Assembly (NCBI GenBank): GCA_035543235.1
Contig: DATKJV010000047.1
Location: 14,298-78,297 of the forward strand
Length of the DNA stretch: 64,000 nucleotides
From: Anaeromyxobacteraceae bacterium
GTDB taxonomy: Bacteria > Myxococcota > Myxococcia > Myxococcales > Anaeromyxobacteraceae
Direction: 5' to 3'
In this document: positions 1 through 64,000 of the stretch, piece by piece
Numbering within the stretch: position 1 is the first letter of the stretch
Layout: the number at the start of each line of letters is the position of its first letter
Notes under the pieces: generated by a model
Database searches by the model: none
What the model saw: only the letters and a program-made list of their open reading frames with translations
Told to the model about the DNA's origin: nothing
Program-made: the position numbers and the translations under genes

Positions 1-6
1 ACGGCC

Positions 7-576
7 TCACCGAAGGTGGCGCGCGCGGCGCGCGCCGATCGCCTTGCGCAGCACGAGAAACAGCTCCGCCGTCGAGATCGCGTCCGTCAGGGCATCGTGC
101 GCCTGGTAGTCGGGGAGGCCGTGGGCGCGCCGCGCCTTCCCCAGGTTCAGGTTGGGGAGGTCGTTCGGGGAGTCGGGGTTGCGGATGCGCGAGCGGTTCG
201 CGGCTCGTATGAGGAGGTCGACCGTGTCCACGACCGGGGGCCTGGGCCAGCGCATCCGGTGGCGCCGGAAGGCCCTCTTCAGGAAGCCCACGTCGACGGA
301 GGCGTGGTGGACGAGGAGGTGGGCTCCGGAGAGTCGCCTCGCGATCTCCGGTAGGACGTCGGCGAGCGGGGGGGCCTCCCGCACCTCGCCCCAGACCAGC
401 TGGTGGTAGCGGATCGACTCCGGGTCGAGCGCCCTGCCGTCCTCGGGTCGGACGAGCGTCCGGTAGGCCTCTCCGAGCCGCACCGTCCCGCCCCGCACCG
501 GGACCATGCCGACGGCGAGGATCGCGTCCCGCCGCGGGTCGAGCCCGCCCGTCTCCAGGTCGAGCGCCCAGTACAC
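7..576 (-). CDS. DnaQ/DEDDh-family 3'-5' exonuclease (DNA pol III epsilon-like)
   Basis: 189-aa ORF. Exo I 'ALDLETGGLD', Exo II 'HHASVDVGFL' and Exo III 'HDALTDA' motifs. G/C-ending codons dominate. Lies directly downstream of the DUF294-type gene. Confidence 0.8.
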   Translation of the reverse strand: MYWALDLETGGLDPRRDAILAVGMVPVRGGTVRLGEAYRTLVRPEDGRALDPESIRYHQLVWGEVREAPPLADVLPEIARRLSGAHLLVHHASVDVGFLKRAFRRHRMRWPRPPVVDTVDLLIRAANRSRIRNPDSPNDLPNLNLGKARRAHGLPDYQAHDALTDAISTAELFLVLRKAIGARRARHLR

Positions 577-631
577 CGCCTCGTCCCAGGGCGGGGAGGA
601 GAAGGGCAGGAGGCGTTTCCTCGGGCTCGCG

Positions 632-2446
632 TCAGACCTCGGTCTGGTAGTGGAACTTGGCGAGCTCCTGCCAGCGGCGGATGGCGCCGAACGACTCCTT
701 GAGGCGCGTGCGCTCCACGGCGGAGAGCTCCGAGAGGGAGACCTTGTTCGTGGGCGGCTTTCCGTCCGCGATCATGCGCAGCTGGACCCGGAGGCGGAGC
801 TCGAGGAGGAAGCGGAAGGCCTGGGTCGCCGAGCTCCACGCATCCTGCCCCATGAGCCCGGCGGCGAGCGCCGCGTCCATGCGCTCGAGCGTTCCGCGCG
901 CGCGGCTCCCCGCCTCGACGCCGTAGCAGCGCGCGAGGAAGACGATGGGGTTGATGCCCTGCCACTTCAGGTCCACTTCCGACGAGCCCCGCAGCCGCAG
1001 CCGGAGCGCCGCGGGCGGCCCGAAGGCCATCGCGTCGCGGGCGAGGAAGCGGATGAACTGCGGGCTCCGCGAGGCCCGGGCCATGGCCGACTCGAGCGGC
1101 TCGAGGTCGAGGTGGCCGCCCACCCGGCGGAAGTCGAACAGGAGCGCGGCGTCGTGCGGCCGCGGCTCCTCGACGCACTCCCAGAAGCGCTTCGTCCACT
1201 CCGAGAGGGTCCCGTTCCACTTGAGGGCCATGTGGCCGCCGTGGCAGGCCGGGAAGCCCGCGGTCTCGAGGTCCCCGGTGACGCGCCTGGCGAGCTCCTC
1301 GAACCAGGGGCGGGATCCCTCCCCGGAGTCGTCGAAGGCGAGGCCGTTGTCCTGGTCGGTGACGAGCGTCTGCTCGGCGCGCCCCTCCGAGCCGTAGACC
1401 ATCCACGCATAGGGCGCCGGGGACGGACCCATGTCCTCCTCGCACCAGTGGAGGATCCGGTGGACCAGCGCGTCGTTCAGCCGGGCCACGAACCCGGCGA
1501 TGACGGTCGCCTCGAGCCCGCCGGCGAGGAGCGTCGAGGCCATCTCCGCGACCTGGCGCGAGTACCCGCCGAGCTCGGCGCGGGATCCGAGCCGCTCCAC
1601 CCGACGCAGGATGGCGACCGGTCCCTGGGCCGTGGCCTTGAGGAGGTCCGTCGAGGTGAGCACCCCCACGACCTCGCCGTCGCGCGTCACCGGCAGGTGG
1701 TGCACGCCGGCGTCGAGGAGCGTCCTCCACGCCTCGTAGATGGGGGTCGAGGCCGCCACCGTCCGCAGCGGTCGGGTCCACACGTCGGTGACGAGGGTCG
1801 AGGGTCCGAGCTCGGCGGCGAGGACGCGGTTGCGGAAGTCCCGGTCGGTGACGATGCCCGGCGGGTCGCCGCGCACGAGGACGGAGGAGATCCTCCGCTC
1901 GCGCATGGCGCGCGCCGCCTCGCCGACGTTCGTCGACGCCTCCACCCAGACGGCCGGCCCCTGCAGGAGGCGCTCGACCGGCACGGCGAGGTCGAAGTGG
2001 AACTTCGCGACCGGCGAGCGCTCGAGCGTGTTCCGGAGCCGCTCCCCGAGCCCGGCGGCGAAGTGGCCCGCGAACTGGGCGTCCTCGAGAAGCCTCCGGA
2101 ACTGCGCCTCCGGGAGCTGGTAGGCGAGGAGGTCCTCCTCGACCGCCACGTCGAGCGTCGCCCGGTGCGTGAGCAGAGACGTGTATCCGAACGTCTCCCC
2201 CTCCTCGAGGACCTGCACGGTCTGCCCGTCCCGCTCGAGGCGCACCACTCCCTTCCGGATGACGTACAGGAACCTGAGCGGCTCCCCGCCCGCGCGCACG
2301 AGCCACGTGCCGGCGGGGTAGTAGGCCACCTCGAGCGCTCCGGCCGCCTCGTCGAAGAGCGCCTGCGGGAGCGCGTCGAAGGGCGGGGTGGCCCGCACGT
2401 AGGACACGGGGTCGATCGAGGCCATCGCACCCGGAGGATACGCCAC
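632..2446 (-). CDS. cyclic-nucleotide-binding / CBS-pair / DUF294-type nucleotidyltransferase protein
   Basis: 604-aa ORF. N-terminal cNMP-binding-like fold (ETFGYTSLL, IRKGVVRLERDG). Two CBS motifs (ISSVLVRGDPPGIVTDRD; HHLPVTRDGEVVGVLTSTDL). Nucleotidyltransferase core 'YAWMVYGSEGRAEQTLVTDQDNGL' plus a C-terminal substrate-binding-like helical region. Confidence 0.85.
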   Translation of the reverse strand: MAYPPGAMASIDPVSYVRATPPFDALPQALFDEAAGALEVAYYPAGTWLVRAGGEPLRFLYVIRKGVVRLERDGQTVQVLEEGETFGYTSLLTHRATLDVAVEEDLLAYQLPEAQFRRLLEDAQFAGHFAAGLGERLRNTLERSPVAKFHFDLAVPVERLLQGPAVWVEASTNVGEAARAMRERRISSVLVRGDPPGIVTDRDFRNRVLAAELGPSTLVTDVWTRPLRTVAASTPIYEAWRTLLDAGVHHLPVTRDGEVVGVLTSTDLLKATAQGPVAILRRVERLGSRAELGGYSRQVAEMASTLLAGGLEATVIAGFVARLNDALVHRILHWCEEDMGPSPAPYAWMVYGSEGRAEQTLVTDQDNGLAFDDSGEGSRPWFEELARRVTGDLETAGFPACHGGHMALKWNGTLSEWTKRFWECVEEPRPHDAALLFDFRRVGGHLDLEPLESAMARASRSPQFIRFLARDAMAFGPPAALRLRLRGSSEVDLKWQGINPIVFLARCYGVEAGSRARGTLERMDAALAAGLMGQDAWSSATQAFRFLLELRLRVQLRMIADGKPPTNKVSLSELSAVERTRLKESFGAIRRWQELAKFHYQTEV

Positions 2447-2479
2447 CCGGCACGCCCGGGCTGCGCCCCTTGCGGAAGT

Positions 2480-3670
2480 CTACGGCCCCCCGAGGGAGCC
2501 CTGTCCGGGGCGCCGGCGCGACCAGCCGCCGGCCGGCAGGAGGAGGACGGCCGCCGCCGCGGCGAGCTCGGCGGCCGCCGCCCAGGCATAGAGGGGGCGG
2601 ACCGATCGGTAGCGGTCGTAGCCCAGGCCGGAGAGCTGGTAGCCGGCGGCGTTGCCGACGCCGAAGACGAGCGCGGCGAAGAGCGCCTGCCCCGTCGACC
2701 GGAGCCGGGACGGGACCGCCCGCGACATCGCCGCGACCGACGCCCCCCAGAAGAGCCCGAACGTGAAGCCGTGCAGGAGCTGGAGGGCCACGACCGCCGG
2801 GGCGCCCGTGGCCCGCGAGGTGAGGAGCCACCGGACGGCGCTCGCGGCGAACGAGAGGGCGAAGGCGCGCCGGAGGTCGAGGCGGACCTCGATGCGGGGG
2901 AAGAGGACGAGCGCCACGACCTCGGCGGCGACCCCGACCGACATCCCCAGGCCCGTCACCTCCGCCGACAGGCCGAGTTCGCGCACGAACAGGCCGTAGA
3001 GCAGGTGGTAGGGGGCGCAGGCGGCCCAGTGCGCCGCGCACACCCCGAGGAAGAGCAGGAGCGGCCGGTCGGCGAGGAGCGCCGCCATCTCCCGGAACCT
3101 CGGAGGGTGGGAGGTCCGCGGGGGAGAGGGAAGCCCCCGGGCGACGAGCGCGTAGGCGGCGACGAAGGCGAGGACCGCGATGGGCACGAGGCGGTCGCCG
3201 GCCCGGTCGCCCCGCATCGCGAGCGAGACGCCGAGCCCCTGCGCCGCGACGACGTACCCGAGCGACCCGAAGAGGCGGATGCGGGCGTAGGTCGAGCCGG
3301 GGTTCGCCCCGGCCCACTCGACCGTGACGGAGTCGACGAGCGGCACGACGGCGCGGTCGCCGAGCCCGTACGCGAAGAGGACCAGCCCCACGCCGACGGG
3401 AGTCCGCGCGAAGGGAAGGAACGCCATCGCGGCGAGGCCCCAGGCGGACGCGAGGCGGAGCGCGCGCGCCGGGGCGCCGAGGCGGTCGGCCGCGGTCGCC
3501 CATGCCACCGCGACCGGCACCGCGAGCAGGGGGCCGATCATCTGGACGGTCCCGATCGCCTCCCCGTCGAAGCCGAGGCCGCGCAGGTACGGCGCGAAGT
3601 ACGGCAGGAAGGCGCCCACGGCGGCGTAGTAGGCGAAGTAGAAGAGCCGGAGGCGTGCTTCGGCGGACAT
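2480..3670 (-). CDS. MFS transporter (MFS_1_like type)
   Basis: 396-aa ORF with about 12 hydrophobic segments. N-terminus 'RLFYFAYYAAVGAFLPYFAPYLRGLGF' is typical of MFS_1_like permeases. Confidence 0.8.
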   Translation of the reverse strand: MSAEARLRLFYFAYYAAVGAFLPYFAPYLRGLGFDGEAIGTVQMIGPLLAVPVAVAWATAADRLGAPARALRLASAWGLAAMAFLPFARTPVGVGLVLFAYGLGDRAVVPLVDSVTVEWAGANPGSTYARIRLFGSLGYVVAAQGLGVSLAMRGDRAGDRLVPIAVLAFVAAYALVARGLPSPPRTSHPPRFREMAALLADRPLLLFLGVCAAHWAACAPYHLLYGLFVRELGLSAEVTGLGMSVGVAAEVVALVLFPRIEVRLDLRRAFALSFAASAVRWLLTSRATGAPAVVALQLLHGFTFGLFWGASVAAMSRAVPSRLRSTGQALFAALVFGVGNAAGYQLSGLGYDRYRSVRPLYAWAAAAELAAAAAVLLLPAGGWSRRRPGQGSLGGP

Positions 3671-3690
3671 CGGCTATGCTGCGCTGTACC

Positions 3691-4143
3691 ATGGGAACTC
3701 CACGGGACGAGGCCCGCACCGCCGTCGCCGCGGCCGTCGAGCGGCGCGCCCCGCTGCGGGAGCGGCTCGCCGACGTCGCCCGGGCGCTGCAGCGGCTTCC
3801 GCGCCACACCGGCGTCTACCTCTATGTGCTCCGGGGCGACGTCCTCGAGCTCGACGCCCATGCCGGTCGGGACACCGAGCACGTTCGCATCCCCGTCGGG
3901 ACCGGGATCTGCGGGCTGTCCGCCCGGACCCGTGCGACGGTGGTCGTGGACGACGTGGCGAAGGACCCCCGCTACCTCGCCTGCAACCTGGAGACGCGCT
4001 CGGAGATCGTGGTCCCCGTCATCCGCGGGGAGCGCTACCTCGCGCAGATCGACGTGGACAGCGACGAGCCGGCCGCCTTCGGCGCGGACGACCGCGCATT
4101 CCTCGAGGAGATGGCGACCCTCCTCGAGCCCGCCTTCCCGTGA
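3691..4143 (+). CDS. single-GAF-domain protein, free methionine-(R)-sulfoxide reductase (MsrC/YebR)-like
   Basis: Inner ATG of ORF 3502..4143; an alternative ATG lies at 3676. Motifs 'GTGICGLSA', 'YLACNLETRSEIVVPV' and 'IDVDSDEPAAF' match the fRMsr-type GAF signature. The upstream part of the ORF is Arg-rich and overlaps the MFS gene. Confidence 0.7.
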   Translation: MGTPRDEARTAVAAAVERRAPLRERLADVARALQRLPRHTGVYLYVLRGDVLELDAHAGRDTEHVRIPVGTGICGLSARTRATVVVDDVAKDPRYLACNLETRSEIVVPVIRGERYLAQIDVDSDEPAAFGADDRAFLEEMATLLEPAFP

Positions 4144-5189
4144 CCGGGGCGCCACCCGTGCGCGGCGGCGTCGTGGGCATGGTGCTCGCCGCCGGGCTGG
4201 GGAAGAGGCTCAGGCCGCTCACCGACCTCGTCCCGAAGCCCGCCGTGCCGGTGGCGGGCTTGCCGCTCATCCGCTACGCGCTCGCGCGGCTCGCGGCCGG
4301 GGAGGTGCGGCGCGCGGTCGTGAACACCCACCACCTCGCCGCGGCGATGGAGGCCGCGGCGCGGGCCGCGGCGGCCGCGGCAAGCGTCGAGCTCGCCGTC
4401 TCGACCGAACCGATCATCGCCGGCACCGGCGGGGCGCTCCGGGAGGCGCGGAGTTTCCTCGCGAGTGCGGACGCGATCGTGCTCTGGAACGGCGACGTCC
4501 TCTTCGACCTCGACGTGCGCGCGGCGGCGGAGGAGCACCGGCGAAGCGGCGCCCTCGCCACCCTGGTGCTCGCCCCGATGCCCGCCGGGGCCTCCTACGC
4601 CGCGGTCGAGGTGGACGGCGGGATGGCGGTGCGCCGCATCGCGGGCCGCGGACCGGGGGGCCCCTCCCTCGCGCCGCTCCACTTCACCGGCGTCCACGTC
4701 CTCTCCCCGGCGCTCCTCGACGCCGTGCCGGCGGAGCCGTTCGAGTGCGACGTGAATCGGCACGTGTACCCGCCGCTCCTCGCCGGCGGGGCCGTTCGCG
4801 GGCTCGTCACCGGTGGCTACTGGAACGACCTCGGGACGCCGGACCGCTACCTCGGGGCGAACCTGGACGTCCTTCGCGGCCGGGCCGGGGCACCTCTGCC
4901 GGCCGCGGACCCCGCCGCGGGGCTGGGGTCCGCCGGCGGGGCGCTCGTCGCTCCCGGCGCCTGCGTGGAGGAGGGGGCGCGGCTCATCGCGCCGGCGCTC
5001 GTCGCCCGGGGCGCCGTGGTCCGCTCCGGCGCCGTCGTCGGCCCGGACGCCGTCGTGGGGGCGGGGTGCGTCGTCGGGCGCGGTGCGGAGGTGCGCCGGG
5101 CCGTCGTCTGGGAGGGGACCGAGGTCGGACCGGGCGAGCGGATCGTCGGAGCGATCGCCGCCGGCGGGATCCGCGTCGCCGCCACGTGA
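4140..5189 (+). CDS. NDP-sugar pyrophosphorylase (nucleotidyltransferase domain plus left-handed beta-helix C-terminus)
   Basis: 349-aa ORF. 'GMVLAAGLGKRLRPLTDLVPKPAVPVAG' is the sugar-1-phosphate nucleotidyltransferase G-loop. The C-terminus has hexapeptide-like repeats (GAVVRSGAVVGPDAVVGAGCVVGRGAEV). The GTG start overlaps the upstream TGA (GTGA). Confidence 0.8.
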   Translation: MTGAPPVRGGVVGMVLAAGLGKRLRPLTDLVPKPAVPVAGLPLIRYALARLAAGEVRRAVVNTHHLAAAMEAAARAAAAAASVELAVSTEPIIAGTGGALREARSFLASADAIVLWNGDVLFDLDVRAAAEEHRRSGALATLVLAPMPAGASYAAVEVDGGMAVRRIAGRGPGGPSLAPLHFTGVHVLSPALLDAVPAEPFECDVNRHVYPPLLAGGAVRGLVTGGYWNDLGTPDRYLGANLDVLRGRAGAPLPAADPAAGLGSAGGALVAPGACVEEGARLIAPALVARGAVVRSGAVVGPDAVVGAGCVVGRGAEVRRAVVWEGTEVGPGERIVGAIAAGGIRVAAT

Positions 5190-5196
5190 CGGCGGT

Positions 5197-5967
5197 TCAG
5201 GCCTCGAGGACCTGGACGAGGAGGGAGGTGATGTTGTCCGCGCCTCCCGCCTCGTTGGCCGCGTCGACGAGCGCCTGGTTCGCCCGGCGCAGATCGCCCC
5301 GGTTCGATCGCAGGATGTCGGCCATGCGGGCGTCTTTCACCATCCCCGAGAGCCCGTCGCAGCACAGGAGGAAGAGGTCTCCCTCGCGCGCCTCCTCGCG
5401 CACGACGTCCACCTGCACGCTCGACCGCATCCCGAGCGCGCGCACGATCACGTTCTTGTGCGGGAAGGCCTCGATCTCCGCGGCGCTCGGCTTCGTGTAC
5501 CGGATGTAATCGGCGAGCAGAGAGTGATCCTCGGTGAGCTGCCGCAGCTCGCCGTCGCGGAAGACGTAGGCGCGGCTGTCGCCGACGTTGCCGACGAGCG
5601 CCTGGCCTCCGCGCGTGAAGTGCGCGCACACGAGCGTCGTCCCCATGCCGGTGAGCTGCTCGTCGGAGCGGGCGCGCTCGTGGATGCGGAGGTTCGCGAG
5701 CCGGACCGCGACGACGAGCCGGTTCTCGTCGTAGCCCCGGTCGCGGTCCTCCCGGAACGGCCACGTCGCGTCCTCGTCGCGGCCGGTCAGCCGGAAGAAC
5801 TCCGCCATCTCCTCCACGGCGATCCGGCTCGCGACCTCGCCGGAGGCGTGGCCGCCCATCCCGTCCGCCACGCAGAACAGCTGCTCCTCCTGCAGGACGA
5901 GGAAGGCGTCCTCGTTGTGGTCGCGCCGGCGGCCGACGTCGGTGGCTCCGATGGCGGCGAGGCGCAT
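5197..5967 (-). CDS. PP2C-family Ser/Thr protein phosphatase
   Basis: 256-aa ORF with 'TDVGRRRDHNEDAF', 'ADGMGGHASGEVAS', 'LLCCDGLSGMV' and 'GGADNITS' PPM motifs. Confidence 0.9.
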   Translation of the reverse strand: MRLAAIGATDVGRRRDHNEDAFLVLQEEQLFCVADGMGGHASGEVASRIAVEEMAEFFRLTGRDEDATWPFREDRDRGYDENRLVVAVRLANLRIHERARSDEQLTGMGTTLVCAHFTRGGQALVGNVGDSRAYVFRDGELRQLTEDHSLLADYIRYTKPSAAEIEAFPHKNVIVRALGMRSSVQVDVVREEAREGDLFLLCCDGLSGMVKDARMADILRSNRGDLRRANQALVDAANEAGGADNITSLLVQVLEA

Positions 5968-6003
5968 GGACAGGCGGAGCGTAGCCCGCGCGTTTGCGGT
6001 CGG

Positions 6004-6987
6004 TCAATCCGCGGGCCGGGGTGAGGGCGGGGGCGTGCGGGTGGGATCCGCGACCACCTCCACGACCGGCCCGCTCTCCACGCGCAGCGGCCCTGCGGAA
6101 TCGAAGACGTCCCCGTCGAGCGTGAAGCGGAGCGCCTGGCGTGGTTCGAGGAGGAGGTCCCGGGCCACGGCGTCGAGCGCGACCTGCCTGCGCCAGGGAC
6201 GGCCGCGCCACAGCGCCGGCATGGCGAGGACCAGGCGGCGCGGCGAGGCGGTGACGCCGACGGCGTGGAAGAAGCCGGGCTGCTCGTCGCAGCGCGAGAA
6301 GGGGCGCGAGCCGAGGCCGACGCCCGGGACCGAGCCGGCGAGCACCGCGAGCCACTCCGTGGACGGCCACTCGTCTCCGTCGGCGACCACCCGCAGCGCT
6401 TCCCGGCGCGCGATCTCGGCGGCGAGCCGGCCACCCGCGAGCGCCGAGGCGAGCGCCCGGGCGAGGAGCCAGGCGGCCCGGAGCGGGCCGGCCCCCTCCG
6501 TCCCGCCCCAGCGCTCGAGAAACCGCACCGCCGCACCGGTCGCGAACAGGAACCCGAGGCGGTTGGGATGCCCCGGGGCGACGACGCGGAGGAGATCGCG
6601 CTCCACCACGGGGAGCGGGAGGCCCTCCCCGCGGTGCCGGAGGATCCTCCGCAGGGTCCGCTCCGGGCCGCCCCGGTGGCCGTGGGCGCGCGCGACGTTG
6701 TTCATCGAGCCGGCGGGGAGCGGCGCGAGCGGCGGCCAGGGGGGATCTCCCCATCCGGCCGGCAGGGCGGTCGCGATCCGCGAGAGGGTGCCATCGCCGC
6801 CGTTCACGCCGAGGAGGCCGACGCCCTCCCGGCGGAACTCCGCGAGCGCCGCCACCGCCTCCTCGTCCGTGGCCACGTCGCGGACGAGGCCGTCGCGCCC
6901 GAGGAGGCGTCGCAGCGCCTGCGCCGTCTCGGGGTGCCTGCGGTTGCGCCGTGCGCGCGGGTTGTTCACGATGCCGATCCGCGCCAT
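6004..6987 (-). CDS. diacylglycerol/lipid kinase-family protein (DAGK catalytic domain)
   Basis: Inner ATG (MARIGIVNNPRARRN...) of ORF 6004..7086. 'LLGVNGGDGTLSR' is the DAGK_cat nucleotide-binding signature. The start could lie further upstream. Confidence 0.7.
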   Translation of the reverse strand: MARIGIVNNPRARRNRRHPETAQALRRLLGRDGLVRDVATDEEAVAALAEFRREGVGLLGVNGGDGTLSRIATALPAGWGDPPWPPLAPLPAGSMNNVARAHGHRGGPERTLRRILRHRGEGLPLPVVERDLLRVVAPGHPNRLGFLFATGAAVRFLERWGGTEGAGPLRAAWLLARALASALAGGRLAAEIARREALRVVADGDEWPSTEWLAVLAGSVPGVGLGSRPFSRCDEQPGFFHAVGVTASPRRLVLAMPALWRGRPWRRQVALDAVARDLLLEPRQALRFTLDGDVFDSAGPLRVESGPVVEVVADPTRTPPPSPRPAD

Positions 6988-7471
6988 GCCCGCTCTCGCT
7001 CCGGTCACCCCGCCGCTCCAGGTCGTGCTCGTCTCGCCGCAGATCCCGCCGAACACCGGCAACGTGGCGAGGACCTGTGCCGTCACCGGCTCCCGCCTCC
7101 ACCTGGTCGGCCCGATCGGCTTCTCGCTCTCCGAGAAGTCGCTGCGCCGCGCCGGCCTCGACTACTGGGCGGAGGTCTCGCCCGAACTCTACCGCGACTG
7201 GGCGGAGTTCGAGGCGCGCACCGGGGCTTCGGACGGGGACCGGCTGCACCTCTTCACGGCGCGCGCCGAGCGCAGCCTCTTCGAGGCCCGGTTCGCGCCC
7301 GGGGACTACCTGGTCTTCGGCCAGGAGCAGCTCGGCCTTCCGCCGGCGCTCGTCGCCGCCCACCCCGGGCGGGCGGTGGCGATCCCCATGCGGGAGGGGC
7401 TGCGGAGCCTGAACCTCGCGGTCGCCGTGGGGGTGGGCGTCTACGAGGCGATCCGGTCGATCGGAGAGTAA
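6986..7471 (+). CDS. trmL: tRNA (cytidine/uridine-2'-O)-methyltransferase TrmL (SpoU family)
   Basis: C-terminal 161 aa of ORF 5915..7471. 'VVLVSPQIPPNTGNVARTCAVTG', 'GDYLVFGQE' and 'LRSLNLAVAVGVGVYEA' give a TrmL-type layout and length. Confidence 0.85.
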   Translation: MPALAPVTPPLQVVLVSPQIPPNTGNVARTCAVTGSRLHLVGPIGFSLSEKSLRRAGLDYWAEVSPELYRDWAEFEARTGASDGDRLHLFTARAERSLFEARFAPGDYLVFGQEQLGLPPALVAAHPGRAVAIPMREGLRSLNLAVAVGVGVYEAIRSIGE

Positions 7472-7481
7472 GATTCCGGCC

Positions 7482-9212
7482 ATGTCGTTCCTGGACGAGG
7501 CCGGAGACCTCTCGGTGACGCCGCTCGCGGCGATCCTCATCGAGGCCTGGAACCTGCGCCGGTCTGGGGCGCTGACGGTCGACCAGAAGGGCGGTGCGTC
7601 CAAGCTCTTCTTCCGCGACGGGGTGCCGGTCGGGGCCCAGGTCTTCACCGGCTTCCGTCCGCTCGGCCACTTCCTGCTCGCGAAGGGCCTCATCGACATC
7701 GAGGCCCTCGAGCGCTGCCTCGCCGAGATGGCGCGCGCGCAGCGCCCCCAGGGGGAGATCCTCCTCGAGATGGGCGCCATCGACCGGCCCACGCTCGACG
7801 CGGCGCTCTCCGAGCAGCAGGCGGGTTACGTCGCGCTCATCGCCGCCCTGCAGGAGGGGGCCTACCGCTTCGACGGGAGCGAGAAGGTCCCGGCCTGGAC
7901 CGGGCCCATCCGCATCCACCCCCTGCGTGCCATCCTCGACGCCCTCGCGACGCCGCCGGCCGAGGCGCTCGTGGAGTCGGCGCTCCGGCAGGGGGCGGGC
8001 GGCATCGCGCTCGCGCCGGGCTATGCCGACCAGGCCGAGTCCTTCGGGTGGACGCTCGCGGAGCAGGCGCTCGTGGCGGGCCTCCCGGGCCGGGCGGCGA
8101 CGCTCATCTCGGCGAGCGGGCTGCCGCCCGAGCGGGCGCGCGCCGCGCTGGCCGCGCTCCTCCTCCTGGGGCTCGCGGAACCGGACTCCGGGCTTCCACC
8201 GCCAGAAGACGAGGCGGATGGCGACGTCGTGGATCTCTCCGAGATCGCGGCGTCCGCGTCCCCGCGGACGGCGCCTTCTCCGCCGGCGTCGACTGCCGCG
8301 GCGCCGGCCGTCGTCCCCCCGCCGGCCCCGCCGCCGCCGTCGGCCCCGGTCGCCCCGACGGCCCCGGCCCGGCGCAGCGACCCCGAGGAGGCGCGCCAGC
8401 GTCGGCAGCGGCTGCTCTCGCGCGCCATGGGCAACATGGGGCTCAAGCCCATCGTCGCGCCCCGCCCGGAGGCGACGAAGGCGAAGGACGACGCCCCGGT
8501 CGCGCCGAGCGCCGCCGAGCAGACCATGCGGCGGGCGCTGCAGTTCGTGGTGCCGCGCACCCGGGAGAAGGACCTCTTCGCCCGGCTGGGGCTCGCGAAG
8601 ACCGCCGGCCCCGAGGACGTGAAGACCGCGTACCACCAGCTCGTCCGCCAGTTCCACCCGGACAAGTACGCGCTTCCCGGCCTCGCGGACCTGCAGCCGG
8701 CGCTCAAGGACCTGCTCGCGTCGTTCAACGAGGCCTACGCGGTCCTCTCCGACAAGAACAAGCGGGCCGAGTACCTCCGCCAGGTCGGGGCGGGGAGCGC
8801 GGCCGCCACCAAGGAGGCGGCGGCCGCGGCCCGCGTCGACTTCCAGAAGGGCGAGGCCTGCCACCGCACGCGGGACTACGGTCGCGCCCGACAGTTCTTC
8901 GAGGCCGCCATCCAGGGGGACCCGCGCGCCGAGTACCGGGCGGCGCTCGCGGCGACGATCCTCGCCGACCCGAAGGCCACGGACCGCGGCCGCCTGAGGG
9001 AGATCCTGGAGGAGGCGACGAAGGACCCGGCCTGCGACCGCGCCCAATACCTCGCCGGGGTCGTGGCGCGACAGGACGGGGACGACGCGAGGGCGGAGCG
9101 GGCCTTCCGGGCCGCGCTGAAGGCGAACCCCGGAAACGCCGACGCGGCACGCGAGCTCCGCCGCATCGAGGCCGCCCGGCAGGGCGGCGCCGACGGCCGC
9201 GCCCGCAAGTAG
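7482..9212 (+). CDS. PATAN/DUF4388 - MshEN-like - J-domain - TPR protein
   Basis: 576-aa ORF. N-terminus 'LSVTPLAAILIEAWNLRRSGALTV...KLFFRDGVPV' is DUF4388-like. J domain carries HPD (DLFARLGL...AYHQLVRQFHPDKY). A Pro/Ala-rich linker is followed by C-terminal TPR-like helices. Confidence 0.8.
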   Translation: MSFLDEAGDLSVTPLAAILIEAWNLRRSGALTVDQKGGASKLFFRDGVPVGAQVFTGFRPLGHFLLAKGLIDIEALERCLAEMARAQRPQGEILLEMGAIDRPTLDAALSEQQAGYVALIAALQEGAYRFDGSEKVPAWTGPIRIHPLRAILDALATPPAEALVESALRQGAGGIALAPGYADQAESFGWTLAEQALVAGLPGRAATLISASGLPPERARAALAALLLLGLAEPDSGLPPPEDEADGDVVDLSEIAASASPRTAPSPPASTAAAPAVVPPPAPPPPSAPVAPTAPARRSDPEEARQRRQRLLSRAMGNMGLKPIVAPRPEATKAKDDAPVAPSAAEQTMRRALQFVVPRTREKDLFARLGLAKTAGPEDVKTAYHQLVRQFHPDKYALPGLADLQPALKDLLASFNEAYAVLSDKNKRAEYLRQVGAGSAAATKEAAAAARVDFQKGEACHRTRDYGRARQFFEAAIQGDPRAEYRAALAATILADPKATDRGRLREILEEATKDPACDRAQYLAGVVARQDGDDARAERAFRAALKANPGNADAARELRRIEAARQGGADGRARK

Positions 9213-9260
9213 GGCGGTCCGCTCCTTGACGCGCCCGCGGGGGGCGGCGACGATCTTCTC

Positions 9261-11162
9261 GTGCCGCAGCGAACGGCACTCCCACACGGACCCACCTTGG
9301 CCCGCGAGCATCTGCTTCTCGTCGACGGAGACCCGGAGTCGCTCCGCCTGACGGAGGTCAGCCTGAAGAAAGCTGGGTTCGCCGTCACCGCGGCGGCGAA
9401 CGGCCGGGACGCGCTCGAAAAGTGCCAGATCTCGACGCCGGACCTCGTCATCTCCGAGACGAGGATGCCGGAGGTCGACGGCTTCGAGTTCTGCCGGCGG
9501 ATGCGCGAGGACGAGCGCTTTCGAGCCATCCCCTTCGTGTTTCTCACCGGCCAGAAATCGGTCGAGGACAAGGTCCGGGGGCTCGAGCTGGGCGTCGACG
9601 ACTACCTGACGAAGCCCATCTACATCAAGGAGATCGTGACCCGCGTGCGGATGCTCCTGCAGCGCCGCGACCGCGAGCGCCTCGAGCGCAAGGAGGGCAA
9701 GGCCGGGTTCTCGGGGAGCCTGGGCGAGATGGCGACGGTGGACCTCGTGCAGACGCTCGAGCTCGGACGCAAGACCGGGGTGCTGCGCGTCGAGGGACCC
9801 GAGCGGCGGCGCGCGACGGTCTGGTTCCGCGACGGGCAGATCCTCGACTGCGAGCTCGGCCGGCTGCGCGGGGAGCCCGCCTTCTACCGGCTCCTGCACT
9901 GGGGCGAGGGCGACTTCACGGTGGAGTTCGGCCCGGTGGAATGGGAGGCGAGGATCGCGGTCTCCACCCGATCCCTGCTCCTCGAGGGGATGCGCCAGCT
10001 CGACGAGTGGGGGCGCCTCGCCGAGCAGATGCCACCCCTCGATCACGTGCTCGAGGTCGACGCCGAGATGCTCGGGCGCCGCCTCGCCGAGATCCCCGAC
10101 GACGTGAACTCCACGCTCCGCCTCTTCGACGGCAAGCGCAGCCTGCAGGAGGTCGTCGAGGAGTCGGGGCGCGACGACCTCGGAGCGGCGGCCACCATCT
10201 CGCGCCTGTACTTCGAGGGCATCCTGCGCGAGGCGAGCGACGCGCCGCGCCCGGAGCGGCCGCCCGGCCCGACCCCGGAGCCGGCCGGCGTGGACTGGTT
10301 CGCGGGGCCCGTCGAGCCGCGGGAGCCTGCTCCCCCGGTCCTCGAGCGGGTGGAGGCACGCGCCGCGCCCGGGGCAGGCGACGCGGCGACGCCGGTGCCG
10401 GAGACGGCGGGCGAGGCCCCGACCGAGCGGCCGCCGGCCGCGCCCGAGGCGCCTCCGGAGCCGCCGGCCCGGAGGGCCGGTCCCCGGGTGCCAGGTCGCG
10501 AGCGCGAGCCGCGTTCGCCAGTGGCGACGGCCGCCGTCTGGATCCTCGTCCTCGCGATCGTCGCGGCGGCCGCGGCCGGCGCGCTCGCGAGGCGGCGCCG
10601 GCTGCAGGCGGACGCGGCCGAGCCTGCCGCGCCGCCGGCGCCAGAGGCGGTCGCGGCGGCGAGCCCGCCGGCCCCGCCCCCGCAGGCGGTCGCGGCCCCG
10701 GCGGCTCCGGAGCCTGCGCCGGCGCCCCCCGTCGAGGTCGCGGCGACCGCGCCGCCCCCGAAAGCCGCGCCGGAGCCTCTGCCCGCGGCGCCGGCGGGGG
10801 ACCGGATGTCGGAGTACCGCGTCGCGCTCGAGTCCGCGGAGGAGAAGTACCGGGCCGGGGCGTTCCTCGCCGCCGCGGCCGACTACCGGCGCGCGGTTTC
10901 GGCCCGCGAGACGAGCGAGGCCCTGGCCGGGCTCGGGCGCGCACTCTACGACGCCCGCCGGCCGAAAGAGGCGCTCGAGGTCCTCGACCGCGCCGTCTCG
11001 CTCGACGGGTCGAACGAGGGCGCCTGGCTGGCGCTCGGCGAGGTCCACCTCGCGCGAGGGGAGAAGGCGGAGGCGCGCGCGGCCTATCGGCACTACCTCA
11101 AGGTCGCGCCCGCCGGCGCCCACGCGGACGAGGTGCGCCAAGTCCTCCAGCGGATCCGCTAG
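9261..11162 (+). CDS. atypical receiver (REC) - PATAN/DUF4388 - TM - TPR protein
   Basis: 633-aa ORF. CheY-like domain (LLLVDGDPE...[14 protein letters not shown]...FLTGQ...YLTKP). DUF4388-like '[29 protein letters not shown]'. Hydrophobic helix '[22 protein letters not shown]'. C-terminal TPR repeats. The exact start (GTG at 9261) is uncertain. Confidence 0.8.
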
Positions 11163-11214
11163 GGCGGCTTCGCTCGCGCGGCGGCCGCCCCTCGGCTACA
11201 ACAGGGGTCCGCCC

Positions 11215-12240
11215 GTGGCTCGGGCGGCCGGCAACCCCGTGAAGGTCCTCGGAATCGAGACGAGCTGCGACGAGACCGCCGCCGCCGTGGTGGAGGACGG
11301 CCGTCGCGCCCTCTCGGACGTGGTGGCCACCCAGATCGACGTCCACCGGCGCTACGGCGGCGTCGTCCCGGAGCTCGCGAGCCGCAACCACGTGGTCCAC
11401 GTCATGCCGGTCGTCGACGAGGCGCTCCGCCGCGCGGAGGCCAGCGGGGACTCCCTCGACGCCATCGCGGTCACCGGGGGGCCCGGCCTCGTCGGAGCGC
11501 TCCTCGTCGGCGTCCAGGTCGCGAAGGCGCTCGCCCTCGCCTGGGGGAGGCCGCTCGTCCGCGTGAACCACCTCGAGGGGCACCTCCTCGCCGCCTTCCT
11601 CACGACCGACGCACCCGCGTTCCCCTACCTCGGGCTCGTCGTGTCGGGCGGCCACACGTCGCTCTACGCCTGCCGCGGCTTCGGCGACTACGCGCTCCTC
11701 GGGCAGACGCGCGACGACGCCGCCGGCGAGGCCTTCGACAAGGGCGCGAAGCTCCTCGGCCTCCCGTACCCTGGGGGCGTCGCCATCGACCGGCTCGCCA
11801 GGGGCGGGAACCGCGACGCGGTGCGCTTTCCGAAGGCCATCGTGAAGCGGGGCCCGCTCGAGTTCAGCTTCTCGGGGCTGAAGACGGCGCTCCTGCACCA
11901 CGTGCGGCGCCACGGCGTCCCGGAGGGACGCGAGCTGAACGACCTCTGCGCGAGCTACCAGGAGGCGATCGTCCGGGCGCTCGTCCAGAAGCTCTTCCGG
12001 GCAGCGCGCGAGCTCCAGCTCGAGCGGGTGGTGCTCTCGGGAGGGGTGGCCGCGAACAGCCGGTTGCGGGAGGCGGCGGCGGAGAAGGCGGCCGAGTACG
12101 AGGGGATGCGGCTCCACCTGCCCGAGCCCCGCCTCTGCACCGACAACGCGGCCATGATCGCCGTCGCGGGCACGCAGGCGTTCCTGCGCGGCGAGCGCGA
12201 GTCGCTCGACCTGAACGCCGACGCCGCCTGGCGACTGTGA
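11215..12240 (+). CDS. tsaD: tRNA N6-adenosine threonylcarbamoyltransferase TsaD
   Basis: 341-aa ORF with 'VLGIETSCDETAAAVV', 'HLEGHL', 'VSGGHT' and 'LSGGVAAN'. Confidence 0.95.
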   Translation: MARAAGNPVKVLGIETSCDETAAAVVEDGRRALSDVVATQIDVHRRYGGVVPELASRNHVVHVMPVVDEALRRAEASGDSLDAIAVTGGPGLVGALLVGVQVAKALALAWGRPLVRVNHLEGHLLAAFLTTDAPAFPYLGLVVSGGHTSLYACRGFGDYALLGQTRDDAAGEAFDKGAKLLGLPYPGGVAIDRLARGGNRDAVRFPKAIVKRGPLEFSFSGLKTALLHHVRRHGVPEGRELNDLCASYQEAIVRALVQKLFRAARELQLERVVLSGGVAANSRLREAAAEKAAEYEGMRLHLPEPRLCTDNAAMIAVAGTQAFLRGERESLDLNADAAWRL

Positions 12241-13073
12241 TGGGCCACCCGTCTCCCAGGGAGCTCCTCGCCCGCCACGGGCTCCGGCCGAAGAAGAGCT
12301 GGGGCCAGAACTTCCTCGCCGACGACGCCATCCTCGACTCGATCGCGCGGCTCGCGGTGGCTCAGCCGGGCGAGCGCGTGGTCGAGCTCGGGGCGGGTCT
12401 CGGGCATCTCACCGCGCACCTGCTCGCCCGGGGTGCGGAGGTGGTGGCCGTCGAGCGGGACCGCGACATGGCTCGCGTGCTGCGCGGCGAGTTCGGCGAC
12501 CGGATCCGGCTCGTGGAGGCGGACGCCGCCCGGCTCGAGGTCGCCGGGCTCGCCGCCCCCTCCGGCCAGGTGGCGATCGTGGGCAACATCCCGTACCACC
12601 TGACGAGCCCGATCCTGTTCTCGCTCCTCGACCAGGCAGAGGCGGTGTCCCGTGCCGTCCTCCTCGTCCAGCGCGAGGTGGCGGAGCGCCTCGCGGCGGG
12701 CCCGGGCACGAAGGAGTGGGGGCTCCTCTCCGTCCTCCTGCAGCAGAGGGCGAGGGTCCGGGTGGAGCGCATCGTCGGGCGCGGCTCCTTCCACCCGCCC
12801 CCGCGAGTCGACAGCGCCGTCGTCGTCGTGGAGTTCGGCGCCCGGGCGCCGAGGTGCGCCGACCCGGCGCGCTTCCGGCGGCTCGTGAAGGCCGGCTTCG
12901 GCCAGCGCCGGAAGACGCTCCGCAATGCCCTCGAGGCCGCGAGGATCGCGCCCCGCGCGGACCTCGCGCAGGCGCTCGCCGCCGCCTCGCTCGACCCCTC
13001 CCGGCGCGGCGAGACCCTCACCGTCGAGGAGTGGGAGGCCCTCGACCGCGCCCTCCCCGTCCCCGCGCCATGA
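12237..13073 (+). CDS. rsmA: 16S rRNA (adenine1518/1519-N6)-dimethyltransferase RsmA/KsgA
   Basis: 278-aa ORF with 'KSWGQNFL', SAM loop 'VELGAGLGHLT' and 'GNIPYHLTSPI'. The start overlaps the tsaD stop (GTG 12237 or ATG 12240). Confidence 0.95.
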   Translation: MMGHPSPRELLARHGLRPKKSWGQNFLADDAILDSIARLAVAQPGERVVELGAGLGHLTAHLLARGAEVVAVERDRDMARVLRGEFGDRIRLVEADAARLEVAGLAAPSGQVAIVGNIPYHLTSPILFSLLDQAEAVSRAVLLVQREVAERLAAGPGTKEWGLLSVLLQQRARVRVERIVGRGSFHPPPRVDSAVVVVEFGARAPRCADPARFRRLVKAGFGQRRKTLRNALEAARIAPRADLAQALAAASLDPSRRGETLTVEEWEALDRALPVPAP

Positions 13074-13159
13074 AGGGGGTGATGCCTTCCGCGCGGCCGG
13101 AAACGGGCCCAAGATGGATTCAGGAGGCGGCGGTGTCGGACACGAGGAGGGGCGGGCGG

Positions 13160-13414
13160 ATGGTCGAGGGGGCGCTCCACGGCGGAAGCGCGGCGCGGCG
13201 CGGCTACTACCTCGCGCGAGCGACCTGGGAGCTCGTACCCGTCGAGCGCGACGGCGACGTCCTGCCGGGCGGGGCCGCGGAGCCCTACGTCCGCGTCCCC
13301 CTCTTCGTGGTCTTCTTCCTCCTGCCGGTCCTGGTCCTCGCCGGTGGGCGGGTCGACAAGCGCCCCGCACCCCGCGGGGGCCGGGGAGGAGGGGAGGGGC
13401 CCCCGCCGCCGTAG
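13160..13414 (+). CDS. hypothetical small membrane protein
   Basis: ATG preceded by GAGGAGG about 10 nt upstream. G/C-ending codons dominate from this ATG onward. One hydrophobic helix (VPLFVVFFLLPVLVLAGG). No recognisable family. Confidence 0.35.
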   Translation: MVEGALHGGSAARRGYYLARATWELVPVERDGDVLPGGAAEPYVRVPLFVVFFLLPVLVLAGGRVDKRPAPRGGRGGGEGPPPP

Positions 13415-13420
13415 CACTCG

Positions 13421-13690
13421 CTACCCGTTAGAGGGCGGCGGCGGTGGCTCGACGAGGATCCTGGGAGGGCGCTCGACGCGGGCGGCCGCGAGGCGCCCGC
13501 CGGGCACGGCGACGGTCCGGTAGCGGCCACCGAGCGCGTGGAGCCCGCACAGCCCGCCGGCGAAGCGCGGGCGGCCGCAGCCCGGGCGCTCGCAGGGCGC
13601 CGGGCGCGTCCGCACCGCGCCGAACCACTGGGCGCCCTCCCGAAGTTCCCGCCCCGCCACCAACCCGCCCACCGCCGGAAGGGCGCCCAT
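13421..13690 (-). CDS. hypothetical protein with Cys/His motif C-x4-C-x9-C-x2-H
   Basis: 89-aa ORF. About 83 of 90 codons end in G/C by my reading, whereas the opposite-strand ORF is Arg-rich junk. Motif 'CERPGCGRPRFAGGLCGLH'. Confidence 0.5.
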   Translation of the reverse strand: MGALPAVGGLVAGRELREGAQWFGAVRTRPAPCERPGCGRPRFAGGLCGLHALGGRYRTVAVPGGRLAAARVERPPRILVEPPPPPSNG

Positions 13691-13707
13691 ACCCGCCGCC
13701 GCCCTTA

Positions 13708-13953
13708 CTACAACCCTCTGGCCCGCGCCGTCGCGATGAGGAGGCTCATGTTCCGGGCGCCGTTCTCGCCGAGGTAGCGGCGGAAGGCCTCGGGATCGAT
13801 GCGCAGGGCGCGGATGGTCTCGTCGACGACGGCGTCATAGCTCTTCGCCTTGGGCTTCCTGAGCTCGATGGCGATCTTGAGGATCGCCCTGTGAAACGCC
13901 GGGTCCACCCCTTCGCGGGCACCCTTGCCCGCCCGCCCTGCCCGCCCCGCCAT
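13708..13953 (-). CDS. hypothetical protein
   Basis: Inner ATG (MAGRAGRAGKGAREGVDPAFHRAILKIAIELRK...) of ORF 13708..14013. Balanced, helical-looking composition unlike the overlapping frames. No family recognised. Confidence 0.45.
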   Translation of the reverse strand: MAGRAGRAGKGAREGVDPAFHRAILKIAIELRKPKAKSYDAVVDETIRALRIDPEAFRRYLGENGARNMSLLIATARARGL

Positions 13954-14063
13954 CCCCGCCCTCCTCGCCGCGACCTCGCAGCGAAACCGAAATGACCATA
14001 CATGGCGCGTCATGCAGGGTCAAGAAAGGTCCGGAACCGCGCGTGGACACGTGAAGTCCCACT

Positions 14064-14729
14064 GTGGCAAGCTCGCGCGCCTCACCTTTGGACAAGCCCC
14101 GCTACATCGCCGTCGAGGGCCCCATAGGGGTCGGGAAGACGACGCTCGCGACCGCGCTCGCCGAGCGGCTCGGGGGCCGGCTGGTCCTCGAGGTCGTCGA
14201 GGAGAACCCGTTCCTGGCCGGCTTCTACGCCGACCGGGCGAAGCATGCCTTCCAGACGCAGCTCTTCTTCCTCCTCTCCCGCTTCCAGCAGCAGCAGGAG
14301 CTCTTCCAGCAGGACCTCTTCAGCCAGGTCACGGTCTCGGACTACCTCTTCGCGAAGGACCGCATCTTCGCGTCCCTGAACCTCGACCCGAACGAGCTCG
14401 CCCTCTACGAGCGCGTCTGGCAGGTGCTCGGTGCCCGCACCGTGAGGCCCGACCTCGTCGTCTATCTCCAGGCCCGCCAGGACGTGCTGCTCGCGCGCAT
14501 CCGAAAGCGCGCCCGCGACTTCGAGCGCCACCTGTCGCCGGACTACCTGGACGCGGTCTCGCGGGCCTACGGCGACTACTTCTTCCACTACGAGGACACC
14601 CCGCTCCTCGTCGTGAACACGACCGACCTCGACCTGTCCGACGAGGCAGACCTGGACGGGCTCGTCGCCCAGGTCCGCCGCCACCGCAGGGGTCGCCTGC
14701 ACTACAACCCGGAGGGGCATCGGGCCTGA
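14064..14729 (+). CDS. deoxynucleoside kinase (dNK family)
   Basis: 221-aa ORF. P-loop 'YIAVEGPIGVGKTTLATALAERL', 'ENPFL..FY', 'FQTQLFFLLSR', 'SDYLFAKDRIFA' and the 'RIRKRARDFE' LID region. Confidence 0.85.
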   Translation: MASSRASPLDKPRYIAVEGPIGVGKTTLATALAERLGGRLVLEVVEENPFLAGFYADRAKHAFQTQLFFLLSRFQQQQELFQQDLFSQVTVSDYLFAKDRIFASLNLDPNELALYERVWQVLGARTVRPDLVVYLQARQDVLLARIRKRARDFERHLSPDYLDAVSRAYGDYFFHYEDTPLLVVNTTDLDLSDEADLDGLVAQVRRHRRGRLHYNPEGHRA

Positions 14730-14837
14730 TCGGCGCGGGCGCGATCGAACCGTGGCGCACCCGGCCCCGGTCGGGGTACATTGAACGCTCGACCGATGGG
14801 CGGGACCCGAAACGGGCCCACACCGGAGGCGCAGAAC

Positions 14838-15758
14838 ATGTCCAGCCAGTCCGCTCCGCGGAAGCGGGTCACCACCCAAGAGCTCCGGCGCATGAAGGCG
14901 GGCGGCGAGAAGATCGCCGTCGTCACCGCCTACGACGCCACGAGCGCGCGCCTTGTCGCCCAGGGCGGCGTCGACGTGGTCCTCGTCGGGGACTCGCTCG
15001 GGATGGTCATGCAGGGACACGACTCCACCCTGCCCGTGACCCTCGAGCACATGATCTACCACTGCGCCTCGGTGCGCCGCGGGCTCGCCCGCAGCGCCGG
15101 CCGCGCGCACCTCGTCGGGGACATGCCGTTCGGCAGCTACCAGGCGAGCCCGGACGAGGCGGTGAAGCACGCCATGCGGCTCGTCGCCGAGGGCGGCGTG
15201 GAGTCGGTGAAGCTCGAGGGCGGCGCCGAGTTCACCGAGGTGATCGGCCGGATCGTGCGCGCCGGGGTGCCCGTCATGGGCCACATCGGCCTCACCCCCC
15301 AGTCGGTCCACAAGCTCGGCGGCTACGTCGTCCAGGGGAAGGAGACCGAGCGCGCCCAGCAGCTCCTCCGCGACGCCGAGGCGCTCGAGAGGGCCGGGTG
15401 CTACGCGATCGTCCTCGAGTGCATCCCGGCGGAGCTCGCCCGCCTCATCACCGGCCAGCTCCGAATCCCGACGATCGGCATCGGCGCCGGCGCCCACTGC
15501 GACGGGCAGGTGCTCGTGTTCCACGACCTCCTCGGCCTCGAGACCGAGTTCAAGCCCCGGTTCGTGAAGCGCTTCGCCGACCTCGGTCCGGTCGCGGCCG
15601 GCGCAGTCCGCGACTACGTCGCGGAGGTCAAGCAGGGCACCTTCCCGGCGGAGGAGCACAGCTTCCACGCCCCCGGGCTCAGGCTCCTGCAGGTCGTCAC
15701 CCCCCCGAAGCCCGACGCCGACGACGAGCACCCCGGCGTGGTGGGGGCACCGGTCTAG
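14838..15758 (+). CDS. panB: 3-methyl-2-oxobutanoate hydroxymethyltransferase PanB
   Basis: Inner ATG ([20 protein letters not shown]...) of ORF 14781..15758. 'IAVVTAYDA', '[22 protein letters not shown]', 'VKLEGG' and '[10 protein letters not shown]'. Confidence 0.95.
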
Positions 15759-15774
15759 CTCCCGCCGCCTCCCG

Positions 15775-16644
15775 ATGCAGAGTCCCGAGCTCATCCGCGA
15801 CCCGGCCGAGTGGCAGCGGCGGTGTACGGCCGCGCGCGACGCCGGCCGGCGCATCGCGCTCGTGCCCACGATGGGATACCTCCACGAGGGGCACCTCTCG
15901 CTCCTGCGGGAGGCGCGCCGGCGCGCGGACGAGGGCGGCGCCCCGGGGCTCGCGCTCGCCACCGTCTTCGTGAACCCGGCCCAGTTCGGCCCGTCGGAGG
16001 ACCTGGCCCGCTACCCCCGGGACCTCGAGGGAGACCTCGCGAAGTGCGCGTCGGCCGGTGTCGACTGGGTGCTGGCGCCGGAGTCCCCGGACCGCATGTA
16101 CCCGGCCGGCTACCAGACCTGGGTCGAGGTGACCGAGGTCTCGAAGGGGCTCTGCGGCGAGCGCCGCCCCGGCCACTTCCGCGGCGTCGCGACCGTCGTC
16201 GCGAAGCTCTTCGGCCTCTCGCGGCCGCACGTGGCGCTGTTCGGCGAGAAGGACTACCAGCAGCTCCAGGTGATCCGCGCGATGGTGCGGGACCTCGGGA
16301 TGGGCGTCGAGGTCGCCGGGATGGCGATCGTCCGGGAGCCGGACGGCCTCGCCCTGTCCTCGCGCAACGCCTATCTCTCGCCCGAGGAGCGCAGGCGCGC
16401 GGTCGCCGTCTCGCGGTCGCTCGAGGAGGCGCGGCGTCGGGCCGCGACCGGCGAGCGCGACGCCCGGGCGCTCGCGTCGAAGGCGTCGCGGGAGATCGCG
16501 GCGGCGGGCCTGGTCCCCGACTACGTCGAGGTCGTCCACCCCGAGACGCTGCGGCTCGTCGAGCGGGCCGAGCACGGCTCGCGCATGCTCGCGGCCGCGT
16601 TCGCGGGCAAGACCCGGCTCATCGACAACGTGGCCCTGCCATGA
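15775..16644 (+). CDS. panC: pantoate--beta-alanine ligase PanC
   Basis: 289-aa ORF with 'VPTMGYLHEGHLSL', 'VFVNPAQFGPSEDL', 'FGEKDYQQ' and 'REPDGLALSSRN'. Confidence 0.95.
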   Translation: MQSPELIRDPAEWQRRCTAARDAGRRIALVPTMGYLHEGHLSLLREARRRADEGGAPGLALATVFVNPAQFGPSEDLARYPRDLEGDLAKCASAGVDWVLAPESPDRMYPAGYQTWVEVTEVSKGLCGERRPGHFRGVATVVAKLFGLSRPHVALFGEKDYQQLQVIRAMVRDLGMGVEVAGMAIVREPDGLALSSRNAYLSPEERRRAVAVSRSLEEARRRAATGERDARALASKASREIAAAGLVPDYVEVVHPETLRLVERAEHGSRMLAAAFAGKTRLIDNVALP

Positions 16645-17120
16645 GGAAGGGGGCCGGGGGCGCGGAGCGCGTGAGGCCGGTCGCGCAGAACAAGCGCGCG
16701 CGCTTCGACTACGAGATCGAGGAGCGGATCGAGGCGGGGCTCGTCCTGCAGGGGAGCGAGGTGAAGAGCCTGCGCGACGGCAACGTCGCGCTCTCGGACG
16801 CCTACGCCACCGTGCGGGGGGGCGAGCTCTGGCTCGTCAACTGCCGCATCGGGGAGTACAAGGCCGCCTCGTTCTTCGGCCACGCGCCGCTGCGCGACCG
16901 CAAGCTGCTCGTCTCCCGCGCGGAGCTCGGGCGTCTGCGCGGGAAGGTGGAGCAGCGCGGCTACTCGCTCGTGCCGCTCGCGATCTACTTCAAGGATGGC
17001 TGGGCGAAGGTCGAGCTCGCGCTCGCGCGCGGGAAGACCCATGAGGACCGGCGCCGGGACATCTCCGAGCGGGAGCAGAAGCGCGAGATCGAGCGCGCGC
17101 TCTCGCGCCGCCGCCGCTGA
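16641..17120 (+). CDS. smpB: SsrA-binding protein SmpB
   Basis: C-terminal 159 aa of ORF 15810..17120. 'NKRARFDYEIEERIEAGLVLQGSEVKSLR', 'LLVSRAELGRL' and 'GYSLVPLAIYFKDGWAKVELALARGK'. ATGA overlap with the panC stop. Confidence 0.95.
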   Translation: MRKGAGGAERVRPVAQNKRARFDYEIEERIEAGLVLQGSEVKSLRDGNVALSDAYATVRGGELWLVNCRIGEYKAASFFGHAPLRDRKLLVSRAELGRLRGKVEQRGYSLVPLAIYFKDGWAKVELALARGKTHEDRRRDISEREQKREIERALSRRRR

Positions 17121-17216
17121 CCTGGGCGCGCTGCGTCGCACACAGCCTCCCACCCTTCCGCACCCCCCCGGCGGGGCTCAACTGGCGCGCGGAAACCGCC
17201 CTGCTACGCTGAATTC

Positions 17217-18119
17217 GTGTTCGACCGCATCCGCCTGCGCCGGGACCTCATGGACTGCCACGGTCAGGTACTGGCGCGGCGCGGGATGCTCGTCTCGGCG
17301 GAGACGATCGCCGAGGCGGCTCGCGAGTCGCGCCCTGGTCCGTCGACGTCGCTCGCCGAGACCTTCGCCGCCGAGGACGTCCACACTCCGCTCGAGGAGC
17401 ACGGGTACCGCCACCTCTTCCGCTCGGCCTCGGCACAGGCGGCCGTGGCGCGGACGATGCTCGCGGTGCGCCTCCCGGTGGCGCTCTTCGAGGAGCTGCA
17501 GGCGATGAAGCTCTCCGACCCGCTGCGATACGACCACGCGCTCGCCACCGCGGCGGTGGCGACGCGCATGCTGGCGGTGGGCGCGGGCGAGGCGCGGCTC
17601 GTGCCGGACATCGCCGCGGCGGCGCTCCTGCACGACATCGGGATGCGACACCTGCCCGGGCGGCTCGTGCGCGGACCCGAGCCGCTGCGCGGCCACGAGA
17701 CCGTCGAGGTGGCGGAGCACCCCTTCCTCGGAGCCCTGCACCTCGCCCGAGTGCTCGGGCCGCACCCGGCCGTCGACGCGGCGCTCGGCCACCACTGGCG
17801 CAACGGCCAGGGCTATCCCGACCTTGCCCGCCGCCCGTCGCGTGCGCTCGAGGTGGTAGCGGTCGCGAGCGCCTTTGCCGCGCTCACCCAGGCCCGCAGC
17901 TATCGCTCGGACCCGTTCGGCCCGCGCGGCGCCGCCGACGTGCTCGTGCAGGAGGCGGCGGCGGAGCGGATGGACCCCTCCGCGGTGAAGCTCCTCGTCC
18001 ACGCGCTCCGGGGCGGAGCCGGCGAGATCGGCGTCCTGCGCTTCGCGCGGGCGCGCCAGGCCGGACCGGCCGAGAACCACTACACGGCCATCGTCGCGCC
18101 GGTCCGAAGCTTCATCTGA
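17217..18119 (+). CDS. HD-GYP-related HD-domain protein (partly degenerate motif)
   Basis: 300-aa ORF with 'AALLHDIGM' (HD) and 'HHWRNGQGYPD', where the canonical form is HHE-x2-DG-x-GYP. Confidence 0.75.
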   Translation: MFDRIRLRRDLMDCHGQVLARRGMLVSAETIAEAARESRPGPSTSLAETFAAEDVHTPLEEHGYRHLFRSASAQAAVARTMLAVRLPVALFEELQAMKLSDPLRYDHALATAAVATRMLAVGAGEARLVPDIAAAALLHDIGMRHLPGRLVRGPEPLRGHETVEVAEHPFLGALHLARVLGPHPAVDAALGHHWRNGQGYPDLARRPSRALEVVAVASAFAALTQARSYRSDPFGPRGAADVLVQEAAAERMDPSAVKLLVHALRGGAGEIGVLRFARARQAGPAENHYTAIVAPVRSFI

Positions 18120-18125
18120 CGGGCG

Positions 18126-18458
18126 CTACAGCCCCGACGCCTGCCGCAGCAGATCCCAGGTGTAGATCCCGGACGAGTGGCCGTCCGACCAGTGGATCTG
18201 AATGGCGTAGTTGCCGACCGGCTCCACCCGGAGCGGCCGGATGTCGGCCGGGATGGTGCCCGGGTCGAGGACCTTCCGCCCCGTCCCCTCCTCGATGCAG
18301 GCGGCGCACGGGCAGGCGTCGCGCAGCTGGAAGGGGGGAAGGACGACGTGCCGGCCGCCCGGCCAGTCCACGGCGAGCTCGCCGCGCTCGTTCACCTCGA
18401 TGCCCTCCGGCGGCGCCGGCGGGGGGGGACGGCTCTGGATCCGGTCGAGGAGGCCCAT
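18126..18458 (-). CDS. DUF971 family protein (gamma-butyrobetaine hydroxylase-like N-terminal domain)
   Basis: 110-aa ORF with 'LRDACPCAAC' and 'GNYAIQIHWSDGHSSGIYTWDLL', typical of DUF971. Confidence 0.8.
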   Translation of the reverse strand: MGLLDRIQSRPPPPAPPEGIEVNERGELAVDWPGGRHVVLPPFQLRDACPCAACIEEGTGRKVLDPGTIPADIRPLRVEPVGNYAIQIHWSDGHSSGIYTWDLLRQASGL

Positions 18459-18490
18459 GCCCGATTACATGCGGGGCGGCGCGCCTTCCG

Positions 18491-19228
18491 TCAAGCGCCC
18501 CGCGCGAGCGAGGCGAGCAGGTCCGAGCGGTCCTCGAGGGGGTTCGTGCAGGGCGGCCCGACGGTCGCGTAGAGCTCCGAGACCTCGAGCGACCGGGCGA
18601 GCCGGAGCACGGCCGTCGAACGGGTCCCGTAGACCGGGTCGAGGTGGATGCAGGTCCGCTGGAACGGATCCGACCCATGCACGGCGAGGAGGTCCCGCAG
18701 GTGGGGCGGGGACGGCTCGAGCGGCCAGTGCCCCCGGATCCACTCGCCGCGCCGGCAGCGCCCGAAGGGGGAGTTCTCGGTGACGACGTGCAGGCCGGGC
18801 GGGAGGTCCTCGAACTCGGCGGACTCCCCGTCGTACCACCACAGGAAGGCGCTCTCCGCGTCCGCGACGAGGAGGTGGAAGGGGTTGTAGGCGCCGGCGG
18901 CGAGCGCGCCGAGCGATCGGCGCGCCTCCCGGGCCGTCTGCCGGGCGAGCGCCGAAGAGACGATCTCGCCGCGCGAGCGCCGGGAGGGATCCGGGCCGCT
19001 CGTCGCGGGCAGGTGGTAGTTCGTGATCCCGGAGAACACCCCGCCGGCGTTCACGCCGATCCAGGTCCCGCCGGCCACGAGGTCGCGGGGCGCGAGGACC
19101 GCCAGCGCTCCCTCGCGGGTCCGCAGGCCCCAGTCCTCCCAGGGCCGGTCCTTGCGCTCGTCGCGGTTCGCCGCCACGACGAGGGGCCAGCGGGCGTCGA
19201 CCTGGAAGGCGACGGCGAGGGTGCACAC
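18491..19228 (-). CDS. NRDE-family (TANGO2/DUF833) protein
   Basis: 245-aa ORF starting 'MCTLAVAF...PLVVAANRDE', with 'GGTWIGVN'. Confidence 0.8.
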   Translation of the reverse strand: MCTLAVAFQVDARWPLVVAANRDERKDRPWEDWGLRTREGALAVLAPRDLVAGGTWIGVNAGGVFSGITNYHLPATSGPDPSRRSRGEIVSSALARQTAREARRSLGALAAGAYNPFHLLVADAESAFLWWYDGESAEFEDLPPGLHVVTENSPFGRCRRGEWIRGHWPLEPSPPHLRDLLAVHGSDPFQRTCIHLDPVYGTRSTAVLRLARSLEVSELYATVGPPCTNPLEDRSDLLASLARGA

Positions 19229-19277
19229 GCCCCGGAGATAGGCCAGCGGGCGGCGCGCCGCCCGCCTTCCCCCTCGT

Positions 19278-21077
19278 CTACTTCTTCCCGACCGCCACGG
19301 CGCGGGCGTTCTTCACCGACGCGAGCAGGATCTGGCGCTGCAGCTCGAGCTGCTTCGGGAGCGTCGCGCCGAGCTTCTCGAACCACTCCTTCTGGCTCTC
19401 GAGCTCGTACTCCCACTCGGCGAGGTCGATGCGGGTCGCCTGCTCGGCGGCCTCCTTGGGGACGCCGAGGCCCGTCATGTCGAGGTCGCCTGTGAAGGGA
19501 ACCCAGCCGAGCGCGGTCTCCTGGCCGTTCACGCGCCCGTGGCTCCGGTCGAGGACCCACTTGAGGACGCGCATGTTGTCGCCGTAGCCGGGCCACAGGA
19601 ACTTGCCGTCGGATCCCTTGCGGAACCAGTTCACGAGGAAGATCTTCGGCGGGTTCGGGATCCGCTGCTGCATGTCGATCCAGTGCTGCAGGTAGCTCCC
19701 GGCGTCGTAGCCGAGGAACGGCAGCATGGCCATCGGGTCGCGGCGCACGACGCCCACCTGGCCCGTCGCGGCGGCGGTCGTCTCGGACCCCATCGTCGCG
19801 CCGAGGTAGACGCCGTGCGTCCAGTTGAAGGACTGCAGGACGAGGGGCACCGTGTTCGACCGGCGCCCGCCGAAGATGACGGCGCTGATGGGCACGCCCC
19901 GCGGGTCGTGGGCGAACCGCGAAAGCGCCGGGTTGTTCGACATCGGCGCGGTGAAGCGGCTGTTCGGGTGCGCGGCCTTCTCCTCGGAGCCCTTCTTCCA
20001 GTTCGCGCCCTTCCAGTCGATGAGCTCGTCGGGGGCGGGCTCGTCCTTGCCCTCCCACCAGACGTCTCCATCCTTCGTCCGCGCCACGTTCGTGAAGAGC
20101 GTGTCCTTCGTGATGCTCTTCATGGCGTTCGCGTTCGTCTTGTAGTTCGTGCCCGGGACCACCCCGAAGTAGCCGTACTCGGGGTTCACCGCCCACAGCC
20201 GGCCGTCCGGCCCGACGCGCATCCAGGCGATGTCGTCGCCGACCGTCCGGATCTTCCAGCCCTCGAGCTCCTTGGGCGGGATGAGCATCGCGAAGTTCGT
20301 CTTGCCGCAGGCCGACGGGAAGGCCGCCGCGACGTAGCTGATCTCGCCCTCCGGGCTCTCCGCCTCGAGGATGAGCATGTGCTCGGCGAGCCAGCCCTCC
20401 CGCTTCGCCAGGTAGGAGCCGATGCGGAGCGCGAGGCACTTCTTGCCGAGGAGCGCGTTGCCGCCGTAGCCCGAGCCGACCGACCAGATGGTGTTGTCCT
20501 GCGGGAAGTGGGCGATGTAGCGCCGCTCCGGGTGGCAGTCGCGGACGGAGTGCAGCCCCTTGTTGAACTCGCCCTTGTCCCCGAGCCTGTCGAGGGCGAC
20601 CTTCCCCATGCGCGTCATGATGCCCATGTTGAGCGCGACGTAGATGGAGTCGGTGAGCTCGATGCCCACCTTCGCGAACGGCGAGTCCGCCGGGCCCATC
20701 ACGTAGGGCACGACGTACATCGTGCGCCCCTTCATCGAGCCCTCGTAGAGCGCGCGGAGCTTCCCGTACATCTCCTTCGGCTCGGTCCAGATGTTCGTCG
20801 GCCCCGCCTCCTCCTTCGTCGGGGTGCAGATCACCGTCAGGTGCTCGACCCGGGCCACGTCGTTCGGGTTGGAGTGGTGGTAGTAGCAGCCGGGCCACTT
20901 CTTCTGGTCCAGGGGAATGAGCACCTTCTCCGCGACCGCCTGTGAGACGAGGCGCTTCTTCTCCTCCTCCGAGCCGTCGAGCCAGACGACCTTGTCGGGC
21001 TGGGTGAGCTTGGCCGTCTCCTCGACCCACGCGAGGAGCGCAGGGTTCTTGGTCGGAGCGTTGGCGGTCGCTGACAT
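19278..21077 (-). CDS. pckG: phosphoenolpyruvate carboxykinase (GTP)
   Basis: 599-aa ORF with 'AAFPSACGKTNFAML', 'VGDDIAWM' and 'FGGRRS', and GTP-PEPCK length. Confidence 0.95.
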   Translation of the reverse strand: MSATANAPTKNPALLAWVEETAKLTQPDKVVWLDGSEEEKKRLVSQAVAEKVLIPLDQKKWPGCYYHHSNPNDVARVEHLTVICTPTKEEAGPTNIWTEPKEMYGKLRALYEGSMKGRTMYVVPYVMGPADSPFAKVGIELTDSIYVALNMGIMTRMGKVALDRLGDKGEFNKGLHSVRDCHPERRYIAHFPQDNTIWSVGSGYGGNALLGKKCLALRIGSYLAKREGWLAEHMLILEAESPEGEISYVAAAFPSACGKTNFAMLIPPKELEGWKIRTVGDDIAWMRVGPDGRLWAVNPEYGYFGVVPGTNYKTNANAMKSITKDTLFTNVARTKDGDVWWEGKDEPAPDELIDWKGANWKKGSEEKAAHPNSRFTAPMSNNPALSRFAHDPRGVPISAVIFGGRRSNTVPLVLQSFNWTHGVYLGATMGSETTAAATGQVGVVRRDPMAMLPFLGYDAGSYLQHWIDMQQRIPNPPKIFLVNWFRKGSDGKFLWPGYGDNMRVLKWVLDRSHGRVNGQETALGWVPFTGDLDMTGLGVPKEAAEQATRIDLAEWEYELESQKEWFEKLGATLPKQLELQRQILLASVKNARAVAVGKK

Positions 21078-21182
21078 GGCGGATCTCTCCCGGTGGTGGG
21101 GGTCGGCGGATTTCTAGCACACGCCGGGGCACGTGCCAAAAGGGGCCTGTGCACCCCGGAAAGGTGTCGGGCGGCTCCGCCG

Positions 21183-22751
21183 CTATTTCTTGAGCTTGTC
21201 CCGGAGCAGGTCGCCGAGCGTGCCGAAGCCCTTGCCGGGCGCGCGGGGGGAGCGGGACATCCACTCCGACGCCTCCCGCCGCTCCTCGGCGGCCTCCCCC
21301 TGCGTCCGCGACAGCCGAATCCGTCCGCGCTCGTCGATCTCGGTGACGAGGCAGGTGATCTCCTTCCCCGCGGGAAAGGCCTTGCGGAGGTCCTGGCCGC
21401 GCGGGGTCCCGGTCTCGGCGGCGGGCACGAGCCCGCGCCCGCCGGGGAACCGGACGAAGACGCCGTAGGGCTCGACGCGGTCGACCGCCCCCTTCACGAC
21501 GTCGCCGACCCTGGGCGGCGGCGGCGGGGCGGCGACCGGGCGCGGGGCGGCCTCCGCCGGCTCGGGGCGGGGGACGAGGGCCTTCACCGAGAGCGCGATG
21601 CGCTCGCCCTTCTTCGGATCCTCGTCGATGCGGAGCACCTGGACCTGCACCTTGTCCCCGGGCTTCAGGAGGTCCGCGGGGCGGGACACGCGGTCCCAGG
21701 CGAGCTCCGAGACGTGGACGAGCCCCTCGAGGCCGCCGATGTCCACGAAGGCCCCGTAGTCCTGGACGCTCGTCACGGTGCCCTCGAAGGTCGCCCCCGG
21801 GGCGAGCGACGTCCGGGTGCGGCGCGCGAGCTCCGCCCTCTCCTCCTCGAGGAGCGCCCGGCGGGAGAGGACCACGTCCCGCTCGTCCGCCTTCGACACC
21901 TTGAAGCGCAGCTTCTGTCCGACGAACGCGGCGAGGTCGCCGACGAAGCGAACGTCCACCTGCGAGGTGGGGCAGAAGGCGCGCTGCCCCATCACCTCCA
22001 CCTCGAGCCCGCCCTTGTTGAAGCCCTTCACGAGCCCCTCGACGGGGAGGCCGGCGTGCGCCGCGTCGAGGAGCGCGCGGCGGTCGGGGTGCACCCGGGC
22101 GCGGCCGCGCGAGACGACGACGCCCCGCTCCCCGCCCTTCACGACGACGCCGTCGACGATGTCGCCGGCCTGGAACGCGAGCTGGCCGTCGTCGTCCTGG
22201 AGCTCCACGACGTCGATCATCCCGTCCGCGAGGCCGCTGCCGAGCTCCAGGAACGCCACGTCCTGGCCGATCTGGAGGATCTTGCCCGCCACCTTCTCGC
22301 CGGCCTCGAAGCGGCGGCGCAGCCGGGTGTCGGCCTCCGCCAGGAGGTCCGCGAAGGATCCCTCGTCCACGACCGGTGCCTCGGCGGCCGGGGGCGGCTC
22401 GCCGGGAGGCAGCGAGGGCGCCCGCGCCACGCGCTCGGCGGGCCTCTCGGCCGGGGGTTCGCGCCGTCGCTCCGCGCCCCGGGGGCCCTCGCGGCGGGCC
22501 GGGCGCGGCGCGCCGGGAGCGCGCCCCGCCCGCGCTGGCCTCGGATCGCCCCGGCCGGCGGCGGACTTCTGCTCGGCGACGCGCTGCCACTGCGGCCGGC
22601 TGTCGCGGGGCGGCGGCGCGGGCGCGCGCTCGGCGGAGGAGAGCGCCTCCTCGACGGGCGCCTCGATCTTCACGCCTGCCGGCGGGGGCTTCACGTGGCC
22701 CTTGCGCACGACTACCGGCCCGGGCTCGGTCTTCTTCTGCTCGTCGGCCAT
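21183..22751 (-). CDS. multi-S1-domain RNA-binding protein with basic Pro/Arg-rich N-terminus
   Basis: Inner ATG (MADEQKKTEPG...) of ORF 21183..22967. Four S1-like units (e.g. 'FEGTVTSVQDYGAFVDIGGLEGLVHVSEL' and 'VKGAVDRVEPYGVFVRF'). Confidence 0.85.
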   Translation of the reverse strand: MADEQKKTEPGPVVVRKGHVKPPPAGVKIEAPVEEALSSAERAPAPPPRDSRPQWQRVAEQKSAAGRGDPRPARAGRAPGAPRPARREGPRGAERRREPPAERPAERVARAPSLPPGEPPPAAEAPVVDEGSFADLLAEADTRLRRRFEAGEKVAGKILQIGQDVAFLELGSGLADGMIDVVELQDDDGQLAFQAGDIVDGVVVKGGERGVVVSRGRARVHPDRRALLDAAHAGLPVEGLVKGFNKGGLEVEVMGQRAFCPTSQVDVRFVGDLAAFVGQKLRFKVSKADERDVVLSRRALLEEERAELARRTRTSLAPGATFEGTVTSVQDYGAFVDIGGLEGLVHVSELAWDRVSRPADLLKPGDKVQVQVLRIDEDPKKGERIALSVKALVPRPEPAEAAPRPVAAPPPPPRVGDVVKGAVDRVEPYGVFVRFPGGRGLVPAAETGTPRGQDLRKAFPAGKEITCLVTEIDERGRIRLSRTQGEAAEERREASEWMSRSPRAPGKGFGTLGDLLRDKLKK

Positions 22752-22784
22752 CGGGCGCGTTATAACACGCCCGGAATCGAGCCC

Positions 22785-23129
22785 ATGGAACGCCGAACCG
22801 CCGTCTTCCTCTGTCACTCCGACGACGACGCCCTCCGCCTCGCGGGCGCCTGCGCGCTCGCCGCGGTCGCCCTGGGGGACCGGGTCGACGTCTTCCTCCT
22901 CGCCGAGGCGGTCCGCGCGGTGGTCGACGGGGCGGGCGACCCGGACGGCCCCGCAGCCGGCCTGCACCAGGCCCGGGCGGCCGGCGAGTGCCGCCTGCTC
23001 GCCTGCTCCCGGAGCACCGTCGAGTCGAGGCTCGACCCGGCCGCCGCCGAGGGTGCGCTCGACGCCGTCGTGGGATGGCCCACCATCCTCGAGTGGACGC
23101 GCGGCGTGACGGATCGCTTCTTCTTCTGA
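22785..23129 (+). CDS. DsrE/DsrF-like small protein
   Basis: C-terminal 114 aa of ORF 21093..23129 (MERRTAVFLCHSDDDALRLAGACALAAVALGDRVDVFLL...LLACSRS). Size and pattern resemble DsrE-family proteins. The assignment is tentative. Confidence 0.55.
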   Translation: MERRTAVFLCHSDDDALRLAGACALAAVALGDRVDVFLLAEAVRAVVDGAGDPDGPAAGLHQARAAGECRLLACSRSTVESRLDPAAAEGALDAVVGWPTILEWTRGVTDRFFF

Positions 23130-23152
23130 CGGCGGCGTGCCATGATCGGCGC

Positions 23153-23878
23153 GTGACCGGGGGGGCGCGACCGCTCACCACCCTCTTGCTGCCGGGCCTC
23201 GACGGGACGGGGCGGCTGTTCTCGCGCTTCCTGGCCGCGGCCGACGGCGCGCTCGAGCTGCGGGTCCTGCGCTACCCTGCCGACCGGTATCTCGACTACG
23301 CGCGCCTCGAGGCGCTCGTCCTGCGGGAGCTCCCGGCCGGGCCGTTCGCGATCCTCGGGGAGTCGTTCGGCGGCCCGCTCGCGCTGCGGATCGCGGCCCG
23401 CGCGCCGGCCGGGCTCGTCGGGGTCGTTCTCGCCGCGAGCTTCCACCGGCGCCCGGCGGCCCGGCTCTTCCGCGTCGCCTCCCCGCTCGGGCCGGCCTTC
23501 TTCCGCCTGCCGCTCCCGGCCCACGCGGTGCGGCTGCTCCTCGCCGGCCACGACGCCCCCGACGACCTCGTCGAGGACGTGAGAGACGCGGTGGCGGCGG
23601 TGAAGGGGAGCGTCATGGCGGCCCGCGCTCGCGAGGCGTTCCGCGTCGACGCCACCGCCACCCTCCGGCGCTGCCCGGTCCCGCTGCTCTTCCTCGGGGG
23701 GAAGCACGACCGGCTGCTCCGGAGCGCACTGCCCATCGAGGTCCGCGCGCTGCGCCCCGACGTGGAGATCCGGATGCTCGACGCCCCGCACCTCGTCCTG
23801 CAGCGCCGGTCGTCCGAGGCGATGGAGATCGTGCGCAGCTTCCTGCTGCGGGCCGCGGCCCGCGGCGCCTCCGCCTGA
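23153..23878 (+). CDS. alpha/beta-fold hydrolase
   Basis: GTG start inside ORF 22988..23878. 'LLLPGLDGTG' and nucleophile elbow 'ILGESFGGPLAL'. A C-terminal His lies in 'LDAPHLV'. Confidence 0.75.
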   Translation: MTGGARPLTTLLLPGLDGTGRLFSRFLAAADGALELRVLRYPADRYLDYARLEALVLRELPAGPFAILGESFGGPLALRIAARAPAGLVGVVLAASFHRRPAARLFRVASPLGPAFFRLPLPAHAVRLLLAGHDAPDDLVEDVRDAVAAVKGSVMAARAREAFRVDATATLRRCPVPLLFLGGKHDRLLRSALPIEVRALRPDVEIRMLDAPHLVLQRRSSEAMEIVRSFLLRAAARGASA

Positions 23879-23883
23879 AAGGA

Positions 23884-23917
23884 GACGGGGCCGCCCCCGC
23901 GAGGAAGCGGCCCCGTC
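23884..23917. terminator. GC-rich hairpin between convergent genes (likely bidirectional terminator)
   Basis: Perfect 11-bp stem GACGGGGCCGC (23884-23894) / GCGGCCCCGTC (23907-23917) with a 12-nt loop. On the minus strand it is followed by CTCCTTTCAG. It sits between the hydrolase stop (23878) and the gltA stop (23938). Confidence 0.5.
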
Positions 23918-23937
23918 CCGAAACCCTCACGCGACGA

Positions 23938-25275
23938 TCAGTCCTCGGCGCCCTTGCGGCCGCCGTCCTTCGCCCACTGCTCGAGCATGGCGGTGGTGAC
24001 CGACTTGGGGCGCTCGATCGCATATCCGAGGGCGCGGTCCCAGGTGATGTTCGCGAGCACGCCCAGCGCGCGTCCGACGCCGAAGAGGACCGTGTAGAAG
24101 TCCCACTCCCGGACGCCGTAGTACCACTGGATGACGCCCGAGTGCGCGTCGACGTTCGGCCAGGGGTTCTTGGTCTTGCCGTGCTTCGTCAGGACGCCCG
24201 GGGCCACCTCGTAGATCATGTTCACGAGCTGGAAGAGCGGGTCGTTCGGGAGGTGCTTCTTCGAGTACTCGTTCTGGGCGGTGTAGCGCGGGTCGGTCTT
24301 GCGGAGCACGGCGTGGCCGTATCCGGGGATGACCTGGCCGCTGTTGAGCGTGTCCCAGAGGAACTTCTCGAGCTCCTCCTTCGTCGGCACCTTGTTGTTG
24401 AGCTTCTTCATCACGTTCTGGATCCAGCCGAGCACCTCCTGGTTCGCGAGGCCGTGGAGCGGCCCGGCGAGGCCGTTGATGCCGGCCGACAGCGAGTAGT
24501 ACGCGTCCGACAGCGCGGAGGCGACGAGGTGCGTCGTGTGGGCGGAGACGTTGCCCGACTCGTGGTCCGAGTGGAGGATGAAGTACATGCGCGCCACCTC
24601 GTCGTACGGCGGCGCCACGCCCATCATGTGCGCGAAGTTCCCGCCCCAGTCGAGCTTCGGGTCGGCCGGGATGTGGGTGTCGGACTTGTACTTCATCCGG
24701 TAGATGTAGGCGGCGATCGTCGGCAGCTTCGCGAGCAGGTTCATGGAATCCTCGTACATCGGATCCCACATGTCGTTCTTCTTGAGGCCGCCCTCGCCAT
24801 AGCGCTTCGCGAAGACCGAGTCGCGCTGCATCGACAGGATGGCCGCGGAGAACATCGTCATCGGGTGCGAGTCGCGCGGCAGGGCGCGCAGCACGTCCTT
24901 GACGTAGTGGGGCACCTGGGAGCGGGCCTTCCAGTCCTCCACGACCTCCAGGGTCTGCTGCATGGTCGGGACTTCGCCGGTGAGCAGGAACCAGAAGAAG
25001 CCCTCGACGTACGGCTGCTCCTTGCCGGGGACCTTCGGCAGCGCGGCGAAGGTCTCGGGGATCGTCTTGCCGCGGAAGCGGATGCCTTCGAAAGGATCGA
25101 GGTACGAGATGTCCGTCACGAGACTGCGAACGTCGCGGGCGCCGCCGATGCACTGCCCGATGTTCACCTTGTCGATGACGACGTTGCCGAACTCCTTGTT
25201 GAGCTTCTGCGTGCGGGGACGGAACTCCTCGATCTTCTGAAGCAGCTTCGCCTTGAGGTTGCTCATCTGGGCCAT
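23938..25275 (-). CDS. gltA: citrate synthase, mitochondrial/eukaryote-like type
   Basis: Last 445 aa of the 1875-aa ORF 23938..29565, starting MAQMSNLKAKL. 'GYGHAVLRKTDPRY', 'NPWPNVDAHSG', 'YYTVLFGV.RALGVLA' and 'ERPKS' are near-identical to animal mitochondrial citrate synthase signatures. Confidence 0.95.
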   Translation of the reverse strand: MAQMSNLKAKLLQKIEEFRPRTQKLNKEFGNVVIDKVNIGQCIGGARDVRSLVTDISYLDPFEGIRFRGKTIPETFAALPKVPGKEQPYVEGFFWFLLTGEVPTMQQTLEVVEDWKARSQVPHYVKDVLRALPRDSHPMTMFSAAILSMQRDSVFAKRYGEGGLKKNDMWDPMYEDSMNLLAKLPTIAAYIYRMKYKSDTHIPADPKLDWGGNFAHMMGVAPPYDEVARMYFILHSDHESGNVSAHTTHLVASALSDAYYSLSAGINGLAGPLHGLANQEVLGWIQNVMKKLNNKVPTKEELEKFLWDTLNSGQVIPGYGHAVLRKTDPRYTAQNEYSKKHLPNDPLFQLVNMIYEVAPGVLTKHGKTKNPWPNVDAHSGVIQWYYGVREWDFYTVLFGVGRALGVLANITWDRALGYAIERPKSVTTAMLEQWAKDGGRKGAED

Positions 25276-25405
25276 GATGGGGACTCCTACGGCTGAAGGG
25301 GACGAGTGGACTTCGAGCGCGCTCGGAGAGACGACGAATCCTACCCGTCTCGAACGCGAAGGCGCAACGACGTTCTCCTCTCTCGATCGACTGAAAAATC
25401 GAGCG

Positions 25406-25419
25406 TTGACGGCCGTCAA
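25406..25419. promoter_or_regulatory. perfect palindrome TTGACGGCCGTCAA (FNR/CRP/FixK-type box, TTGA-N6-TCAA) upstream of gltA
   Basis: 14-bp perfect inverted repeat 131-144 nt upstream of the gltA start codon (25275). It lies downstream of the intrinsic terminator of the preceding gene, in the least GC-rich intergenic stretch of this part of the window. Confidence 0.45.
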
Positions 25420-25467
25420 GCCCCTGTGGGGCGCCCCCCGGCTCGCCATCACGTCGAGTGAAGTAGC

Positions 25468-25508
25468 GAAAAAGGATGGGGCCGCCGCGCGTCTCCGCGG
25501 GCGGCCCC
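25468..25508 (-). terminator. intrinsic (Rho-independent) terminator of the 25551..25967 gene
   Basis: On the minus strand: stem GGGGCCGCC/GGCGGCCCC (25478-25486 / 25500-25508) with a GC-rich loop, followed after 4 nt by TTTTT (forward AAAAA at 25469-25473). A second short hairpin CCCCCGC-GGA-GCGGGGG lies at 25531-25547. Confidence 0.6.
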
Positions 25509-25550
25509 CGCTCTCTCGAGCGACGTCGATCCCCCGCGGAGCGGGGGAAG

Positions 25551-25967
25551 CTACTTGGCCCAGCCGGCGGCGAGCGCGGCCGCCACCTGCGCGGCGACGA
25601 GCCCCGCGTCGACCGGCTTCGCGGGGGGCGGAGCGGGCTCCGCCGGGGCCTCGGCGGCGGGCGCCGCCTCCTCGGCGCGCCGGCGGCGGGGGCGCTCGGC
25701 CCCGGCGCTCGACCGGCAGGTGCGGCACCAGGGCTGGTTGCGGATGGAGCCGTCGGCCATCCGGCGCAAGCCGAACTGCGAGAGCGGTCGCATCTTGTGG
25801 CACTTGAGGCACATGAGGGTGATGAGCACCTCGTGGCCGTCGGCGTCGTAGACCGCCGACCGGCGCCGCCGCTGCTTCGGCGTCGCCTGCTCTCCCCTGC
25901 CGCTCGAATCGGACCGCACGGCCTCGCGCGTGGAAATCGCGGGCGCCACCATCACCTTCACCGCCAT
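25551..25967 (-). CDS. hypothetical zinc-ribbon protein with basic flanks and Ala/Pro-rich tail
   Basis: 138-aa ORF. CxxC...CxxC pair ('MCLKCHKMRPLSQFGLRRMADGSIRNQPWCRTCRS') flanked by RRRR tracts. Has its own terminator. Confidence 0.6.
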   Translation of the reverse strand: MAVKVMVAPAISTREAVRSDSSGRGEQATPKQRRRRSAVYDADGHEVLITLMCLKCHKMRPLSQFGLRRMADGSIRNQPWCRTCRSSAGAERPRRRRAEEAAPAAEAPAEPAPPPAKPVDAGLVAAQVAAALAAGWAK

Positions 25968-26063
25968 CGCTCACGGACCTCCGGGATGAGTCCCGCGCCG
26001 CCCTCGGGGCGGCCCGGTGCCCGACCATCCTGGATCGGTGGTCTGACATCGCGCTCGCGGGGG

Positions 26064-27764
26064 CTACCGGAGCCCGACCACCCGGCCGTCCGGGAGGAGG
26101 TCCATGTCCTCCGCGGCGGGCCGCTCGGGCAGGCCCGGCATGAGGACGATTTCGCCCGCGAGCGCCGTGACGTAGCCGGCGCCGGCGTAGAGCCGGAGCT
26201 CCCGCACAGGCAGGCGGAACCCGGACGGGTTCGGCCCCAGGAGGGGGTCGTGAGAGAACGAGTACGGCGTCTTCGCAATGCAGACGGGGAAGCGGCCGTG
26301 GCCGAGCGCGGTGAGGTCGTCGAGCTGCGCGGCCGCGGCCCTCGAGAAGTCGACGCCAGCCGCCCGGTAGATCCGCACGGCCACCTCCTCGACCTTCCTC
26401 TTCAGCGGCCACTCGTCGGGGTAGAGGAGGCGGAAGCTGCTGGCGCCGTCCCCGAGCGCCGCGGACACGGCGCGGGCGAGGTCGAGGGCGCCGGCCCCGC
26501 CGTCGCGGAAGTGCGTGGCGACCACCGCCTCGCGCGCGCCCGCGGCGATCGCCACGTCGCGCAGCGCGGCGTGCTCCTCGGCGCGGTCCTCGGGGTGCAC
26601 GTTCAGGGCCACCACCGCCGGCACCCCGAAGGCGAGCACGTTCTCGACCTGGAGCCGGAGGTTCTCCGCGCCGCGCCGGAGGGCGTCCGGATCCGGCGCC
26701 GCGAGCGCCGCGTCGAGCTCGCGCCCCTTCTTCCCGCGCCCGGCGCCTCCGTGGTGCTTCGCGGCGCGCACGGTCGCGACGACCACGGCGGCGGACGGCT
26801 CGAGTCCGCTCTGCCGGCACTTCAGGTCGAAGAACTTCTCGGCGCCGAGGTCCGCCCCGAATCCGGCCTCGGTGACGACCACGTCCGCTGCGGCGAGGCC
26901 GAGCCGGTCGGCGATCACGGAGCTCGTGCCCTGCGCGATGTTCCCGAAGGGGCCGGTGTGGACGAGGACCGGAGAGCCCTCGAGCGTCTGCATGAGGTTC
27001 GGCTTCACCGCCTCGGCGAGGAGGACCGCCATCGCCCCGGCGGCCTTGAGCTTCTCCGCCTGCACCGGGCGGCCCTGGCGGTTCCGGGCGAGCACCACGC
27101 GGCCGAGGCGGCGCCGGAGGTCCGGGACGTCCTCGGCGAGCGACAGAACCGCCATGACCTCGGACGCGGCGGTGATGGTCCACTCCGCCTCGCGCACGGG
27201 CCCGTTGAGCCGCCCTCCGAGCCCGATCACCGCGTCGCGGAGCGGCCGGTCGTTCATGTCGACGACCCGCGGCCAGACGACCGAGCCCGGCTCGACGCCG
27301 AGCGGGTTGCCGTGGTTCAGGTGGTTGTCGAGCATCGCCGCGGCGAGGTTGTGGGCCGAGGTCACGGCGTGGAAGTCGCCGGTGAGGTGGAGGTTGAAGG
27401 TCTCCATGGGGACGACCTGCGACCGGCCGCCGCCGTTTCCGCCCCCCTTCACGCCGAAGACCGGGCCGAGACTCGGCTGCCGGACGGTGAGCGCCGCGCG
27501 AACGCCCCGCCGGCGCAGAGCGTCCGTGAGCCCGATGGCGGTCGTCGTCTTCCCCTCGCCGGCGGGCGTCGGCGTCACCGCCGTCACGACCACGAGCCTG
27601 CCGCGGCCGCCCCGCGCCTCCAGACGGCGGACCGCGGCGAGGTCCACCTTCGCCGCGTGTCGACCGTAGGCCTCGATCTCCGCCGGCTCGAGCCCGAGCT
27701 CCCGCGCGACCTCCAGGATGGGGCGGAGCGACGCGGCCTGTGCGATCTCGAGCGAGGTGGGCAT
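26064..27764 (-). CDS. fhs: formate--tetrahydrofolate ligase
   Basis: Inner ATG (MPTSLEIAQAASLRPI...) of ORF 26064..27875. 'TPTPAGEGKTTTAIGL', 'GPVFGVKGGGNGGG' and 'HTGPFGNIA'. Confidence 0.95.
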   Translation of the reverse strand: MPTSLEIAQAASLRPILEVARELGLEPAEIEAYGRHAAKVDLAAVRRLEARGGRGRLVVVTAVTPTPAGEGKTTTAIGLTDALRRRGVRAALTVRQPSLGPVFGVKGGGNGGGRSQVVPMETFNLHLTGDFHAVTSAHNLAAAMLDNHLNHGNPLGVEPGSVVWPRVVDMNDRPLRDAVIGLGGRLNGPVREAEWTITAASEVMAVLSLAEDVPDLRRRLGRVVLARNRQGRPVQAEKLKAAGAMAVLLAEAVKPNLMQTLEGSPVLVHTGPFGNIAQGTSSVIADRLGLAAADVVVTEAGFGADLGAEKFFDLKCRQSGLEPSAAVVVATVRAAKHHGGAGRGKKGRELDAALAAPDPDALRRGAENLRLQVENVLAFGVPAVVALNVHPEDRAEEHAALRDVAIAAGAREAVVATHFRDGGAGALDLARAVSAALGDGASSFRLLYPDEWPLKRKVEEVAVRIYRAAGVDFSRAAAAQLDDLTALGHGRFPVCIAKTPYSFSHDPLLGPNPSGFRLPVRELRLYAGAGYVTALAGEIVLMPGLPERPAAEDMDLLPDGRVVGLR

Positions 27765-27873
27765 GGGCCGAGAGCGTAGCCCCTCGCCTCCGCGCCGGGC
27801 CGGGACGCCCCATCGGGGCGGACCCCGCGCCCCGGAACGGGCGGCCGGAGTAACATGGTCGCGGAGGCGCGCC

Positions 27874-29724
27874 ATGGCATCCCCCGGCGAGCGGATACGG
27901 CGCTACACGTGGATCGGCATCGCCCTCGTCTGGGCGGCCCTCCTCGCCTTCGGCCTCTCGTCGCAGCCGGTGAAGTCCGAGGTCCTCACCTACAGCGACT
28001 TCAAGGCGGACGTCGCCGCCGGCAAGGTCGACGAGGTCGCCATCTCGCCGACCGAGATCCGCGGCCGCCTGAAGCCCGAGGGGGGGAAGCTGGGCACGTC
28101 CTTCGCGCTCGTGCGGGTGGAGGACCCCGATCTCGTCCGCTCGCTCGAGGCGGCCCACGTGAAGGTGAGCGGGGCCGTCGACCGGGCGCCCTGGTGGAGC
28201 TCGCTCGCCTGGCTCCTGCCGCTCGCCATCGCCATCCCCTTCCTCCTCTCGCTCTTCCGGCGGACCGGCGCCGCCGGCCAGGGGGGGCTCTTCGCGGTCG
28301 GGCGCTCCCGGGCGAAGGTCTACGTGGAGACCGACGTGAAGGTGACCTTCGCCGACGTGGCGGGGGTGGACGAGGCGAAGCAGGAGCTGCAGGAGGTCAT
28401 CGAGTTCCTGAAGACCCCCGACAAGTTCCGGCGCCTGGGGGGCAAGATCCCGAAGGGGATCCTGCTCGTCGGCCCGCCCGGGACCGGCAAGACGCTGCTC
28501 GCCCGGGCGGTCGCCGGCGAGGCGGCCGTGCCGTTCTTCTCCATCAGCGGCTCCGAGTTCGTCGAGATGTTCGTCGGCGTCGGGGCGGCGCGCGTCCGCG
28601 ACCTCTTCCTGCAGGCGCGGGAGCGGGCGCCCTGCATCGTGTTCATCGACGAGCTCGACGCGCTGGGGAAGGCGCGCGGGGTCGGGCCCATGGCCCACGA
28701 GGAGCGCGAGCAGACGCTCAACCAGCTGCTCGTGGAGATGGACGGTTTCGACCCCCGCGTGGGCGTCATCCTCATGGCGGCGACGAACCGCCCGGAGATC
28801 CTCGACCCGGCGCTGCTTCGGGCGGGGCGCTTCGACCGGCACGTGCTCGTGGACCGGCCCGACAAGGCCGGGCGGCTCGCCATCCTCCAGGTGCACGCCC
28901 GCCAGATCCAGCTCGCCGACGCGGCCGCGCTCGAGAGCATCGCCGGCATGACCGCCGGCCTCGTGGGAGCCGACCTCGCAAACGTCGTGAACGAGGCGGC
29001 GCTCCTCGCCGTTCGGCGCGGGGCCGAGAAGGTCGAGCTGCGCGACCTGCAGGAGGCGGTGGAGCGGATCGTCGCCGGGCTCGAGAAGCGGAACCGCGTG
29101 CTGAATCGCATGGAGCGCGAGCGCGTCGCCCATCACGAGGTAGGGCACGCGCTCGTGGCGTTCGCCCTCCCCGGCCAGGACCAGGTCCAGAAGATCTCCA
29201 TCATCCCGCGCGGCATCGCGGCGCTCGGCTACACGCTGCAGGTGCCCACCGAGGATCGGTTCCTCATGACGGAGCACGAGCTCGAGAACAAGATCTGCGT
29301 GCTGCTCGGCGGCCGCGTGGCCGAGGAGGTGTCGTTCGGCGACGTCTCCACTGGCGCGCAGGACGACCTCCTCAAGGCCACCGAGATCGCCCGGAGCATG
29401 GTGCGGTCCTACGGGATGAGCGAGGCGCTCGGGCCGCTCTCCTTCGAGAGGGACGGGCGTCCCCTCTTCCTCCGCACGGCCGAGCTGCCCTCCCGGCCCG
29501 ACGCCTCGGAGGAGGTGCTCCGGCAGATCGACGCCGAGGTGAGGCGGATCGTGGAGACGCAGCACGCCCGCGCGCGGAAGCTCCTCGAGGAGCGCGTGGT
29601 CCTGCTCCGCGAGGCGGCGAAGGCGCTGCTCGCGCAGGAGACGCTCTCCGGCGACGAGCTCCGCGCCGTCGCCTCCCGGCTGGGCTTCGCCCCCGAGCCG
29701 GCCCCCGCGAAGGCGACCGCCTGA
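27874..29724 (+). CDS. ftsH: ATP-dependent zinc metalloprotease FtsH
   Basis: Inner ATG ([19 protein letters not shown]...) of ORF 27718..29724. Two N-terminal TM helices, Walker A '[18 protein letters not shown]', 'IVFIDELDA', SRH '[20 protein letters not shown]' and the zinc site 'HEVGHAL'. Confidence 0.95.
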
Positions 29725-29736
29725 GGCCGCGCCCGC

Positions 29737-30042
29737 CTACAGGAGCTTCGAGCCGACGAGGAGCTGGACCGCCGCGGCGAGCGTCGCCGCCGTGGCGCCC
29801 GTCACCGCCGGCTTCGCCGATGCGCGGGCCCAGGCGACGCCGCCCGCGATCGCGATGCCGCCGGCGAGGACGAGCGTGACCGGGAAGCCCCCGGCGCGGA
29901 TCTGCACCGCGTGGAAGAGGACGAGCGCCTGCAGTCCCGCCGCCACGGCGGCCGCCACGCCGGGACCGCGCACCGCTGCGTCGAAGAGGAGAGCGAGGGC
30001 GCCGGCGCAGGCCACGACCGAGAGGGCGTCGAAGAGGCTCAT
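29737..30042 (-). CDS. hypothetical small membrane protein (3 predicted TM helices)
   Basis: Inner ATG (MSLFDALSVVACAGALALLF...) of ORF 29737..30330. Almost all codons end in G/C and the protein is strongly hydrophobic. Confidence 0.55.
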   Translation of the reverse strand: MSLFDALSVVACAGALALLFDAAVRGPGVAAAVAAGLQALVLFHAVQIRAGGFPVTLVLAGGIAIAGGVAWARASAKPAVTGATAATLAAAVQLLVGSKLL

Positions 30043-30328
30043 GCGCGCATCTTGCCGCCGTGCGGCGCGGGCGCCAGAAAACGGCGCCGCAGCCACGCGG
30101 TGGCGCAACACCGGTCCCGACTCGCGAGCATGGAGCGCGGAGCGGTGCCGCCGGCGGGTAGGACGCGCGTCTGCCGGTCCCGGGTGCTCGTCGGGCCGAG
30201 GGCCGGCCCGCTCCCGGCTTCCCGCGCAGCCCCTCTCCCGAAAGATAAGGGTTCGGTCAGGACCCGTGACGGGAGGGCCCGCATGCTGGGACGCAAACGA
30301 CGCGCCGTGGGGCGCGAGGAGAACCGGC

Positions 30329-30985
30329 ATGCTGACAGTCGACCGGGAGCCGCTCGAGATTGCTACTCACCCCTTTCGCGAGCGAGTGAACGCGTGGTTC
30401 TTTCACGTCCTCGATGGTTACGCGCACCGCAAGTACCGGGTCGTGAAGCGGGAGATGTTCGGAGGCCTCCCTCGCACGATCCTCGAGATCGGTGCCGGGG
30501 ACGGCGCGAACTTCCGCTACCTCACACGAGGCACGCGCGTCATCGCCCTCGAGCCCAACGTGCACATGCACGGCTACCTGCGGGAGGCCGGGCGCCGGCA
30601 CGGCGTCACGGTGGACATCCGCGTCGGGCTCGCCGAACGCATTCCGCTGCCCGACGCGAGCGTCGAGGCGGTCATCTGCAGCCTCGTCCTCTGTACGGTC
30701 AAGGACCCGGAGCGGGCTCTTGCGGAGGTCCGGCGCGTCCTCCGACCGGGTGGACGCCTCTGGTGCATCGAGCACGTCGCGGCGCCGGCGGGGACCTTGC
30801 TCGCGAACGTTCAACGGTGGGTCCACCGTCCGTGGCGGTGGCTCTTCGAGGGTTGCGAGACACGCCGGGACACGGGACGGCTGCTTAGGGAGGCCGGATT
30901 CGCCTCCGTCGAGATCACGCCGTTCACGCTCCGCACGGCCTTCGTCCCCATTCGCCCGCAAATCGCGGCGGTCGCCCTTAGGTGA
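30329..30985 (+). CDS. class I SAM-dependent methyltransferase
   Basis: C-terminal 218 aa of ORF 29792..30985. Motif I 'ILEIGAGDGAN', 'VIALEPN', 'VDAVICSLVLCTV' and 'LRPGGRLWCIEH'. Confidence 0.85.
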   Translation: MLTVDREPLEIATHPFRERVNAWFFHVLDGYAHRKYRVVKREMFGGLPRTILEIGAGDGANFRYLTRGTRVIALEPNVHMHGYLREAGRRHGVTVDIRVGLAERIPLPDASVEAVICSLVLCTVKDPERALAEVRRVLRPGGRLWCIEHVAAPAGTLLANVQRWVHRPWRWLFEGCETRRDTGRLLREAGFASVEITPFTLRTAFVPIRPQIAAVALR

Positions 30986-32168
30986 CCGCGTGACCTCGGC
31001 GGGCCGCGGCGACCAGCGCCAGGAGCTCGCGTTCGAGCCGGGGGCGGCCATCGAAGAGGAAGGCGTGATCGTCGCCTTGGGCCTCGACGAGACGAGAGCC
31101 CGGGATCGCGCCGGCGAGCGCGCGTCCGTTCCCGAACCTGACGACGCGGTCGCCGGCGGCGTGGAGGACGACCGTCGGCACCCGCACGAGGTGGAGCAGC
31201 GCGCGCACGTCGATGTCGAGGTTCATCTCGAGCAGGTCCAGTGCGGCCCCCGGACTCGCGCCCTCCTGCTCGGCGCGCGCCGCCCAAGCGGCGGCAGGCT
31301 CGGTGAGGTGCCGCTTCGGGATGAGCGCCCGGATCGTGGCGCCGGAGCCCCAGCCGCTCTGGATGTAGCCTCGGAGGGTCGCGATCTCGCCATCGGTCCA
31401 GCCGTGCGGGTGATCCGGCGCCGCGGCCATCCGGGCGAACGCCCCGACGAGTGCAAGCCCGCGCACGCGAGAAGGACACTTCACGGAGAGAGTCACAGCC
31501 ATGGGGCCGCCCTCGGAGAAGCCGACCAGCACCGCCCCGGGAGAGCGAACCGCGTCCAGGAGGGCGACGAGGTCGTCGACCCGCTCGGGGAGCCTCGGCA
31601 GCACCTTGACCCGATCGCTGGCGCCAGTTCCGCGCTTGTCGAACATCACCACGCGTGCATGACGGGATAGAGCGCGCACGATCTCCGCCGCTCCCCCCAG
31701 CGCCAAGGCAGAGCGCATCCCCAGCGACCAGCCCAGCACGAGCACCACGTCGACGGGTCCTTCGCCGACCACCCGGTACGCAATGTGGACGTCGCCTCGC
31801 CGAAGGTAGCTCGGGCGCTCACCGGCTGCGGCGTCCGCCGCGTCCGGGTCGATGCCCGTCACCTCGCCCACGAACCGGTACCCGCGGCGAGCGTGCGTGC
31901 GGAGCAGACCTCTATCCGCCGGGCGCAGGGCGCGGCGCGCGAGGCTGACCGCACGCTGAAGCGACGCATCCGTCACGACCGCGTCCGGCCAGAGCTCGCG
32001 AAGGAGCTCGTCCTTCGACACGACGTGGTTCCTGTGCCGAACGAGATACTCCAGGACCGCAAACACCTGCGGCTGGAGCGGTTGGATCGCGCCGGCGGCC
32101 CGGAACTCCCGGCGACCGACGTCCAGCTCGTAGCTCCCGAATCGCCACGCCACTCGCCAGCGACGCAT
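30978..32168 (-). CDS. OmpR/PhoB-type winged-helix DNA-binding domain fused to an alpha/beta hydrolase domain
   Basis: ORF 30978..32192; ATG at 32168 chosen and 32192 is also possible. N-terminus 'FGSYELDVGRREFRAAGAIQPLQPQVFAVLEYLVRHRNHVVSKDELLRELWP' is trans_reg_C. C-terminus has 'VVLVLGW' and nucleophile elbow 'LVGFSEGGPMAV'. There is no receiver domain. Confidence 0.8.
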   Translation of the reverse strand: MRRWRVAWRFGSYELDVGRREFRAAGAIQPLQPQVFAVLEYLVRHRNHVVSKDELLRELWPDAVVTDASLQRAVSLARRALRPADRGLLRTHARRGYRFVGEVTGIDPDAADAAAGERPSYLRRGDVHIAYRVVGEGPVDVVLVLGWSLGMRSALALGGAAEIVRALSRHARVVMFDKRGTGASDRVKVLPRLPERVDDLVALLDAVRSPGAVLVGFSEGGPMAVTLSVKCPSRVRGLALVGAFARMAAAPDHPHGWTDGEIATLRGYIQSGWGSGATIRALIPKRHLTEPAAAWAARAEQEGASPGAALDLLEMNLDIDVRALLHLVRVPTVVLHAAGDRVVRFGNGRALAGAIPGSRLVEAQGDDHAFLFDGRPRLERELLALVAAARRGHAVT

Positions 32169-32351
32169 AGTCGGCCGTGGGCCGGCTATCAACCGATGGG
32201 CCGCCGCTCGTTCGCGCGACGCGGCGTCCGGAGGGGCACGGCATGCGGTGAGGCTCGCTTCCCGCCACGAGCTCGCCCCGTCAATGTTTGATTGCGACCC
32301 GGCATCGCTCGCGGGCGAGGGGGGCGCGACCCGGATGGGCCGGTGGCCGGC

Positions 32352-35012
32352 CTAGCCCGCGATCTTCGCCATCACGTGGGGCAGGATGCCGCCAGCCCTC
32401 AGGAATTCGACCTCGACGGGGGTGTCGAGCCGGACGAGGACCGGCACCTCCTCCTGCCGGCCGTCGCGGCGCCGGACGACGAGGCGCGCCGTCGCTCGGG
32501 GGGCGAGCCGGGAGACGCCGAGGAGGTCGTAGGTCTCGGTGCCGTCGAGGCGCAGGGCCTCGGCGGAGACGCCGTCGGGGAACTGGCAGGGCAGCACCCC
32601 CATCCCGGCGAGGTTCGCCCGGTGGATGCGCTCGAAGGAGCGCGCCACGACGGCGCGCACGCCGAGCAGCGCCGTCCCCTTCGCCGCCCAGTCGCGCGAG
32701 CTGCCCGTTCCGTACTCCTGCCCGGCGAGGACCACGAGCGGGACGCCGCGCTTCTCGTACTCCACCGCCGCGTCGTAGATGGACATGCGCTCGCCCGATG
32801 GCTGCAGGGAGGTGACGCCGCCCTCCACGCCCGGCACCATGAGGTTCCGGATGCGGACGTTCGCGAAGGTGCCGCGGACCATGACCCGGTCGTTCCCGCG
32901 CCGCGACCCGTAGCTGTTGAAGTCCGCCGGGGCGACGCCCAGCGAGACGAGGTACTGGCCGGCGGGCGAGCTCGGCCGGATCGACCCGGCCGGGCTGATG
33001 TGGTCGGTCGTGACCGAGTCCCCGAAGATGGCGAGGGCGCGCGCACCGGTCACGTCGCTCGGCGGCCGCGGGGGCGTCATGAAATAGGGCGGCTCCTGGA
33101 CGTAGGTGGACTTCGGGTCCCAGCGGTAGACGAGCCCCTCGGCCGAGCGCATCTCGTTCCACTGCGGGTTCTGGTCGAACCGCTCGTAGTTCTTGCGGTA
33201 CTCCTCGGGGTCCCGGGCCGTGGACAGGAGCGAGGCCACCTCCGCCGGCGAGGGCCACAGGTCGCGGAGGTAGACGTCCCTCCCGTCGCGGTCGCGGCCG
33301 AGCGGCTCGCGCGTGATGTCCTTCGCCACCGTGCCGGCGAGCGCGAAGGCCACGACCAGCGGGGGGCTCATGAGGAAGTTCGCCTTGACGCTCCCGTGGA
33401 TGCGGGCCTCGAAGTTCCGGTTGCCCGAGAGCACGCTGGCGACGACGAGGTCGTTCTCGGTCACGAGCCGCTCGAGGTCGGGGTCGAGAGGTCCCGAGTT
33501 GCCGATGCAGGTCGTGCACCCGTAGCCCACCACGTCGAAGCCGAGCGCGTCGAGGTGGCGCAGGAGCCCCGTCCGCTCGAGGTAGCGAGTGACGACCCGG
33601 CTCCCCGGCGCGAGCGACGTCTTCACCGTGGGCGGCGGCCGCATGCCCCGCTCCGCCGCCTTCCGGGCGAGGAGGCCGGCCGCGAGCATCACCGCGGGGT
33701 TGGAGGTGTTGGTGCACGAGGTGATCGCCGCGATCACCACGTCGCCATGGCCCGCGTCCACGGCACCCCGGCGCTTGCGCACCCCGAGCTCCGCCGCCGG
33801 CTTCCCGTAGCCCGTCGGGTCGGTGCGGGAGAAGAGCTCCGCGAAACGCCCGGACAGCGCCGAGAGGGGGATGCGGTCCTGCGGTCGCTTGGGGCCGGCC
33901 ACGGCCGGCTCCACCCGCGCGAGGTCGAGGTCGACCACCTCGCTGTAGTCGCACTCGTCGCGCCGGGGGATGCCGAGCGTCCCCTGGGCCGAGAGATAGG
34001 CGCGCACGGCCTCCACCTGCTCGGCGGGGCGCCCGGTGTCCCGCAGGTAGCGGAGCGTCTCGTCGTCCGGCGGGAAGAATCCGATCGTCGCCCCGTACTC
34101 CGGGGCCATGTTGGCGATCGTGGCGCGCTCCGCGGCCGGCAGGCTCGAGGCGCCCTCTCCGTGGAACTCGACGAACTTGCCCACGACCTTGTGGCGGCGC
34201 AGCAGCTCGGTCACCGCCAAGACGACGTCCGTCCCCGTCGACCCCTCGGGCAGCCGGCCGTGGACGTGGACGCCCACGACGTCCGGCGTGAGGAAGGACG
34301 CGGGCTGGCCGAGCATGGCCGCCTCGGCCTCGATCCCGCCCACGCCCCAGCCGACGACGCCGATGCCGTTCACCATCGTCGTGTGGGAGTCGGTCCCGAG
34401 CAGCGTGTCGTAGAGGAAGAGGCCGTCGCGCTCTGTCGCCACGGTGGCGAGGAACTCGAGGTTCACCTGGTGGCAGATGCCGATGCCCGGCGGGACGATG
34501 CGCAGCCGCTCGAAGGCCTGCGTGCCCCACTTCAGGAAGGCATAGCGCTCCCGGTTGCGCTCGAACTCCTTCTGCATGTTCTCGCGAAGCGCCGCCGGGG
34601 TTCCCCAGGCGTCCACCTGGACGGAGTGGTCGACGACGAGGTCCACCGGGACGAGCGGCTCGACGAGCTTCGGGTCCTTTCCCAGGCGCGCCACCGCCGC
34701 CCGCATGGCAGCGAGGTCGACGAGCAGCGGCACGCCCGTGAAGTCCTGCAGGAGCACGCGCGAGACGACGAACGGGATCTCGGCGGACCGCTCCGCCGAC
34801 GGGCGCCAGGACGCGAGGGCGCGGACGTCCTCCTCGCGCACGCGGTGGCCGTCGAGGTTGCGGACGAGGGACTCGAGCACGATGCGGAGCGAGACCGGGA
34901 GCCGCGAGATGCGCCCGAAGCCCTTGGCCTCGAGCGCCGGGAGCGAATGGAATCGGGCCGTACGCCCCGCGCCGGTGGAGAAGGTGGCGAGCACGCCGAG
35001 CGCGTCTGTCAT
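32352..35012 (-). CDS. acnA: aconitate hydratase AcnA
   Basis: 886-aa ORF with '[11 protein letters not shown]', '[10 protein letters not shown]', '[10 protein letters not shown]' and '[10 protein letters not shown]'. Confidence 0.95.
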
Positions 35013-35058
35013 GGGCGATCTCTTACGGCGCGACGGCGGTGCCGCAACCGGCGCGGGC

Positions 35059-36246
35059 TCAGCCGACCCAGAAGAACCGCGTCCAGAAGAGGAAGAGCAC
35101 CGCCTGGCCGAAGCAGAAACCGACGAGGAGGGCGCGGTCGACGACCGGCCGCCGACCCAGCTCGCCGAGCGCCACGAAGGAGGGGAAGAGGACGAGCGCG
35201 AACCGGGCCGAGGAGACGAGCGTCCCGGACAGGGCCACGGGCGCGAGCGAGGCGAGCCCGTAGACGCCGAGCGCGCGGGTCCGGCGCCGCCGGACGAGCC
35301 ACAACGCCAGCGCTGCCGATGCGAGGACCACCGCCGCCTCGAGCGGCCCGAGGAACGGGTGGAAGTCCCGGGGCGCGAGCACCGTGCGCCACGGGGAGGC
35401 GAGCGACCGCCCCCAGGCGGCCTGGGCGCGGAACAGCGCGAGCGGATCGCCGGTCAGGCGCCACAGGTTGGCGGCGTGGAGCGCGAGCCCGGCGGGGGGC
35501 AGGAGCGCGAACGCCGCCCTTCGCAGGGAGGGGCGCTCCCCGGCGGAGGGCGGCTCGAGGGCCATCCAGGCGATGGCCACCGCGACGATGACGCCGCCCG
35601 GGCGGGAGAGGGCGGCGAGGAAGCCGAGTGCGCCGGCCCGCGCGAAACGGCCGCGGTCGGCCGCGAGCACGCTCGCCGTCGCGAGCAGGAGGAAGAGCGA
35701 CTCCGGGTAGGCCGACGAGAGGACGAAGCCGGTCGGGAAGGCGAGGAGGTAGAGAGCTGCGCGGCCCGCCGCCTCGGCGCTCCCGGTGACACGCGCGGCG
35801 AGCCGGAGGAGGACGGCGAGCGCGCCGAGCGCGCAGGCGTTCGAGACGAGGAGCGCGGCCGGGTAGAGGGAGCCCGTCGCGCCGAGGGCGGGCCGCAGCG
35901 GCAGCGCGGCGACGCGGACGAGCCACGGGTAGACGGGAAAGAAGGCGACGTTGCTCTGGACCTCGCCGAGCGGCCCCCTCAGCGCGTAGCCCCCGCCGGC
36001 GACGTCCAGGTACCAGTGGGAGTCCCAGCGGCCGAAGGCGTCCAGGACCGCTTGCGGCAGGAAGGCGAAGCCGCGGCGGACCGCGTCGGGAAACGGATAG
36101 CTCCACGACGGCGAGACCTGGGCTCCGAACCACGCCACCGCGGCGAGCAGCGCCCGGAAGAGGAGGAAGGGCGCGAGGACGTCGCGCAGGAAGCTCGGCC
36201 CGGAAGGGGCGCTTTCCTCGGACCGGCGTGCCTCCGACATGGGCAA
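35059..36246 (-). CDS. polytopic membrane glycosyltransferase-like protein (PIG-V / GT-C-like)
   Basis: 395-aa ORF with about 9-10 hydrophobic segments. '[15 protein letters not shown]' resembles the PIG-V/mannosyltransferase signature. Confidence 0.6.
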
Positions 36247-36296
36247 TCCTTCTACAACAGGCTCACCTTCGGAGTTACAAGGAACCCGGAGGCGCC

Positions 36297-37778
36297 ATGG
36301 TCCCGTCGGAGCTCTACCGGTCGTCCCTCGGCCTGCTCACGGACTTCTACGAGCTCACCATGGCCTACGCCGCATGGAAGGGCGGGATCGCCGGGCGGGA
36401 GGCGGTGTTCCACCTCGCCTTCCGGAAGAACCCGTTCGAGGGCGGCTATGCGATCGCGGCGGGTCTCGAGCACGCGGTCGACTACGTCCGCCACTGCCGC
36501 TTCGCGCCCGACGACGTCGCCTTCCTCGCCGCGCAGCGGGGCAACGACGGACGGCCGCTCTTCGAGGCCGAGTTCCTCGACTGGCTCGCCGCGCTCCGCC
36601 TCGACGTCGACGTGGACGCGGTGCCGGAGGGGACGGCGGTCTTCCCGTACGAGCCGATGCTGCGCGTGCGGGGGCCGGTCGTCCCCTGCATGCTGCTCGA
36701 GACGCCGCTGCTCAACATCGTGAACTTCCAGACGCTCGTCGCCACCAAGGCGGCGCGGGTCGCCCTCGCCGCGCGCGGCGAGCCGGTGATCGAGTTCGGG
36801 CTGCGCCGCGCCCAGGGGATCGACGGGGCGCTGTCGGCGAGCCGGGCCTCGTTCGTCGGCGGGTGCGCCGCCACCTCCAACGTGCTCGCGGGCAAGCTCT
36901 ACGGCATCCCCGTGAAGGGGACCCACGCCCACAGCTGGGTGATGCTCTTCGACGACGAGCTCGAGGCGTTCCTCACCTACGCGCGGGCCATGCCGGCGAA
37001 CTGCATCCTCCTCGTCGACACCTACAACTCGCTCGAGGGGGTTCGCCGGGCGATCGAGGTGGGGAAGTGGCTGAAGGAGCGGGGGCACCGGCTCGTCGGC
37101 GTCCGGCTCGACTCCGGCGACCTCGCCTGGCTCTCCGTCCAGGCGCGCCGGCTCCTCGACTCCGCCGGCCTGACGGACACCGCGGTCATGGCGTCGAACG
37201 AGCTCGACGAGTCGATCGTGCAGGCGCTCAAGGACCAGGAGGCCGCCATCACCGTCTGGGGCGTGGGCACGCGCCTCGTCTCCGCCTGGGGAGAGCCCGC
37301 GCTCGGGGGCGTCTACAAGCTGTCGGCGGTGCGCAGCGGCCCGGGCGCGCCGTGGAGCTACCGCGTGAAGCTCTCCGAGCAGGCTGCGAAGACCACCATC
37401 CCCGGGATCCTGCAGATCCGGCGCTACGAGCACCCCGACGGCTTCCTCGCCGACGTGATCTACGACGTGGAGAGTGGCCTCCCCGCGGCCCCGGAGATGA
37501 TCGACCCTCTCGACCTGACGCGACGGCGCGTGATCCCCGCCGGCACGCCCGGGGAGGACCTCCTCGTCCCCGTGCTCCGGCGCGGGCAGCCCGTCTGGAA
37601 GAGCCCCTCGCTCGAGGCGATGCGCGAGCGGGCCCGGTCGCAGCTCGCCCGGCTGCACGCCGGGGTGAAGAGGCTCGTCCACCCGCACCAGTACCCCGTG
37701 GGCCTGGAGAGGAGCCTCTCGGAGATCCGCACCCGACTCATCCTGGAGGCGCGCGGGGTCGCCGCGCGACCCGCGTGA
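36297..37778 (+). CDS. pncB: nicotinate phosphoribosyltransferase
   Basis: Inner ATG ([28 protein letters not shown]...) of ORF 36228..37778. 'FGLRRAQG', 'GTHAHSWVM' and 'GVRLDSGDL'. Confidence 0.9.
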
Positions 37779-38833
37779 TGCGCCACCGCGAGCTGCCGCT
37801 CCCGCCCTTCTACGACCCCGCGAACTGCGGGAGCTGGTCGTACCGGCCCGACGCCGCGAAGCTCTTCCGCCTCTCCGCTCCGTGGCGCGAGGAGCACGCC
37901 GTCGCGCCGTCGGGCGACGACGCCTTCGACCTGCACCTCCTCCTCGTCGACGAGCAGAAGGACTTCTGCCTGCCCGAAGGCGCGCTCTACGTGGGGGGCC
38001 GCAGCGGCACGGGCGCCATCGACGACACGCGGCGGCTCGTCGAGTGGACCTACCACAACCTGGCGAGCGTGACGCGCATCACCGCGACGCTCGACACCCA
38101 CCTCGCCTTCCAGATCTTCTTCGCCTCCTTCTGGGTCGACCGCGCCGGGCGCCCGGTGGAGCCACACCGCGTGGTCACGGCCGCGGAGGTGCGGGACGGC
38201 ACGCTCCGGCCGAACCCCGCGGTCGCCGCCTGGCTCGCCCGGGGCGACGAGGGGTGGCTGCGGGCCGAGGTCCTCCACTACTGCGAGACGCTCGAGCGCG
38301 AGGGCAAGTACCAGCTCTACCTGTGGCCCCCTCACTGCCTCTTGGGCGGGGACGGCCACACGCTCGTGGGCGCGGTGCAGGAGGCGCGGCTCTTCCACGC
38401 GTACGTGCGGGGAGCGCAGTCCTCCACGGAGGAGAAGGGCTCGAACCCCCTCACCGAGAACTACTCTGCGCTGCGGCCCGAGGTCCTCGTGCGGCACGAC
38501 CACAAGCCGCTCGGCGAGCGGAACGCGCGGCTCGTCGACTCGCTGCTCGCCTCGGGCGCGCTCGTCGTCGCGGGTCAGGCCTCGAGCCACTGCGTGAAGA
38601 GCACCGTCGAGGATCTCCTCGAGGAGATCCGCGGCCGCGACCCGTCGCTCGCGGCCCGCGTCTACCTGCTCGTGGACTGCATGTCCCCGGTCGCGGTGCC
38701 GGACGGCCGGGGTGGCTTCATCGCCGATTTCACTCCCGACGCGGAGCGGGCGCTCGCCTCGTTCGCACGAGCCGGCGTCCACCTCGTGGGGAGCGCGGAC
38801 CCGATCCGCACCTGGCCGGGCCTCGGCGGCTGA
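37778..38833 (+). CDS. isochorismatase-family hydrolase (long nicotinamidase-like protein)
   Basis: C-terminal 351 aa of ORF 36239..38833. 'LLLVDEQKDFC', 'LDTH', 'LWPPHCL' and 'VVAGQASSHCVKSTVEDL' carry the Asp/Lys/Cys triad context. ATGA overlap with the pncB stop. Confidence 0.75.
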   Translation: MRHRELPLPPFYDPANCGSWSYRPDAAKLFRLSAPWREEHAVAPSGDDAFDLHLLLVDEQKDFCLPEGALYVGGRSGTGAIDDTRRLVEWTYHNLASVTRITATLDTHLAFQIFFASFWVDRAGRPVEPHRVVTAAEVRDGTLRPNPAVAAWLARGDEGWLRAEVLHYCETLEREGKYQLYLWPPHCLLGGDGHTLVGAVQEARLFHAYVRGAQSSTEEKGSNPLTENYSALRPEVLVRHDHKPLGERNARLVDSLLASGALVVAGQASSHCVKSTVEDLLEEIRGRDPSLAARVYLLVDCMSPVAVPDGRGGFIADFTPDAERALASFARAGVHLVGSADPIRTWPGLGG

Positions 38834-38888
38834 CCCCCATTCGGAGCCTGTCGCAGGATCTCCCACACGGCGCTACACTGCCGCACCC

Positions 38889-39458
38889 ATGCCTTCGACC
38901 GAGCCTGGTTCCGAGGGGGAGCGACCCAGGCCTCCCGGCGCCCGGGAGGCCTCGTCGCCCGACCTTCTTTCTGCCGTGTTCCAGATGGCCTACGCGAGGC
39001 TCAGGCCCCGGAGCCTGCTAGCCGCTCCGCTCGCCGCCGCTCGCTGGCTCGAGCGCGTCGACGCCCGGATCACCCGGCGCGTCGTAGGGATCGACCCCGA
39101 TATGGAACGGGTGGCCCTCGCCCGTCGGAGGTACCGGCACCTGGGGGCGGCGCTCGAGGTCTACCGGGCGGATGCGCTCGAGGCGAGGCTGCAGCCCGAG
39201 GGCGACTTCGACCTGGTGCTCGTTGCGCTTCCGGTCGATGGCCTCGCTCCGGAGCCGCTCGCTGCCCTCCTCGCAGGCTGGGTCGCGCCCGGCGGCGCCT
39301 GCGCGATCGCGGGTCCCGGGGACCCCGAGGACGGAGGCGCCCTCGCGAGTCTCCTCGCCCGGTGCGGGATGAGGCGCGCCGGCTCCTTCGGGGCGCGCCA
39401 GGCTGGGGCAGCGCCCCTCCGGGTGACGCTTCTCCGGTCGCCCGGGCGCGCGAAATAG
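38889..39458 (+). CDS. hypothetical protein, methyltransferase-like remnant without a Gly-rich SAM loop
   Basis: ATG inside ORF 38712..39458. 'RRVVGIDPDMERVALARRRY', 'GDFDLVLVALPV' and 'VAPGGACAI' resemble class I MTase motifs II-V, but no GxGxG is visible. There are more A/T-ending codons than in neighbouring genes. Confidence 0.4.
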   Translation: MPSTEPGSEGERPRPPGAREASSPDLLSAVFQMAYARLRPRSLLAAPLAAARWLERVDARITRRVVGIDPDMERVALARRRYRHLGAALEVYRADALEARLQPEGDFDLVLVALPVDGLAPEPLAALLAGWVAPGGACAIAGPGDPEDGGALASLLARCGMRRAGSFGARQAGAAPLRVTLLRSPGRAK

Positions 39459-39505
39459 CCGCGCTCCCCGGCCGTAGCTATAGAGCGACGACGACGGAGG
39501 AGACG

Positions 39506-39853
39506 ATGACCTGCCCGTACTGCCGCACCGAGAACGAGCCCGGCGCGATCCGCTGCCGGCACTGCACGAGCTGGATCGAGGCCTCGCCCCGCCGCTCCGA
39601 GTGGTACCGGGCGCGGGAGGGCCGGATGATCGCGGGCGTGTGTCGCGGCCTCTCGGACCGGTTCGGCGTGCCCGTCGCGGCGCTCCGCCTGATCCTCCTC
39701 CTCTCCATCCTTCTCGGAGGGTGGGGCATCATCCTCTACGTCGCGCTCTGGATCGCGATGCCCATCGTGCCGGCACCTGCCGCCCCGGCGCGGGACCCCA
39801 TCGTCACGCCGCCGCCTCCGCCGGCCAAGCTCGAGCCCGGCACACAGGGCTGA
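39506..39853 (+). CDS. zinc-ribbon + PspC-domain membrane protein
   Basis: ATG inside ORF 39362..39853. 'CPYCRTENEPGAIRCRHC' zinc ribbon followed by the PspC signature 'RMIAGVCRGLSDRFGVPVAALRLILLL...ILYVALWIAMP'. Confidence 0.8.
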   Translation: MTCPYCRTENEPGAIRCRHCTSWIEASPRRSEWYRAREGRMIAGVCRGLSDRFGVPVAALRLILLLSILLGGWGIILYVALWIAMPIVPAPAAPARDPIVTPPPPPAKLEPGTQG

Positions 39854-39898
39854 CGGCAGGTCCGTCGCGCGCCTCGGACCGCTTTCGACGAGGGGCAC

Positions 39899-39940
39899 GG
39901 GTCCGGTCTCGCGGACCCCTCTCTCGCACGAGCGCGAGAG
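39899..39940. terminator. two tandem GC hairpins between convergent genes
   Basis: GGGTCCG-GTCTCG-CGGACCC (39899-39918) and CTCTCGC-ACGAGC-GCGAGAG (39921-39940). They lie between the PspC stop (39853) and the stop of the last complex gene (39982). No clear U-tract. Confidence 0.35.
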
Positions 39941-39981
39941 GTCGCGTCCGCTTCCGCCGCGGCCGGGTCAGCCGGGACGAG

Positions 39982-40812
39982 TCACGGGGGGCTCGGCTCG
40001 ACGATCCCCGTGCCGGCGACGCGCAGTTCCCCGCCCGCGATCCGCCCGAGGAGCCGGAGGATCCCGTCCATGAACGTGATGGGGTGGGGCGGGCAGCCCG
40101 GCACGAAGAGGTCGACGGGGATCTCGGGAAGGCCCGGGAGGCCGTTCGCCTGCGGGGGGCTGTCGCGGAAGATGCCGCCCGAGAGCGCGCAGGCCCCGAC
40201 CGCGACAACGATGCGCGGCGCCGGCGTGGCTTCCCAGGTCTTGAGCGTGGCGAGCCGCATGTTCTCCGAGACCGGGCCCGTCACCACGATGCCGTCTGCG
40301 TGGCGGGGCGAGGCGACGAACTGGACGCCGAAGCGGGAGAGGTCGAACTGGATGTTCCCGGACGCGTTCAGCTCCGCCTCGCATCCGTTGCACCCGGCGG
40401 CGGAGATCTGGCGAAGCCGGAGCGCCCGGCCCAGCACCTTCCGCACCTGCTCGTCGAGCGCCCGGGCGAGCGTCGGTGCGTCGCCCGAGACCACGAGCTC
40501 CTCCCGGGTCCGGGCCGCGAGCCGGTAGTCCCTCGTGAAGCGGATGGCGCCGTCGGGGCAGGCCTGCTCGCAGGCGGGGCAGAAGAGGCAGCGGCCGGTG
40601 TCGAGCCGCATGGACGGCTGCCCGGGGTCGAAGATGGCCTCGGTCGGGCAGGCGTCGGCGCAGGCGTGGCAGCCGTCCCGGCAGCGCGCCGGGTCGATGG
40701 CCGGCCGGCCTCGGAAGCGCTCCGGAAACCGCGCCGGTCCGTCGGGGTAGGCGACCGTCTGCGGGCCGAAGCGCGCCCGGAAGCGGACGATCTTCACGAT
40801 GTCGTCGATCAC
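39982..40812 (-). CDS. fused 2x[4Fe-4S] ferredoxin (HycF/HyfH-like) + NuoB/HycG/HyfI-like small subunit
   Basis: GTG start (VIDDIVKIV...) overlaps the upstream TGA (GTGA). 'CRDGCHACADACP' and 'CLFCPACEQACP' clusters. NuoB-like 'ISAAGCNGCEAE', 'ASPRHADGIVVTGPV', 'VAVGACALSGG' and 'VPGCPP'. Confidence 0.85.
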   Translation of the reverse strand: MIDDIVKIVRFRARFGPQTVAYPDGPARFPERFRGRPAIDPARCRDGCHACADACPTEAIFDPGQPSMRLDTGRCLFCPACEQACPDGAIRFTRDYRLAARTREELVVSGDAPTLARALDEQVRKVLGRALRLRQISAAGCNGCEAELNASGNIQFDLSRFGVQFVASPRHADGIVVTGPVSENMRLATLKTWEATPAPRIVVAVGACALSGGIFRDSPPQANGLPGLPEIPVDLFVPGCPPHPITFMDGILRLLGRIAGGELRVAGTGIVEPSPP

Positions 40813-42329
40813 AGGTCGTGCCCGCAGTACGAGAGGTTGAAGCTCTTGTTGCACAGGGGGAAGTCGGAGATCTGCTCCCCGCGCAATGCGAGGGCGAGGC
40901 CCATCCAGTTGTGGAAGGACGGGTCCTTGAGCTTGTAGCGTGCGAAGCGGCCGTCCTCGCCGGTCGAGACGGCGTGGGTGATCTCGCCGCGCCACCCCTC
41001 CATGAGCGAGACGACGAAGCGGCCCGGGGCGGGTGCCGCGCAGGAGGTCCGAACCGGGCCCGCCGGGAGCGCGCGGAGCTCGCGGACGACGAACTCGGCG
41101 CTGCGCTCCGACTCGAGGAGGCGCACCCAGGCTCGGGCGAAGACGTCCCCCGTCTCGCCGGTGACGGTCGGGACGTGGACGAAGCGGAAGACGCCGGTCG
41201 CGTGGTCGCGGCGGACGTCCCGGGAGACGCCACACGCGCGCGCCGCCGGGCCGACGAGCCCGAGCTGGCGGCAGGCGTCGCGGGACACGACGCCGGTCCC
41301 GTCCGTCCGGTTGCGGGCCGAGGGCGAGTCGAAGAAGAGGCGCGCCGCCCCCTCCACGGACTCCCATGCCTTCGAGACCTTGTCGGCGAGGCGGGCGGCC
41401 GCGCCCGCGTCGAGGTCGAAGCGCACGCCGCCGGGCACGACCAGCCCTCGCCCGAAGCGGTTGCCGCAGACCTCCGCGAGCGCGTTCAGGAAGTCGGCGC
41501 GGAGCGCGCCGCAGTAGGAGGCGGTCGGGAGGAAGCCGACGTCGCCGGCGAGCATGCCGATGTCGCCGACGTGGTTCGCGAGCCGCTCGAGCTCGAGGGC
41601 GATCCCCCGGAGCACCGCCGCCCGGGGGGGGATCTGGCAGCCGGCGAGGGCCTCCACCGCGTTCGCGTGCGCGAGCGCGTGGCCGATCACGGTGTCCCCG
41701 GCCACGGACTCGAGCAGCGCGACGGTGCGGCGGTCGGGTCCGCGCGCGAGCATGAGCTCGACGCCGCGGTGCTGGTAGCCGAGCACGATCTCGAGGAAGA
41801 AGACGTGCTCCCCGTGGCACTGGAACCGGAAGTGGCCGGGCTCGATGATGCCCGCGTGCACGGGCCCGACCGCCACCTCGTGCACCTCCTCGCCCTCGAC
41901 CCGGAAGAAGGGGTAGTCGCCGGGGATGTTCCGGGCGGGGGTCCCGCGCCCGAAGGGGTCGATGCCGGGGACGTGCGGCGGCTCGAAGCGCACCGGCTTG
42001 AGCCACGGGTGGCCCTCCGGTCGAACGCCGAACTGCTCGTACACCTCCCGCTCGAAGAGCTGCAGGGAGGGGCACTCCGGGGTGAGCGACGGGTAGGAGG
42101 CACCGACGCGGGTGGAGAGGACGCCCAGCTTTCCCTGGGCGTCGTCGGCGAGCACGGCCGTCACCACGACGCCGCCGTCCGCGTCCCGGCGGCCGTAGAA
42201 GGCGCTCGCCCGGCCGCCGGCGGCGACGACGTCGGAGACGATCTGCTGGAAGTCCTCGAGCGCGACGACCGGGACGAGCGCGGCGTCCACCGCCTCGGCG
42301 TTCCAGACCTGCAGCACGCGGGACGGCAT
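40809..42329 (-). CDS. HycE/HyfG-like (NuoC-NuoD fusion) large subunit lacking the [NiFe] cysteine ligands
   Basis: ATG (MPSRVLQVWNAEAV...) inside ORF 40809..43709. NuoC-like 'LQLFEREVYEQFGVRPEGHPWLKP'. NuoD/large-subunit 'GPVHAGIIEPGHFRFQCHGEHV', 'LGYQHRGVE' and 'ELERLANHVGD'. The L1 position reads 'ESVAGDTVIGH' and the C-terminus reads 'SFNLSYCGHDL'-stop. Confidence 0.9.
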   Translation of the reverse strand: MPSRVLQVWNAEAVDAALVPVVALEDFQQIVSDVVAAGGRASAFYGRRDADGGVVVTAVLADDAQGKLGVLSTRVGASYPSLTPECPSLQLFEREVYEQFGVRPEGHPWLKPVRFEPPHVPGIDPFGRGTPARNIPGDYPFFRVEGEEVHEVAVGPVHAGIIEPGHFRFQCHGEHVFFLEIVLGYQHRGVELMLARGPDRRTVALLESVAGDTVIGHALAHANAVEALAGCQIPPRAAVLRGIALELERLANHVGDIGMLAGDVGFLPTASYCGALRADFLNALAEVCGNRFGRGLVVPGGVRFDLDAGAAARLADKVSKAWESVEGAARLFFDSPSARNRTDGTGVVSRDACRQLGLVGPAARACGVSRDVRRDHATGVFRFVHVPTVTGETGDVFARAWVRLLESERSAEFVVRELRALPAGPVRTSCAAPAPGRFVVSLMEGWRGEITHAVSTGEDGRFARYKLKDPSFHNWMGLALALRGEQISDFPLCNKSFNLSYCGHDL

Positions 42330-42331
42330 GG

Positions 42332-43765
42332 CTAGCTCCCCCCCACGAGCGCGGCAGCGGAACGGAACAGCGCCGAGAGCGGCCCGGGCAGCCAGAGGCC
42401 GAGCGCGAGGACGGAGGCGAGGAGCGCGAGCGGCGGCCCGGCGGTGAGCCAGCTGTCGCGGAAGTCGGGCCGGTCCGGGGCACCCCGGTCGTCTCCCTGG
42501 ACCACCCGGAGGACCGTCGCGCCCATGCCGATGAAGACCACCGCGAGGAAGAGCAGGAAGAGGCCGCCCACGACGTATCGTCCCTTTCCGAGCGCGCCGT
42601 TCAGGATCAGGAACTCGCTCCAGAACGGGCTGAACGGGGGCGTGCCGGTCACGGCGAGGAACCCGGCCAGGAAGAGGGGGCCCGACAGCGGCAGCCGCCG
42701 GCTCGCCCCGCGGACCTCGTCGACCCGCTTCGAGCCGTAGGCCCGGTGGATGTTGCCGGCGGTGAGGAACAGGACCCCCTTCGCGAGCCCGTTGTTGAGC
42801 ACGTGGTAGAAGGCGCCGAAGACGGCGCCCCCGCCCAGGCCGAGCCCGATGGCGAGGATGCCCATGTGCTCGACGCTCGAGTACGCGAGCATGCGCTTGA
42901 AGTCCCGCTGCCCGGCCATGAACACGGCGGCGAGCGCCATGGAGAGGAGCCCGAGGCCGATGAGCGCGTCGCAGGCGAATGCGCCCTCGCCGGCGGCCCG
43001 GGCCACCTGGTAGACGCGGAAGACGGACAGGAAGGCGATGTTCGTCACGCCGCCCGCGAGCAGCGCGCCGAGGATCCCGGGAGCCTCCCCGTAGGCGTCG
43101 GGCTTCCACGAGTGCAGCGGGGCGAGCCCCATCTTCGTCCCGTAGCCGACGAGGAGGAAGACGAAGGCCGCCCGCACCCATGGCTTCGAGAGCTCGGGCC
43201 CCGACTCCACGAGCGCGCCGAGCAAGAGGGAGCGGGGTCCGCCCGGCCCGGCCCCCGAGAGGGCGACGAAGAAGGTGCCGAGGAGCGCGAGCGCGATCCC
43301 GAGCGAGGAGACGAGCAGGTACTTCCAGGCCGCCTCGAGCGAGCGGGCGTTCCGGTTGAAGTAGATGAGGGGCGCCGTCGCGAGCGTCGTGATCTCGATC
43401 GCCACCCAGAGGATGCCGAGGTGCTGGGCGAGCCCCACCACGGTCATGGCCGCGAGGAGCCCGAGGAGGCCGGAGACGAAGACCCGGTTGTCCTTCTCGG
43501 CGCGGCGTCGCAGGTAGCCCTGGGCGTACACGGCGGTCGCGAGGAAGAGGGCGCTCGCCGTCGTGAGGACGACCTTCCCGGCGGCGTCGAGGAAGAGCAG
43601 GCCCTCGAGGAGCGGCGGCTCCGGCCGGAGCCAGAGGAGAGCCATGCACGTGGCGTGGGCGAGGGCGCCCGCGAGGAGGAGGTACGGCCGGCTCCTCTGA
43701 GCGGGCCACGCGAAGGCCGCAGCGGCGAGGGCGAGCGGGACGAGGACGAGGAGCGCGGCGACCAC
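42332..43765 (-). CDS. HyfF/NuoN-like antiporter-type membrane subunit
   Basis: GTG start (VVAALLVLVPL...) 2 nt after the upstream TAG, inside ORF 42332..44584. 'GYGTKMGLAPLHSWKPDAYGEAP', 'RMLAYSSVEHMG' and about 14 TM segments. Confidence 0.8.
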   Translation of the reverse strand: MVAALLVLVPLALAAAAFAWPAQRSRPYLLLAGALAHATCMALLWLRPEPPLLEGLLFLDAAGKVVLTTASALFLATAVYAQGYLRRRAEKDNRVFVSGLLGLLAAMTVVGLAQHLGILWVAIEITTLATAPLIYFNRNARSLEAAWKYLLVSSLGIALALLGTFFVALSGAGPGGPRSLLLGALVESGPELSKPWVRAAFVFLLVGYGTKMGLAPLHSWKPDAYGEAPGILGALLAGGVTNIAFLSVFRVYQVARAAGEGAFACDALIGLGLLSMALAAVFMAGQRDFKRMLAYSSVEHMGILAIGLGLGGGAVFGAFYHVLNNGLAKGVLFLTAGNIHRAYGSKRVDEVRGASRRLPLSGPLFLAGFLAVTGTPPFSPFWSEFLILNGALGKGRYVVGGLFLLFLAVVFIGMGATVLRVVQGDDRGAPDRPDFRDSWLTAGPPLALLASVLALGLWLPGPLSALFRSAAALVGGS

Positions 43766-43767
43766 GG

Positions 43768-44415
43768 CTAGTCCTTGAGCGACGCCATGGCGTCGGTGTC
43801 GAGGGAGGCGAACTCCCGGTTGATCTGGAAGATGACGATGCCCATCACGAAGACCGCCGCGAGGAGGTCGAGGAGCACGCCGGCCTCCACCATCACCGGC
43901 ATGAAGTCGGTGAGCAGGAGGCCGAAGACGAACACCCCGTTCTCGAGAACGAGGAAGCCGAGCACCTGGGTGACGGCCTTCCTCCGGCTGACGACGAGGA
44001 GCAGCCCCGTCCAGACCGTCGCGAGCGCCGTCGGGACGAGGAAGGTGTGCATCTCGGGGGTGGGGAGCGGGAGCCCCCGCGAGAACGCGAAGGCGAGCGC
44101 GACGCCCGCGCCCCCGAGCAGCAGAGAGGGGACGTATCCGACGATGGGCTCCACCTCCCGCCGGATGGCTGCCTCGCGAATGGCCCGGAACATCAGCCAG
44201 GGGATGAAGAAGGCCTTGATGACGAGCGCCCCCCCGGCGACGAGCAGCACGTGCCCGATGTCGTGGGACGGAGATCCGAGCATGAGCGCGAGCGCGGAGA
44301 GGAGGGCTCCCTGGAGCGCGACCGCCCGGATCGCCGCTCCCAGCCGGCTCGAGGCGAGCACGAACAGGTTCACGACGACCACCAGGATGAAGGTCATGTC
44401 GATCCAGGAGGCCAT
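43768..44415 (-). CDS. HyfE-like membrane subunit
   Basis: ATG (MASWIDMTFILVVVVNLFVL...) inside ORF 43768..45153. 215 aa and about 7 TM segments. 'GFLVLENGVFVFGL' is typical of HyfE/NuoK-like subunits. Confidence 0.8.
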   Translation of the reverse strand: MASWIDMTFILVVVVNLFVLASSRLGAAIRAVALQGALLSALALMLGSPSHDIGHVLLVAGGALVIKAFFIPWLMFRAIREAAIRREVEPIVGYVPSLLLGGAGVALAFAFSRGLPLPTPEMHTFLVPTALATVWTGLLLVVSRRKAVTQVLGFLVLENGVFVFGLLLTDFMPVMVEAGVLLDLLAAVFVMGIVIFQINREFASLDTDAMASLKD

Positions 44416-44417
44416 GG

Positions 44418-45332
44418 TCACCGGAGCAGGAGGACGAGGGCGAAGGTGGAAAGCACGGAGGCGCCGACGAGCATCTGGGGCACGCGGGTGAGGCGGAGCC
44501 GCGCCATGACGCTCTCCACGGCCCCGACGAGCACGGCGAAGCCGAGGAGGCCGGCCAGGAACGCGGCCTCGGCCGCGACGCCACCCGCCCCGGGAAGGCC
44601 GCCGAAGGCGAGGCGCGCGACGACAGCGGCGAAGAGGAAGAGCTTCATCGAGGCCCCGTAGAGGATCATGGCGAAGTCGGGGCCGGAGTGGTCGAGCACC
44701 ATCACCTCGTGAATCATGGTGAGCTCGAGGTGCGTGTTCGGGTCGTCCACGGGGATGCGGGCGTTCTCGGCGAGAGCGACGACGAACAGCGCGATCGCGG
44801 AGAGCAGGAGCGCCGGGGCCGCATCGTGCCAGGCCGGGCCGAGCGCGGGACCCAGCATGCCGGAGAGCGAGAGGGTCCCGGTCGCGCGGGCGAGCACCAC
44901 GAAGCAGAGGAAGAGCGCCGGCTCCGCGATGCTCGCGAAGGAAACCTCGCGCGCCGCTCCCATGCCCTCGAAGGAGGACCCGGTGTCGAGCGCCGCGAGC
45001 GCCGTGAAGAAGCGCCCCAGGGCCAGCAGATACGCGAAGAGCAGGAAGTCGCCGCGAAAGCCCACGGCGGCGCGGCCGCCGGCGATCGGCAGGAGGAGCC
45101 CCGCGAGGAAGACCGCCGCGAGCCCCACCGCCGGGCCTGCCCGGAACACCCACGTCGTCGTCCGGCTGTAGACGGCGCCCTTTCGCACGAGCTTCCCGAG
45201 GTCGTAGTACGGCTGCAGGAGCGGAGGGCCTCGCCTGCCCGCGAAGAGGGCCTTCACCCGATTCACCACGCCGAGCAGGAGCGGCGGGGCGAGGAGCAGG
45301 AGACCGAGATGGAAGAGGACGTGGAGGACCAT
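44418..45332 (-). CDS. HycD/HyfC/NuoH-like membrane subunit
   Basis: ATG (MVLHVLFHLGLLLLAPPLLLGVVNRVKALFAGRRGPPLLQPYYDL...) inside ORF 44418..45857. 'LDTGSSFEGMGAAREV', 'DDPNTHLELTMIHEVMVLDHSGPDF' and 'ESVMARLRL' align by eye along E. coli HycD. Confidence 0.9.
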   Translation of the reverse strand: MVLHVLFHLGLLLLAPPLLLGVVNRVKALFAGRRGPPLLQPYYDLGKLVRKGAVYSRTTTWVFRAGPAVGLAAVFLAGLLLPIAGGRAAVGFRGDFLLFAYLLALGRFFTALAALDTGSSFEGMGAAREVSFASIAEPALFLCFVVLARATGTLSLSGMLGPALGPAWHDAAPALLLSAIALFVVALAENARIPVDDPNTHLELTMIHEVMVLDHSGPDFAMILYGASMKLFLFAAVVARLAFGGLPGAGGVAAEAAFLAGLLGFAVLVGAVESVMARLRLTRVPQMLVGASVLSTFALVLLLR

Positions 45333-45333
45333 G

Positions 45334-47313
45334 TCACCACCAGACGAAACGCCAGGCGAGCAGCGCGACGAGCGCCGCCACGACGAGGACGGCGTAGAAG
45401 TGGACGCGCCCCGGAAAGAGGCCCCGCACCTTCCCCGCCGCCGCCTCGCAGGCGTGGGCGGCGGGGACGATGGCGCGGTCGAGGACGACGTCCGGCACCT
45501 CCGTCGCGAACCGGGCCGAGCGCGGGAAGAGGCCGCGCGGCTGTGCGAGTTCGACCTTCGCGAGGAGCACGAACCGGAAGCCGTCGACGAGGAACTGCGC
45601 GAAGGAGGACCCCGTGTACTCCATCCGCGCCGTGGGAGCGGCGAAGCCGCAGCCCCAGGTCTCGGAGGCCGCGGCGCTTCGCACGAGCCGCGCCCGGATC
45701 CAGGCGAGCGCGCCGGCGGCGAGGAGCAGCGCCGCGGCGACGACGCCCACCCGCCGCGCCGCGCCCGCGGCGTCCGCGGCGGCCGCGTGGGCGGCCGGGA
45801 GCCCTGCCCAGTCGAAGGCCGCCCGGGCGATGGCCGGCAGCGCGAGGGAGGGTCCAAGGCCGATGGCCAGGCAGGCCGCGGCGAGGAGCGCCATCGGGAG
45901 CAGCATCGCCGCGGGGGACTCGTGGGCGCCCGTGGCCTCCGCCGTGCGCGGGTTCCCGAGAAAGGCCGTCCCGTGGACCTTGGCGAAGCATGCGGCGGCG
46001 AGGCCGCCGATGAAGGCGAGGATCGGGGCCGCGAGCGCGACGTAGGCGAGCCGGTCGCCGCGGGGCAGGGCGAGGCCGGCGAGGGAACCCAGCGCGACGA
46101 GCCACTCCGAGACGAAGCCGTTCAGGGGAGGCAGCCCGCTGATGGCCGCCGCTCCCACGAGGAAGAAGAGCGCCGTGAAGGGCATCGGGCGCGCGAGGCC
46201 TCCCATGCGCTCGATGTCTCGCGTGCCGGTGGCGCGCTGGACCGACCCGGCCCCGAAGAAAAGGAGGGACTTGAAGAGCGCGTGGTTCACGACGTGCAGG
46301 AGCGCTCCCCCGAGGCCCAGGGTCACGAGAACGGCGTCGCCGCGCGCCCGGCCCACCAGCGCGACGCCGGCCCCCATGGCGATGATCCCGATGTTCTCGA
46401 CGGAGTGGTAGGCGAGAAGACGCTTCACGTCGTGCTGGGCCAGCGCGATCGCGACCCCCAGGACCCCCGAGACCGCGCCGAGGGCGAGGAGCACGAGGCC
46501 CCAGGACGCGGGCGGGGCGTCGAAGAACCCCGTGGTGCGCAGCAGCCCGTAGATCCCGGTCTTGAGAAGCACCCCCGACATGAGCGCCGACACGTGGCTG
46601 GGGGCGGCCGCGTGCGCGCCGGGGAGCCAGAAGTGCAGGGGGACGAGGCCGGCCTTGAGGCCGAAGGCCACGAGCGCCAGCGCGTACAGCCCCCCGCCCC
46701 CCGCCGCGGGCAGCCCCCGCCAGTCGGCGAAGTCGAAGGAGCCGCGGGCGCCCCCCACCGCGCAGAAGAGAGCGAAGAGCGCGAAGGTCCCGACGTGCGC
46801 GGCGGCGAGGTACACCCATCCAGCGCGGAGCGCCTCCGGCCTCTGATCCTCGGTGCGCACGAGAGCGAAGCCGGCGACCGCCATGACCTCCCAGGCGGCC
46901 AGGAAGAGGAGCGCGTTGTCGGCGACCACGACGAGGGCCATTGCGCCGGTGATGACGCCGAAGAAGAGCTGTAGCCGCACGGCCTTCCAGCCGAGCTTCG
47001 CCTGGGGCCAGTAGGCGAGTCCGTAGACGGATCCGAGCGCGGGAAGCGCGAGGACCGGGACGAGGAACACGGCGCCCAGCGCATCCAGGCGAAGCGCGAA
47101 GGAGGCGAGCGGCTCGTGCCACGGGAGCCGGATGGCGAAGCCGCCCGCTCCCGCGAGCACGCGTGCGCTCGCGGCGCCGCCGAGCGCCGCCGCCGCGCAC
47201 ATCGCGGCACACGAGAGCCTCTGGCCGAGCACCGGTCGGCCCCGGAGGACGAGGCCGAAGAGGCCGCTCCCGGACGCGAGCGCCATCGCCCAGACCACGA
47301 GCGCGGGGGTCAC
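45334..47313 (-). CDS. HyfB/HycC/NuoL-like antiporter-type membrane subunit (copy 2)
   Basis: GTG start (VTPALVVWAMALAS...) overlaps the upstream TGA (GTGA), inside ORF 45334..49398. 'FLAAWEVMAV', 'GLKAGLVPLHFWLPGAHAAAPSHVSALMSGVLLKTGIYG', 'KRLLAYHSVENIG' and the C-terminal 'ETWGCGF..PTARMEYT' extension. Confidence 0.85.
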   Translation of the reverse strand: MTPALVVWAMALASGSGLFGLVLRGRPVLGQRLSCAAMCAAAALGGAASARVLAGAGGFAIRLPWHEPLASFALRLDALGAVFLVPVLALPALGSVYGLAYWPQAKLGWKAVRLQLFFGVITGAMALVVVADNALLFLAAWEVMAVAGFALVRTEDQRPEALRAGWVYLAAAHVGTFALFALFCAVGGARGSFDFADWRGLPAAGGGGLYALALVAFGLKAGLVPLHFWLPGAHAAAPSHVSALMSGVLLKTGIYGLLRTTGFFDAPPASWGLVLLALGAVSGVLGVAIALAQHDVKRLLAYHSVENIGIIAMGAGVALVGRARGDAVLVTLGLGGALLHVVNHALFKSLLFFGAGSVQRATGTRDIERMGGLARPMPFTALFFLVGAAAISGLPPLNGFVSEWLVALGSLAGLALPRGDRLAYVALAAPILAFIGGLAAACFAKVHGTAFLGNPRTAEATGAHESPAAMLLPMALLAAACLAIGLGPSLALPAIARAAFDWAGLPAAHAAAADAAGAARRVGVVAAALLLAAGALAWIRARLVRSAAASETWGCGFAAPTARMEYTGSSFAQFLVDGFRFVLLAKVELAQPRGLFPRSARFATEVPDVVLDRAIVPAAHACEAAAGKVRGLFPGRVHFYAVLVVAALVALLAWRFVWW

Positions 47314-49304
47314 CGCATCCTCCCGGCGATCACCATGGCCGCGAGGAGCGCGAGGAGCGTCGCGAGCGTGTAGAGCAGCTGGAGGTTGAGCCTCCCCGCC
47401 TGGAAGCGTCGCAGCCGGCTCATCCGGTCCGCGAGCCCCCGGAAGAGAGGGTCGAAGAGCCGCGTCCGCGCCGGATCCTGGGGCTCGGTGCGGAACGAGC
47501 TCGTTCGCGGGAAGAGCCCGTGCGGAGGGGCGAAGCGCGTCCGGGGTTGCAGGGACCGGGGGACGAGGCCCGCGAGCAGGAACTGTGCGTACGACGAGGC
47601 CGTGTACTCCATGCGCGGCGTGGGCTCGCCGAAGCCGCAGCCCCAGGTCTCGGCGCGGCGCACATTGCGGGAGCGGACGGCGCGGCGCGCCACCGCGGCC
47701 GCCGCGAGCGCGGCCGCGAGAAGCGCGAGCCCCATCCCGCGCAGCGGCCCCGCCGCGGAGGCGGCGACGTCCGCGAGGGCGGCGGTGGGCGCCCCGGCCA
47801 CCTGGGCCGCCGCCGGCGCGACCAGGCGAAGGACCGGTCCGGGGAGGACTCCGACGAGAACGCAGGCCGCGGCGAGCGCGAGGAGCGGGCCGAAGAGGAG
47901 CGCGGACGGCTCGCGAGCCGCGGCGGCCGCCCCGGTGCGCGGTGCACCGAGGAGCGACATGCCCGCGAGCCGGGTGAAGGCGATCGCCGCGAGCGCGCCG
48001 ACGAGCGCCAGGACGGAGGCGCCGAGGAGGGCGACGAGCGAGCCGACGCCCTGGCTCGCGGTCGCGCCGTCGAAGAGGCCGAGGTAGAGGAGCCACTCGG
48101 AGGCGAAGCCCGCGAGCGGAGGCATCGCCGAGAGCGCGGCGGCCCCGACGAGGAACGCGGTGCCCGTGAGCGGCAGGCGGGCGAGGAGCCCTCCCATCCG
48201 CTCCACGTCCCGGGTGTGGACCTCGTGAGCCAGGGCGCCCCCGCCCATGAAGGCGAGCGACTTCATCAGGGCGTGCGTCCAGACGTGGAAGAGCGCGCCT
48301 CCGAAGCCCAGGGCGGCGACGCGCGGCTCGCCCGCGGCACTGCCGATCACGCCCAGCCCGAGGCCGAGGAAGACGATGCCTACGTTCTCCACGCTCGAGT
48401 ACGCGAGCGCTCGCTTCACGTCCGCCTGGCCGAGCGCGAGCGTGATCGCGACGAGCGCGCTCGCGAGCCCGACGGCGGCGAGGACGAGCCCGAATCCCAC
48501 GGGGGCGGCGGGCACGAAGCCGAGCAGGCGGAGCACGCCGTAGACCCCGGTCTTGATCATGACCGCGGAGAGCAGCGCGGACACGTGGCTCGGCGCCGCC
48601 GGGTGGGCCTCCGGCAGCCAGACGTGGAGGGGCACGAGGCCCGCCTTGGTGCCGAAGCCGACCAGCCCGAGCGCGAAGAGGAGCGCGGGCGCCCGCACGC
48701 CGTCGCGCAGCGCCTCGAAGCGGCCGAAGTCGAACCCGCCGGCGCCCGAGGCGAGGAGCACGAAGAGCGCGAAGAGGAAGGCCGTCCCGAGGTGAGACGC
48801 CACGAGGAACGTGTAGCCCGCGCTGCGGACGTCGGCGTGCTCGTCCTCGAAGGTGACGAGCGCGAACGTGGCGACGGTCATGACCTCCCAGGCCACGAGG
48901 AAGAGCACCCCGTCCGCCGCCGCGAAGACGAGCGCGATAGACGCGACGAGCAGGTCGAAGAAGGCGGCGAATGCCGCGAGCGATCGCCGGGACGCGACGC
49001 GGCCCATGTAGCCCGCGCCGTAGATGGAGGCGGGAACCGCGAGTGCGAAGAGCGGGGTGAGAAAGAAGGCCGCGAGCGGGTCGAGCCGCAGGTGGAAGGC
49101 GCCGGCCGGCACCCCCCAGGCGAGCGAGAGCTCGGCGGCCGGGGCGCCGAGGAGGACCGGGACCACGCCGGCGAGCCCCGTGGCCCCGCCCAGGCAGGCG
49201 GCGCCCGAGGAGATCGCCAGCGCGAGGCGCCGCCGCCTGCCGGCAGCGAGCGCCGCGATGGCGCCCGCGAGCAGGATGCCGATGGCGCCGAGGAGCAGCC
49301 TCAA
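47310..49304 (-). CDS. HyfB/HycC/NuoL-like antiporter-type membrane subunit (copy 1)
   Basis: Inside ORF 47310..50066. There is no ATG near the N-terminus. A TTG (LRLLLGAIGILLAG...) overlapping the upstream TGA (TTGA) is the most plausible start. 'FLVAWEVMTV', 'GTKAGLVPLHVWLPEAHPAAPSHVSALLSAVMIKTGVYG', 'KRALAYSSVENVG' and 'ETWGCGFGEPTPRMEYT'. Confidence 0.8.
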   Translation of the reverse strand: MRLLLGAIGILLAGAIAALAAGRRRRLALAISSGAACLGGATGLAGVVPVLLGAPAAELSLAWGVPAGAFHLRLDPLAAFFLTPLFALAVPASIYGAGYMGRVASRRSLAAFAAFFDLLVASIALVFAAADGVLFLVAWEVMTVATFALVTFEDEHADVRSAGYTFLVASHLGTAFLFALFVLLASGAGGFDFGRFEALRDGVRAPALLFALGLVGFGTKAGLVPLHVWLPEAHPAAPSHVSALLSAVMIKTGVYGVLRLLGFVPAAPVGFGLVLAAVGLASALVAITLALGQADVKRALAYSSVENVGIVFLGLGLGVIGSAAGEPRVAALGFGGALFHVWTHALMKSLAFMGGGALAHEVHTRDVERMGGLLARLPLTGTAFLVGAAALSAMPPLAGFASEWLLYLGLFDGATASQGVGSLVALLGASVLALVGALAAIAFTRLAGMSLLGAPRTGAAAAAREPSALLFGPLLALAAACVLVGVLPGPVLRLVAPAAAQVAGAPTAALADVAASAAGPLRGMGLALLAAALAAAAVARRAVRSRNVRRAETWGCGFGEPTPRMEYTASSYAQFLLAGLVPRSLQPRTRFAPPHGLFPRTSSFRTEPQDPARTRLFDPLFRGLADRMSRLRRFQAGRLNLQLLYTLATLLALLAAMVIAGRMR

Positions 49305-50014
49305 GCGCCGTCTCTCCTCGCAAGTCCCGCGGCCCGCTGCTCGGCGAGCGTCCGCTCGATGCGCTCGATCTCCGCGAGGATGTCTTCGGACGGTGCACGC
49401 TCGCGGAGCTTCTCCACCAATCCCGGCTCCCGCAGCGCCGTCGCGAGGGAGGCGAGCAGGTGGAGGTGGGCGCGCGTCGACGGGCTGATGAGGAGGCAGA
49501 GGGTGTGGACCGGCAGCCCCTCCGCTTCCCCGAAGTCGAAGGGCTCGTCGAGCAGGAAGACCGCGACCGCCGGCCGGTCGACGCGCAGGACGATCGGGTC
49601 GCGGGGGTGGGGGATGGCGATCCCGTTGCCGAGGGAGGTCGAGCCGAGCCGCTCCCGCGCGAGAAGCATCCCGAGGAGGAAGCCCCGGTCGAATTCGGGT
49701 GGCGCGGGGGCGCGCTCCACCACTTGCCGTAGGACCTCGGTCTTGTCGGTTCCGCGGATGCCGCGGTGGATGCCGCCCGCGCGAACCGCCTCGGAGAGCG
49801 GCGGAAGCCCCTTGGGGACGAGGCCCGGATCCTCCAAGATCTCGGCGGACACCGGGATCTTGTGCTGTGCGGCCCACTCGAGGAGCTCCACGCGGTTGAA
49901 GCGGTACCGGTCGTCGACCTCCTCCGCGGGGAGCTCGCCCCGCCTCACCCAACGCTCGAGCACTTGCTCGGTGACACCGAGGAGCCGGGCTGCGTCGCGA
50001 ACGGTCAGTTGCAT
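49301..50014 (-). CDS. HTH (excisionase/MerR-like) + PTS EIIA(Ntr/fructose)-type domain regulator
   Basis: ATG (MQLTVRDAARLLGVTEQVLERWVRRGELPA...) inside ORF 49301..51757; 237 aa. EIIA_2 signature 'RERLGSTSLGNGIAIPHPRD', which includes the phosphorylatable His, plus 'LPVHTLCLLISP...HLHLLASLA'. Confidence 0.85.
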   Translation of the reverse strand: MQLTVRDAARLLGVTEQVLERWVRRGELPAEEVDDRYRFNRVELLEWAAQHKIPVSAEILEDPGLVPKGLPPLSEAVRAGGIHRGIRGTDKTEVLRQVVERAPAPPEFDRGFLLGMLLARERLGSTSLGNGIAIPHPRDPIVLRVDRPAVAVFLLDEPFDFGEAEGLPVHTLCLLISPSTRAHLHLLASLATALREPGLVEKLRERAPSEDILAEIERIERTLAEQRAAGLARRDGA

Positions 50015-50079
50015 CCAGAGGAGGTCCCGAGACCTCCCCTGTACGGCAAACGAGACGGGGCCGCAAGTCGAGCGACGAT

Positions 50080-51669
50080 CTAGAGATCGCTCAGCGGACC
50101 GACCACCTCGAGCACGTCCACCGTGCCGGTTCGGCCCCGCAACGCCCGCGGGCCGAGCTCCTGGAAAGCGAACGCCTCCCGGGCGCGGTCGGAGGTCTCC
50201 CGGGCGACGAGCACGGTGCCGGGCTCGGCCGTCGACTCCAGGCGCGCTGCGATGTTCACGGCGTCCCCGAGCACCGTGAACTCGAGGCGATCCGGCGATC
50301 CGAAGTTTCCCGACACCACGCGGCCGGTGTTCACGCCAATCCGGATCGAGAAGCGCCGGTCCGCCGGGAAGCGCTTGTTCATCTCCTCCACGCGCTTGAG
50401 CATCTTCCAGGCGCAGCGCACGGCGCGGACTGCGCCGTCGGCTAGCGGCACGGGCGCCCCGAACACCGCCATGAGGCCGTCTCCGATGAACTTGTCGAGG
50501 GTGCCCTTCTCCTCGAAGATCGCCTCGGTCATCGAGCGGAAGTAGTCCCGCAGGAGGGCCGCGAGCTCCATCGGCGGAAGCCTCTCGGTGAGCCCCGTGA
50601 ACCCCTGGACGTCCGAGAAGAGGACCGTCACGTCCTCGCGCACCTGGGCGTCGAGGGGGTCGCGGTCCTGCTGCTCCTGCGAGAGGATCATGCTCGCCAC
50701 GTCGGGCGAGAAGTGGCGGAGCAGCTTCTTGCGCTGCTGCTCCATCGCGACCGCGCGCTCGAGGAAGCGCGCCCGCTCGATGGCGAGCGCGGTCTGGTAG
50801 CCGACGACGGTCGTGAGCTCGAGGTCGTCGGCGGTGAAGGGGTCGACGAAGCCGCGATCGAGGACGAGCATGCCCAGGATCCGGTTGTCCGCCCAGATGG
50901 GCACGCACAGGCAGGAGCGGATGCCCTGGGCGATGACGGACTGGCTCGCCGCGAACCGCAGGTCCTGCTGGGCGTCGATCGTGAGAAGGCCGGCACGGCT
51001 CTTCGCGGCGGTGGCGACCACGGTCTCGGAGAAGCGGGGCGCCGAACCCGGGGGGTCGCTCGCCCGCACCACCATCCGTCCCTGCTCGTCCATCAGGAGG
51101 AGCGACGACCGCTCGGCGCGCACCGCCGCGGCGACGGTGTGCAGAATCTTGGAGAGGCAGGTGTCGAGGTCCGGAGCGTCGATGAGGGCCTTGCCGATGT
51201 CGTTCAGGACCGCGATCTGGCGACGCGAGGCGGGGCCGCGCCCGGTCGTGCGCCGGCTGTTCGCGTCGGTGTCGCGCCTGGGCTCGACGTCGTGCGCCTG
51301 CTTCACCTCGTTCTGCAGGTCGGCGAGATAGCGCACGACGGTCCCGTGCTCGGAGAGCAACGGGGTGGGGGGCCGGGGGGTCCGGTCGTCCCGGAGGTCG
51401 ACGACGGTCTTCCCGAAGCGCAGCTTGGAGCCGGGCTGCAGCTGCGACTCGCGAACGCGCGTCTCGTTCACCCAGGTGCCGTTGCGGCTGTCGAGGTCGA
51501 CGAGCCAGAGCTGGTCGCCGCGGCGCTCGAACATGGCGTGCATGCTCGAGATCCACGGGTCGGCGATCTGCACCTGGCATTCGGCCGAGCGCCCGAGGAC
51601 CGTGGGCACGTCGGGCAGGAAGAAGACGGTCCCGCCGCAAATCCCGTTCTCGACGAACAGCTCTGCCAC
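50080..51669 (-). CDS. FHA - GAF - class III nucleotidyl (adenylate/guanylate) cyclase
   Basis: 529-aa ORF. FHA 'TVLGRSAECQVQIADPWISSMHAMFERRGDQLWLVDLDSRNGTWVNE'. Central GAF. Cyclase 'VTVLFSDVQGFTGLTE', 'KFIGDGLMAVFGAP', 'IGVNTGRVVSGNFG' and 'FTVLGDAVNIAARLE'. Confidence 0.9.
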   Translation of the reverse strand: MAELFVENGICGGTVFFLPDVPTVLGRSAECQVQIADPWISSMHAMFERRGDQLWLVDLDSRNGTWVNETRVRESQLQPGSKLRFGKTVVDLRDDRTPRPPTPLLSEHGTVVRYLADLQNEVKQAHDVEPRRDTDANSRRTTGRGPASRRQIAVLNDIGKALIDAPDLDTCLSKILHTVAAAVRAERSSLLLMDEQGRMVVRASDPPGSAPRFSETVVATAAKSRAGLLTIDAQQDLRFAASQSVIAQGIRSCLCVPIWADNRILGMLVLDRGFVDPFTADDLELTTVVGYQTALAIERARFLERAVAMEQQRKKLLRHFSPDVASMILSQEQQDRDPLDAQVREDVTVLFSDVQGFTGLTERLPPMELAALLRDYFRSMTEAIFEEKGTLDKFIGDGLMAVFGAPVPLADGAVRAVRCAWKMLKRVEEMNKRFPADRRFSIRIGVNTGRVVSGNFGSPDRLEFTVLGDAVNIAARLESTAEPGTVLVARETSDRAREAFAFQELGPRALRGRTGTVDVLEVVGPLSDL

Positions 51670-51741
51670 TCGGTCTCGGCCTCTCTTTGCCTGGGGGTTC
51701 CGGCCGCTTGTGGTAGCTTAAACCAAGAATCGCTCTCGCGT

Positions 51742-53313
51742 ATGCCCGTCTGCCCAACCTGCCGGACGCCCAGCGAGGAAGGCGTCCTCATCTGCCCGGT
51801 GGACGGCACGCCGCTCCCGCAGGGCGAGGGTCTCGTCGGCCAGACCCTCGCAGATCGCTACCGCATCCTGACCCGGATCGGCGAAGGCGGGATGGGCACC
51901 GTGTACCTGTGCGAGCACGTCGCCCTGGGGAAGCGGATGGCGGTGAAGGTGCTCCGCCCGGAATTCTCGCGCGACGAGGAGCTGCTGCGCCGCTTCCAGC
52001 ACGAGGCGCGCGCCGCCAGCCAGATCGGGCAGGAGAACATCATCGACGTCTTCGACTTCGGCCACACTGCCGAGGGCTCGGCGTACTTCGTGATGGAGGC
52101 GCTCGAAGGCGAGAGCCTCGCGCGCGTGATCAACCGCGAGGGGGCCCTGTCGCTCACCCGTGCGCTGCCGATCCTCATGCAGATCTGCCGCGCGCTGGGG
52201 GCGGCGCACCAGCGGGGCATCGTCCACCGGGACCTCAAGCCGGAGAACGTGTTCGTCGTTCGTCGCGAGGACGGAGCCGACTTCGTGAAGGTGCTCGACT
52301 TCGGCATCTCGAAGAGCGCGCTCGGTACCGAGGGGAAGCGCCTCACCCGCGCTGGCTCCATCATCGGGACGCCGGAGTACATGTCGCCGGAGCAGGCGTC
52401 GGCGACCACGGTGGACCACCGCTCGGACATCTACGCCTTCGGGGTCGTGGCCTACGAAGTGGTGACGGGGCGACTTCCCTTCCAGGGGGACACGCCGCTC
52501 GCGACCCTGCTGAAGCACCAGAGCGAGGCCCCGCTCTCCCCGCGGCGGCTCCGCGCGGACCTGCCCGTCGAGGTGGAGACGCTCATCATGCGTGCGCTCG
52601 TGAAGAAGCCGGAAGGGCGGCAGCAGAGCATGGCCGAGGTGGCCGCCGACCTCACGCGCGCGATGGCGGCCATAGACCTCGAGCCCTTGCACACCCCCAT
52701 CTTCGGCACCGCGCTCGCGCCACTCATGACGAACCAGGCTGGGAAGGCGGTGCCGCGGCGCTCGGGCTCGCGCGGGGGGACGCTTCCCATCCTGGACACG
52801 GATCCGAGCGTGACGCTGCGGGAGGTGCCCCGCATGACCCCGCACCCCTCGGCGGGGCGGGACGGGATGCAGCAAAACCACGAGATCGAGACCTGGCGCC
52901 GGCGCCGCACGCAGTCCCACGCGGCCGCCATCCTGGGGGCCGCCGCGCTCGCCATCGTCGCCGCCGCGCTCGCGGCGCTGACGCTCCGTCGGCCCGAGGG
53001 CACGCCACCCGCTCCGCCGAAGGCGGAGGCTCCGCCCGCGCAGGAGGCACAGATCCTCCCCGATCCCGCCGCGCCGGCCAGGGCGCAGGAGGCCGCGAAC
53101 GCGGCGGCGTCCCTGCCGCCCCCGCCGCCCGCCGCGGCTCCGGCGGCACCCGAGGCCCGGGGCGAGACCCCCGCCAAGGCGAAGCCGCCGGCGCGTGTGA
53201 GCAAGCGGAGGACATCGAAAGGTACGCCGGCGCCCAAGCGCGGGGTTCCCTCCGAGCAAGAGAGCGGCGACAATGCGGGTCAGTTGAACGATATCTTGGA
53301 CCCCTATCGCTGA
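51742..53313 (+). CDS. Ser/Thr protein kinase with N-terminal zinc ribbon and C-terminal TM + Pro/Ala-rich tail
   Basis: ATG inside ORF 50713..53313. 'CPTCRTPSEEGVLICPVDG', 'IGEGGMGTVYL', 'AVKVL', 'HRDLKPENVFV', 'DFGISK' and 'GTPEYMSPEQ'. TM helix 'AAILGAAALAIVAAALAALTL'. Confidence 0.9.
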   Translation: MPVCPTCRTPSEEGVLICPVDGTPLPQGEGLVGQTLADRYRILTRIGEGGMGTVYLCEHVALGKRMAVKVLRPEFSRDEELLRRFQHEARAASQIGQENIIDVFDFGHTAEGSAYFVMEALEGESLARVINREGALSLTRALPILMQICRALGAAHQRGIVHRDLKPENVFVVRREDGADFVKVLDFGISKSALGTEGKRLTRAGSIIGTPEYMSPEQASATTVDHRSDIYAFGVVAYEVVTGRLPFQGDTPLATLLKHQSEAPLSPRRLRADLPVEVETLIMRALVKKPEGRQQSMAEVAADLTRAMAAIDLEPLHTPIFGTALAPLMTNQAGKAVPRRSGSRGGTLPILDTDPSVTLREVPRMTPHPSAGRDGMQQNHEIETWRRRRTQSHAAAILGAAALAIVAAALAALTLRRPEGTPPAPPKAEAPPAQEAQILPDPAAPARAQEAANAAASLPPPPPAAAPAAPEARGETPAKAKPPARVSKRRTSKGTPAPKRGVPSEQESGDNAGQLNDILDPYR

Positions 53314-53337
53314 CCGTCGGTCGGCACCCGGAGCGAC

Positions 53338-54306
53338 ATGAGGTACATGCCCGCCGCGGTCGCCGCGGCCCTCCTCGTCACGCTCGTGCCGGCGCCTTCG
53401 CTCGCTGCGTCGAAGGCGGCCCAGGCAGACGACGCCAAGACGGCGGAGGCGAAGGCGCACTTCCGCCAGGGAGTCACCTACTACAAGGAAGCGCGCTACC
53501 GGGAGGCCATCTCCGAGTTCCAGGCCGCGTACAAGATCAAGCCGAGCGGGGTGCTCCACTACAACATCGGCCAGGCCTACGAGAAGCTCGGGGACATCCC
53601 GGCCGCCCTCAACGCCTACAACGACTACCTTCGCGAGGTGCCCAAGGCGCAGAACCGCGAGACGGTGCAGCGGGTCATCGCCAACCTCCAGGCGCGGCTG
53701 GCAGCGAGCGGCGTACAGATGCTCTACGTCACGAGCGACCCCAGCGATGCGGAGGTGTGGATCGACGGCCAGCTGCGCGGCCGCTCCCCGTTCAACGCTG
53801 CACTCCCTCAGGGCAGCCACGTGGTCTCGGTCACGAAGAGCGGCTATCGCACCGTCTCGCGCGAGGTCATCCTCTCGCCCGAGCGCTCCCACGAGGTAGG
53901 CCTCTCGCTCCAGGCTGCCCCGCCTGGCGTCGCGGTGCCCGCCGCCCAGCCGCCGGTCGTGCAGCCGACGACGCCCCCCAACCTGACCCCGGCCCCGCCT
54001 CCCCCTCCGCCGGTCGCCACCGCCTCGACACAGGCGCCGGCGAAGGTGGAGCGGAAGAACTGGCTCGGTCCCATCATCGCGGGGAGCGTCGCGGTGGTCG
54101 CCGCCGGCGCCGGGATCTGGATGGGCATCGAGGCCCAGAACGCGCAGAACTCGCTGCTCCACGGGTACCCGTCGAGCCCGTCCGCCGCCAACTCGCTCGC
54201 GCAGAAGGCCAAGAACAACGCGACGACCGCGAACGTGCTCTACGGCGTCGCAGGCGTTGCAGCCCTGACCGGGGGAGGCATTCTCGTCTTCGGAGGGTAC
54301 TTCTAA
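53338..54306 (+). CDS. secreted/anchored TPR + PEGA-domain protein
   Basis: 322-aa ORF. Signal-like N-terminus 'AAVAAALLVTLVPAPSLAAS', TPR-like 'YKEARYREAISEFQAAY...YNIGQAYEKLGD' and PEGA 'LYVTSDPSDAEVWIDGQLRGRSPF...VSVTKSGYRTVSREV'. C-terminal TM helix. Confidence 0.8.
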   Translation: MRYMPAAVAAALLVTLVPAPSLAASKAAQADDAKTAEAKAHFRQGVTYYKEARYREAISEFQAAYKIKPSGVLHYNIGQAYEKLGDIPAALNAYNDYLREVPKAQNRETVQRVIANLQARLAASGVQMLYVTSDPSDAEVWIDGQLRGRSPFNAALPQGSHVVSVTKSGYRTVSREVILSPERSHEVGLSLQAAPPGVAVPAAQPPVVQPTTPPNLTPAPPPPPPVATASTQAPAKVERKNWLGPIIAGSVAVVAAGAGIWMGIEAQNAQNSLLHGYPSSPSAANSLAQKAKNNATTANVLYGVAGVAALTGGGILVFGGYF

Positions 54307-55535
54307 TGATGGGGAAGGTCGGCCGGCTCGCCGTTCCCCTCGTGGCGCTCGAGCTCGTGGCCTGCACCGTGACCACGAGCGGCGCCCAGTGCAACGGCGA
54401 CGCGAACTGCCAGACCGGGCAGCGGTGCGTCGGGGCGTCCTCCGACCAGTCCGGAACCTGCCAGCCCTGCAGCTTGTCCTGCTCGGCCGGCCTCGCGTGC
54501 GGGACGGGGGCCGGTGGCGCGGAGGCGTGCGTCTGCCCGGTTGCCGGGCCCGTTTACTACGCCGACTCGGTGAACGGAGCCGCGGCCAGCGCGACCCCGG
54601 CCCCCACGGGCGCGCAGAGCCCGCCGGAGTGCCGCTTCGCGTCGCTCCAGGACGCGCTCGCGGCGGCGAGCGCACCGGGGTCCGTCGTGAAGGCGACCGG
54701 GGCGACCAGCGCGACGATGAGCTTCAGCGTGAGCAGCAAGCTGGAGGTCGGCGCTGGCGTGACGCTCACCTCCGACGCAGCGGCATGCCCGGCCGGTCAG
54801 TCCTGCACTCACCTCTATGCGATCGCCGGGGCCAGCACGGCTTCGCCCGTCGTTCAGCTCGATGCGGGAGCAACGCTCTCTGAATTCGAGGTCCAGGGTG
54901 GCTCCTCGAGCGCGAACGCCGTGCAGACGAACTGCGGCTCCGGTTCGGGCACGATCACGGTTCTGGACGTCAAGGTGGACGGGACGAGCAAGACGGGCGT
55001 CTACCACGCGGGTACGTGCCCCGTCGCTCTCCAGTCCTCAACGATCACCGGAGCGACCGACTCCGGCATCATCCTAGACGCCTCATCCAACGCCGTGTCC
55101 GCAGCCTTGACCGGCAACGTTCTGACGAAGAACTCTGCTACGACGTCGCACAACATATCGGGGACCCTAAGACGGGGGGGCGGAATCGCCGTCACGAGCG
55201 GTGACACAAGCAACGCGATAACCCTCGTGGCTCGCGGGAACCAGTTCGCTGGCAACAAGTACGATCAGGTTCTGGTCTACGTTGTGGGCAGCTTGAACCT
55301 TGCGGGCGGAGCTGACCAGTCCGCGTGCTCTGCATCGCCGCCAGCGGCGAACTACATCGGCTGCTACGACACGACGAGCAGTCCTGCGGGCGTGGGGATT
55401 TCGGCCAACGCCACGGGCGTGGACGCATCCTGGAACCAGTGGCCGCAGGACCCGCCAGTTGCCGGCACGGACTACATTGGGTCGGTTGTTGCCAGTCCAG
55501 CCTGCTCAGCGAACACTACTTGCCCGAACCCCTGA
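54306..55535 (+). CDS. lipoprotein with Cys-rich N-terminal module and parallel beta-helix-like repeats
   Basis: ATG overlaps the upstream TAA (TAATG), inside ORF 51909..55535. Lipobox 'LELVAC'. 'CNGDANCQTGQRCVG...CQPCSLSCSAGLACG' Cys module. Ser/Thr/Gly/Asn-rich repeats (ITGATDSGIILDASSNAVSAALTGNVLTKNSA...) suggest a right-handed beta-helix. Confidence 0.65.
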   Translation: MMGKVGRLAVPLVALELVACTVTTSGAQCNGDANCQTGQRCVGASSDQSGTCQPCSLSCSAGLACGTGAGGAEACVCPVAGPVYYADSVNGAAASATPAPTGAQSPPECRFASLQDALAAASAPGSVVKATGATSATMSFSVSSKLEVGAGVTLTSDAAACPAGQSCTHLYAIAGASTASPVVQLDAGATLSEFEVQGGSSSANAVQTNCGSGSGTITVLDVKVDGTSKTGVYHAGTCPVALQSSTITGATDSGIILDASSNAVSAALTGNVLTKNSATTSHNISGTLRRGGGIAVTSGDTSNAITLVARGNQFAGNKYDQVLVYVVGSLNLAGGADQSACSASPPAANYIGCYDTTSSPAGVGISANATGVDASWNQWPQDPPVAGTDYIGSVVASPACSANTTCPNP

Positions 55536-56493
55536 GCCCCTCCGGCCCGGATTCCTTCTCCAGCAACTCGCGCGCGCGCGCCGAGTTGTCCGGCATCCCG
55601 TAGAGGCTGACGCCGACCACCTTCCAGTGCCAGCGCGCTGCGCGCCTGACGAAGGCTTCCATAGCCTCGTCGCGCACCTGCGACGAGCCGGGCACGTCGC
55701 TCGCATGCCGGAATGCCCGGGTTCCGTCCGGGCGGACGACGACGATCCCCATGTGCGTGACTCGCGTCGGCCGATGTTCCCGGTCCTCCCGAACAACGAG
55801 AGCGACGGTGCCGTTGGGGATGGCGCCGGCGATCTCGACGAGGTCCGGGAGCGCCACGACGTCCAGCGCGAAGTCGCCGCGGGGCAGGTCAGGGAACGAG
55901 AGGCCACGCACCACGTGCCCCGCGCGGGCCGATAGCTCCCAGGTGGCGTCGTCCAGGTGCTTCACGATACGTGTGGCTGCGGAGCCGGCGAGTTCTCGCG
56001 TCACCGGCCTGAGCCACCCCTTCCGCTCCAGGGAGGGCAGCCACTGTGACTCCACGTAGTGGTTGCGCCTCCCGTAGGACGGCGCCCCGTCGTATCGCAC
56101 GTCGTCGAGGAGCCGTTCGGCTTCCGCGACGGTCCTCGCGTTGCCGAGCGCGATGGCCGTCTCGACGAGCGTCACGCAGTCGAAGGCGTCGAGGCGGAAC
56201 CGGGGGTCGGGATCGACGCCTGAACCCTCGCCGAGAGGAGAGAGCCGGTAGGGGGCGCCGAGGAGGAGCGAGCTCGCCCACGCCGCGCGCTCCGCTCCGG
56301 CGGCGTGGCCGGCGAGGGCCGCGTCGAGCCGCGACGGGATCGAGCCGGAGGAAGGGGACGCGGCGGCGAGGACGCTGGCCCAGCTGAGGAGCGCGAGGCG
56401 CAAGGAGTCCCTCGCAGTATACGCCGGGCTTTCTTGACTCGCCCCGGACCCGCGGATAGCGTCCGAGGAGACGGCGCGGGAGCGCGGGCGCAC
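55516..56493 (-). CDS. DUF1460-like (amidase/transglutaminase-fold) protein with signal peptide
   Basis: 325-aa ORF. 'RLDAFDCVTLVETAIALG' and 'THMGIVV' match my memory of the DUF1460 signature. Its 3' end overlaps the convergent lipoprotein gene by 20 nt. Confidence 0.6.
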   Translation of the reverse strand: MRPRSRAVSSDAIRGSGASQESPAYTARDSLRLALLSWASVLAAASPSSGSIPSRLDAALAGHAAGAERAAWASSLLLGAPYRLSPLGEGSGVDPDPRFRLDAFDCVTLVETAIALGNARTVAEAERLLDDVRYDGAPSYGRRNHYVESQWLPSLERKGWLRPVTRELAGSAATRIVKHLDDATWELSARAGHVVRGLSFPDLPRGDFALDVVALPDLVEIAGAIPNGTVALVVREDREHRPTRVTHMGIVVVRPDGTRAFRHASDVPGSSQVRDEAMEAFVRRAARWHWKVVGVSLYGMPDNSARARELLEKESGPEGLRGSGK

Positions 56494-56543
56494 CGCCCGG
56501 ACCCCCTTGAGGCCGCGCCAGGCCCCGCACCGGGAGCGATTCG

Positions 56544-57548
56544 ATGCCCAAGTTCGAGGTCTACGTACCCCCAGCCCCGCCGCAGCTACCCATGGCGGTC
56601 ACGCTGCGGGTCGAGTCGGAGAACTGGCTCGCCGCCCTCAAGGTCGGCCTTCAGAAGGTAGGGGGCGGCGAACTCGCAGCCAACATCCTCTGCGACATCC
56701 AGAGCGACGGATCCATTCACGTGACCGACCCGGGCGGTGCCCGCGTGTTCCGCATCCGCGAGATGCGCGAAGGGGAGCAGGCGCCCGCGCCTCCGCCCTC
56801 GGACCCGAACCGCACGGCGGTCATGCATGCGCCTCCGGCACCGCCCCCGAGGGCGTCGAGCCCGCCGCAGCGGCCTCCGTCCCCGGGGCAGGCCCCGCCG
56901 ACGCTCTCTCGCAGCCCGGCACCCGCGCCGCAGCGCCCGGCGCCCGCTCCCCGGCTCACGCCGGACACGGTCGCGTCGCTCGTGGAGGAGGTGGCCGGGC
57001 CCGCCGAGCCGCAGCCTGACAGGATCGGGCGCGTGGCCATCGGCGACACCGGCCCGGGCGACGTGCTCGCGGACGTGTTCTTCCGCACCGCCGAGCTCAA
57101 CCGGAGGACGGACCGGGAGGAGGGGTTGAGCTTCATCCTCGACCTGGCGATGGAGAAGGTCCGGTGCGACGCCGGGGCCGTCCTGCTCGGGCGCTTCCAG
57201 ACGAACGACCTCGCGTTCGTCGCCGCCCGCGGGCCCAAGGCCGAGGAGATCCTGCGGCGGCGCCTCTCGGTCCCCTTCGGGAAGGGGCTCGTCGGCTTCA
57301 GTGCGCAGGAGAACGTCTGCCTCGCAGTCTCCGACGCCGAGAAGGACCCCCGCTTCTACCGCGCGGTGTCCGAGGCGGTCGGCTACGCGACGCGGTCGGC
57401 CCTGTGCGCCCCCATCTCCTCCGGGGGGCGCGTGCGCGGGGCGCTCGAGCTCCTCAACAAGGGGGGCGGCGCCTTCACCGCCTCCGACCTGGCCGTCCTC
57501 TCGTACCTCGGGCACAAGGCCGGCGAGTTCCTCGACCGGGTCGGCTAG
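56544..57548 (+). CDS. GAF-domain protein with small N-terminal domain and Pro-rich linker
   Basis: 334-aa ORF. C-terminal GAF with 'GKGLVGFSAQENVCLAVSDAEKDPRFY...SALCAPISSGGRVRGALELLNK'. Confidence 0.8.
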   Translation: MPKFEVYVPPAPPQLPMAVTLRVESENWLAALKVGLQKVGGGELAANILCDIQSDGSIHVTDPGGARVFRIREMREGEQAPAPPPSDPNRTAVMHAPPAPPPRASSPPQRPPSPGQAPPTLSRSPAPAPQRPAPAPRLTPDTVASLVEEVAGPAEPQPDRIGRVAIGDTGPGDVLADVFFRTAELNRRTDREEGLSFILDLAMEKVRCDAGAVLLGRFQTNDLAFVAARGPKAEEILRRRLSVPFGKGLVGFSAQENVCLAVSDAEKDPRFYRAVSEAVGYATRSALCAPISSGGRVRGALELLNKGGGAFTASDLAVLSYLGHKAGEFLDRVG

Positions 57549-57551
57549 GGT

Positions 57552-58619
57552 CTACTGCCCGTCGCCCGCCTCTGCGAGGTCCGCCTCGCCCTTCACGAGC
57601 TCGCCCATCACCACCGTGGCGTACGAGCCCCGCGGGAGCTCGAAGGCGGCCCGGTAGCCCTCCGCCGTTGCCTCGAGCTCGACCTGGAGCGGCAGGCGGC
57701 CCGCCCGCCGCGTCCCCTCGGCCTCGCCACCCGCCCGCGCGAGCTCGGCCTGGCCGATGCCCTCGGCGGCGAGGATTCGGGCCTCGCGCTCGGCCGCCTC
57801 GCCCTCCGCTGGGCGTAGCTTGTGTCCGAACATCGGGCCGGCTGGCGAGATCTCGAAGCGCCGCACGCGCTCTCCGTCCACGGCCGCGTCCGAGCACGTG
57901 AAGACTCCGCCGGTCTCGAGCTTCTTCATGACGTCCCCGTTGACCGCCCTTTCGAAGAGGCCGTCCCGGATGCGCTCCTCGAGCCACCGGTTGAAGAGGA
58001 GCGACTGCCACGCGGAGAGGCACAGGCGCCGAAGGAAGCGGTCGCGTGCAGCGCGCCGGGCATCGGGGTCGTCGAGCCGGCCGATGAGGATGGCCCGCCC
58101 CAGGTCCGCGTTGCGGCCCGCGACGCCGAAGCGCTGCGGGCCGAAGAAGTTCGGGAAGCCGCGCTCCGCGAGCGCCGCCGCACAGGCCCGCGCCGCGCCC
58201 GTGTCGCCGCCGCGGACGAGGATCTGGAAGCGGTTCCCGCGGGAGTGCCCGGTGCGGAGCTTGTTCGCGTGGCGCGAGACGGAGAGCACGCGGAACCCGT
58301 CCTCGGAGAGGGAGGCGGGGTCCGGGTCCCGCGGCGTGTGGAAGGAGAGCCACTGGGTGGTGACCGCCTGGCGGTCCTTCAGCCCGGCGACCCCTGCGTC
58401 ACGCTCGTCGACCCCGAGCGCGGCGGCGAGCGCGCGGACGACGTCGCGGGTCGTGCGGCCCCGCTTCTCGACGTGGAGATACAGGTGCTCGCCCTGGCCG
58501 GACGGCAGGTACGCCGGGATCTCGTCGACGCGGAAGTCCTCGGGGGAGGCCTTCACCGCTCCGCCGGAGCCGGGCACGTCCGCCGTGATCCAGGGCAGCC
58601 GCGCCGCGGCCCCGCTCAA
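57552..58619 (-). CDS. truD: tRNA pseudouridine(13) synthase TruD
   Basis: Inside ORF 57552..59435. Probable TTG start (LSGAAARLPWITADVPG...) overlaps the upstream TGA (TTGA). 'FRVDEIP', 'GEHLYLHVEKRG.TT', 'VAGLKDRQAVTTQW' and 'PNFFGPQRFG'. Confidence 0.85.
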   Translation of the reverse strand: MSGAAARLPWITADVPGSGGAVKASPEDFRVDEIPAYLPSGQGEHLYLHVEKRGRTTRDVVRALAAALGVDERDAGVAGLKDRQAVTTQWLSFHTPRDPDPASLSEDGFRVLSVSRHANKLRTGHSRGNRFQILVRGGDTGAARACAAALAERGFPNFFGPQRFGVAGRNADLGRAILIGRLDDPDARRAARDRFLRRLCLSAWQSLLFNRWLEERIRDGLFERAVNGDVMKKLETGGVFTCSDAAVDGERVRRFEISPAGPMFGHKLRPAEGEAAEREARILAAEGIGQAELARAGGEAEGTRRAGRLPLQVELEATAEGYRAAFELPRGSYATVVMGELVKGEADLAEAGDGQ

Positions 58620-59902
58620 GGCAGGAGGCCCTCGATCGCCTCGAGCTTCTGCTTCACGGACCGTGACACGGCCTCGTCGGCGTCGCGCGGCAGCCGCTCC
58701 CCGGCCTGGAACAGGTAGAAGAACATGAGCTCGCGCAGGGCGTCGCGGAGGAGCCTCGGGCGCTCGCCGGTCGGCTCGATCTTGCGGACCGTGGCCGCGT
58801 CGAGCGCCGCGAGGTTCCGGAGGATCTCGTCCTCGTCGACCGATCCGTCGGACCGGGCGGAGGCGCCCCGCCACAGGGGGCCGAAGCGCGAGGCCGGGTC
58901 CGCGAGGAAGGCGCGGGCGCCGAGCAGGAAGGCCTCCGCGCCGCGGAAGGCGACCACGGCCCCGGCGATGTCGCGGAGGATGTCGTTCATGCCGGCGGCG
59001 ACCGCGCGGGCGGGATCCGTCGGCGCCGCGACCTGAGCCGCCGCCGCCTCCGAGACCTCCACGTAGCCCACCTCGGCCAGCCGGAACACGATCTTTGTCG
59101 CGTCGAACTCGGAGACGTGCCCGTCGCGCGCGAGGTCGGCGAGCCTGCGTCGGCCGTCGATCATCTCGAGCAGCCGCTGCTCGTCGGGCTCGAGCGCGAC
59201 CTGCCGCCGGGGCTCCTTGCGGCGCAGGAACACCTGCGCGTTCGGGATGCGCCCGCGGAAGTGGCTCATCTCGTCGATGCGCCGGATGGCGTCCATCAGC
59301 AGGCCCTGGGTGTCGACCGAGAGCGGGGCGCCGGGCACCTCCTCGAACGCCCCCTGCAGCAGGTAGAAGGTCCCCTCGCGGGCCATGAGGACGGCGTGGA
59401 AGACGGAGGCCACCTGCTCGTGGACCACCTTCCACAGGTCGTTCGACGTCATGTGTCCGCGCTCGACGAAGATCCGGCCCACTGGGCGCCCGCTCGCGAC
59501 GGCGTCCGTGAGCTGCCGCTCGTCGAGGAAGCCGAGCCTCACCGCGACCTCTCCGATCCGCTCTCCTGGCGCCTCCGAGGACGCCCCGCGCACCTGGCCG
59601 TCGCGGAAGTAGATGGAGCGGGCGTAGGGGCCGACGAGCACGCGCAGCGCGCCCGTCATCCGCGCCTGGTGGACGAAGCCCACGAAGTCCGGCAGCGGGA
59701 AGGCGGCGAGGTCGCCTGCGAGCACGGCACGGGAGGCGGGCGCCGGCCCGCCGCCCGCCGGCGAGCGCACGGCGACGAGCAGATCGGGGGCCGACGGGAC
59801 GAGTTCGAAGCGGCCGGCGCGGTCCGCGAGCGCACGGCGCACCTCGTCCGACTGGGGGACGACGCGGCCGTGGGCGTCGATGTCGAGGGTGTGGCGCTCC
59901 AC
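58616..59902 (-). CDS. PATAN/DUF4388-domain protein with MshEN-like segment
   Basis: 428-aa ORF. 'LAGDLAAFPLPDFVGFVHQARMTGALRVLVGPYARSIYFRDGQV' is DUF4388-like, followed by 'RIGEVAVRLGFLDERQLTDAV...RPVGRIFVERGHMTSNDLWKVVHEQ'. Confidence 0.75.
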   Translation of the reverse strand: MERHTLDIDAHGRVVPQSDEVRRALADRAGRFELVPSAPDLLVAVRSPAGGGPAPASRAVLAGDLAAFPLPDFVGFVHQARMTGALRVLVGPYARSIYFRDGQVRGASSEAPGERIGEVAVRLGFLDERQLTDAVASGRPVGRIFVERGHMTSNDLWKVVHEQVASVFHAVLMAREGTFYLLQGAFEEVPGAPLSVDTQGLLMDAIRRIDEMSHFRGRIPNAQVFLRRKEPRRQVALEPDEQRLLEMIDGRRRLADLARDGHVSEFDATKIVFRLAEVGYVEVSEAAAAQVAAPTDPARAVAAGMNDILRDIAGAVVAFRGAEAFLLGARAFLADPASRFGPLWRGASARSDGSVDEDEILRNLAALDAATVRKIEPTGERPRLLRDALRELMFFYLFQAGERLPRDADEAVSRSVKQKLEAIEGLLP

Positions 59903-59906
59903 TCGC

Positions 59907-60782
59907 CTAGTCCTTCCAGCCGGTCGATCGGATCCACTCGAGCTCGTCCTCGAGCACGAACTCGAGGACCGTCTCGGAGTAGTCCGGGAGGATGTGCCGG
60001 CGGCCGTTGAAGAAGAGGGAAGGGGTGCCCTGGATGCCGGCGCGCCGGGCCTCGGCCTGCGCCTCCAGGACGCGCGCGCGGTACTTCCCGGTCTCGAGGG
60101 CCTTCTTGAGGTCGTCGGGGTCCTTCCCGAGCCGCTCGGCGATCGCCCCGAGCGAAGCGTTGTCGAGCGCCCGGTTGTTGTCGAACAGCGCGTCGTAGAA
60201 GGGCCAGAGGACCCCCTCGTCCCGCGCCCACTCCGCTGCCTCCGCCGCCTCCTCGGCCCGGGGGTGCTGCAGGAGCGGGAAGGGCTTGTAGACGAGCTTC
60301 ACCTGGTCGGGGTGCTTCTCGACGAAGTCCTCGAGCTTGGGCCTCAGCTGCGCACAGAACGGGCAGACGAAGTCCGAGAACTCGACGATGGTCACGGGCG
60401 CCTTCGCGTCGCCCCGCGCCGGGCCGAAGCTCGCGACGTCGAGCTTCGCACGCTTCGAGCGGTCGAACGACGAGTAGTACTCGGTGAGCAGGCGCCGGAT
60501 GTCCCAGACAGCCATGTTCTGGCCGGCGAGCCGGGCCGCGAGCGCCGCCATGCGGGGGGCGTGCTTGCAGTCGGCGTGCTCGGTCAGGCAGCCGAGAAGC
60601 GTGTGCGGGCACCCGCAGTAGCAGTACTCCTCCTGCAGCACCTTTGCGAGGACCGTCTTCTGCTGGGGCGTGAGGACGTCGGCCCCGACGGTGGCCGGCA
60701 CCTTGCTCCAGTCGATCGACGGAGGGGACGCGGCGGGTCCCTGCGAGAGGACGGCGAGGAGGAGGGCGAGCGGGAGGTTCAT
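59907..60782 (-). CDS. secreted DsbA-family thiol:disulfide oxidoreductase with extra N-terminal Cys-rich segment
   Basis: 291-aa ORF. Signal peptide 'MNLPLALLLAVLSQGPAAS', 'EEYCYCGCPHTLLGCLTEHADCKHA' and the thioredoxin-fold active site 'FSDFVCPFCAQL'. Confidence 0.85.
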   Translation of the reverse strand: MNLPLALLLAVLSQGPAASPPSIDWSKVPATVGADVLTPQQKTVLAKVLQEEYCYCGCPHTLLGCLTEHADCKHAPRMAALAARLAGQNMAVWDIRRLLTEYYSSFDRSKRAKLDVASFGPARGDAKAPVTIVEFSDFVCPFCAQLRPKLEDFVEKHPDQVKLVYKPFPLLQHPRAEEAAEAAEWARDEGVLWPFYDALFDNNRALDNASLGAIAERLGKDPDDLKKALETGKYRARVLEAQAEARRAGIQGTPSLFFNGRRHILPDYSETVLEFVLEDELEWIRSTGWKD

Positions 60783-60868
60783 CGGTCCCCGGGCGGTTGG
60801 AGGGGCGAGGATTCTAGCACCGGCGCGCCCGGCACGCCGCGTGCGTCGGAGCCGCTTTCCTTATAGGT

Positions 60869-62635
60869 ATGGGCGCGATGGATCGTCCCCGGCTCGAGCC
60901 AGGTGCGGTGCGGAAGGAGCCGGGCGGGCGACTGCGCCTCGCCCTCGTCTACCCGAACGCGTACCGCCTGGGGATGGCCAACCTCGGCCTCCACGCGGTG
61001 TACCGGATCGCCAACGCCGAGCCGAACGTGCTGTGCGAGAGGGTATTCCTCCCGGACGCGGAGTCGGGGACCGTCCGGTCCGTCGAGTCCGCGAGGCCTC
61101 TGCGGGACTTCGACGTGATCGCCTTCTCGCTCTCCTTCGAGGACGACTACGTCCACGTCCTCGAGATCCTCGATCGGTCGGGCCTGCCGCTGCGTGCCGG
61201 CGGCCGGGACGAGCGCCACCCGATCGTCGTCGGGGGCGGCATCGCCGTCCAGATCAACCCCGAACCGCTCGCCCCCTTCTTCGACCTCTTCCTCGTCGGG
61301 GAGGGGGAGGTGCTCCTGCCGGGGTTCTTCCGGGCGGTCGCCGACGCCCCCCGCGACCTCCCGCGCCCCGAGCTGGTCGCCGCCCTCGCGGCGCTGCCGG
61401 GGAGCTACGCCCCGGGGCTCTACGACGTCGCGTACGCGGACACCCGGGACGGCGGCGGCGCCTGGGTGACGCGCTTCGAGCCGCGCGCGCCGGCGCCGGA
61501 GCGGGTTCGCCGCGCCTACGTGGCCGACCTCCGCCCGGTCGCGACGAGCCGCGTCGTCGACTCGCCCGACGCCCAGTTCGGGGACCTCTTCCTCACCGAG
61601 GTGGCTCGCGGCTGCCTGTGGGGCTGCCGCTTCTGTGCGGCCGGCTTCGTGCAGCGCCCTTACCGGGAGGTCGACCTGGAGGTGCTCCGGGCCGAGGTCC
61701 GGCGCGGCATCGAGAAGGGGATGCGCGTCGGGCTCGTCGGCCCCGACACCAGCGACTACACGGGGCTCGACCCCCTCACCTGCTTCATCGGGGAGCAGGG
61801 CGGCTCCTTCAGCCCGTCCTCCCTCCGCGTGGATGCCATCACGTCGGAGCTCTCCCGGCGGCTCGCGGCCGGGGGGGAGAGGTCGATCACCATCGCCCCC
61901 GAGGCGGGGACCGATCGGATGCGGCGGGTCGTGAACAAGGACTTCTCGGACGATCGGATCGTCGAGGCGGCGCGGAGCGCGCTCGCCGCCGGCATGCGCC
62001 ACGTGAAGCTCTACTTCATGTGCGGCCTGCCGACCGAGACCGACGAGGACGTGCTGGGGATGGCGCGGATCGCCTTGCGCATCCGCGAGGAGGTCATGGT
62101 GCCGGAGGCCCGCCGGACCGGCCGCATGGGCCGCATCTCCCTGTCGGTGAACCCGTTCGTGCCGAAGCCCTGGACCCCGTTCCAGTGGGCGCCCATGCAC
62201 GGCGAGCGGTGCCTCGCCGGGAAGCGCCGCATGCTCGAGAAGGAGCTTCGTCCGCTCGGGGTCGACGTGGACTTCATGAGCCCCCGGGAGGCCTACCTCC
62301 AGACCCTCCTCTCGCGCGGCGACCGGCGGGCGGCCGACCTCCTCGAGGCGGCGCTCCGGTCGAGGGGCCAATTGTCCGCGGCGCTCGCGCGGTGGCCCCA
62401 CGACCCGGACTTCTTCGTGACGCGCGAGGTGGGGCTCGACGAGCGGCTTCCCTGGGACTTCATCGACCACGGGCTGGAGAAGTCGTTCCTCGCCCGCGAG
62501 TACCGCCGCGGCGTCGGAGGGCGCATCACCCCGAAGTGCGCGCTGGAGACGTGCCGCGCCTGCGGCCTCGACTGCGCCGACCACCCCGAGCTCCGGCTGC
62601 CCGGGGCGCAGGAATCGGCCCGGGCGCTGCCATGA
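60869..62635 (+). CDS. B12-binding-domain radical SAM protein (uncharacterised TIGR03960-like family)
   Basis: 588-aa ORF. 'RLRLALVYPNAYRLGMANLGLHAVY' N-terminal domain. Radical SAM cluster 'EVARGCLWGCRFCAAG' (Cx3Cx2C). Confidence 0.85.
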   Translation: MGAMDRPRLEPGAVRKEPGGRLRLALVYPNAYRLGMANLGLHAVYRIANAEPNVLCERVFLPDAESGTVRSVESARPLRDFDVIAFSLSFEDDYVHVLEILDRSGLPLRAGGRDERHPIVVGGGIAVQINPEPLAPFFDLFLVGEGEVLLPGFFRAVADAPRDLPRPELVAALAALPGSYAPGLYDVAYADTRDGGGAWVTRFEPRAPAPERVRRAYVADLRPVATSRVVDSPDAQFGDLFLTEVARGCLWGCRFCAAGFVQRPYREVDLEVLRAEVRRGIEKGMRVGLVGPDTSDYTGLDPLTCFIGEQGGSFSPSSLRVDAITSELSRRLAAGGERSITIAPEAGTDRMRRVVNKDFSDDRIVEAARSALAAGMRHVKLYFMCGLPTETDEDVLGMARIALRIREEVMVPEARRTGRMGRISLSVNPFVPKPWTPFQWAPMHGERCLAGKRRMLEKELRPLGVDVDFMSPREAYLQTLLSRGDRRAADLLEAALRSRGQLSAALARWPHDPDFFVTREVGLDERLPWDFIDHGLEKSFLAREYRRGVGGRITPKCALETCRACGLDCADHPELRLPGAQESARALP

Positions 62636-63078
62636 CCCACGGCGAGGCCATGGGAGAGGCGCTCGCGCTGGCGCGGCGGGCGGGGGAGGCCGGCGAGGTT
62701 CCGGTGGGGGCGGTCGCACTCTTCGAGGGGCAGATCGTCGGGCGCGGCCACAACCGCCGGGAGGGGTCGCTCGACCCGACCGCCCACGCCGAGCTCATCG
62801 CCGTGCAGGAGGCGGCACGGACCCTCGGGCGCTGGCGCCTCACCGGGGTGTCGATCGTCGCGACCCTGGAGCCGTGCGCCATGTGCGCCGGGGCGATGGT
62901 GCTCGGGCGCATCGACCGGCTCGTCCTCGGGGCGCCGGACCCCAAGGCGGGAGCGGTGGGATCCCTCATGGACCTGTCGGCCGACCCTCGCCTGAACCAC
63001 CGCTTCGAGGTGGTCCGAGGCGTGCGCGCGGACGAGTGCGCGGCGCTGCTCCGCGACTTCTTCCGGACGCGGCGCTAG
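62632..63078 (+). CDS. tadA: tRNA adenosine(34) deaminase TadA
   Basis: C-terminal 148 aa of ORF 60670..63078. 'VPVGAV', 'HAELIAV' and 'LEPCAMCAGAM'. ATGA overlap with the radical SAM stop. Confidence 0.95.
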   Translation: MTHGEAMGEALALARRAGEAGEVPVGAVALFEGQIVGRGHNRREGSLDPTAHAELIAVQEAARTLGRWRLTGVSIVATLEPCAMCAGAMVLGRIDRLVLGAPDPKAGAVGSLMDLSADPRLNHRFEVVRGVRADECAALLRDFFRTRR

Positions 63079-63091
63079 GAAGCGCCGTGCA

Positions 63092-64000
63092 TCACGGCGG
63101 CGAGAGGGCGAGGAGGAAGATGGCGCCGGAGCTCGCGAGCGAGCTCGTGAGAGTGCCCGTGTAGGCTCCCGGCGCGCCGGCGAGTTCCCAGGCGTCGGCG
63201 CCCCCCAGCGAATTCGAGCCGTTCGTCTGGTCGTCGAGGAGGGTGAACCCCGCGGACGGGGTGTAGCGGTCCGGCGACCCGTACGAGGCGGCGAGCGCGC
63301 ACACGAGCAGCATGTCGCCGGCCCTGGAGGTGGTCGCGGTGAGCCCGGCGCTGAGCGTGGAGAGGTTCGCCTGCGCGAAGGTGTCGAGGGTCGGTGCGCC
63401 GAGCACCTCCACCACGAAGAGGACGGTCTCCCACTTCGCGAGCGAGCTCGTCTTGTAGAGGCTGAAGGTGTGGCCGCTGCCGCCCTGGCAGGGCTGGTTG
63501 CAGACGAAGGCGCGGAGCTCTCCCTGGTTCGTCGCGTACGGCTGCGCCGTGCCGACCTGGGTGTAGGTGTTGCCCTGGTTGTCGCCGAGCGACAGGAACG
63601 CGTCGGCGCCGGAGATGCCCGCGCCGGCGAAGACGACGAACGTGCTTCCGGTCGCCTGGGTGGCGATGGCGGCCGTCGTCATCGGGTTCGTGCCGCGGCC
63701 GGCCACGTCGTTCTTGTAGGTGTGGGCGCCGACGGCGAGCCCGGTGACGCAGGTCCCGCCTGCGCAGACCTGGCCGCTCGCGCACGCGATCCCGCATCCG
63801 CCGCAGTTCTGGGAGGTGGCGAGGCTCACGCAGTCGGTCCCGCAGACCGCCGAGCCGGCCGGGCAGATGCACGATCCGGCGGAGCAGGTGTCCCCGGACG
63901 GGCAGGCGTTGTCGCAGGCGCCGCAGTTCGCCGCGCTCGTGGTCGTGTCGACGCAGGCGCTGTCGCAGACCGTCTCCGCGCCGGGACAGGCGCAGGCGCC
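63092..64000 (-). CDS. secreted Cys-rich-repeat (STIG1-like NCGxCxxxCxxGxxCxxGxC) protein, 5'-truncated by the window edge
   Basis: ORF 63092..63829 stays open in the same frame up to base 64000 (my translation: GACACPGAETVCDSACVDTTTSAANCGACDNACPSGDTCSAGSCICPAGSAVCGTDCVSLATSQNCGGCGIACASGQVCAGGTC...). An approximately 215-aa Thr/Ser/Gly-rich C-terminal domain of unknown family follows. Confidence 0.65.
   Translation of the reverse strand, partial: GACACPGAETVCDSACVDTTTSAANCGACDNACPSGDTCSAGSCICPAGSAVCGTDCVSLATSQNCGGCGIACASGQVCAGGTCVTGLAVGAHTYKNDVAGRGTNPMTTAAIATQATGSTFVVFAGAGISGADAFLSLGDNQGNTYTQVGTAQPYATNQGELRAFVCNQPCQGGSGHTFSLYKTSSLAKWETVLFVVEVLGAPTLDTFAQANLSTLSAGLTATTSRAGDMLLVCALAASYGSPDRYTPSAGFTLLDDQTNGSNSLGGADAWELAGAPGAYTGTLTSSLASSGAIFLLALSPP

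Follow-up and report, generated by a model that had tools for sequence, protein, structure and literature searches.

The locus lies in a 64-kb window (the whole stretch of DNA that was analysed), where seven minus-strand genes at 39982–49304 follow the Hyf-type order B, B, C, E, F, G, H+I. Gene starts and frames were set using a GC3 frame plot and start-codon mapping. In order, the genes encode EhrA-1 (G1; 47310–49304, TTG start, 664 aa), a HyfB/NuoL-like antiporter-type membrane subunit; EhrA-2 (G2; 45334–47313, 659 aa), a second HyfB/NuoL-like subunit and paralogue of EhrA-1; EhrB (G3; 44418–45332, 304 aa), a HyfC/HycD/NuoH-like membrane subunit; EhrC (G4; 43768–44415, 215 aa), a HyfE-like small membrane subunit related to NuoK/NuoJ; EhrD (G5; 42332–43765, 477 aa), a HyfF/NuoN-like antiporter-type subunit; EhrL (G6; 40809–42329, 506 aa), the large subunit, a NuoC–NuoD fusion with a HycE/HyfG-like fold; and EhrS (G7; 39982–40812, 276 aa), the small subunit, with HyfH/HycF/NuoI-like and HyfI/HycG/NuoB-like domains. 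An earlier note on this DNA had described the same hyf-type order, which was confirmed by Pfam, NCBIfam and BLASTP against E. coli K-12 Hyf, the best matches of G1–G6 being HyfB, HyfB, HyfC, HyfE, HyfF and HyfG. The junctions it gave (−4, +1, +2, +2, +2 and −4 nt from G1 to G7) were reproduced exactly by start-codon mapping; in the first of these, the EhrA-2 start overlaps the EhrA-1 stop (GTGA). An alternative GTG start of EhrC at 44421 would give a −4 overlap instead. In an 86%-identical relative, an independent gene caller returned an identical gene set with near-identical junctions. Disruption of the genes, which the note had raised as evidence against its reading, was not seen, all reading frames being intact and tightly coupled.

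The description of a seven-gene operon held for the structural genes but missed an eighth, G0 (49301–50014, minus strand, 237 aa). The stop codon of G0 lies within a 4-nt overlap (TTGA) with the TTG start of ehrA-1, which places the start of the operon at 50014 at least, and not at 49304. A 65-nt minus-strand spacer (50015–50079) lies between G0 and an upstream cyclase gene. It carries GACTTGCG...TTGCCGTACAGGG, common to the 86%-identical relative, and is a candidate promoter or operator; a sigma-70 consensus scan found no promoter-like site. Pfam and NCBIfam (PtsN, excisionase domain) identify in G0 an N-terminal excisionase/MerR-type HTH (HTH_17) and a C-terminal PtsN-like PTS EIIA-2 domain (PTS_EIIA_2). 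The latter carries GNGIAIPH, matching the EIIA-2 motif G-x-G-[IV]-A-[IL]-P-H with its phosphorylatable His, and in the PDB G0 best matches PtsN proteins, whose GVAIPH aligns with its GIAIPH. The phospho-His (His136) is identical in 45/45 orthologues. Because G0 scores 61 bits against the PtsN equivalog model (NCBIfam; cutoff 139) and has an added HTH, it is taken to contain a PtsN-like domain rather than to be PtsN itself. Of 51 informative loci, drawn from many phyla, 37 have a G0-type gene immediately upstream in the same orientation, and this linkage is the one addition made here to the known Ehr class. G0 is probably a phosphorylation-controlled transcription regulator of the operon, and the linkage of a PtsN-like HTH gene across phyla offers a handle for finding the inducing condition.

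Among the membrane subunits, EhrA-1 matched Proton_antipo_M (1e-48, Pfam) and, as its top E. coli hit, HyfB (32% identity, 6e-90), and scored 538 bits against the NCBIfam 'hydrogenase 4 subunit B' model, under the 667-bit cutoff; it is 45% identical to EhrA-2. Related loci carry one HyfB-like gene in 37 cases and two in 14. EhrB matched PF00146 (8e-35) and HyfC (32% identity, 2e-26), while EhrC matched the NCBIfam HyfE model over its full length (1.8e-23, under its cutoff), HyfE by BLASTP (1e-11) and, weakly, Oxidored_q2 (Pfam). EhrD matched Proton_antipo_M (2e-45) and HyfF (36% identity, 2.5e-74). The canonical charged residues are kept in all three antiporter-like subunits, including the TM5 Glu, TM7 Lys, TM8 Lys and TM12 Glu of EhrA-1 and the conserved Glu and Lys of EhrD.

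EhrS is divided into a HyfH/HycF/NuoI-like 2x[4Fe-4S] domain at residues ~5–110 (BLASTP match to HyfH, residues 5–108; PDB match to HycF, 2e-16) and a HyfI/HycG/NuoB-like domain at ~118–260 (HyfI, residues 118–256; PDB matches to MbhJ, 6e-32, and HycG, 3e-30). The four Cys of the proximal (N2-type) cluster, as previously noted, are present in the motifs CNGC, GAC and PGCPP; the ferredoxin-type motifs are Cx3Cx2Cx3CP and Cx2Cx2Cx3CP. All 12 Cys, accounting for three [4Fe-4S] clusters, are conserved at 84–96% in 70 orthologues. What had been called two extra ferredoxin clusters are indeed both fused to EhrS, but they constitute a HyfH/HycF/NuoI homologue. Ech- and Mbh-type enzymes take ferredoxin electrons through such a NuoI-like domain. 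The complex thus has the module through which electrons enter ferredoxin-dependent relatives, and the claim that an electron-input partner is missing holds for the HyfA/HycB–FDH type but not for NuoI-like input.

The large subunit was said to lack [NiFe] ligands, and all four cysteines proved to be replaced in EhrL: HycE C241, C244, C531 and C534 align with A210, T213, S500 and G503. At the N-terminal L1 site, AGDT (210–213) aligns with HycE C241-G-I-C244 and HyfG CGIC, and at the C-terminal L2 site SYCG (500–503) stands in place of CYSC, so that no CxxC of a canonical group 4 enzyme is left. The cleavable C-terminal tail is also absent, EhrL ending at L506, three residues past G503, where HyfG runs ~35 residues further. 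The ligands are absent in 73 of 78 aligned representatives, and [S/A]-G-D-[S/T] and S-Y-x-G are common to the same number, with G503 invariant among the ligand-less proteins. In a rough NJ tree these proteins group apart from the five CxxC-bearing hydrogenases. Among relatives, 17 columns are invariant and 36 near-invariant at a mean column identity of 35%, and Asp212, Asp263 and Asp469 are family-specific. Judged from these alignments, ligand loss is a family signature and not a lesion. The AlphaFold model of EhrL (pLDDT 95.9) best matched E. coli FHL HycE (7z0s_E, TM 0.90), followed by E. coli NuoCD (TM 0.82–0.84). HMMER alignments equate D263 with Nqo4 D139 and E163 with MbhL E21; we take E163 to be the hydrogenase proton-relay Glu. 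The predicted site of the former metal pocket is shown to carry conserved carboxylates and hydroxyls in the aligned proteins (E163, D212, T213, D263, S500, G503). A residue signature of GD[ST], C-terminal SYxG-x-DL, D263 and D469 splits Ehr from true group-4 hydrogenases.

Pfam scans of the 64-kb window, with the remaining ORFs read by eye, bore out the reported absence of hyp, HycI-type, formate dehydrogenase and HyfA/HycB genes, and Pfam scans found no NuoE/F/G module in the operon or the window. A formate–THF ligase gene lies 12 kb away within the window. The Ehr gene order is common to 80 loci, Geobacterales included, and is kept across at least 10 phyla; it comprises one or two NuoL-like subunits, NuoH-like, HyfE-like and NuoN-like subunits, and large and small subunits, without a dehydrogenase module. 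Within 6 kb in these 80 loci we found no hyp/HycI-type genes and no recurring partner oxidoreductase gene, and the lack of a recurring partner agrees with a soluble donor and an acceptor that are both ubiquitous. Values of dN/dS were 0.12–0.34 across all eight genes (0.22 for G0), compared with 0.21–0.22 for two neighbours, the aconitase and NAPRTase genes. Purifying selection acts on each of the eight as it does on these housekeeping genes, and the operon is therefore not a relic.

Taken together, the family-wide ligand loss, the conserved FeS cysteines, the antiporter charges and the purifying selection uphold the earlier Ehr-type label, for a complex that is no hydrogenase but probably still moves electrons and ions: the complex belongs to the Ehr class, a relative of hydrogenase-4 and complex I whose NiFe site has been lost. 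The class has reportedly been described repeatedly since 2005 (by Coppi in 2005 and by Marreiros et al. in 2013), so that the intact operon adds another member to a class already known. Ehr complexes are found in Geobacter, M. tuberculosis and ~half of Nitrospirales, and are shown here in many Planctomycetota, Verrucomicrobiota, Gemmatimonadota and Acidobacteriota; two decades on, they are still annotated 'hydrogenase-4' or 'NADH dehydrogenase', without a known reaction. The statement that no role has been established agrees with papers up to 2026, which still call Ehr function unknown (PMC7894505, PMC10284858, PMC12342949, PMC6728331), but it omitted the 'endo-hydrogenase' claim for Azorhizobium Hyq. 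Hyq belongs to this ligand-less family, so the family's only functional data are the phenotypes of hyq mutants; the sole literature found to tie Ehr to the Hyq experiments was a passing mention in PMC4758237.

We infer, as a best guess, that the complex is an oxidoreductase linked to ferredoxin, which translocates ions, is probably reversible and uses an acceptor other than the proton. Ferredoxin, as a soluble low-potential carrier, would dock on the NuoI-like domain of EhrS, and electrons would run along the pair of ferredoxin-type clusters, reach the NuoB-type cluster and move on to an acceptor at the L/S/B interface. This acceptor would not be a proton at a NiFe site, and the leading guess is a membrane quinone. 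Protonation changes at E163, D212 and D263 may drive ion translocation via EhrB, EhrC and the three antiporter-like subunits. Because catalysis in both directions is likely, proton-motive force could push electrons from quinol up to ferredoxin. G0 would probably switch transcription by its EIIA phosphorylation state, and so by nitrogen/carbon (PTS-Ntr) status; by analogy, the NifA/sigma-54 dependence of Azorhizobium hyq may be an independent hint of nitrogen-status control (PMC2650096). The whole explanation, from the eight-gene Ehr operon through the ferredoxin-fed, ion-translocating, reversible mechanism to the G0 switch, is tentative, and we give it slightly less than an even chance. In sequence alignment only, the canonical Nqo4 quinone ligand Tyr87 falls on invariant EhrL G211, which speaks against a quinone acceptor, and Nqo4 His38 on I162 or P164; loss of these complex I quinone-head ligands is a trait of the Ehr class. 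Marreiros et al. in 2013 reportedly concluded that Ehr has no quinone site. Quinone biosynthesis is reportedly missing in some Ehr-bearing lineages (PMC6349859). The NuoI-like domain is missing from the Hyq of rhizobia and from the M. tuberculosis complex, and it therefore cannot be a universal entry point for ferredoxin; the H2 phenotypes of Azorhizobium mutants also count against the mechanism (PMC3357923). A more specific form, in which Ehr with its PtsN-like HTH regulator is a nitrogen/carbon-status-controlled, proton-motive-force-driven quinol:ferredoxin oxidoreductase and Fix/Rnf analogue, is doubtful. If true, Ehr would serve nitrogenase, the reductive TCA cycle or 2-oxoacid synthases as a source of low-potential electrons. 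Three observations would then be linked: that Azorhizobium hyq is under NifA control and has indirect H2 phenotypes, that Nitrospira, which uses the rTCA cycle, has Ehr, and that this operon encodes an additional antiporter-like subunit, which would give more H+ per electron pair.

The same H2 phenotypes could instead indicate a cryptic hydrogenase that oxidises or evolves H2 at a non-canonical EhrL site and exchanges electrons with the quinone pool. HyqG, the 'endo-hydrogenase' large subunit, is 38% identical to EhrL, with the same signature, and lies inside the ligand-less group; under N2-fixing conditions a delta-hyq Azorhizobium strain gives off ~15-fold more H2, and ~80% of the H2 made microaerobically depends on hyq, also when nifK is mutated (PMC3357923). 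However, these effects could be indirect, via altered electron supply to nitrogenase or another enzyme, and the Hyq authors, without a cell-free assay, call the NiFe centre 'uncertain, if not unlikely' (PMC3357923). With all four Ni/Fe-ligating cysteines gone (one position being an invariant Gly), no C-terminal maturation tail, no hyp/hycI gene in the window, carriage of the complex by M. tuberculosis without hyp genes (PMC6728331), Nitrospira moscoviensis Ehr genes that are not H2-induced (PMC12342949), and a subtype here that differs from Hyq in small subunit and regulator, we regard this reading as unlikely. A respiratory module resembling FHL, its dehydrogenase partner (e.g. formate dehydrogenase) encoded elsewhere and docking on EhrS, would accord with E. 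coli FHL being the closest solved relative, with the greater abundance of all Ehr subunits in formate-grown Geobacter sulfurreducens (PMC7894505), with an FDH–Ehr complex proposed for Margulisbacteria (PMC6349859) and with the formate–THF ligase gene 12 kb away. Yet the HyfA/HycB-type connector is absent, the 6-kb neighbourhoods of 80 loci show no recurrent gene for FDH or another oxidoreductase, nor is there one in the 64-kb window, and, as the NiFe site is absent and the product cannot be H2, such a module would still need an acceptor; we consider it quite improbable.

A small chance is likewise all we allow a redox-sensing cation/proton antiporter, in which an Mrp-like transporter would be gated or regulated by FeS clusters that sustain no catalytic turnover. 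There are three Mrp/Nuo antiporter-like subunits with intact charged residues, no identifiable substrate site is left in EhrL, and the PtsN family regulates K+ transport in E. coli; but strict conservation of a complete wire of three clusters and of the NuoCD/NuoB/NuoH coupling module is costly for a mere sensor, and known Mrp antiporters function without these subunits. A non-functional relic drifting under relaxed selection was suggested for Geobacter KN400, where missense mutations gathered in ehrA-2 and ehrB over long-term electrode culture (PMC13194489), and the catalytic metal site has indeed been lost. This view has next to no probability here: apart from the intact, tightly coupled reading frames, it is effectively refuted by the conserved columns (17 invariant, 36 near-invariant, despite 35% mean identity), by a gene order identical across at least 10 phyla, and by dN/dS equal to that of neighbouring housekeeping genes. 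Normal purifying selection on the ehr genes thus argues against the recent 'dead relic' view.

Set beside known systems, the Ehr complex shares homologues of NuoB, C, D, H, I, L, M/N and K/J with complex I and ferredoxin-dependent NDH-1, and keeps the counterpart of Nqo4 Asp139 as EhrL D263. Unlike complex I, it has no NuoE/F/G, NuoA or separate NuoJ, Nqo4 Tyr87 is replaced by Gly, and the EhrL beta1–beta2 loop is of FHL type (EPGHFRF). Assignment to complex I (NADH:quinone oxidoreductase) was rejected, as neither the operon nor the window holds genes for the NADH-oxidising NuoE/F/G module and the full set of 14 core subunits. E. coli Hyf (HyfABCDEFGHIJ) and FHL-1 (Hyc; PDB 7Z0S) give the best sequence or structure match for each subunit, and the gene order is kept. 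By contrast, the CGIC and CYSC ligands and cleaved C-terminal tail of Hyf/Hyc, together with HyfA/HycB, HyfD, HyfJ and hyp/hycI maturation, are absent here, and HyfH and HyfI, separate in E. coli, are fused as EhrS. Assignment to the group 4 [NiFe]-hydrogenases was rejected for want of both CxxC pairs and the C-terminal extension in EhrL; group-4 traits that are present are the proximal-cluster Cys of the small subunit and the NuoH- and NuoL-like membrane subunits. The M. tuberculosis Rv0081–Rv0087 'hyc' locus is by description also Ehr-classed, headed by an HTH regulator gene and no hydrogenase (PMC6728331, PMC6901956). Its order, again by description, differs, with NuoB-like Rv0082 first and a single HyfB-like gene. 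Its regulator, Rv0081, is presumably of the ArsR type.

The Hyq system of Azorhizobium caulinodans and Rhizobium (hyqRBCEFGI; PMC2650096, PMC3357923) likewise has a ligand-less HyfG-like large subunit, rhizobial HyqG carrying SGDS and SYSGHDL motifs and nesting inside the ligand-less group. Its genes run B-C-E-F-G-I behind a leading HTH regulator gene, which shares 4 nt with hyfB. The hyq operon is NifA/sigma-54 dependent (PMC2650096), and a hydrogenase role has been claimed for it from mutant phenotypes (PMC2650096, PMC3357923), A. caulinodans being the only organism for which H2 uptake or evolution in vivo has been reported to depend on the operon (PMC3357923). Classification as Azorhizobium-type Hyq was rejected: HyqR, a 106-aa XRE-type HTH protein, is not homologous to G0; the Hyq small subunit is NuoB-only (177 aa), without a ferredoxin domain, whereas EhrS has the added NuoI-like domain; and Hyq has one HyfB-like gene against two here. 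Geobacter sulfurreducens GSU0739–0745 (ehrA-1, ehrA-2, ehrB, ehrC, ehrD, ehrL, ehrS; PMC7894505) matches the present operon, going by the published subunit names, in its seven subunits and their order, two HyfB-like genes included; its large subunit likewise lacks NiFe ligands, and its small subunit is an FeS protein. The EhrL proteins of the Geobacterales loci L025, L031, L037, L039 and L041 are 52–54% identical to that of the present host, an uncultured Anaeromyxobacteraceae bacterium, and these loci have the same order. In all of them but L031 a G0-type gene adjoins an EhrA gene; the pair is divergent in the Geobacteraceae loci L037 and L041, whereas here both genes lie on the same strand.

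Because long spurious open reading frames crowd every reading frame of the window DNA (73% G+C), genes were located by third-position GC frame plotting together with start-codon mapping. Seven minus-strand genes were placed across 39982–49304: EhrA-1 (G1, 47310–49304, TTG start), EhrA-2 (G2, 45334–47313), EhrB (G3, 44418–45332), EhrC (G4, 43768–44415, with an alternative GTG start at 44421), EhrD (G5, 42332–43765), the large subunit EhrL (G6, 40809–42329) and the small subunit EhrS (G7, 39982–40812). The start mapping agreed with the junctions of −4, +1, +2, +2, +2 and −4 nt that an earlier note had read from the DNA, and in a relative with 86% identity (L083) an independent gene caller gave the same genes with essentially the same junctions. 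The count of seven stood for the structural genes, but it had missed an eighth, G0 (49301–50014, minus strand, 237 aa), immediately upstream, whose TGA stop overlaps the TTG start of EhrA-1. The 3′ end of the operon abuts a convergent PspC-domain gene (39506–39853). Consensus scans of 38800–52000 found no promoter and a single terminator-like site, inside a gene, and an Rfam scan of the whole window gave no match. Two candidate elements were rejected: the conserved upstream motif GACTTGCG...TTGCCGTACAGGG taken as a sigma-54 site, ruled out by eye for its wrong spacing, and a hairpin (GGAGGTC-TCGG-GACCTCC) over the G0 ribosome-binding site, which is not kept in L083. The nearest named relatives of the window proteins are Anaeromyxobacteraceae (Myxococcota) metagenome bins.

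Pfam assigned Proton_antipo_M to EhrA-1, EhrA-2 and EhrD, NADHdh (NuoH) to EhrB, a weak NuoK-type match to EhrC, the 30-kDa and 49-kDa complex I domains to EhrL, and a 4Fe-4S dicluster plus NuoB to EhrS. When compared by BLASTP with the annotated hyf (hydrogenase-4) operon of E. coli K-12, G1–G6 had as best matches HyfB, HyfB, HyfC, HyfE, HyfF and HyfG, as the claimed Hyf order predicts; EhrS residues 5–108 matched HyfH and residues 118–256 matched HyfI, no operon protein matched HyfA or HyfJ, and HyfD was never the best match. No subunit reached an NCBIfam equivalog cutoff ('hydrogenase 4 subunit B' scored 538 bits against a 667-bit cutoff, and the best model for EhrL was NuoD, 178 against 360), and annotation names of the 'hydrogenase 4 subunit B' kind are therefore not literal. 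Among solved structures, the C-terminal domain of EhrS matched MbhJ (6e-32) and HycG (3e-30), and its N-terminal domain matched HycF (2e-16), MbsN and NuoI. The two additional ferredoxin clusters described earlier are thus present, but as a HyfH/HycF/NuoI subunit fused to HyfI/HycG/NuoB and not merely as an 'extra ferredoxin'. Each of the twelve EhrS cysteines was conserved in 84–96% of 70 orthologues extracted from other genomes, a shortfall from 100% that is within the noise of crude ORF extraction. In each of EhrA-1, EhrA-2 and EhrD, residues of Nuo/Mrp antiporter-like subunits are retained in TM5 (Glu, WE or IE motif), TM7 (Lys, K..P.H.W), TM8 (Lys, KR..AYSS), TM11 (Lys) and TM12 (Glu). 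EhrA-1 and EhrA-2 are full-length paralogues (45% identity), and the motif ETWGCGF..P..RMEYT.SS.AQF is common to their C-terminal extensions (~aa 550–600; 45334–49304).

An AlphaFold model of EhrL (78 sequences; pLDDT 95.9) had as its best structural match HycE of E. coli formate hydrogenlyase (7z0s_E, TM 0.90), with E. coli NuoCD second (TM 0.82–0.84); a search of solved structures found none closer than HycE. In HMMER alignments to solved structures, A210-G-D-T213 lies opposite HycE C241-G-I-C244, and S500-Y-C-G503 opposite the C-terminal CxxC. At the same places E. coli HyfG has CGIC and CYSC followed by ~35 more residues, while EhrL stops at L506. All four [NiFe] ligands, the loss of which had been proposed, are therefore gone, together with the protease-processed tail.

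HMMER, run exhaustively against 1.84 billion cluster representatives, returned 921 proteins related to EhrL at E<1e-30. Among the 78 full-length top representatives, 73 were without ligands and five had CGxC plus CxxC. The ligand-less group shares the signature [S/A]210, G211, D212 (67/73) and [S/T]213, and at the C-terminus S500, Y501, x502, G503 (73/73), D505 and L506; D263 and D469-P470 are specific to it. A rough neighbour-joining tree without bootstrap, for which E. coli HyfG served as the root, placed all these sequences together, apart from the CxxC-bearing ones, and this grouping and the signature bear out the Ehr-type (energy-converting-hydrogenase-related) classification. An ungapped alignment to Thermus thermophilus Nqo4 (query position minus 124) equates D263 with Asp139, which pairs with His38 in the complex I quinone site, and puts the invariant G211 at the position of Tyr87. 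E163, kept in both the ligand-less and the CxxC-bearing groups, aligns with MbhL Glu21, which in the MBH structure paper is reportedly the glutamate that relays protons beside the NiFe site. The conservation of D212, D263, D469 and E163 suggests that the former metal pocket was remodelled into a conserved polar, carboxylate-rich site, and not degraded.

Ehr has been seen as a non-functional remnant (PMC13194489). Synteny with L083 is identical from a divergent Ser/Thr kinase to aconitase, and Nei-Gojobori dN/dS values against this relative were 0.22 for G0, 0.34 for EhrA-1, 0.29 for EhrA-2, 0.20 for EhrB, 0.12 for EhrC, 0.23 for EhrD, 0.16 for both EhrL and EhrS, and 0.21 and 0.22 for the neighbouring NAPRTase and aconitase genes, respectively. 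Although column identity averaged only 35% across the representatives, 17 columns were invariant and a further 36 almost so. Together, these values and columns contradict the remnant view.

G0 combines an excisionase/MerR-type HTH (HTH_17, 3e-12) with a PTS EIIA-2 domain (1e-22) by Pfam. Its best solved-structure matches are PtsN (EIIA-Ntr), with GNGIAIPH falling on the phospho-histidine motif, and the histidine is invariant across 45 sequences. All window proteins were mapped onto 80 related loci from a species-representative genome collection, and the order A-B-C-D-L-S was found throughout. Hosts included Planctomycetota, Verrucomicrobiota, Myxococcota, Geobacterales, Gemmatimonadota, Acidobacteriota, Spirochaetota, Elusimicrobiota, Omnitrophota, Hydrogenedentota, Fibrobacterota and Actinomycetota. 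Most loci carry one HyfB-like gene, and 14 carry two, as in the window. In 37 of the 51 loci with enough upstream sequence, an HTH-EIIA gene immediately preceded the operon on the same strand, and in several others it adjoined a second EhrA gene; upstream of the operons without it, a search for a replacement regulator returned only noise ORFs. When all ORFs lying up to 6 kb from the operon were clustered over the 80 loci, only G0, extra EhrA copies and sporadic transporters recurred. Annotations of G0 homologues go no further than 'PTS IIA' or 'nitrogen regulatory IIA', and no mention of a link to Ehr operons was found in the literature.

Where the order varies, the HTH-EIIA gene stays beside a HyfB-like EhrA gene and not at the operon head: it sits between two EhrA genes in L052, L073, L075 and L080, and forms a divergent pair with EhrA in L037 and L041. 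The functional tie between G0 and EhrA could be closer than plain operon regulation. A second, more divergent Ehr-like cluster (35–40% identity) lies beside the first in a Geobacteraceae MAG (L037, 13269–19911), a Verrucomicrobia MAG (L069, 2529–9944) and a Variovorax plasmid (L082, 14571–19398), showing that one genome can carry paralogous Ehr systems in tandem. A gene for a SulP-family anion transporter adjoins the operon in five of the 80 loci (e.g. L068, 2576–4375), too few for it to be regarded as a conserved partner.

As had been claimed, genes of the hyp, hycI, formate dehydrogenase or HycB/HyfA type were absent from the window, both in Pfam scans of the neighbours and most other ORFs and in the remaining translations, which were read by eye (among them PEP carboxykinase, citrate synthase, FtsH, PanB/C, TsaD and KsgA). 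The sole formate-related gene encodes a formate-tetrahydrofolate ligase (26064–27764, minus strand; PF01268, 4e-227); it has citrate synthase and PEP carboxykinase nearby, is separated from the operon by 12 kb, and is not kept near Ehr elsewhere. An FHA-GAF-adenylate/guanylate cyclase gene (50080–51669, minus strand) lies 65 nt upstream of G0, divergent from a Ser/Thr protein kinase gene (51742–53313, plus strand) that is followed by a TPR-PEGA protein gene (53338–54306). This arrangement is kept in L083 and not in more distant loci, and could feed signals into the operon in this lineage specifically. Genes for cyclic-nucleotide signalling abound in the window, with the cyclase, GAF proteins (3655–4143, 56511–57548) and a cNMP-binding/CBS/DUF294 putative nucleotidyltransferase (632–2446, minus strand) adjoining an RNase T-family exonuclease (7–576, minus strand). 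Three DUF4388 proteins, with DnaJ/TPR, with a response-regulator receiver/TPR, or alone (7485–9212, plus; 9330–11162, plus; 58616–59902, minus), are of a kind common in myxobacterial signalling and have no connection with the Ehr operon.

The claim that the complex has no electron-input partner held in that no dedicated dehydrogenase gene travels with the operon, but not in full, as a NuoI-like entry module is present. For both electron entry and ion pumping, the complex has every part that its ferredoxin-dependent relatives (Ech, Mbh, photosynthetic NDH-1) require; with these parts present and no dehydrogenase gene travelling along, a ferredoxin path is therefore favoured. Electrons would pass from ferredoxin through the two [4Fe-4S] clusters to the NuoB-type cluster, and from there to an acceptor at the L/S/B interface, while E163, D212 and D263 would change protonation state and thereby power the EhrB/C channel and the three antiporter-like subunits. 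This mechanism is weakest at the acceptor. Quinone is the obvious candidate, and the Asp139 counterpart is retained as D263, but Tyr87 is absent, and quinones are reportedly lacking in some Ehr hosts (PMC6349859).

The window operon belongs to the already known Ehr class, which was reportedly generalised by Marreiros et al. in 2013. Ehr was first described in Geobacter sulfurreducens, as GSU0739–0745 (ehrA-1, ehrA-2, ehrB, ehrC, ehrD, ehrL, ehrS; PMC7894505), and its function has been stated as unknown in papers through 2026 (PMC7894505, PMC6349859, PMC10284858, PMC12342949, PMC6728331). A remark in PMC4758237 leads to the hyqRBCEFGI operon of Azorhizobium caulinodans, the HyqG of which is, according to its authors, without both CxxC motifs. 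This operon is NifA/sigma-54 dependent, most microaerobic H2 output needs hyq, and delta-hyq cells fixing N2 evolved ~15-fold more H2, evidence obtained without a cell-free assay (PMC2650096, PMC3357923). The presence of nitrogen/carbon-status-linked regulators in two unrelated subtypes (the PtsN-like G0 here, NifA control in Azorhizobium) suggests that reverse electron flow, towards ferredoxin, may be the direction that matters physiologically, which, as speculation, could be an indirect cause of the Azorhizobium H2 phenotypes.

The HyqG encoded by a Rhizobium plasmid copy (L081) shares 38% identity with the window EhrL, carries SGDS and SYSGHDL, and nests within the ligand-less group of the neighbour-joining tree. 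By contrast, HyqI is NuoB-only, whereas the window small subunit is a fused HyfH-HyfI, and homology of HyqR to G0 was ruled out, the rhizobial HyqR being a 106-aa XRE-type HTH protein with no similarity to G0. Hyq is thus a different subtype of the same ligand-less family, while the window operon, with its HyfH-HyfI fusion and PtsN-like HTH regulator, belongs to the Geobacter/Anaeromyxobacter subtype. What is added to the known class is modest: G0 as a conserved eighth gene, the residue signature, evidence that the genes are under purifying selection, and the connection with Hyq.

What the first reader, a model, noticed from the sequence alone, without database searches (positions are those of the whole stretch)
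40809..42329. Large subunit: both CxxC nickel-iron ligand boxes are replaced (ESVAGDTVIGH; SFNLSYCGHDL-stop)
Fold landmarks of group 4 large subunits and NuoD are all present ('GPVHAGIIEPGHFRF', 'LGYQHRGVE', 'ELERLANHVGD'). At the position of the N-terminal R-x-C-G-x-C-x3-H box the sequence is E-S-V-A-G-D-T-V-I-G-H, so both Cys are gone (Ala and Thr). At the C-terminal D-P-C-x2-C-x2-R/H box it is N-L-S-Y-C-G-H-D-L. The protein then ends with no cleavable extension. The 506 residues contain ten Cys but no CxxC pair. The retained His and the single displaced Cys could line a new substrate or quinone-type pocket, as happened in the evolution of complex I NuoD.
Basis: seen in the sequence. Interest (0 to 1): 0.7.

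Follow-up and report, generated by a model that had tools for sequence, protein, structure and literature searches.

The report
Cysteine-less hydrogenase-like subunit (Ehr complex)
This gene encodes the hydrogenase-like large subunit of an "Ehr" membrane complex, which has lost all four nickel-iron-binding cysteines; the family is widespread and already described, but its real function is still unknown.

Summary
The gene lies on the minus strand (40809-42329, 506 aa). Alignment with E. coli HycE/HyfG shows all four NiFe cysteine ligands replaced (Ala210, Thr213, Ser500, Gly503). The protein has ten Cys, no CxxC, and ends without an extension.

It is not new. This is the large subunit of an Ehr (energy-converting-hydrogenase-related) complex, described in Geobacter (EhrL) and related to rhizobial HyqG. 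The window holds the whole operon: an HTH-EIIA regulator, two HyfB-like subunits, HycD-like, HyfE-like and HyfF-like subunits, the large subunit, and a fused ferredoxin+NuoB small subunit. The same gene order occurs in Geobacterales, Planctomycetota, Verrucomicrobiota, Acidobacteriota, Gemmatimonadota and others, with at least 597 genome hits.

The gene is under purifying selection (dN/dS 0.16). All 12 Fe-S cysteines and the pump residues of three antiporter-like subunits are kept.

The conserved ones are Gly211-Asp212-Ser/Thr213, Asn494-Lys495-Ser496, Tyr501, Gly503, Asp505 and Leu506. The complex I quinone ligands (Tyr, His) are absent.

Most likely this is a redox-driven ion pump that is not a hydrogenase. 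Its donor is probably ferredoxin; its acceptor is unknown, possibly quinone. Interest is low to moderate.

The parts
40809..42329 (-). EhrL/HyqG-type large subunit: a NuoC-like N-domain fused to a HycE/NuoD-like domain, with all four NiFe Cys ligands replaced
   Evidence: Translation; Pfam; PDB HycE E 1e-47; alignment A2; AlphaFold/Foldseek; dN/dS 0.156
41679..41711 (-). Former L1 (RxCGxCxxxH) box, now ESVAGDTVIGH. Gly211 is invariant, Asp212 is at least 90% conserved and residue 213 is Ser/Thr
40809..40844 (-). Former L2 (DPCxxCxxR) box, now SFNLSYCGHDL plus the stop codon, with no C-terminal extension. The TGA overlaps the GTG start of the small subunit (GTGA)
39982..40812 (-). EhrS: a HyfH/NuoI-like 2x[4Fe-4S] ferredoxin domain fused to a NuoB/HyfI-like small subunit. 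All 12 cluster Cys are present
   Evidence: Pfam Fer4_7 + Oxidored_q6; NCBIfam; each Cys conserved in 57-64 of 67 sequences; alignment with HyfH/HycF/NuoI
42332..43765 (-). EhrD/HyfF-like antiporter-like subunit (TM5 Glu, TM7 Lys and TM12 Lys kept)
43768..44421 (-). EhrC/HyfE-like small membrane subunit
   Evidence: NCBIfam hydrogenase 4 membrane subunit E 4e-24
44418..45332 (-). EhrB: NuoH-fold membrane subunit, closest to HycD
   Evidence: Pfam NADHdh; PDB HycD 7z0s_D E 8e-26 versus NdhA 1e-7
45334..47313 (-). EhrA-2/HyfB-like antiporter-like subunit
   Evidence: NCBIfam hydrogenase 4 subunit B E 9e-167; key residues
47310..49304 (-). EhrA-1/HyfB-like antiporter-like subunit (44% identical to EhrA-2)
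49301..50014 (-). First gene of the operon: an HTH_17 + PTS EIIA-2 (PtsN-like) regulator. Its stop overlaps the start of EhrA-1
   Evidence: Pfam; NCBIfam PtsN; conserved position and His motif across phyla

Best explanation
The gene encodes the large subunit (EhrL type) of an Ehr complex. Ehr is a membrane-bound descendant of Hyf/group-4 [NiFe] hydrogenases that has lost the Cys-ligated NiFe centre and so is not a conventional hydrogenase.

Shown here: all four ligand Cys are replaced by a conserved new set (Ala/Ser-Gly-Asp-Ser/Thr ... Ser-Tyr-x-Gly-x-Asp-Leu-end). The gene is under purifying selection. It sits in a tightly coupled eight-gene operon that keeps three [4Fe-4S] sites (two in a HyfH-like domain fused to the NuoB-like subunit), a HycD-like subunit, a HyfE-like subunit and three antiporter-like subunits with intact Glu/Lys pump residues.

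Inferred: electrons enter from a soluble low-potential donor, most likely reduced ferredoxin docking on the fused ferredoxin domain. They pass through the three clusters to the rebuilt pocket at the large-subunit/HycD-like interface and reduce a non-proton acceptor. Menaquinone is the leading candidate, and the reaction may run in reverse. Electron transfer is coupled to H+/Na+ translocation, as in ferredoxin-dependent NDH-1 or Fpo-like complexes. The operon's own HTH-EIIA regulator suggests control by the nitrogen-PTS phosphorylation state.
For: Loss of ligands. Family-wide conservation of the replacement residues, including invariant G211, N494, K495, S496, Y501, G503, D505 and L506, with D212 and E163 at 90% or more. 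Purifying selection: dN/dS is 0.156 for both the large and small subunits, against 0.218 for the neighbouring aconitase. Fe-S Cys are kept. Pump residues are kept in all three antiporter-like subunits. The operon order regulator-B(-B)-C-E-F-G-HI recurs in the large majority of the 80 fetched loci that have enough flank, across more than 8 phyla; 597 of 600 genome stretches were confirmed. The 7-gene structural set matches the G. sulfurreducens Ehr cluster GSU0739-45 (EhrA-1, C, L, S and others). PMC7894505 reports all its subunits at high abundance in the formate condition. Geobacterales loci are 53-54% identical with the same order (L034, L035). The literature states that Ehr lacks the NiFe site and is not a hydrogenase. 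No Fdh, CooS, NuoEFG or hyp genes lie in the 64 kb window, which fits a soluble donor such as ferredoxin.
Against: The acceptor is not identified. The Tyr and His that bind the quinone headgroup in complex I are absent. The NuoH-fold subunit is much closer to HycD than to quinone-reducing NuoH/NdhA. So a complex I-style quinone site is not supported by sequence. PMC6349859 reports Ehr complexes in Riflemargulisbacteria whose genomes lack an identifiable quinone biosynthesis pathway. Genetic work on the related rhizobial Hyq complex attributes H2 uptake and evolution to it (PMC2650096, PMC3357923). No Ehr has been purified, assayed or solved: no closer structure appears in the PDB, and no such paper is in the library.
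Confidence: 0.65

Rival explanations
1. It is still an H2-converting enzyme that uses a non-canonical, cysteine-independent catalytic site. This has been claimed for the rhizobial Hyq 'endo-hydrogenase', an H2:quinone oxidoreductase.
For: In A. caulinodans, hyq deletion changes diazotrophic growth and H2 evolution or uptake (PMC2650096, PMC3357923). The rhizobial HyqG orthologue is 37% identical to this protein and has the same Cys-less boxes. The hydrogenase-type Glu163 of the beta1-beta2 loop is retained.
Against: No known hydrogenase chemistry works without Cys-ligated metals, and the Hyq authors themselves call a NiFe site 'uncertain, if not unlikely'. The phenotypes could be indirect, for example through electron supply to nitrogenase. 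HydDB and later authors classify Ehr as non-hydrogenases. No hyp or protease genes lie nearby. Of the three Cys conserved in HyqG, only one (Cys493) is present here.
Confidence: 0.05
2. It works exactly like complex I NuoD: the former NiFe pocket is a quinone headgroup site of the complex I type.
For: It has the same fold and the same position next to the NuoB-type cluster.
Against: The NuoCD Tyr aligns with the invariant Gly211, and the loop His aligns with Ile162. The membrane partner is HycD-like, not NuoH-like. The family branches with group-4 hydrogenases, not with NuoD (PMC10284858).
Confidence: 0.1
3. It reduces a soluble or hydrophilic acceptor at the rebuilt pocket, in the way that Mbx/MBS of Pyrococcus evolved from a hydrogenase to use a different acceptor.
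For: The conserved replacement residues are polar (Asp212, Ser/Thr213, Ser500, Asn494, Lys495, Ser496, Tyr501, Asp505). Mbx is cited as a precedent for a hydrogenase-related complex with another acceptor (PMC6349859).
Against: No candidate acceptor pathway is encoded next to the operon in any of the loci inspected. The family is spread across aerobes and anaerobes with very different metabolisms.
Confidence: 0.12
4. It is a decaying relic or a redox-independent Mrp-type antiporter whose hydrogenase-like arm is vestigial. This is the view taken for G. sulfurreducens KN400 in PMC13194489.
For: PMC13194489 calls Ehr 'nonfunctional' and expects relaxed selection.
Against: dN/dS is 0.16, lower than for aconitase. 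The 12 Fe-S Cys and the replacement residues are conserved across phyla. There are no frameshifts or internal stops. Subunits are expressed in G. sulfurreducens and respond to the electron donor.
Confidence: 0.04

Closest known systems
Ehr (Ech/energy-converting hydrogenase-related) complex of Geobacter sulfurreducens, GSU0739-45 (EhrA-1, A-2, B, C, D, L, S)
   Same: It has seven structural genes of the same types in the same order. The large subunit lacks the NiFe Cys motifs. Geobacterales large subunits are 53-54% identical to this one and carry the same upstream HTH-EIIA gene (L034, L035).
   Different: The host is different (Anaeromyxobacteraceae). The G. sulfurreducens protein sequences themselves were not in hand, so orthology is inferred through Geomonas and other Geobacter relatives.
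Hyq 'endo-hydrogenase' of Azorhizobium caulinodans and rhizobia (hyqRBCEFGI)
   Same: The B-C-E-F-G-I gene order is the same. The large subunit is a NuoC::NuoD fusion of about 504 aa lacking both CxxC motifs, with an 'SGDS' box and a '...CNKSFN.SY.GHDL' end. It is 37% identical over 459 aa.
   Different: The rhizobial small subunit (177 aa) lacks the fused 2x[4Fe-4S] ferredoxin domain. HyqR is a short HTH protein unrelated to the HTH-EIIA regulator here. There is one HyfB-like gene instead of two. Two of the three Cys conserved in Hyq are Ala and Leu here.
E. coli hydrogenase 4 / hydrogenase 3 (HyfG, HycE; structure 7Z0S)
   Same: It is the best sequence and fold match (E 1e-47; TM 0.86). The subunit repertoire is the same: HyfB, C, E, F, G, H and I.
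   Different: All four NiFe Cys are gone. There is no C-terminal extension, no HyfA/HycB, and no hyp or protease genes nearby. HyfH and HyfI are fused.
Respiratory complex I NuoCD/Nqo4
   Same: It shares the NuoC-NuoD fusion fold, the absence of a NiFe site, the adjacent NuoB-type cluster and three antiporter-like pumps.
   Different: The quinone-ligating Tyr and His are absent. There is no NuoEFG module. The membrane-arm subunits are of the Hyf type.

Membership tests
Group 4 [NiFe] hydrogenase large subunit (Hyc/Hyf/Ech type) | N-terminal RxCGxCxxxH motif supplying two Ni/Fe Cys ligands | tested here: not met
   It aligns as SVAGDTVIGH; the Cys positions are Ala210 and Thr213.
Group 4 [NiFe] hydrogenase large subunit (Hyc/Hyf/Ech type) | C-terminal DPCxxCxxR/H motif supplying two Cys ligands | tested here: not met
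   It aligns as NLSYCGHDL; the Cys positions are Ser500 and Gly503.
Group 4 [NiFe] hydrogenase large subunit (Hyc/Hyf/Ech type) | Homology and fold of the large subunit, with Hyf-type partner subunits | tested here: met
   HycE E 1e-47; Foldseek TM 0.86; partner subunits.
Group 4 [NiFe] hydrogenase large subunit (Hyc/Hyf/Ech type) | H2 evolution or uptake activity and nickel content | not testable with these tools
   This needs biochemistry.
[quoted passage not shown] | Large subunit homologous to group 4 hydrogenases but lacking the NiFe-binding residues | tested here: met
   definition from PMC6349859, PMC10284858 and PMC13194489.
[quoted passage not shown] | Clustered with a NuoB-like Fe-S small subunit, a NuoH-like subunit, a HyfE-like subunit and Mrp/NuoL-like antiporter subunits | tested here: met
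   The subunit list matches EhrA-1/C/L/S as named in PMC7894505.
[quoted passage not shown] | Orthology to the Geobacter type cluster | tested here: inconclusive
   Geomonas and Geobacter loci share the order at 53-54% identity. G. sulfurreducens GSU0739-45 sequences were not compared directly.
Hyq endo-hydrogenase (rhizobial hyqRBCEFGI) | HyqG of about 504 aa, a NuoC::NuoD fusion without CxxC motifs, in B-C-E-F-G-I order | tested here: met
Hyq endo-hydrogenase (rhizobial hyqRBCEFGI) | Three family-conserved Cys (A. caulinodans Cys258, Cys491, Cys497) | tested here: not met
   Only the Cys491 equivalent (Cys493) is present. Mapped through the Rhizobium orthologue, the other two positions are Ala261 and Leu499.
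Hyq endo-hydrogenase (rhizobial hyqRBCEFGI) | Small subunit HyqI with only the N2-type cluster; HyqR-type regulator | tested here: not met
   Here the small subunit carries a fused two-cluster ferredoxin domain, and the regulator is an unrelated HTH-EIIA protein.
Complex I NuoD / 49-kDa subunit (quinone-reducing) | Conserved Tyr (Nqo4 Tyr87) and loop His (Nqo4 His38) that bind the quinone headgroup (residue roles are from my own knowledge of complex I structures) | tested here: not met
   The E. coli NuoCD Tyr aligns with Gly211 and the His aligns with Ile162.
Complex I NuoD / 49-kDa subunit (quinone-reducing) | Association with Nuo-type membrane subunits and (for NADH enzymes) the NuoEFG module | tested here: not met
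   The membrane subunits are Hyf/Hyc-type. There is no NuoEFG in the window.

The most novel reading that the evidence does not exclude
The rebuilt pocket is a genuine new catalytic site rather than a passive electron exit. The pocket comprises the invariant Gly211, Asp212, Ser/Thr213, Ser500, Tyr501 and Gly503, the C-terminal Asp505-Leu506 carboxylate end, and the retained hydrogenase-type Glu163. Its reaction could be cysteine-independent H2 turnover, as claimed genetically for rhizobial Hyq, or reduction of an unrecognised acceptor. The whole complex would be switched by a dedicated HTH-EIIA (nitrogen-PTS) regulator that is conserved with it across many phyla.
Probability: 0.1. Interest if true: 0.8.

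Novelty: already known. Interest (0 to 1): 0.22.

Why it matters
Ehr/Hyq complexes are encoded in hundreds of species across many phyla, from Geobacter and Anaeromyxobacter to Planctomycetes, Verrucomicrobia, rhizobia and Burkholderia. The Rv0082-87 locus of M. tuberculosis is also called an Ehr complex in the literature. They have been proposed as an evolutionary intermediate between hydrogenases and complex I. No one has yet shown what reaction they catalyse, so they are a real gap in bioenergetics. This finding only rediscovers the family's defining feature in one more genome and does not make the open question more testable. The useful outputs here are a corrected list of the residues that are actually conserved in the former active site, the demonstration that complex I-type quinone ligands are missing, and the conserved HTH-EIIA regulator as an experimental handle.

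Tried and rejected
1. Translating the + strand at the given coordinates gives only a GC-rich shadow ORF.
2. The first literature query on 'Ehr' was swamped by electronic-health-record papers.
3. The Marreiros 2013 BBA paper is not held, so it is cited only through papers that cite it.
4. NCBIfam gave only sub-threshold NuoD/Hyf hits and no dedicated Ehr model.
5. The cluster-member look-up of the putative HyqG representative P0246 returned no organism names. Hyq was reached instead through a Rhizobium plasmid in PLSDB.
6. The Foldseek PDB search found no Ehr-like solved structure, only HycE and NuoCD/NDUFS2. The tools expose no model coordinates, so the pocket could not be mapped in three dimensions.
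7. The pseudogene or relic hypothesis was rejected on dN/dS and conservation.
8. A donor module encoded nearby (Fdh, CooS, NuoEFG) or hyp genes was looked for and not found among the 28 flanking genes scanned. Genes upstream of window position 18126 were not scanned.
9. The FHA-GAF-cyclase upstream gene was considered as part of the system. It is conserved only in the 86%-identical relative, so it is not listed as a part.
10. The NJ tree is only a rough distance tree. It suggests that Cys-containing (probably group 4f) sequences nest beside the Cys-less radiation, but it cannot decide between single and multiple losses.
Full report
**1. The observation.** The window is 73% G+C, so long ORFs appear on both strands. 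A GC3 frame plot and translation show that the real gene at 40809-42329 is on the minus strand. It encodes 506 residues and ends in TGA.
- GPVHAGIIEPGHFRF at residues 155-169
- LGYQHRGVE at 183-191
- ELERLANHVGD at 246-256
- ESVAGDTVIGH at 207-217 (window 41679-41711)
- SFNLSYCGHDL-stop (window 40809-40844)

The protein has ten Cys and no CxxC. Pfam finds a NuoC-like (Complex1_30kDa) piece followed by Complex1_49kDa. The best solved relatives are E. coli HycE (7z0s_E, E 1e-47), Pyrococcus MbhL and Thermus Nqo4.

HMMER's residue alignment to HycE agrees with a MAFFT alignment (A2). A2 includes E. coli HycE, HyfG and NuoCD fetched from MG1655. HycE R-V-C-G-I-C-G-F-A-H lies over S-V-A-G-D-T-V-I-G-H, and D-P-C-Y-S-C-T-D-R lies over N-L-S-Y-C-G-H-D-L. 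The four ligand positions are therefore Ala210, Thr213, Ser500 and Gly503. HycE and HyfG continue for 32 more residues, whereas this protein stops.

**2. What surrounds it.** The gene is the seventh of eight co-directional, mostly overlapping genes on the minus strand:

| Window (minus strand) | Product |
|---|---|
| 49301-50014 | HTH_17 + PTS-EIIA-2 (PtsN-like) regulator |
| 47310-49304 | HyfB-like antiporter-like subunit |
| 45334-47313 | second HyfB-like antiporter-like subunit |
| 44418-45332 | NuoH-fold subunit, closest to HycD (E 8e-26 versus 1e-7 for NdhA) |
| 43768-44421 | HyfE-like subunit |
| 42332-43765 | HyfF-like antiporter-like subunit |
| 40809-42329 | large subunit |
| 39982-40812 | HyfH/NuoI-like two-cluster ferredoxin domain fused to a NuoB/HyfI-like small subunit |

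The large-subunit stop overlaps the small-subunit start (GTGA).

The small subunit keeps all 12 cluster cysteines, and each is conserved in 57-64 of 67 aligned sequences. The first cluster motif has an unusual but conserved one-residue insertion, C-x3-C-x2-C-x3-CP. All three antiporter-like subunits keep the TM5 Glu, TM7 Lys and TM12 Lys.

Pfam scans of 28 flanking genes found no formate dehydrogenase, CO dehydrogenase, NuoEFG, hyp or endopeptidase gene. Genes upstream of position 18126 were not scanned. The neighbours are central-metabolism and housekeeping genes.

**3. Relatives.**
- An identical protein lies on a 258 kb ENA contig. Homologues of 66-87% identity come from Anaeromyxobacteraceae MAGs, A. 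diazotrophicus and A. terrae.
- In these 120 homologues the boxes read S[VIL]AGDT..G[HN] and FPLCNKSFNLSY[C/A]GHDL. The 'displaced' Cys502 is as often Ala.
- An exhaustive HMMER search of 1.84 billion cluster representatives gave 921 hits below 1e-30.
- Of 104 full-length proteins among the top 150, nearly all share the Cys-less boxes. Five (P0225, P0230, P0244, P0249, P0266; 33-40% identity) keep RxCGxC...H and CY[SA]C.DR.
- An alignment of 25 diverse Cys-less members (A1) has these invariant columns in and around the former site: Gly155, Pro156, His158, Gly211, Asn494, Lys495, Ser496, Tyr501, Gly503, Asp505 and Leu506. Asp212, Glu163 and Ser500 are at 90% or more.
The best 80 come from Planctomycetota, Verrucomicrobiota, Geobacterales (for example Geomonas limicola), Acidobacteriota (Geothrix paludis), Gemmatimonadota, Spirochaetota, Actinomycetota, Omnitrophota and others.
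- BLASTP labelling of ORFs in these loci shows the order regulator - B (one or two copies) - C - E - F - G - H::I in the large majority of loci with enough flank. Every one of the 74 loci with a small subunit has the fused ferredoxin domain.
- The HTH-EIIA gene directly precedes the first B gene in 39 of 43 loci, and its EIIA motif G.G[IV]A[IV]PH is conserved.

**4. Is it alive?** A fully syntenic relative with an 86%-identical large subunit (L082) allowed Nei-Gojobori estimates. dN/dS is 0.156 for both the large and small subunits and 0.12-0.34 for the membrane subunits. The neighbouring aconitase gives 0.218 and NAPRTase 0.211. AlphaFold with A1 gives pLDDT 88.3 and pTM 0.90. The best PDB fold match is HycE (TM 0.86), followed by E. 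coli NuoCD. This is a functional protein under selection, not a decaying hydrogenase.

**5. What is known.** The literature already describes exactly this.
- HydDB is trained to exclude them (PMC5037454).
- In G. sulfurreducens the cluster is GSU0739-45, with EhrA-1 (NuoL-like), EhrC (HyfE-like), EhrL and EhrS. PMC7894505 reports high abundance of all its subunits in the formate condition.
- The M. tuberculosis Rv0082-87 'hyc' locus is also called an EHR complex (PMC6728331).
- The Ludwig laboratory described hyqRBCEFGI of Azorhizobium. [quoted passage not shown] They attributed H2 recycling and evolution to it on genetic grounds (PMC2650096, PMC3357923).

I recovered a rhizobial hyq operon from a Rhizobium plasmid. 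Its large subunit is 37% identical to the window protein, with 'TSGDSTVAY' and 'CNKSFNCSYSGHDL' boxes. Its small subunit lacks the ferredoxin domain, and its regulator is unrelated.

The window locus therefore belongs to the Geobacter-type Ehr branch. That branch has the fused H::I small subunit, the HTH-EIIA regulator and often two B genes. It is a cousin, not a member, of the rhizobial Hyq branch. A rough NJ tree places the five Cys-containing representatives beside the Cys-less radiation, with HycE and HyfG outside. This fits the published proximity to group 4f.

**6. Mechanism.**

Shown: the NiFe ligands are gone; a new, strongly conserved polar set replaces them; the three-cluster electron wire and three pump modules are intact; the operon is self-contained.

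Inferred: electrons from a soluble low-potential carrier enter at the fused ferredoxin domain and leave at the rebuilt pocket to something other than protons, coupled to ion translocation. Ferredoxin is the natural partner of NuoI/HyfH-type modules in Ech, Mbh and NDH-1; that statement rests on my own knowledge. Quinone is the obvious candidate acceptor. Three pump modules would also suit a large driving force such as ferredoxin to menaquinone, but this is a thermodynamic plausibility argument only.

The data argue against a complex I-style site. The NuoCD Tyr aligns with the invariant Gly211 and the loop His with Ile162. The membrane partner is HycD-like. Ehr complexes have also been reported in Riflemargulisbacteria without a recognisable quinone pathway. 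The acceptor therefore remains open. A soluble acceptor (the Mbx/MBS precedent) and cysteine-independent H2 chemistry (the Hyq claim) cannot be excluded from sequence alone. I rate the latter as unlikely.

**7. Verdict.** The phenomenon is already known as the defining trait of Ehr/Hyq complexes. The case is of low to moderate interest in itself, although the family's function remains a real open question.

Noticed in passing
window 49301-50014 (-); loci L001-L080: The first gene of the operon encodes an HTH_17 domain fused to a PTS EIIA-2 (PtsN-like) domain. The same gene directly precedes the Ehr genes in 39 of 43 loci across many phyla, and the EIIA phospho-His motif G.G[IV]A[IV]PH is conserved. 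This suggests control of Ehr by the nitrogen-PTS. I found no mention of it in the papers read.
   Followed up: partly
window 40645-40683 (-), small-subunit residues 44-56: The first [4Fe-4S] motif of the fused ferredoxin domain is C-x3-C-x2-C-x3-CP. That is a one-residue insertion relative to HyfH, HycF and NuoI (C-x2-C-x2-C-x3-CP), and Geomonas shares it.
   Followed up: partly
window 50080-51669 (-) and 51742-53313 (+): An FHA-GAF-adenylate/guanylate cyclase gene lies just upstream of the operon, with a divergently transcribed Ser/Thr protein kinase. The arrangement is kept in the 86%-identical relative (L082) but not in distant Ehr loci.
   Followed up: partly
L081 (Rhizobium sp. WSM1274 plasmid) 9369-9902: The rhizobial Hyq small subunit is only 177 aa and lacks the two-cluster ferredoxin domain, so that complex would carry a single Fe-S cluster. 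This makes its proposed electron path, and the published H2 phenotypes, hard to explain.
   Followed up: partly
L032 (Geobacteraceae MAG) and L058 (Verrucomicrobia MAG): These loci carry two Ehr-like clusters side by side in one locus (B-C-E-F-G-HI twice).
   Followed up: no
P0136, P0143, P0146, P0151, P0158, P0165, P0168: Some Cys-less family members keep a single Cys at the first ligand position (pattern C-S/A-S-G). They may be intermediates in the loss of the NiFe site.
   Followed up: no
window 40809-42329 (-), residues 157-160 and 504-506: The AlphaFold model is confident overall (pLDDT 88). It drops below 50 in the beta1-beta2 loop (VHAG) and the last three residues (HDL), which correspond to the ligand-site region of true [NiFe] hydrogenases, and in the 116-137 NuoC-NuoD linker.
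   Followed up: no
window 19278-35012: A run of central carbon metabolism genes lies near the operon: GTP-PEPCK (19278-21077), citrate synthase (23938-25275), formate-tetrahydrofolate ligase (26064-27764) and aconitase (32352-35012). NAPRTase (36297-37778) lies just beyond it.
   Followed up: no
window 40818-42335 (+): A 505-codon antisense ORF covers the whole large-subunit gene. It is a high-GC shadow ORF with the wrong GC3 phase, not a gene.
   Followed up: yes
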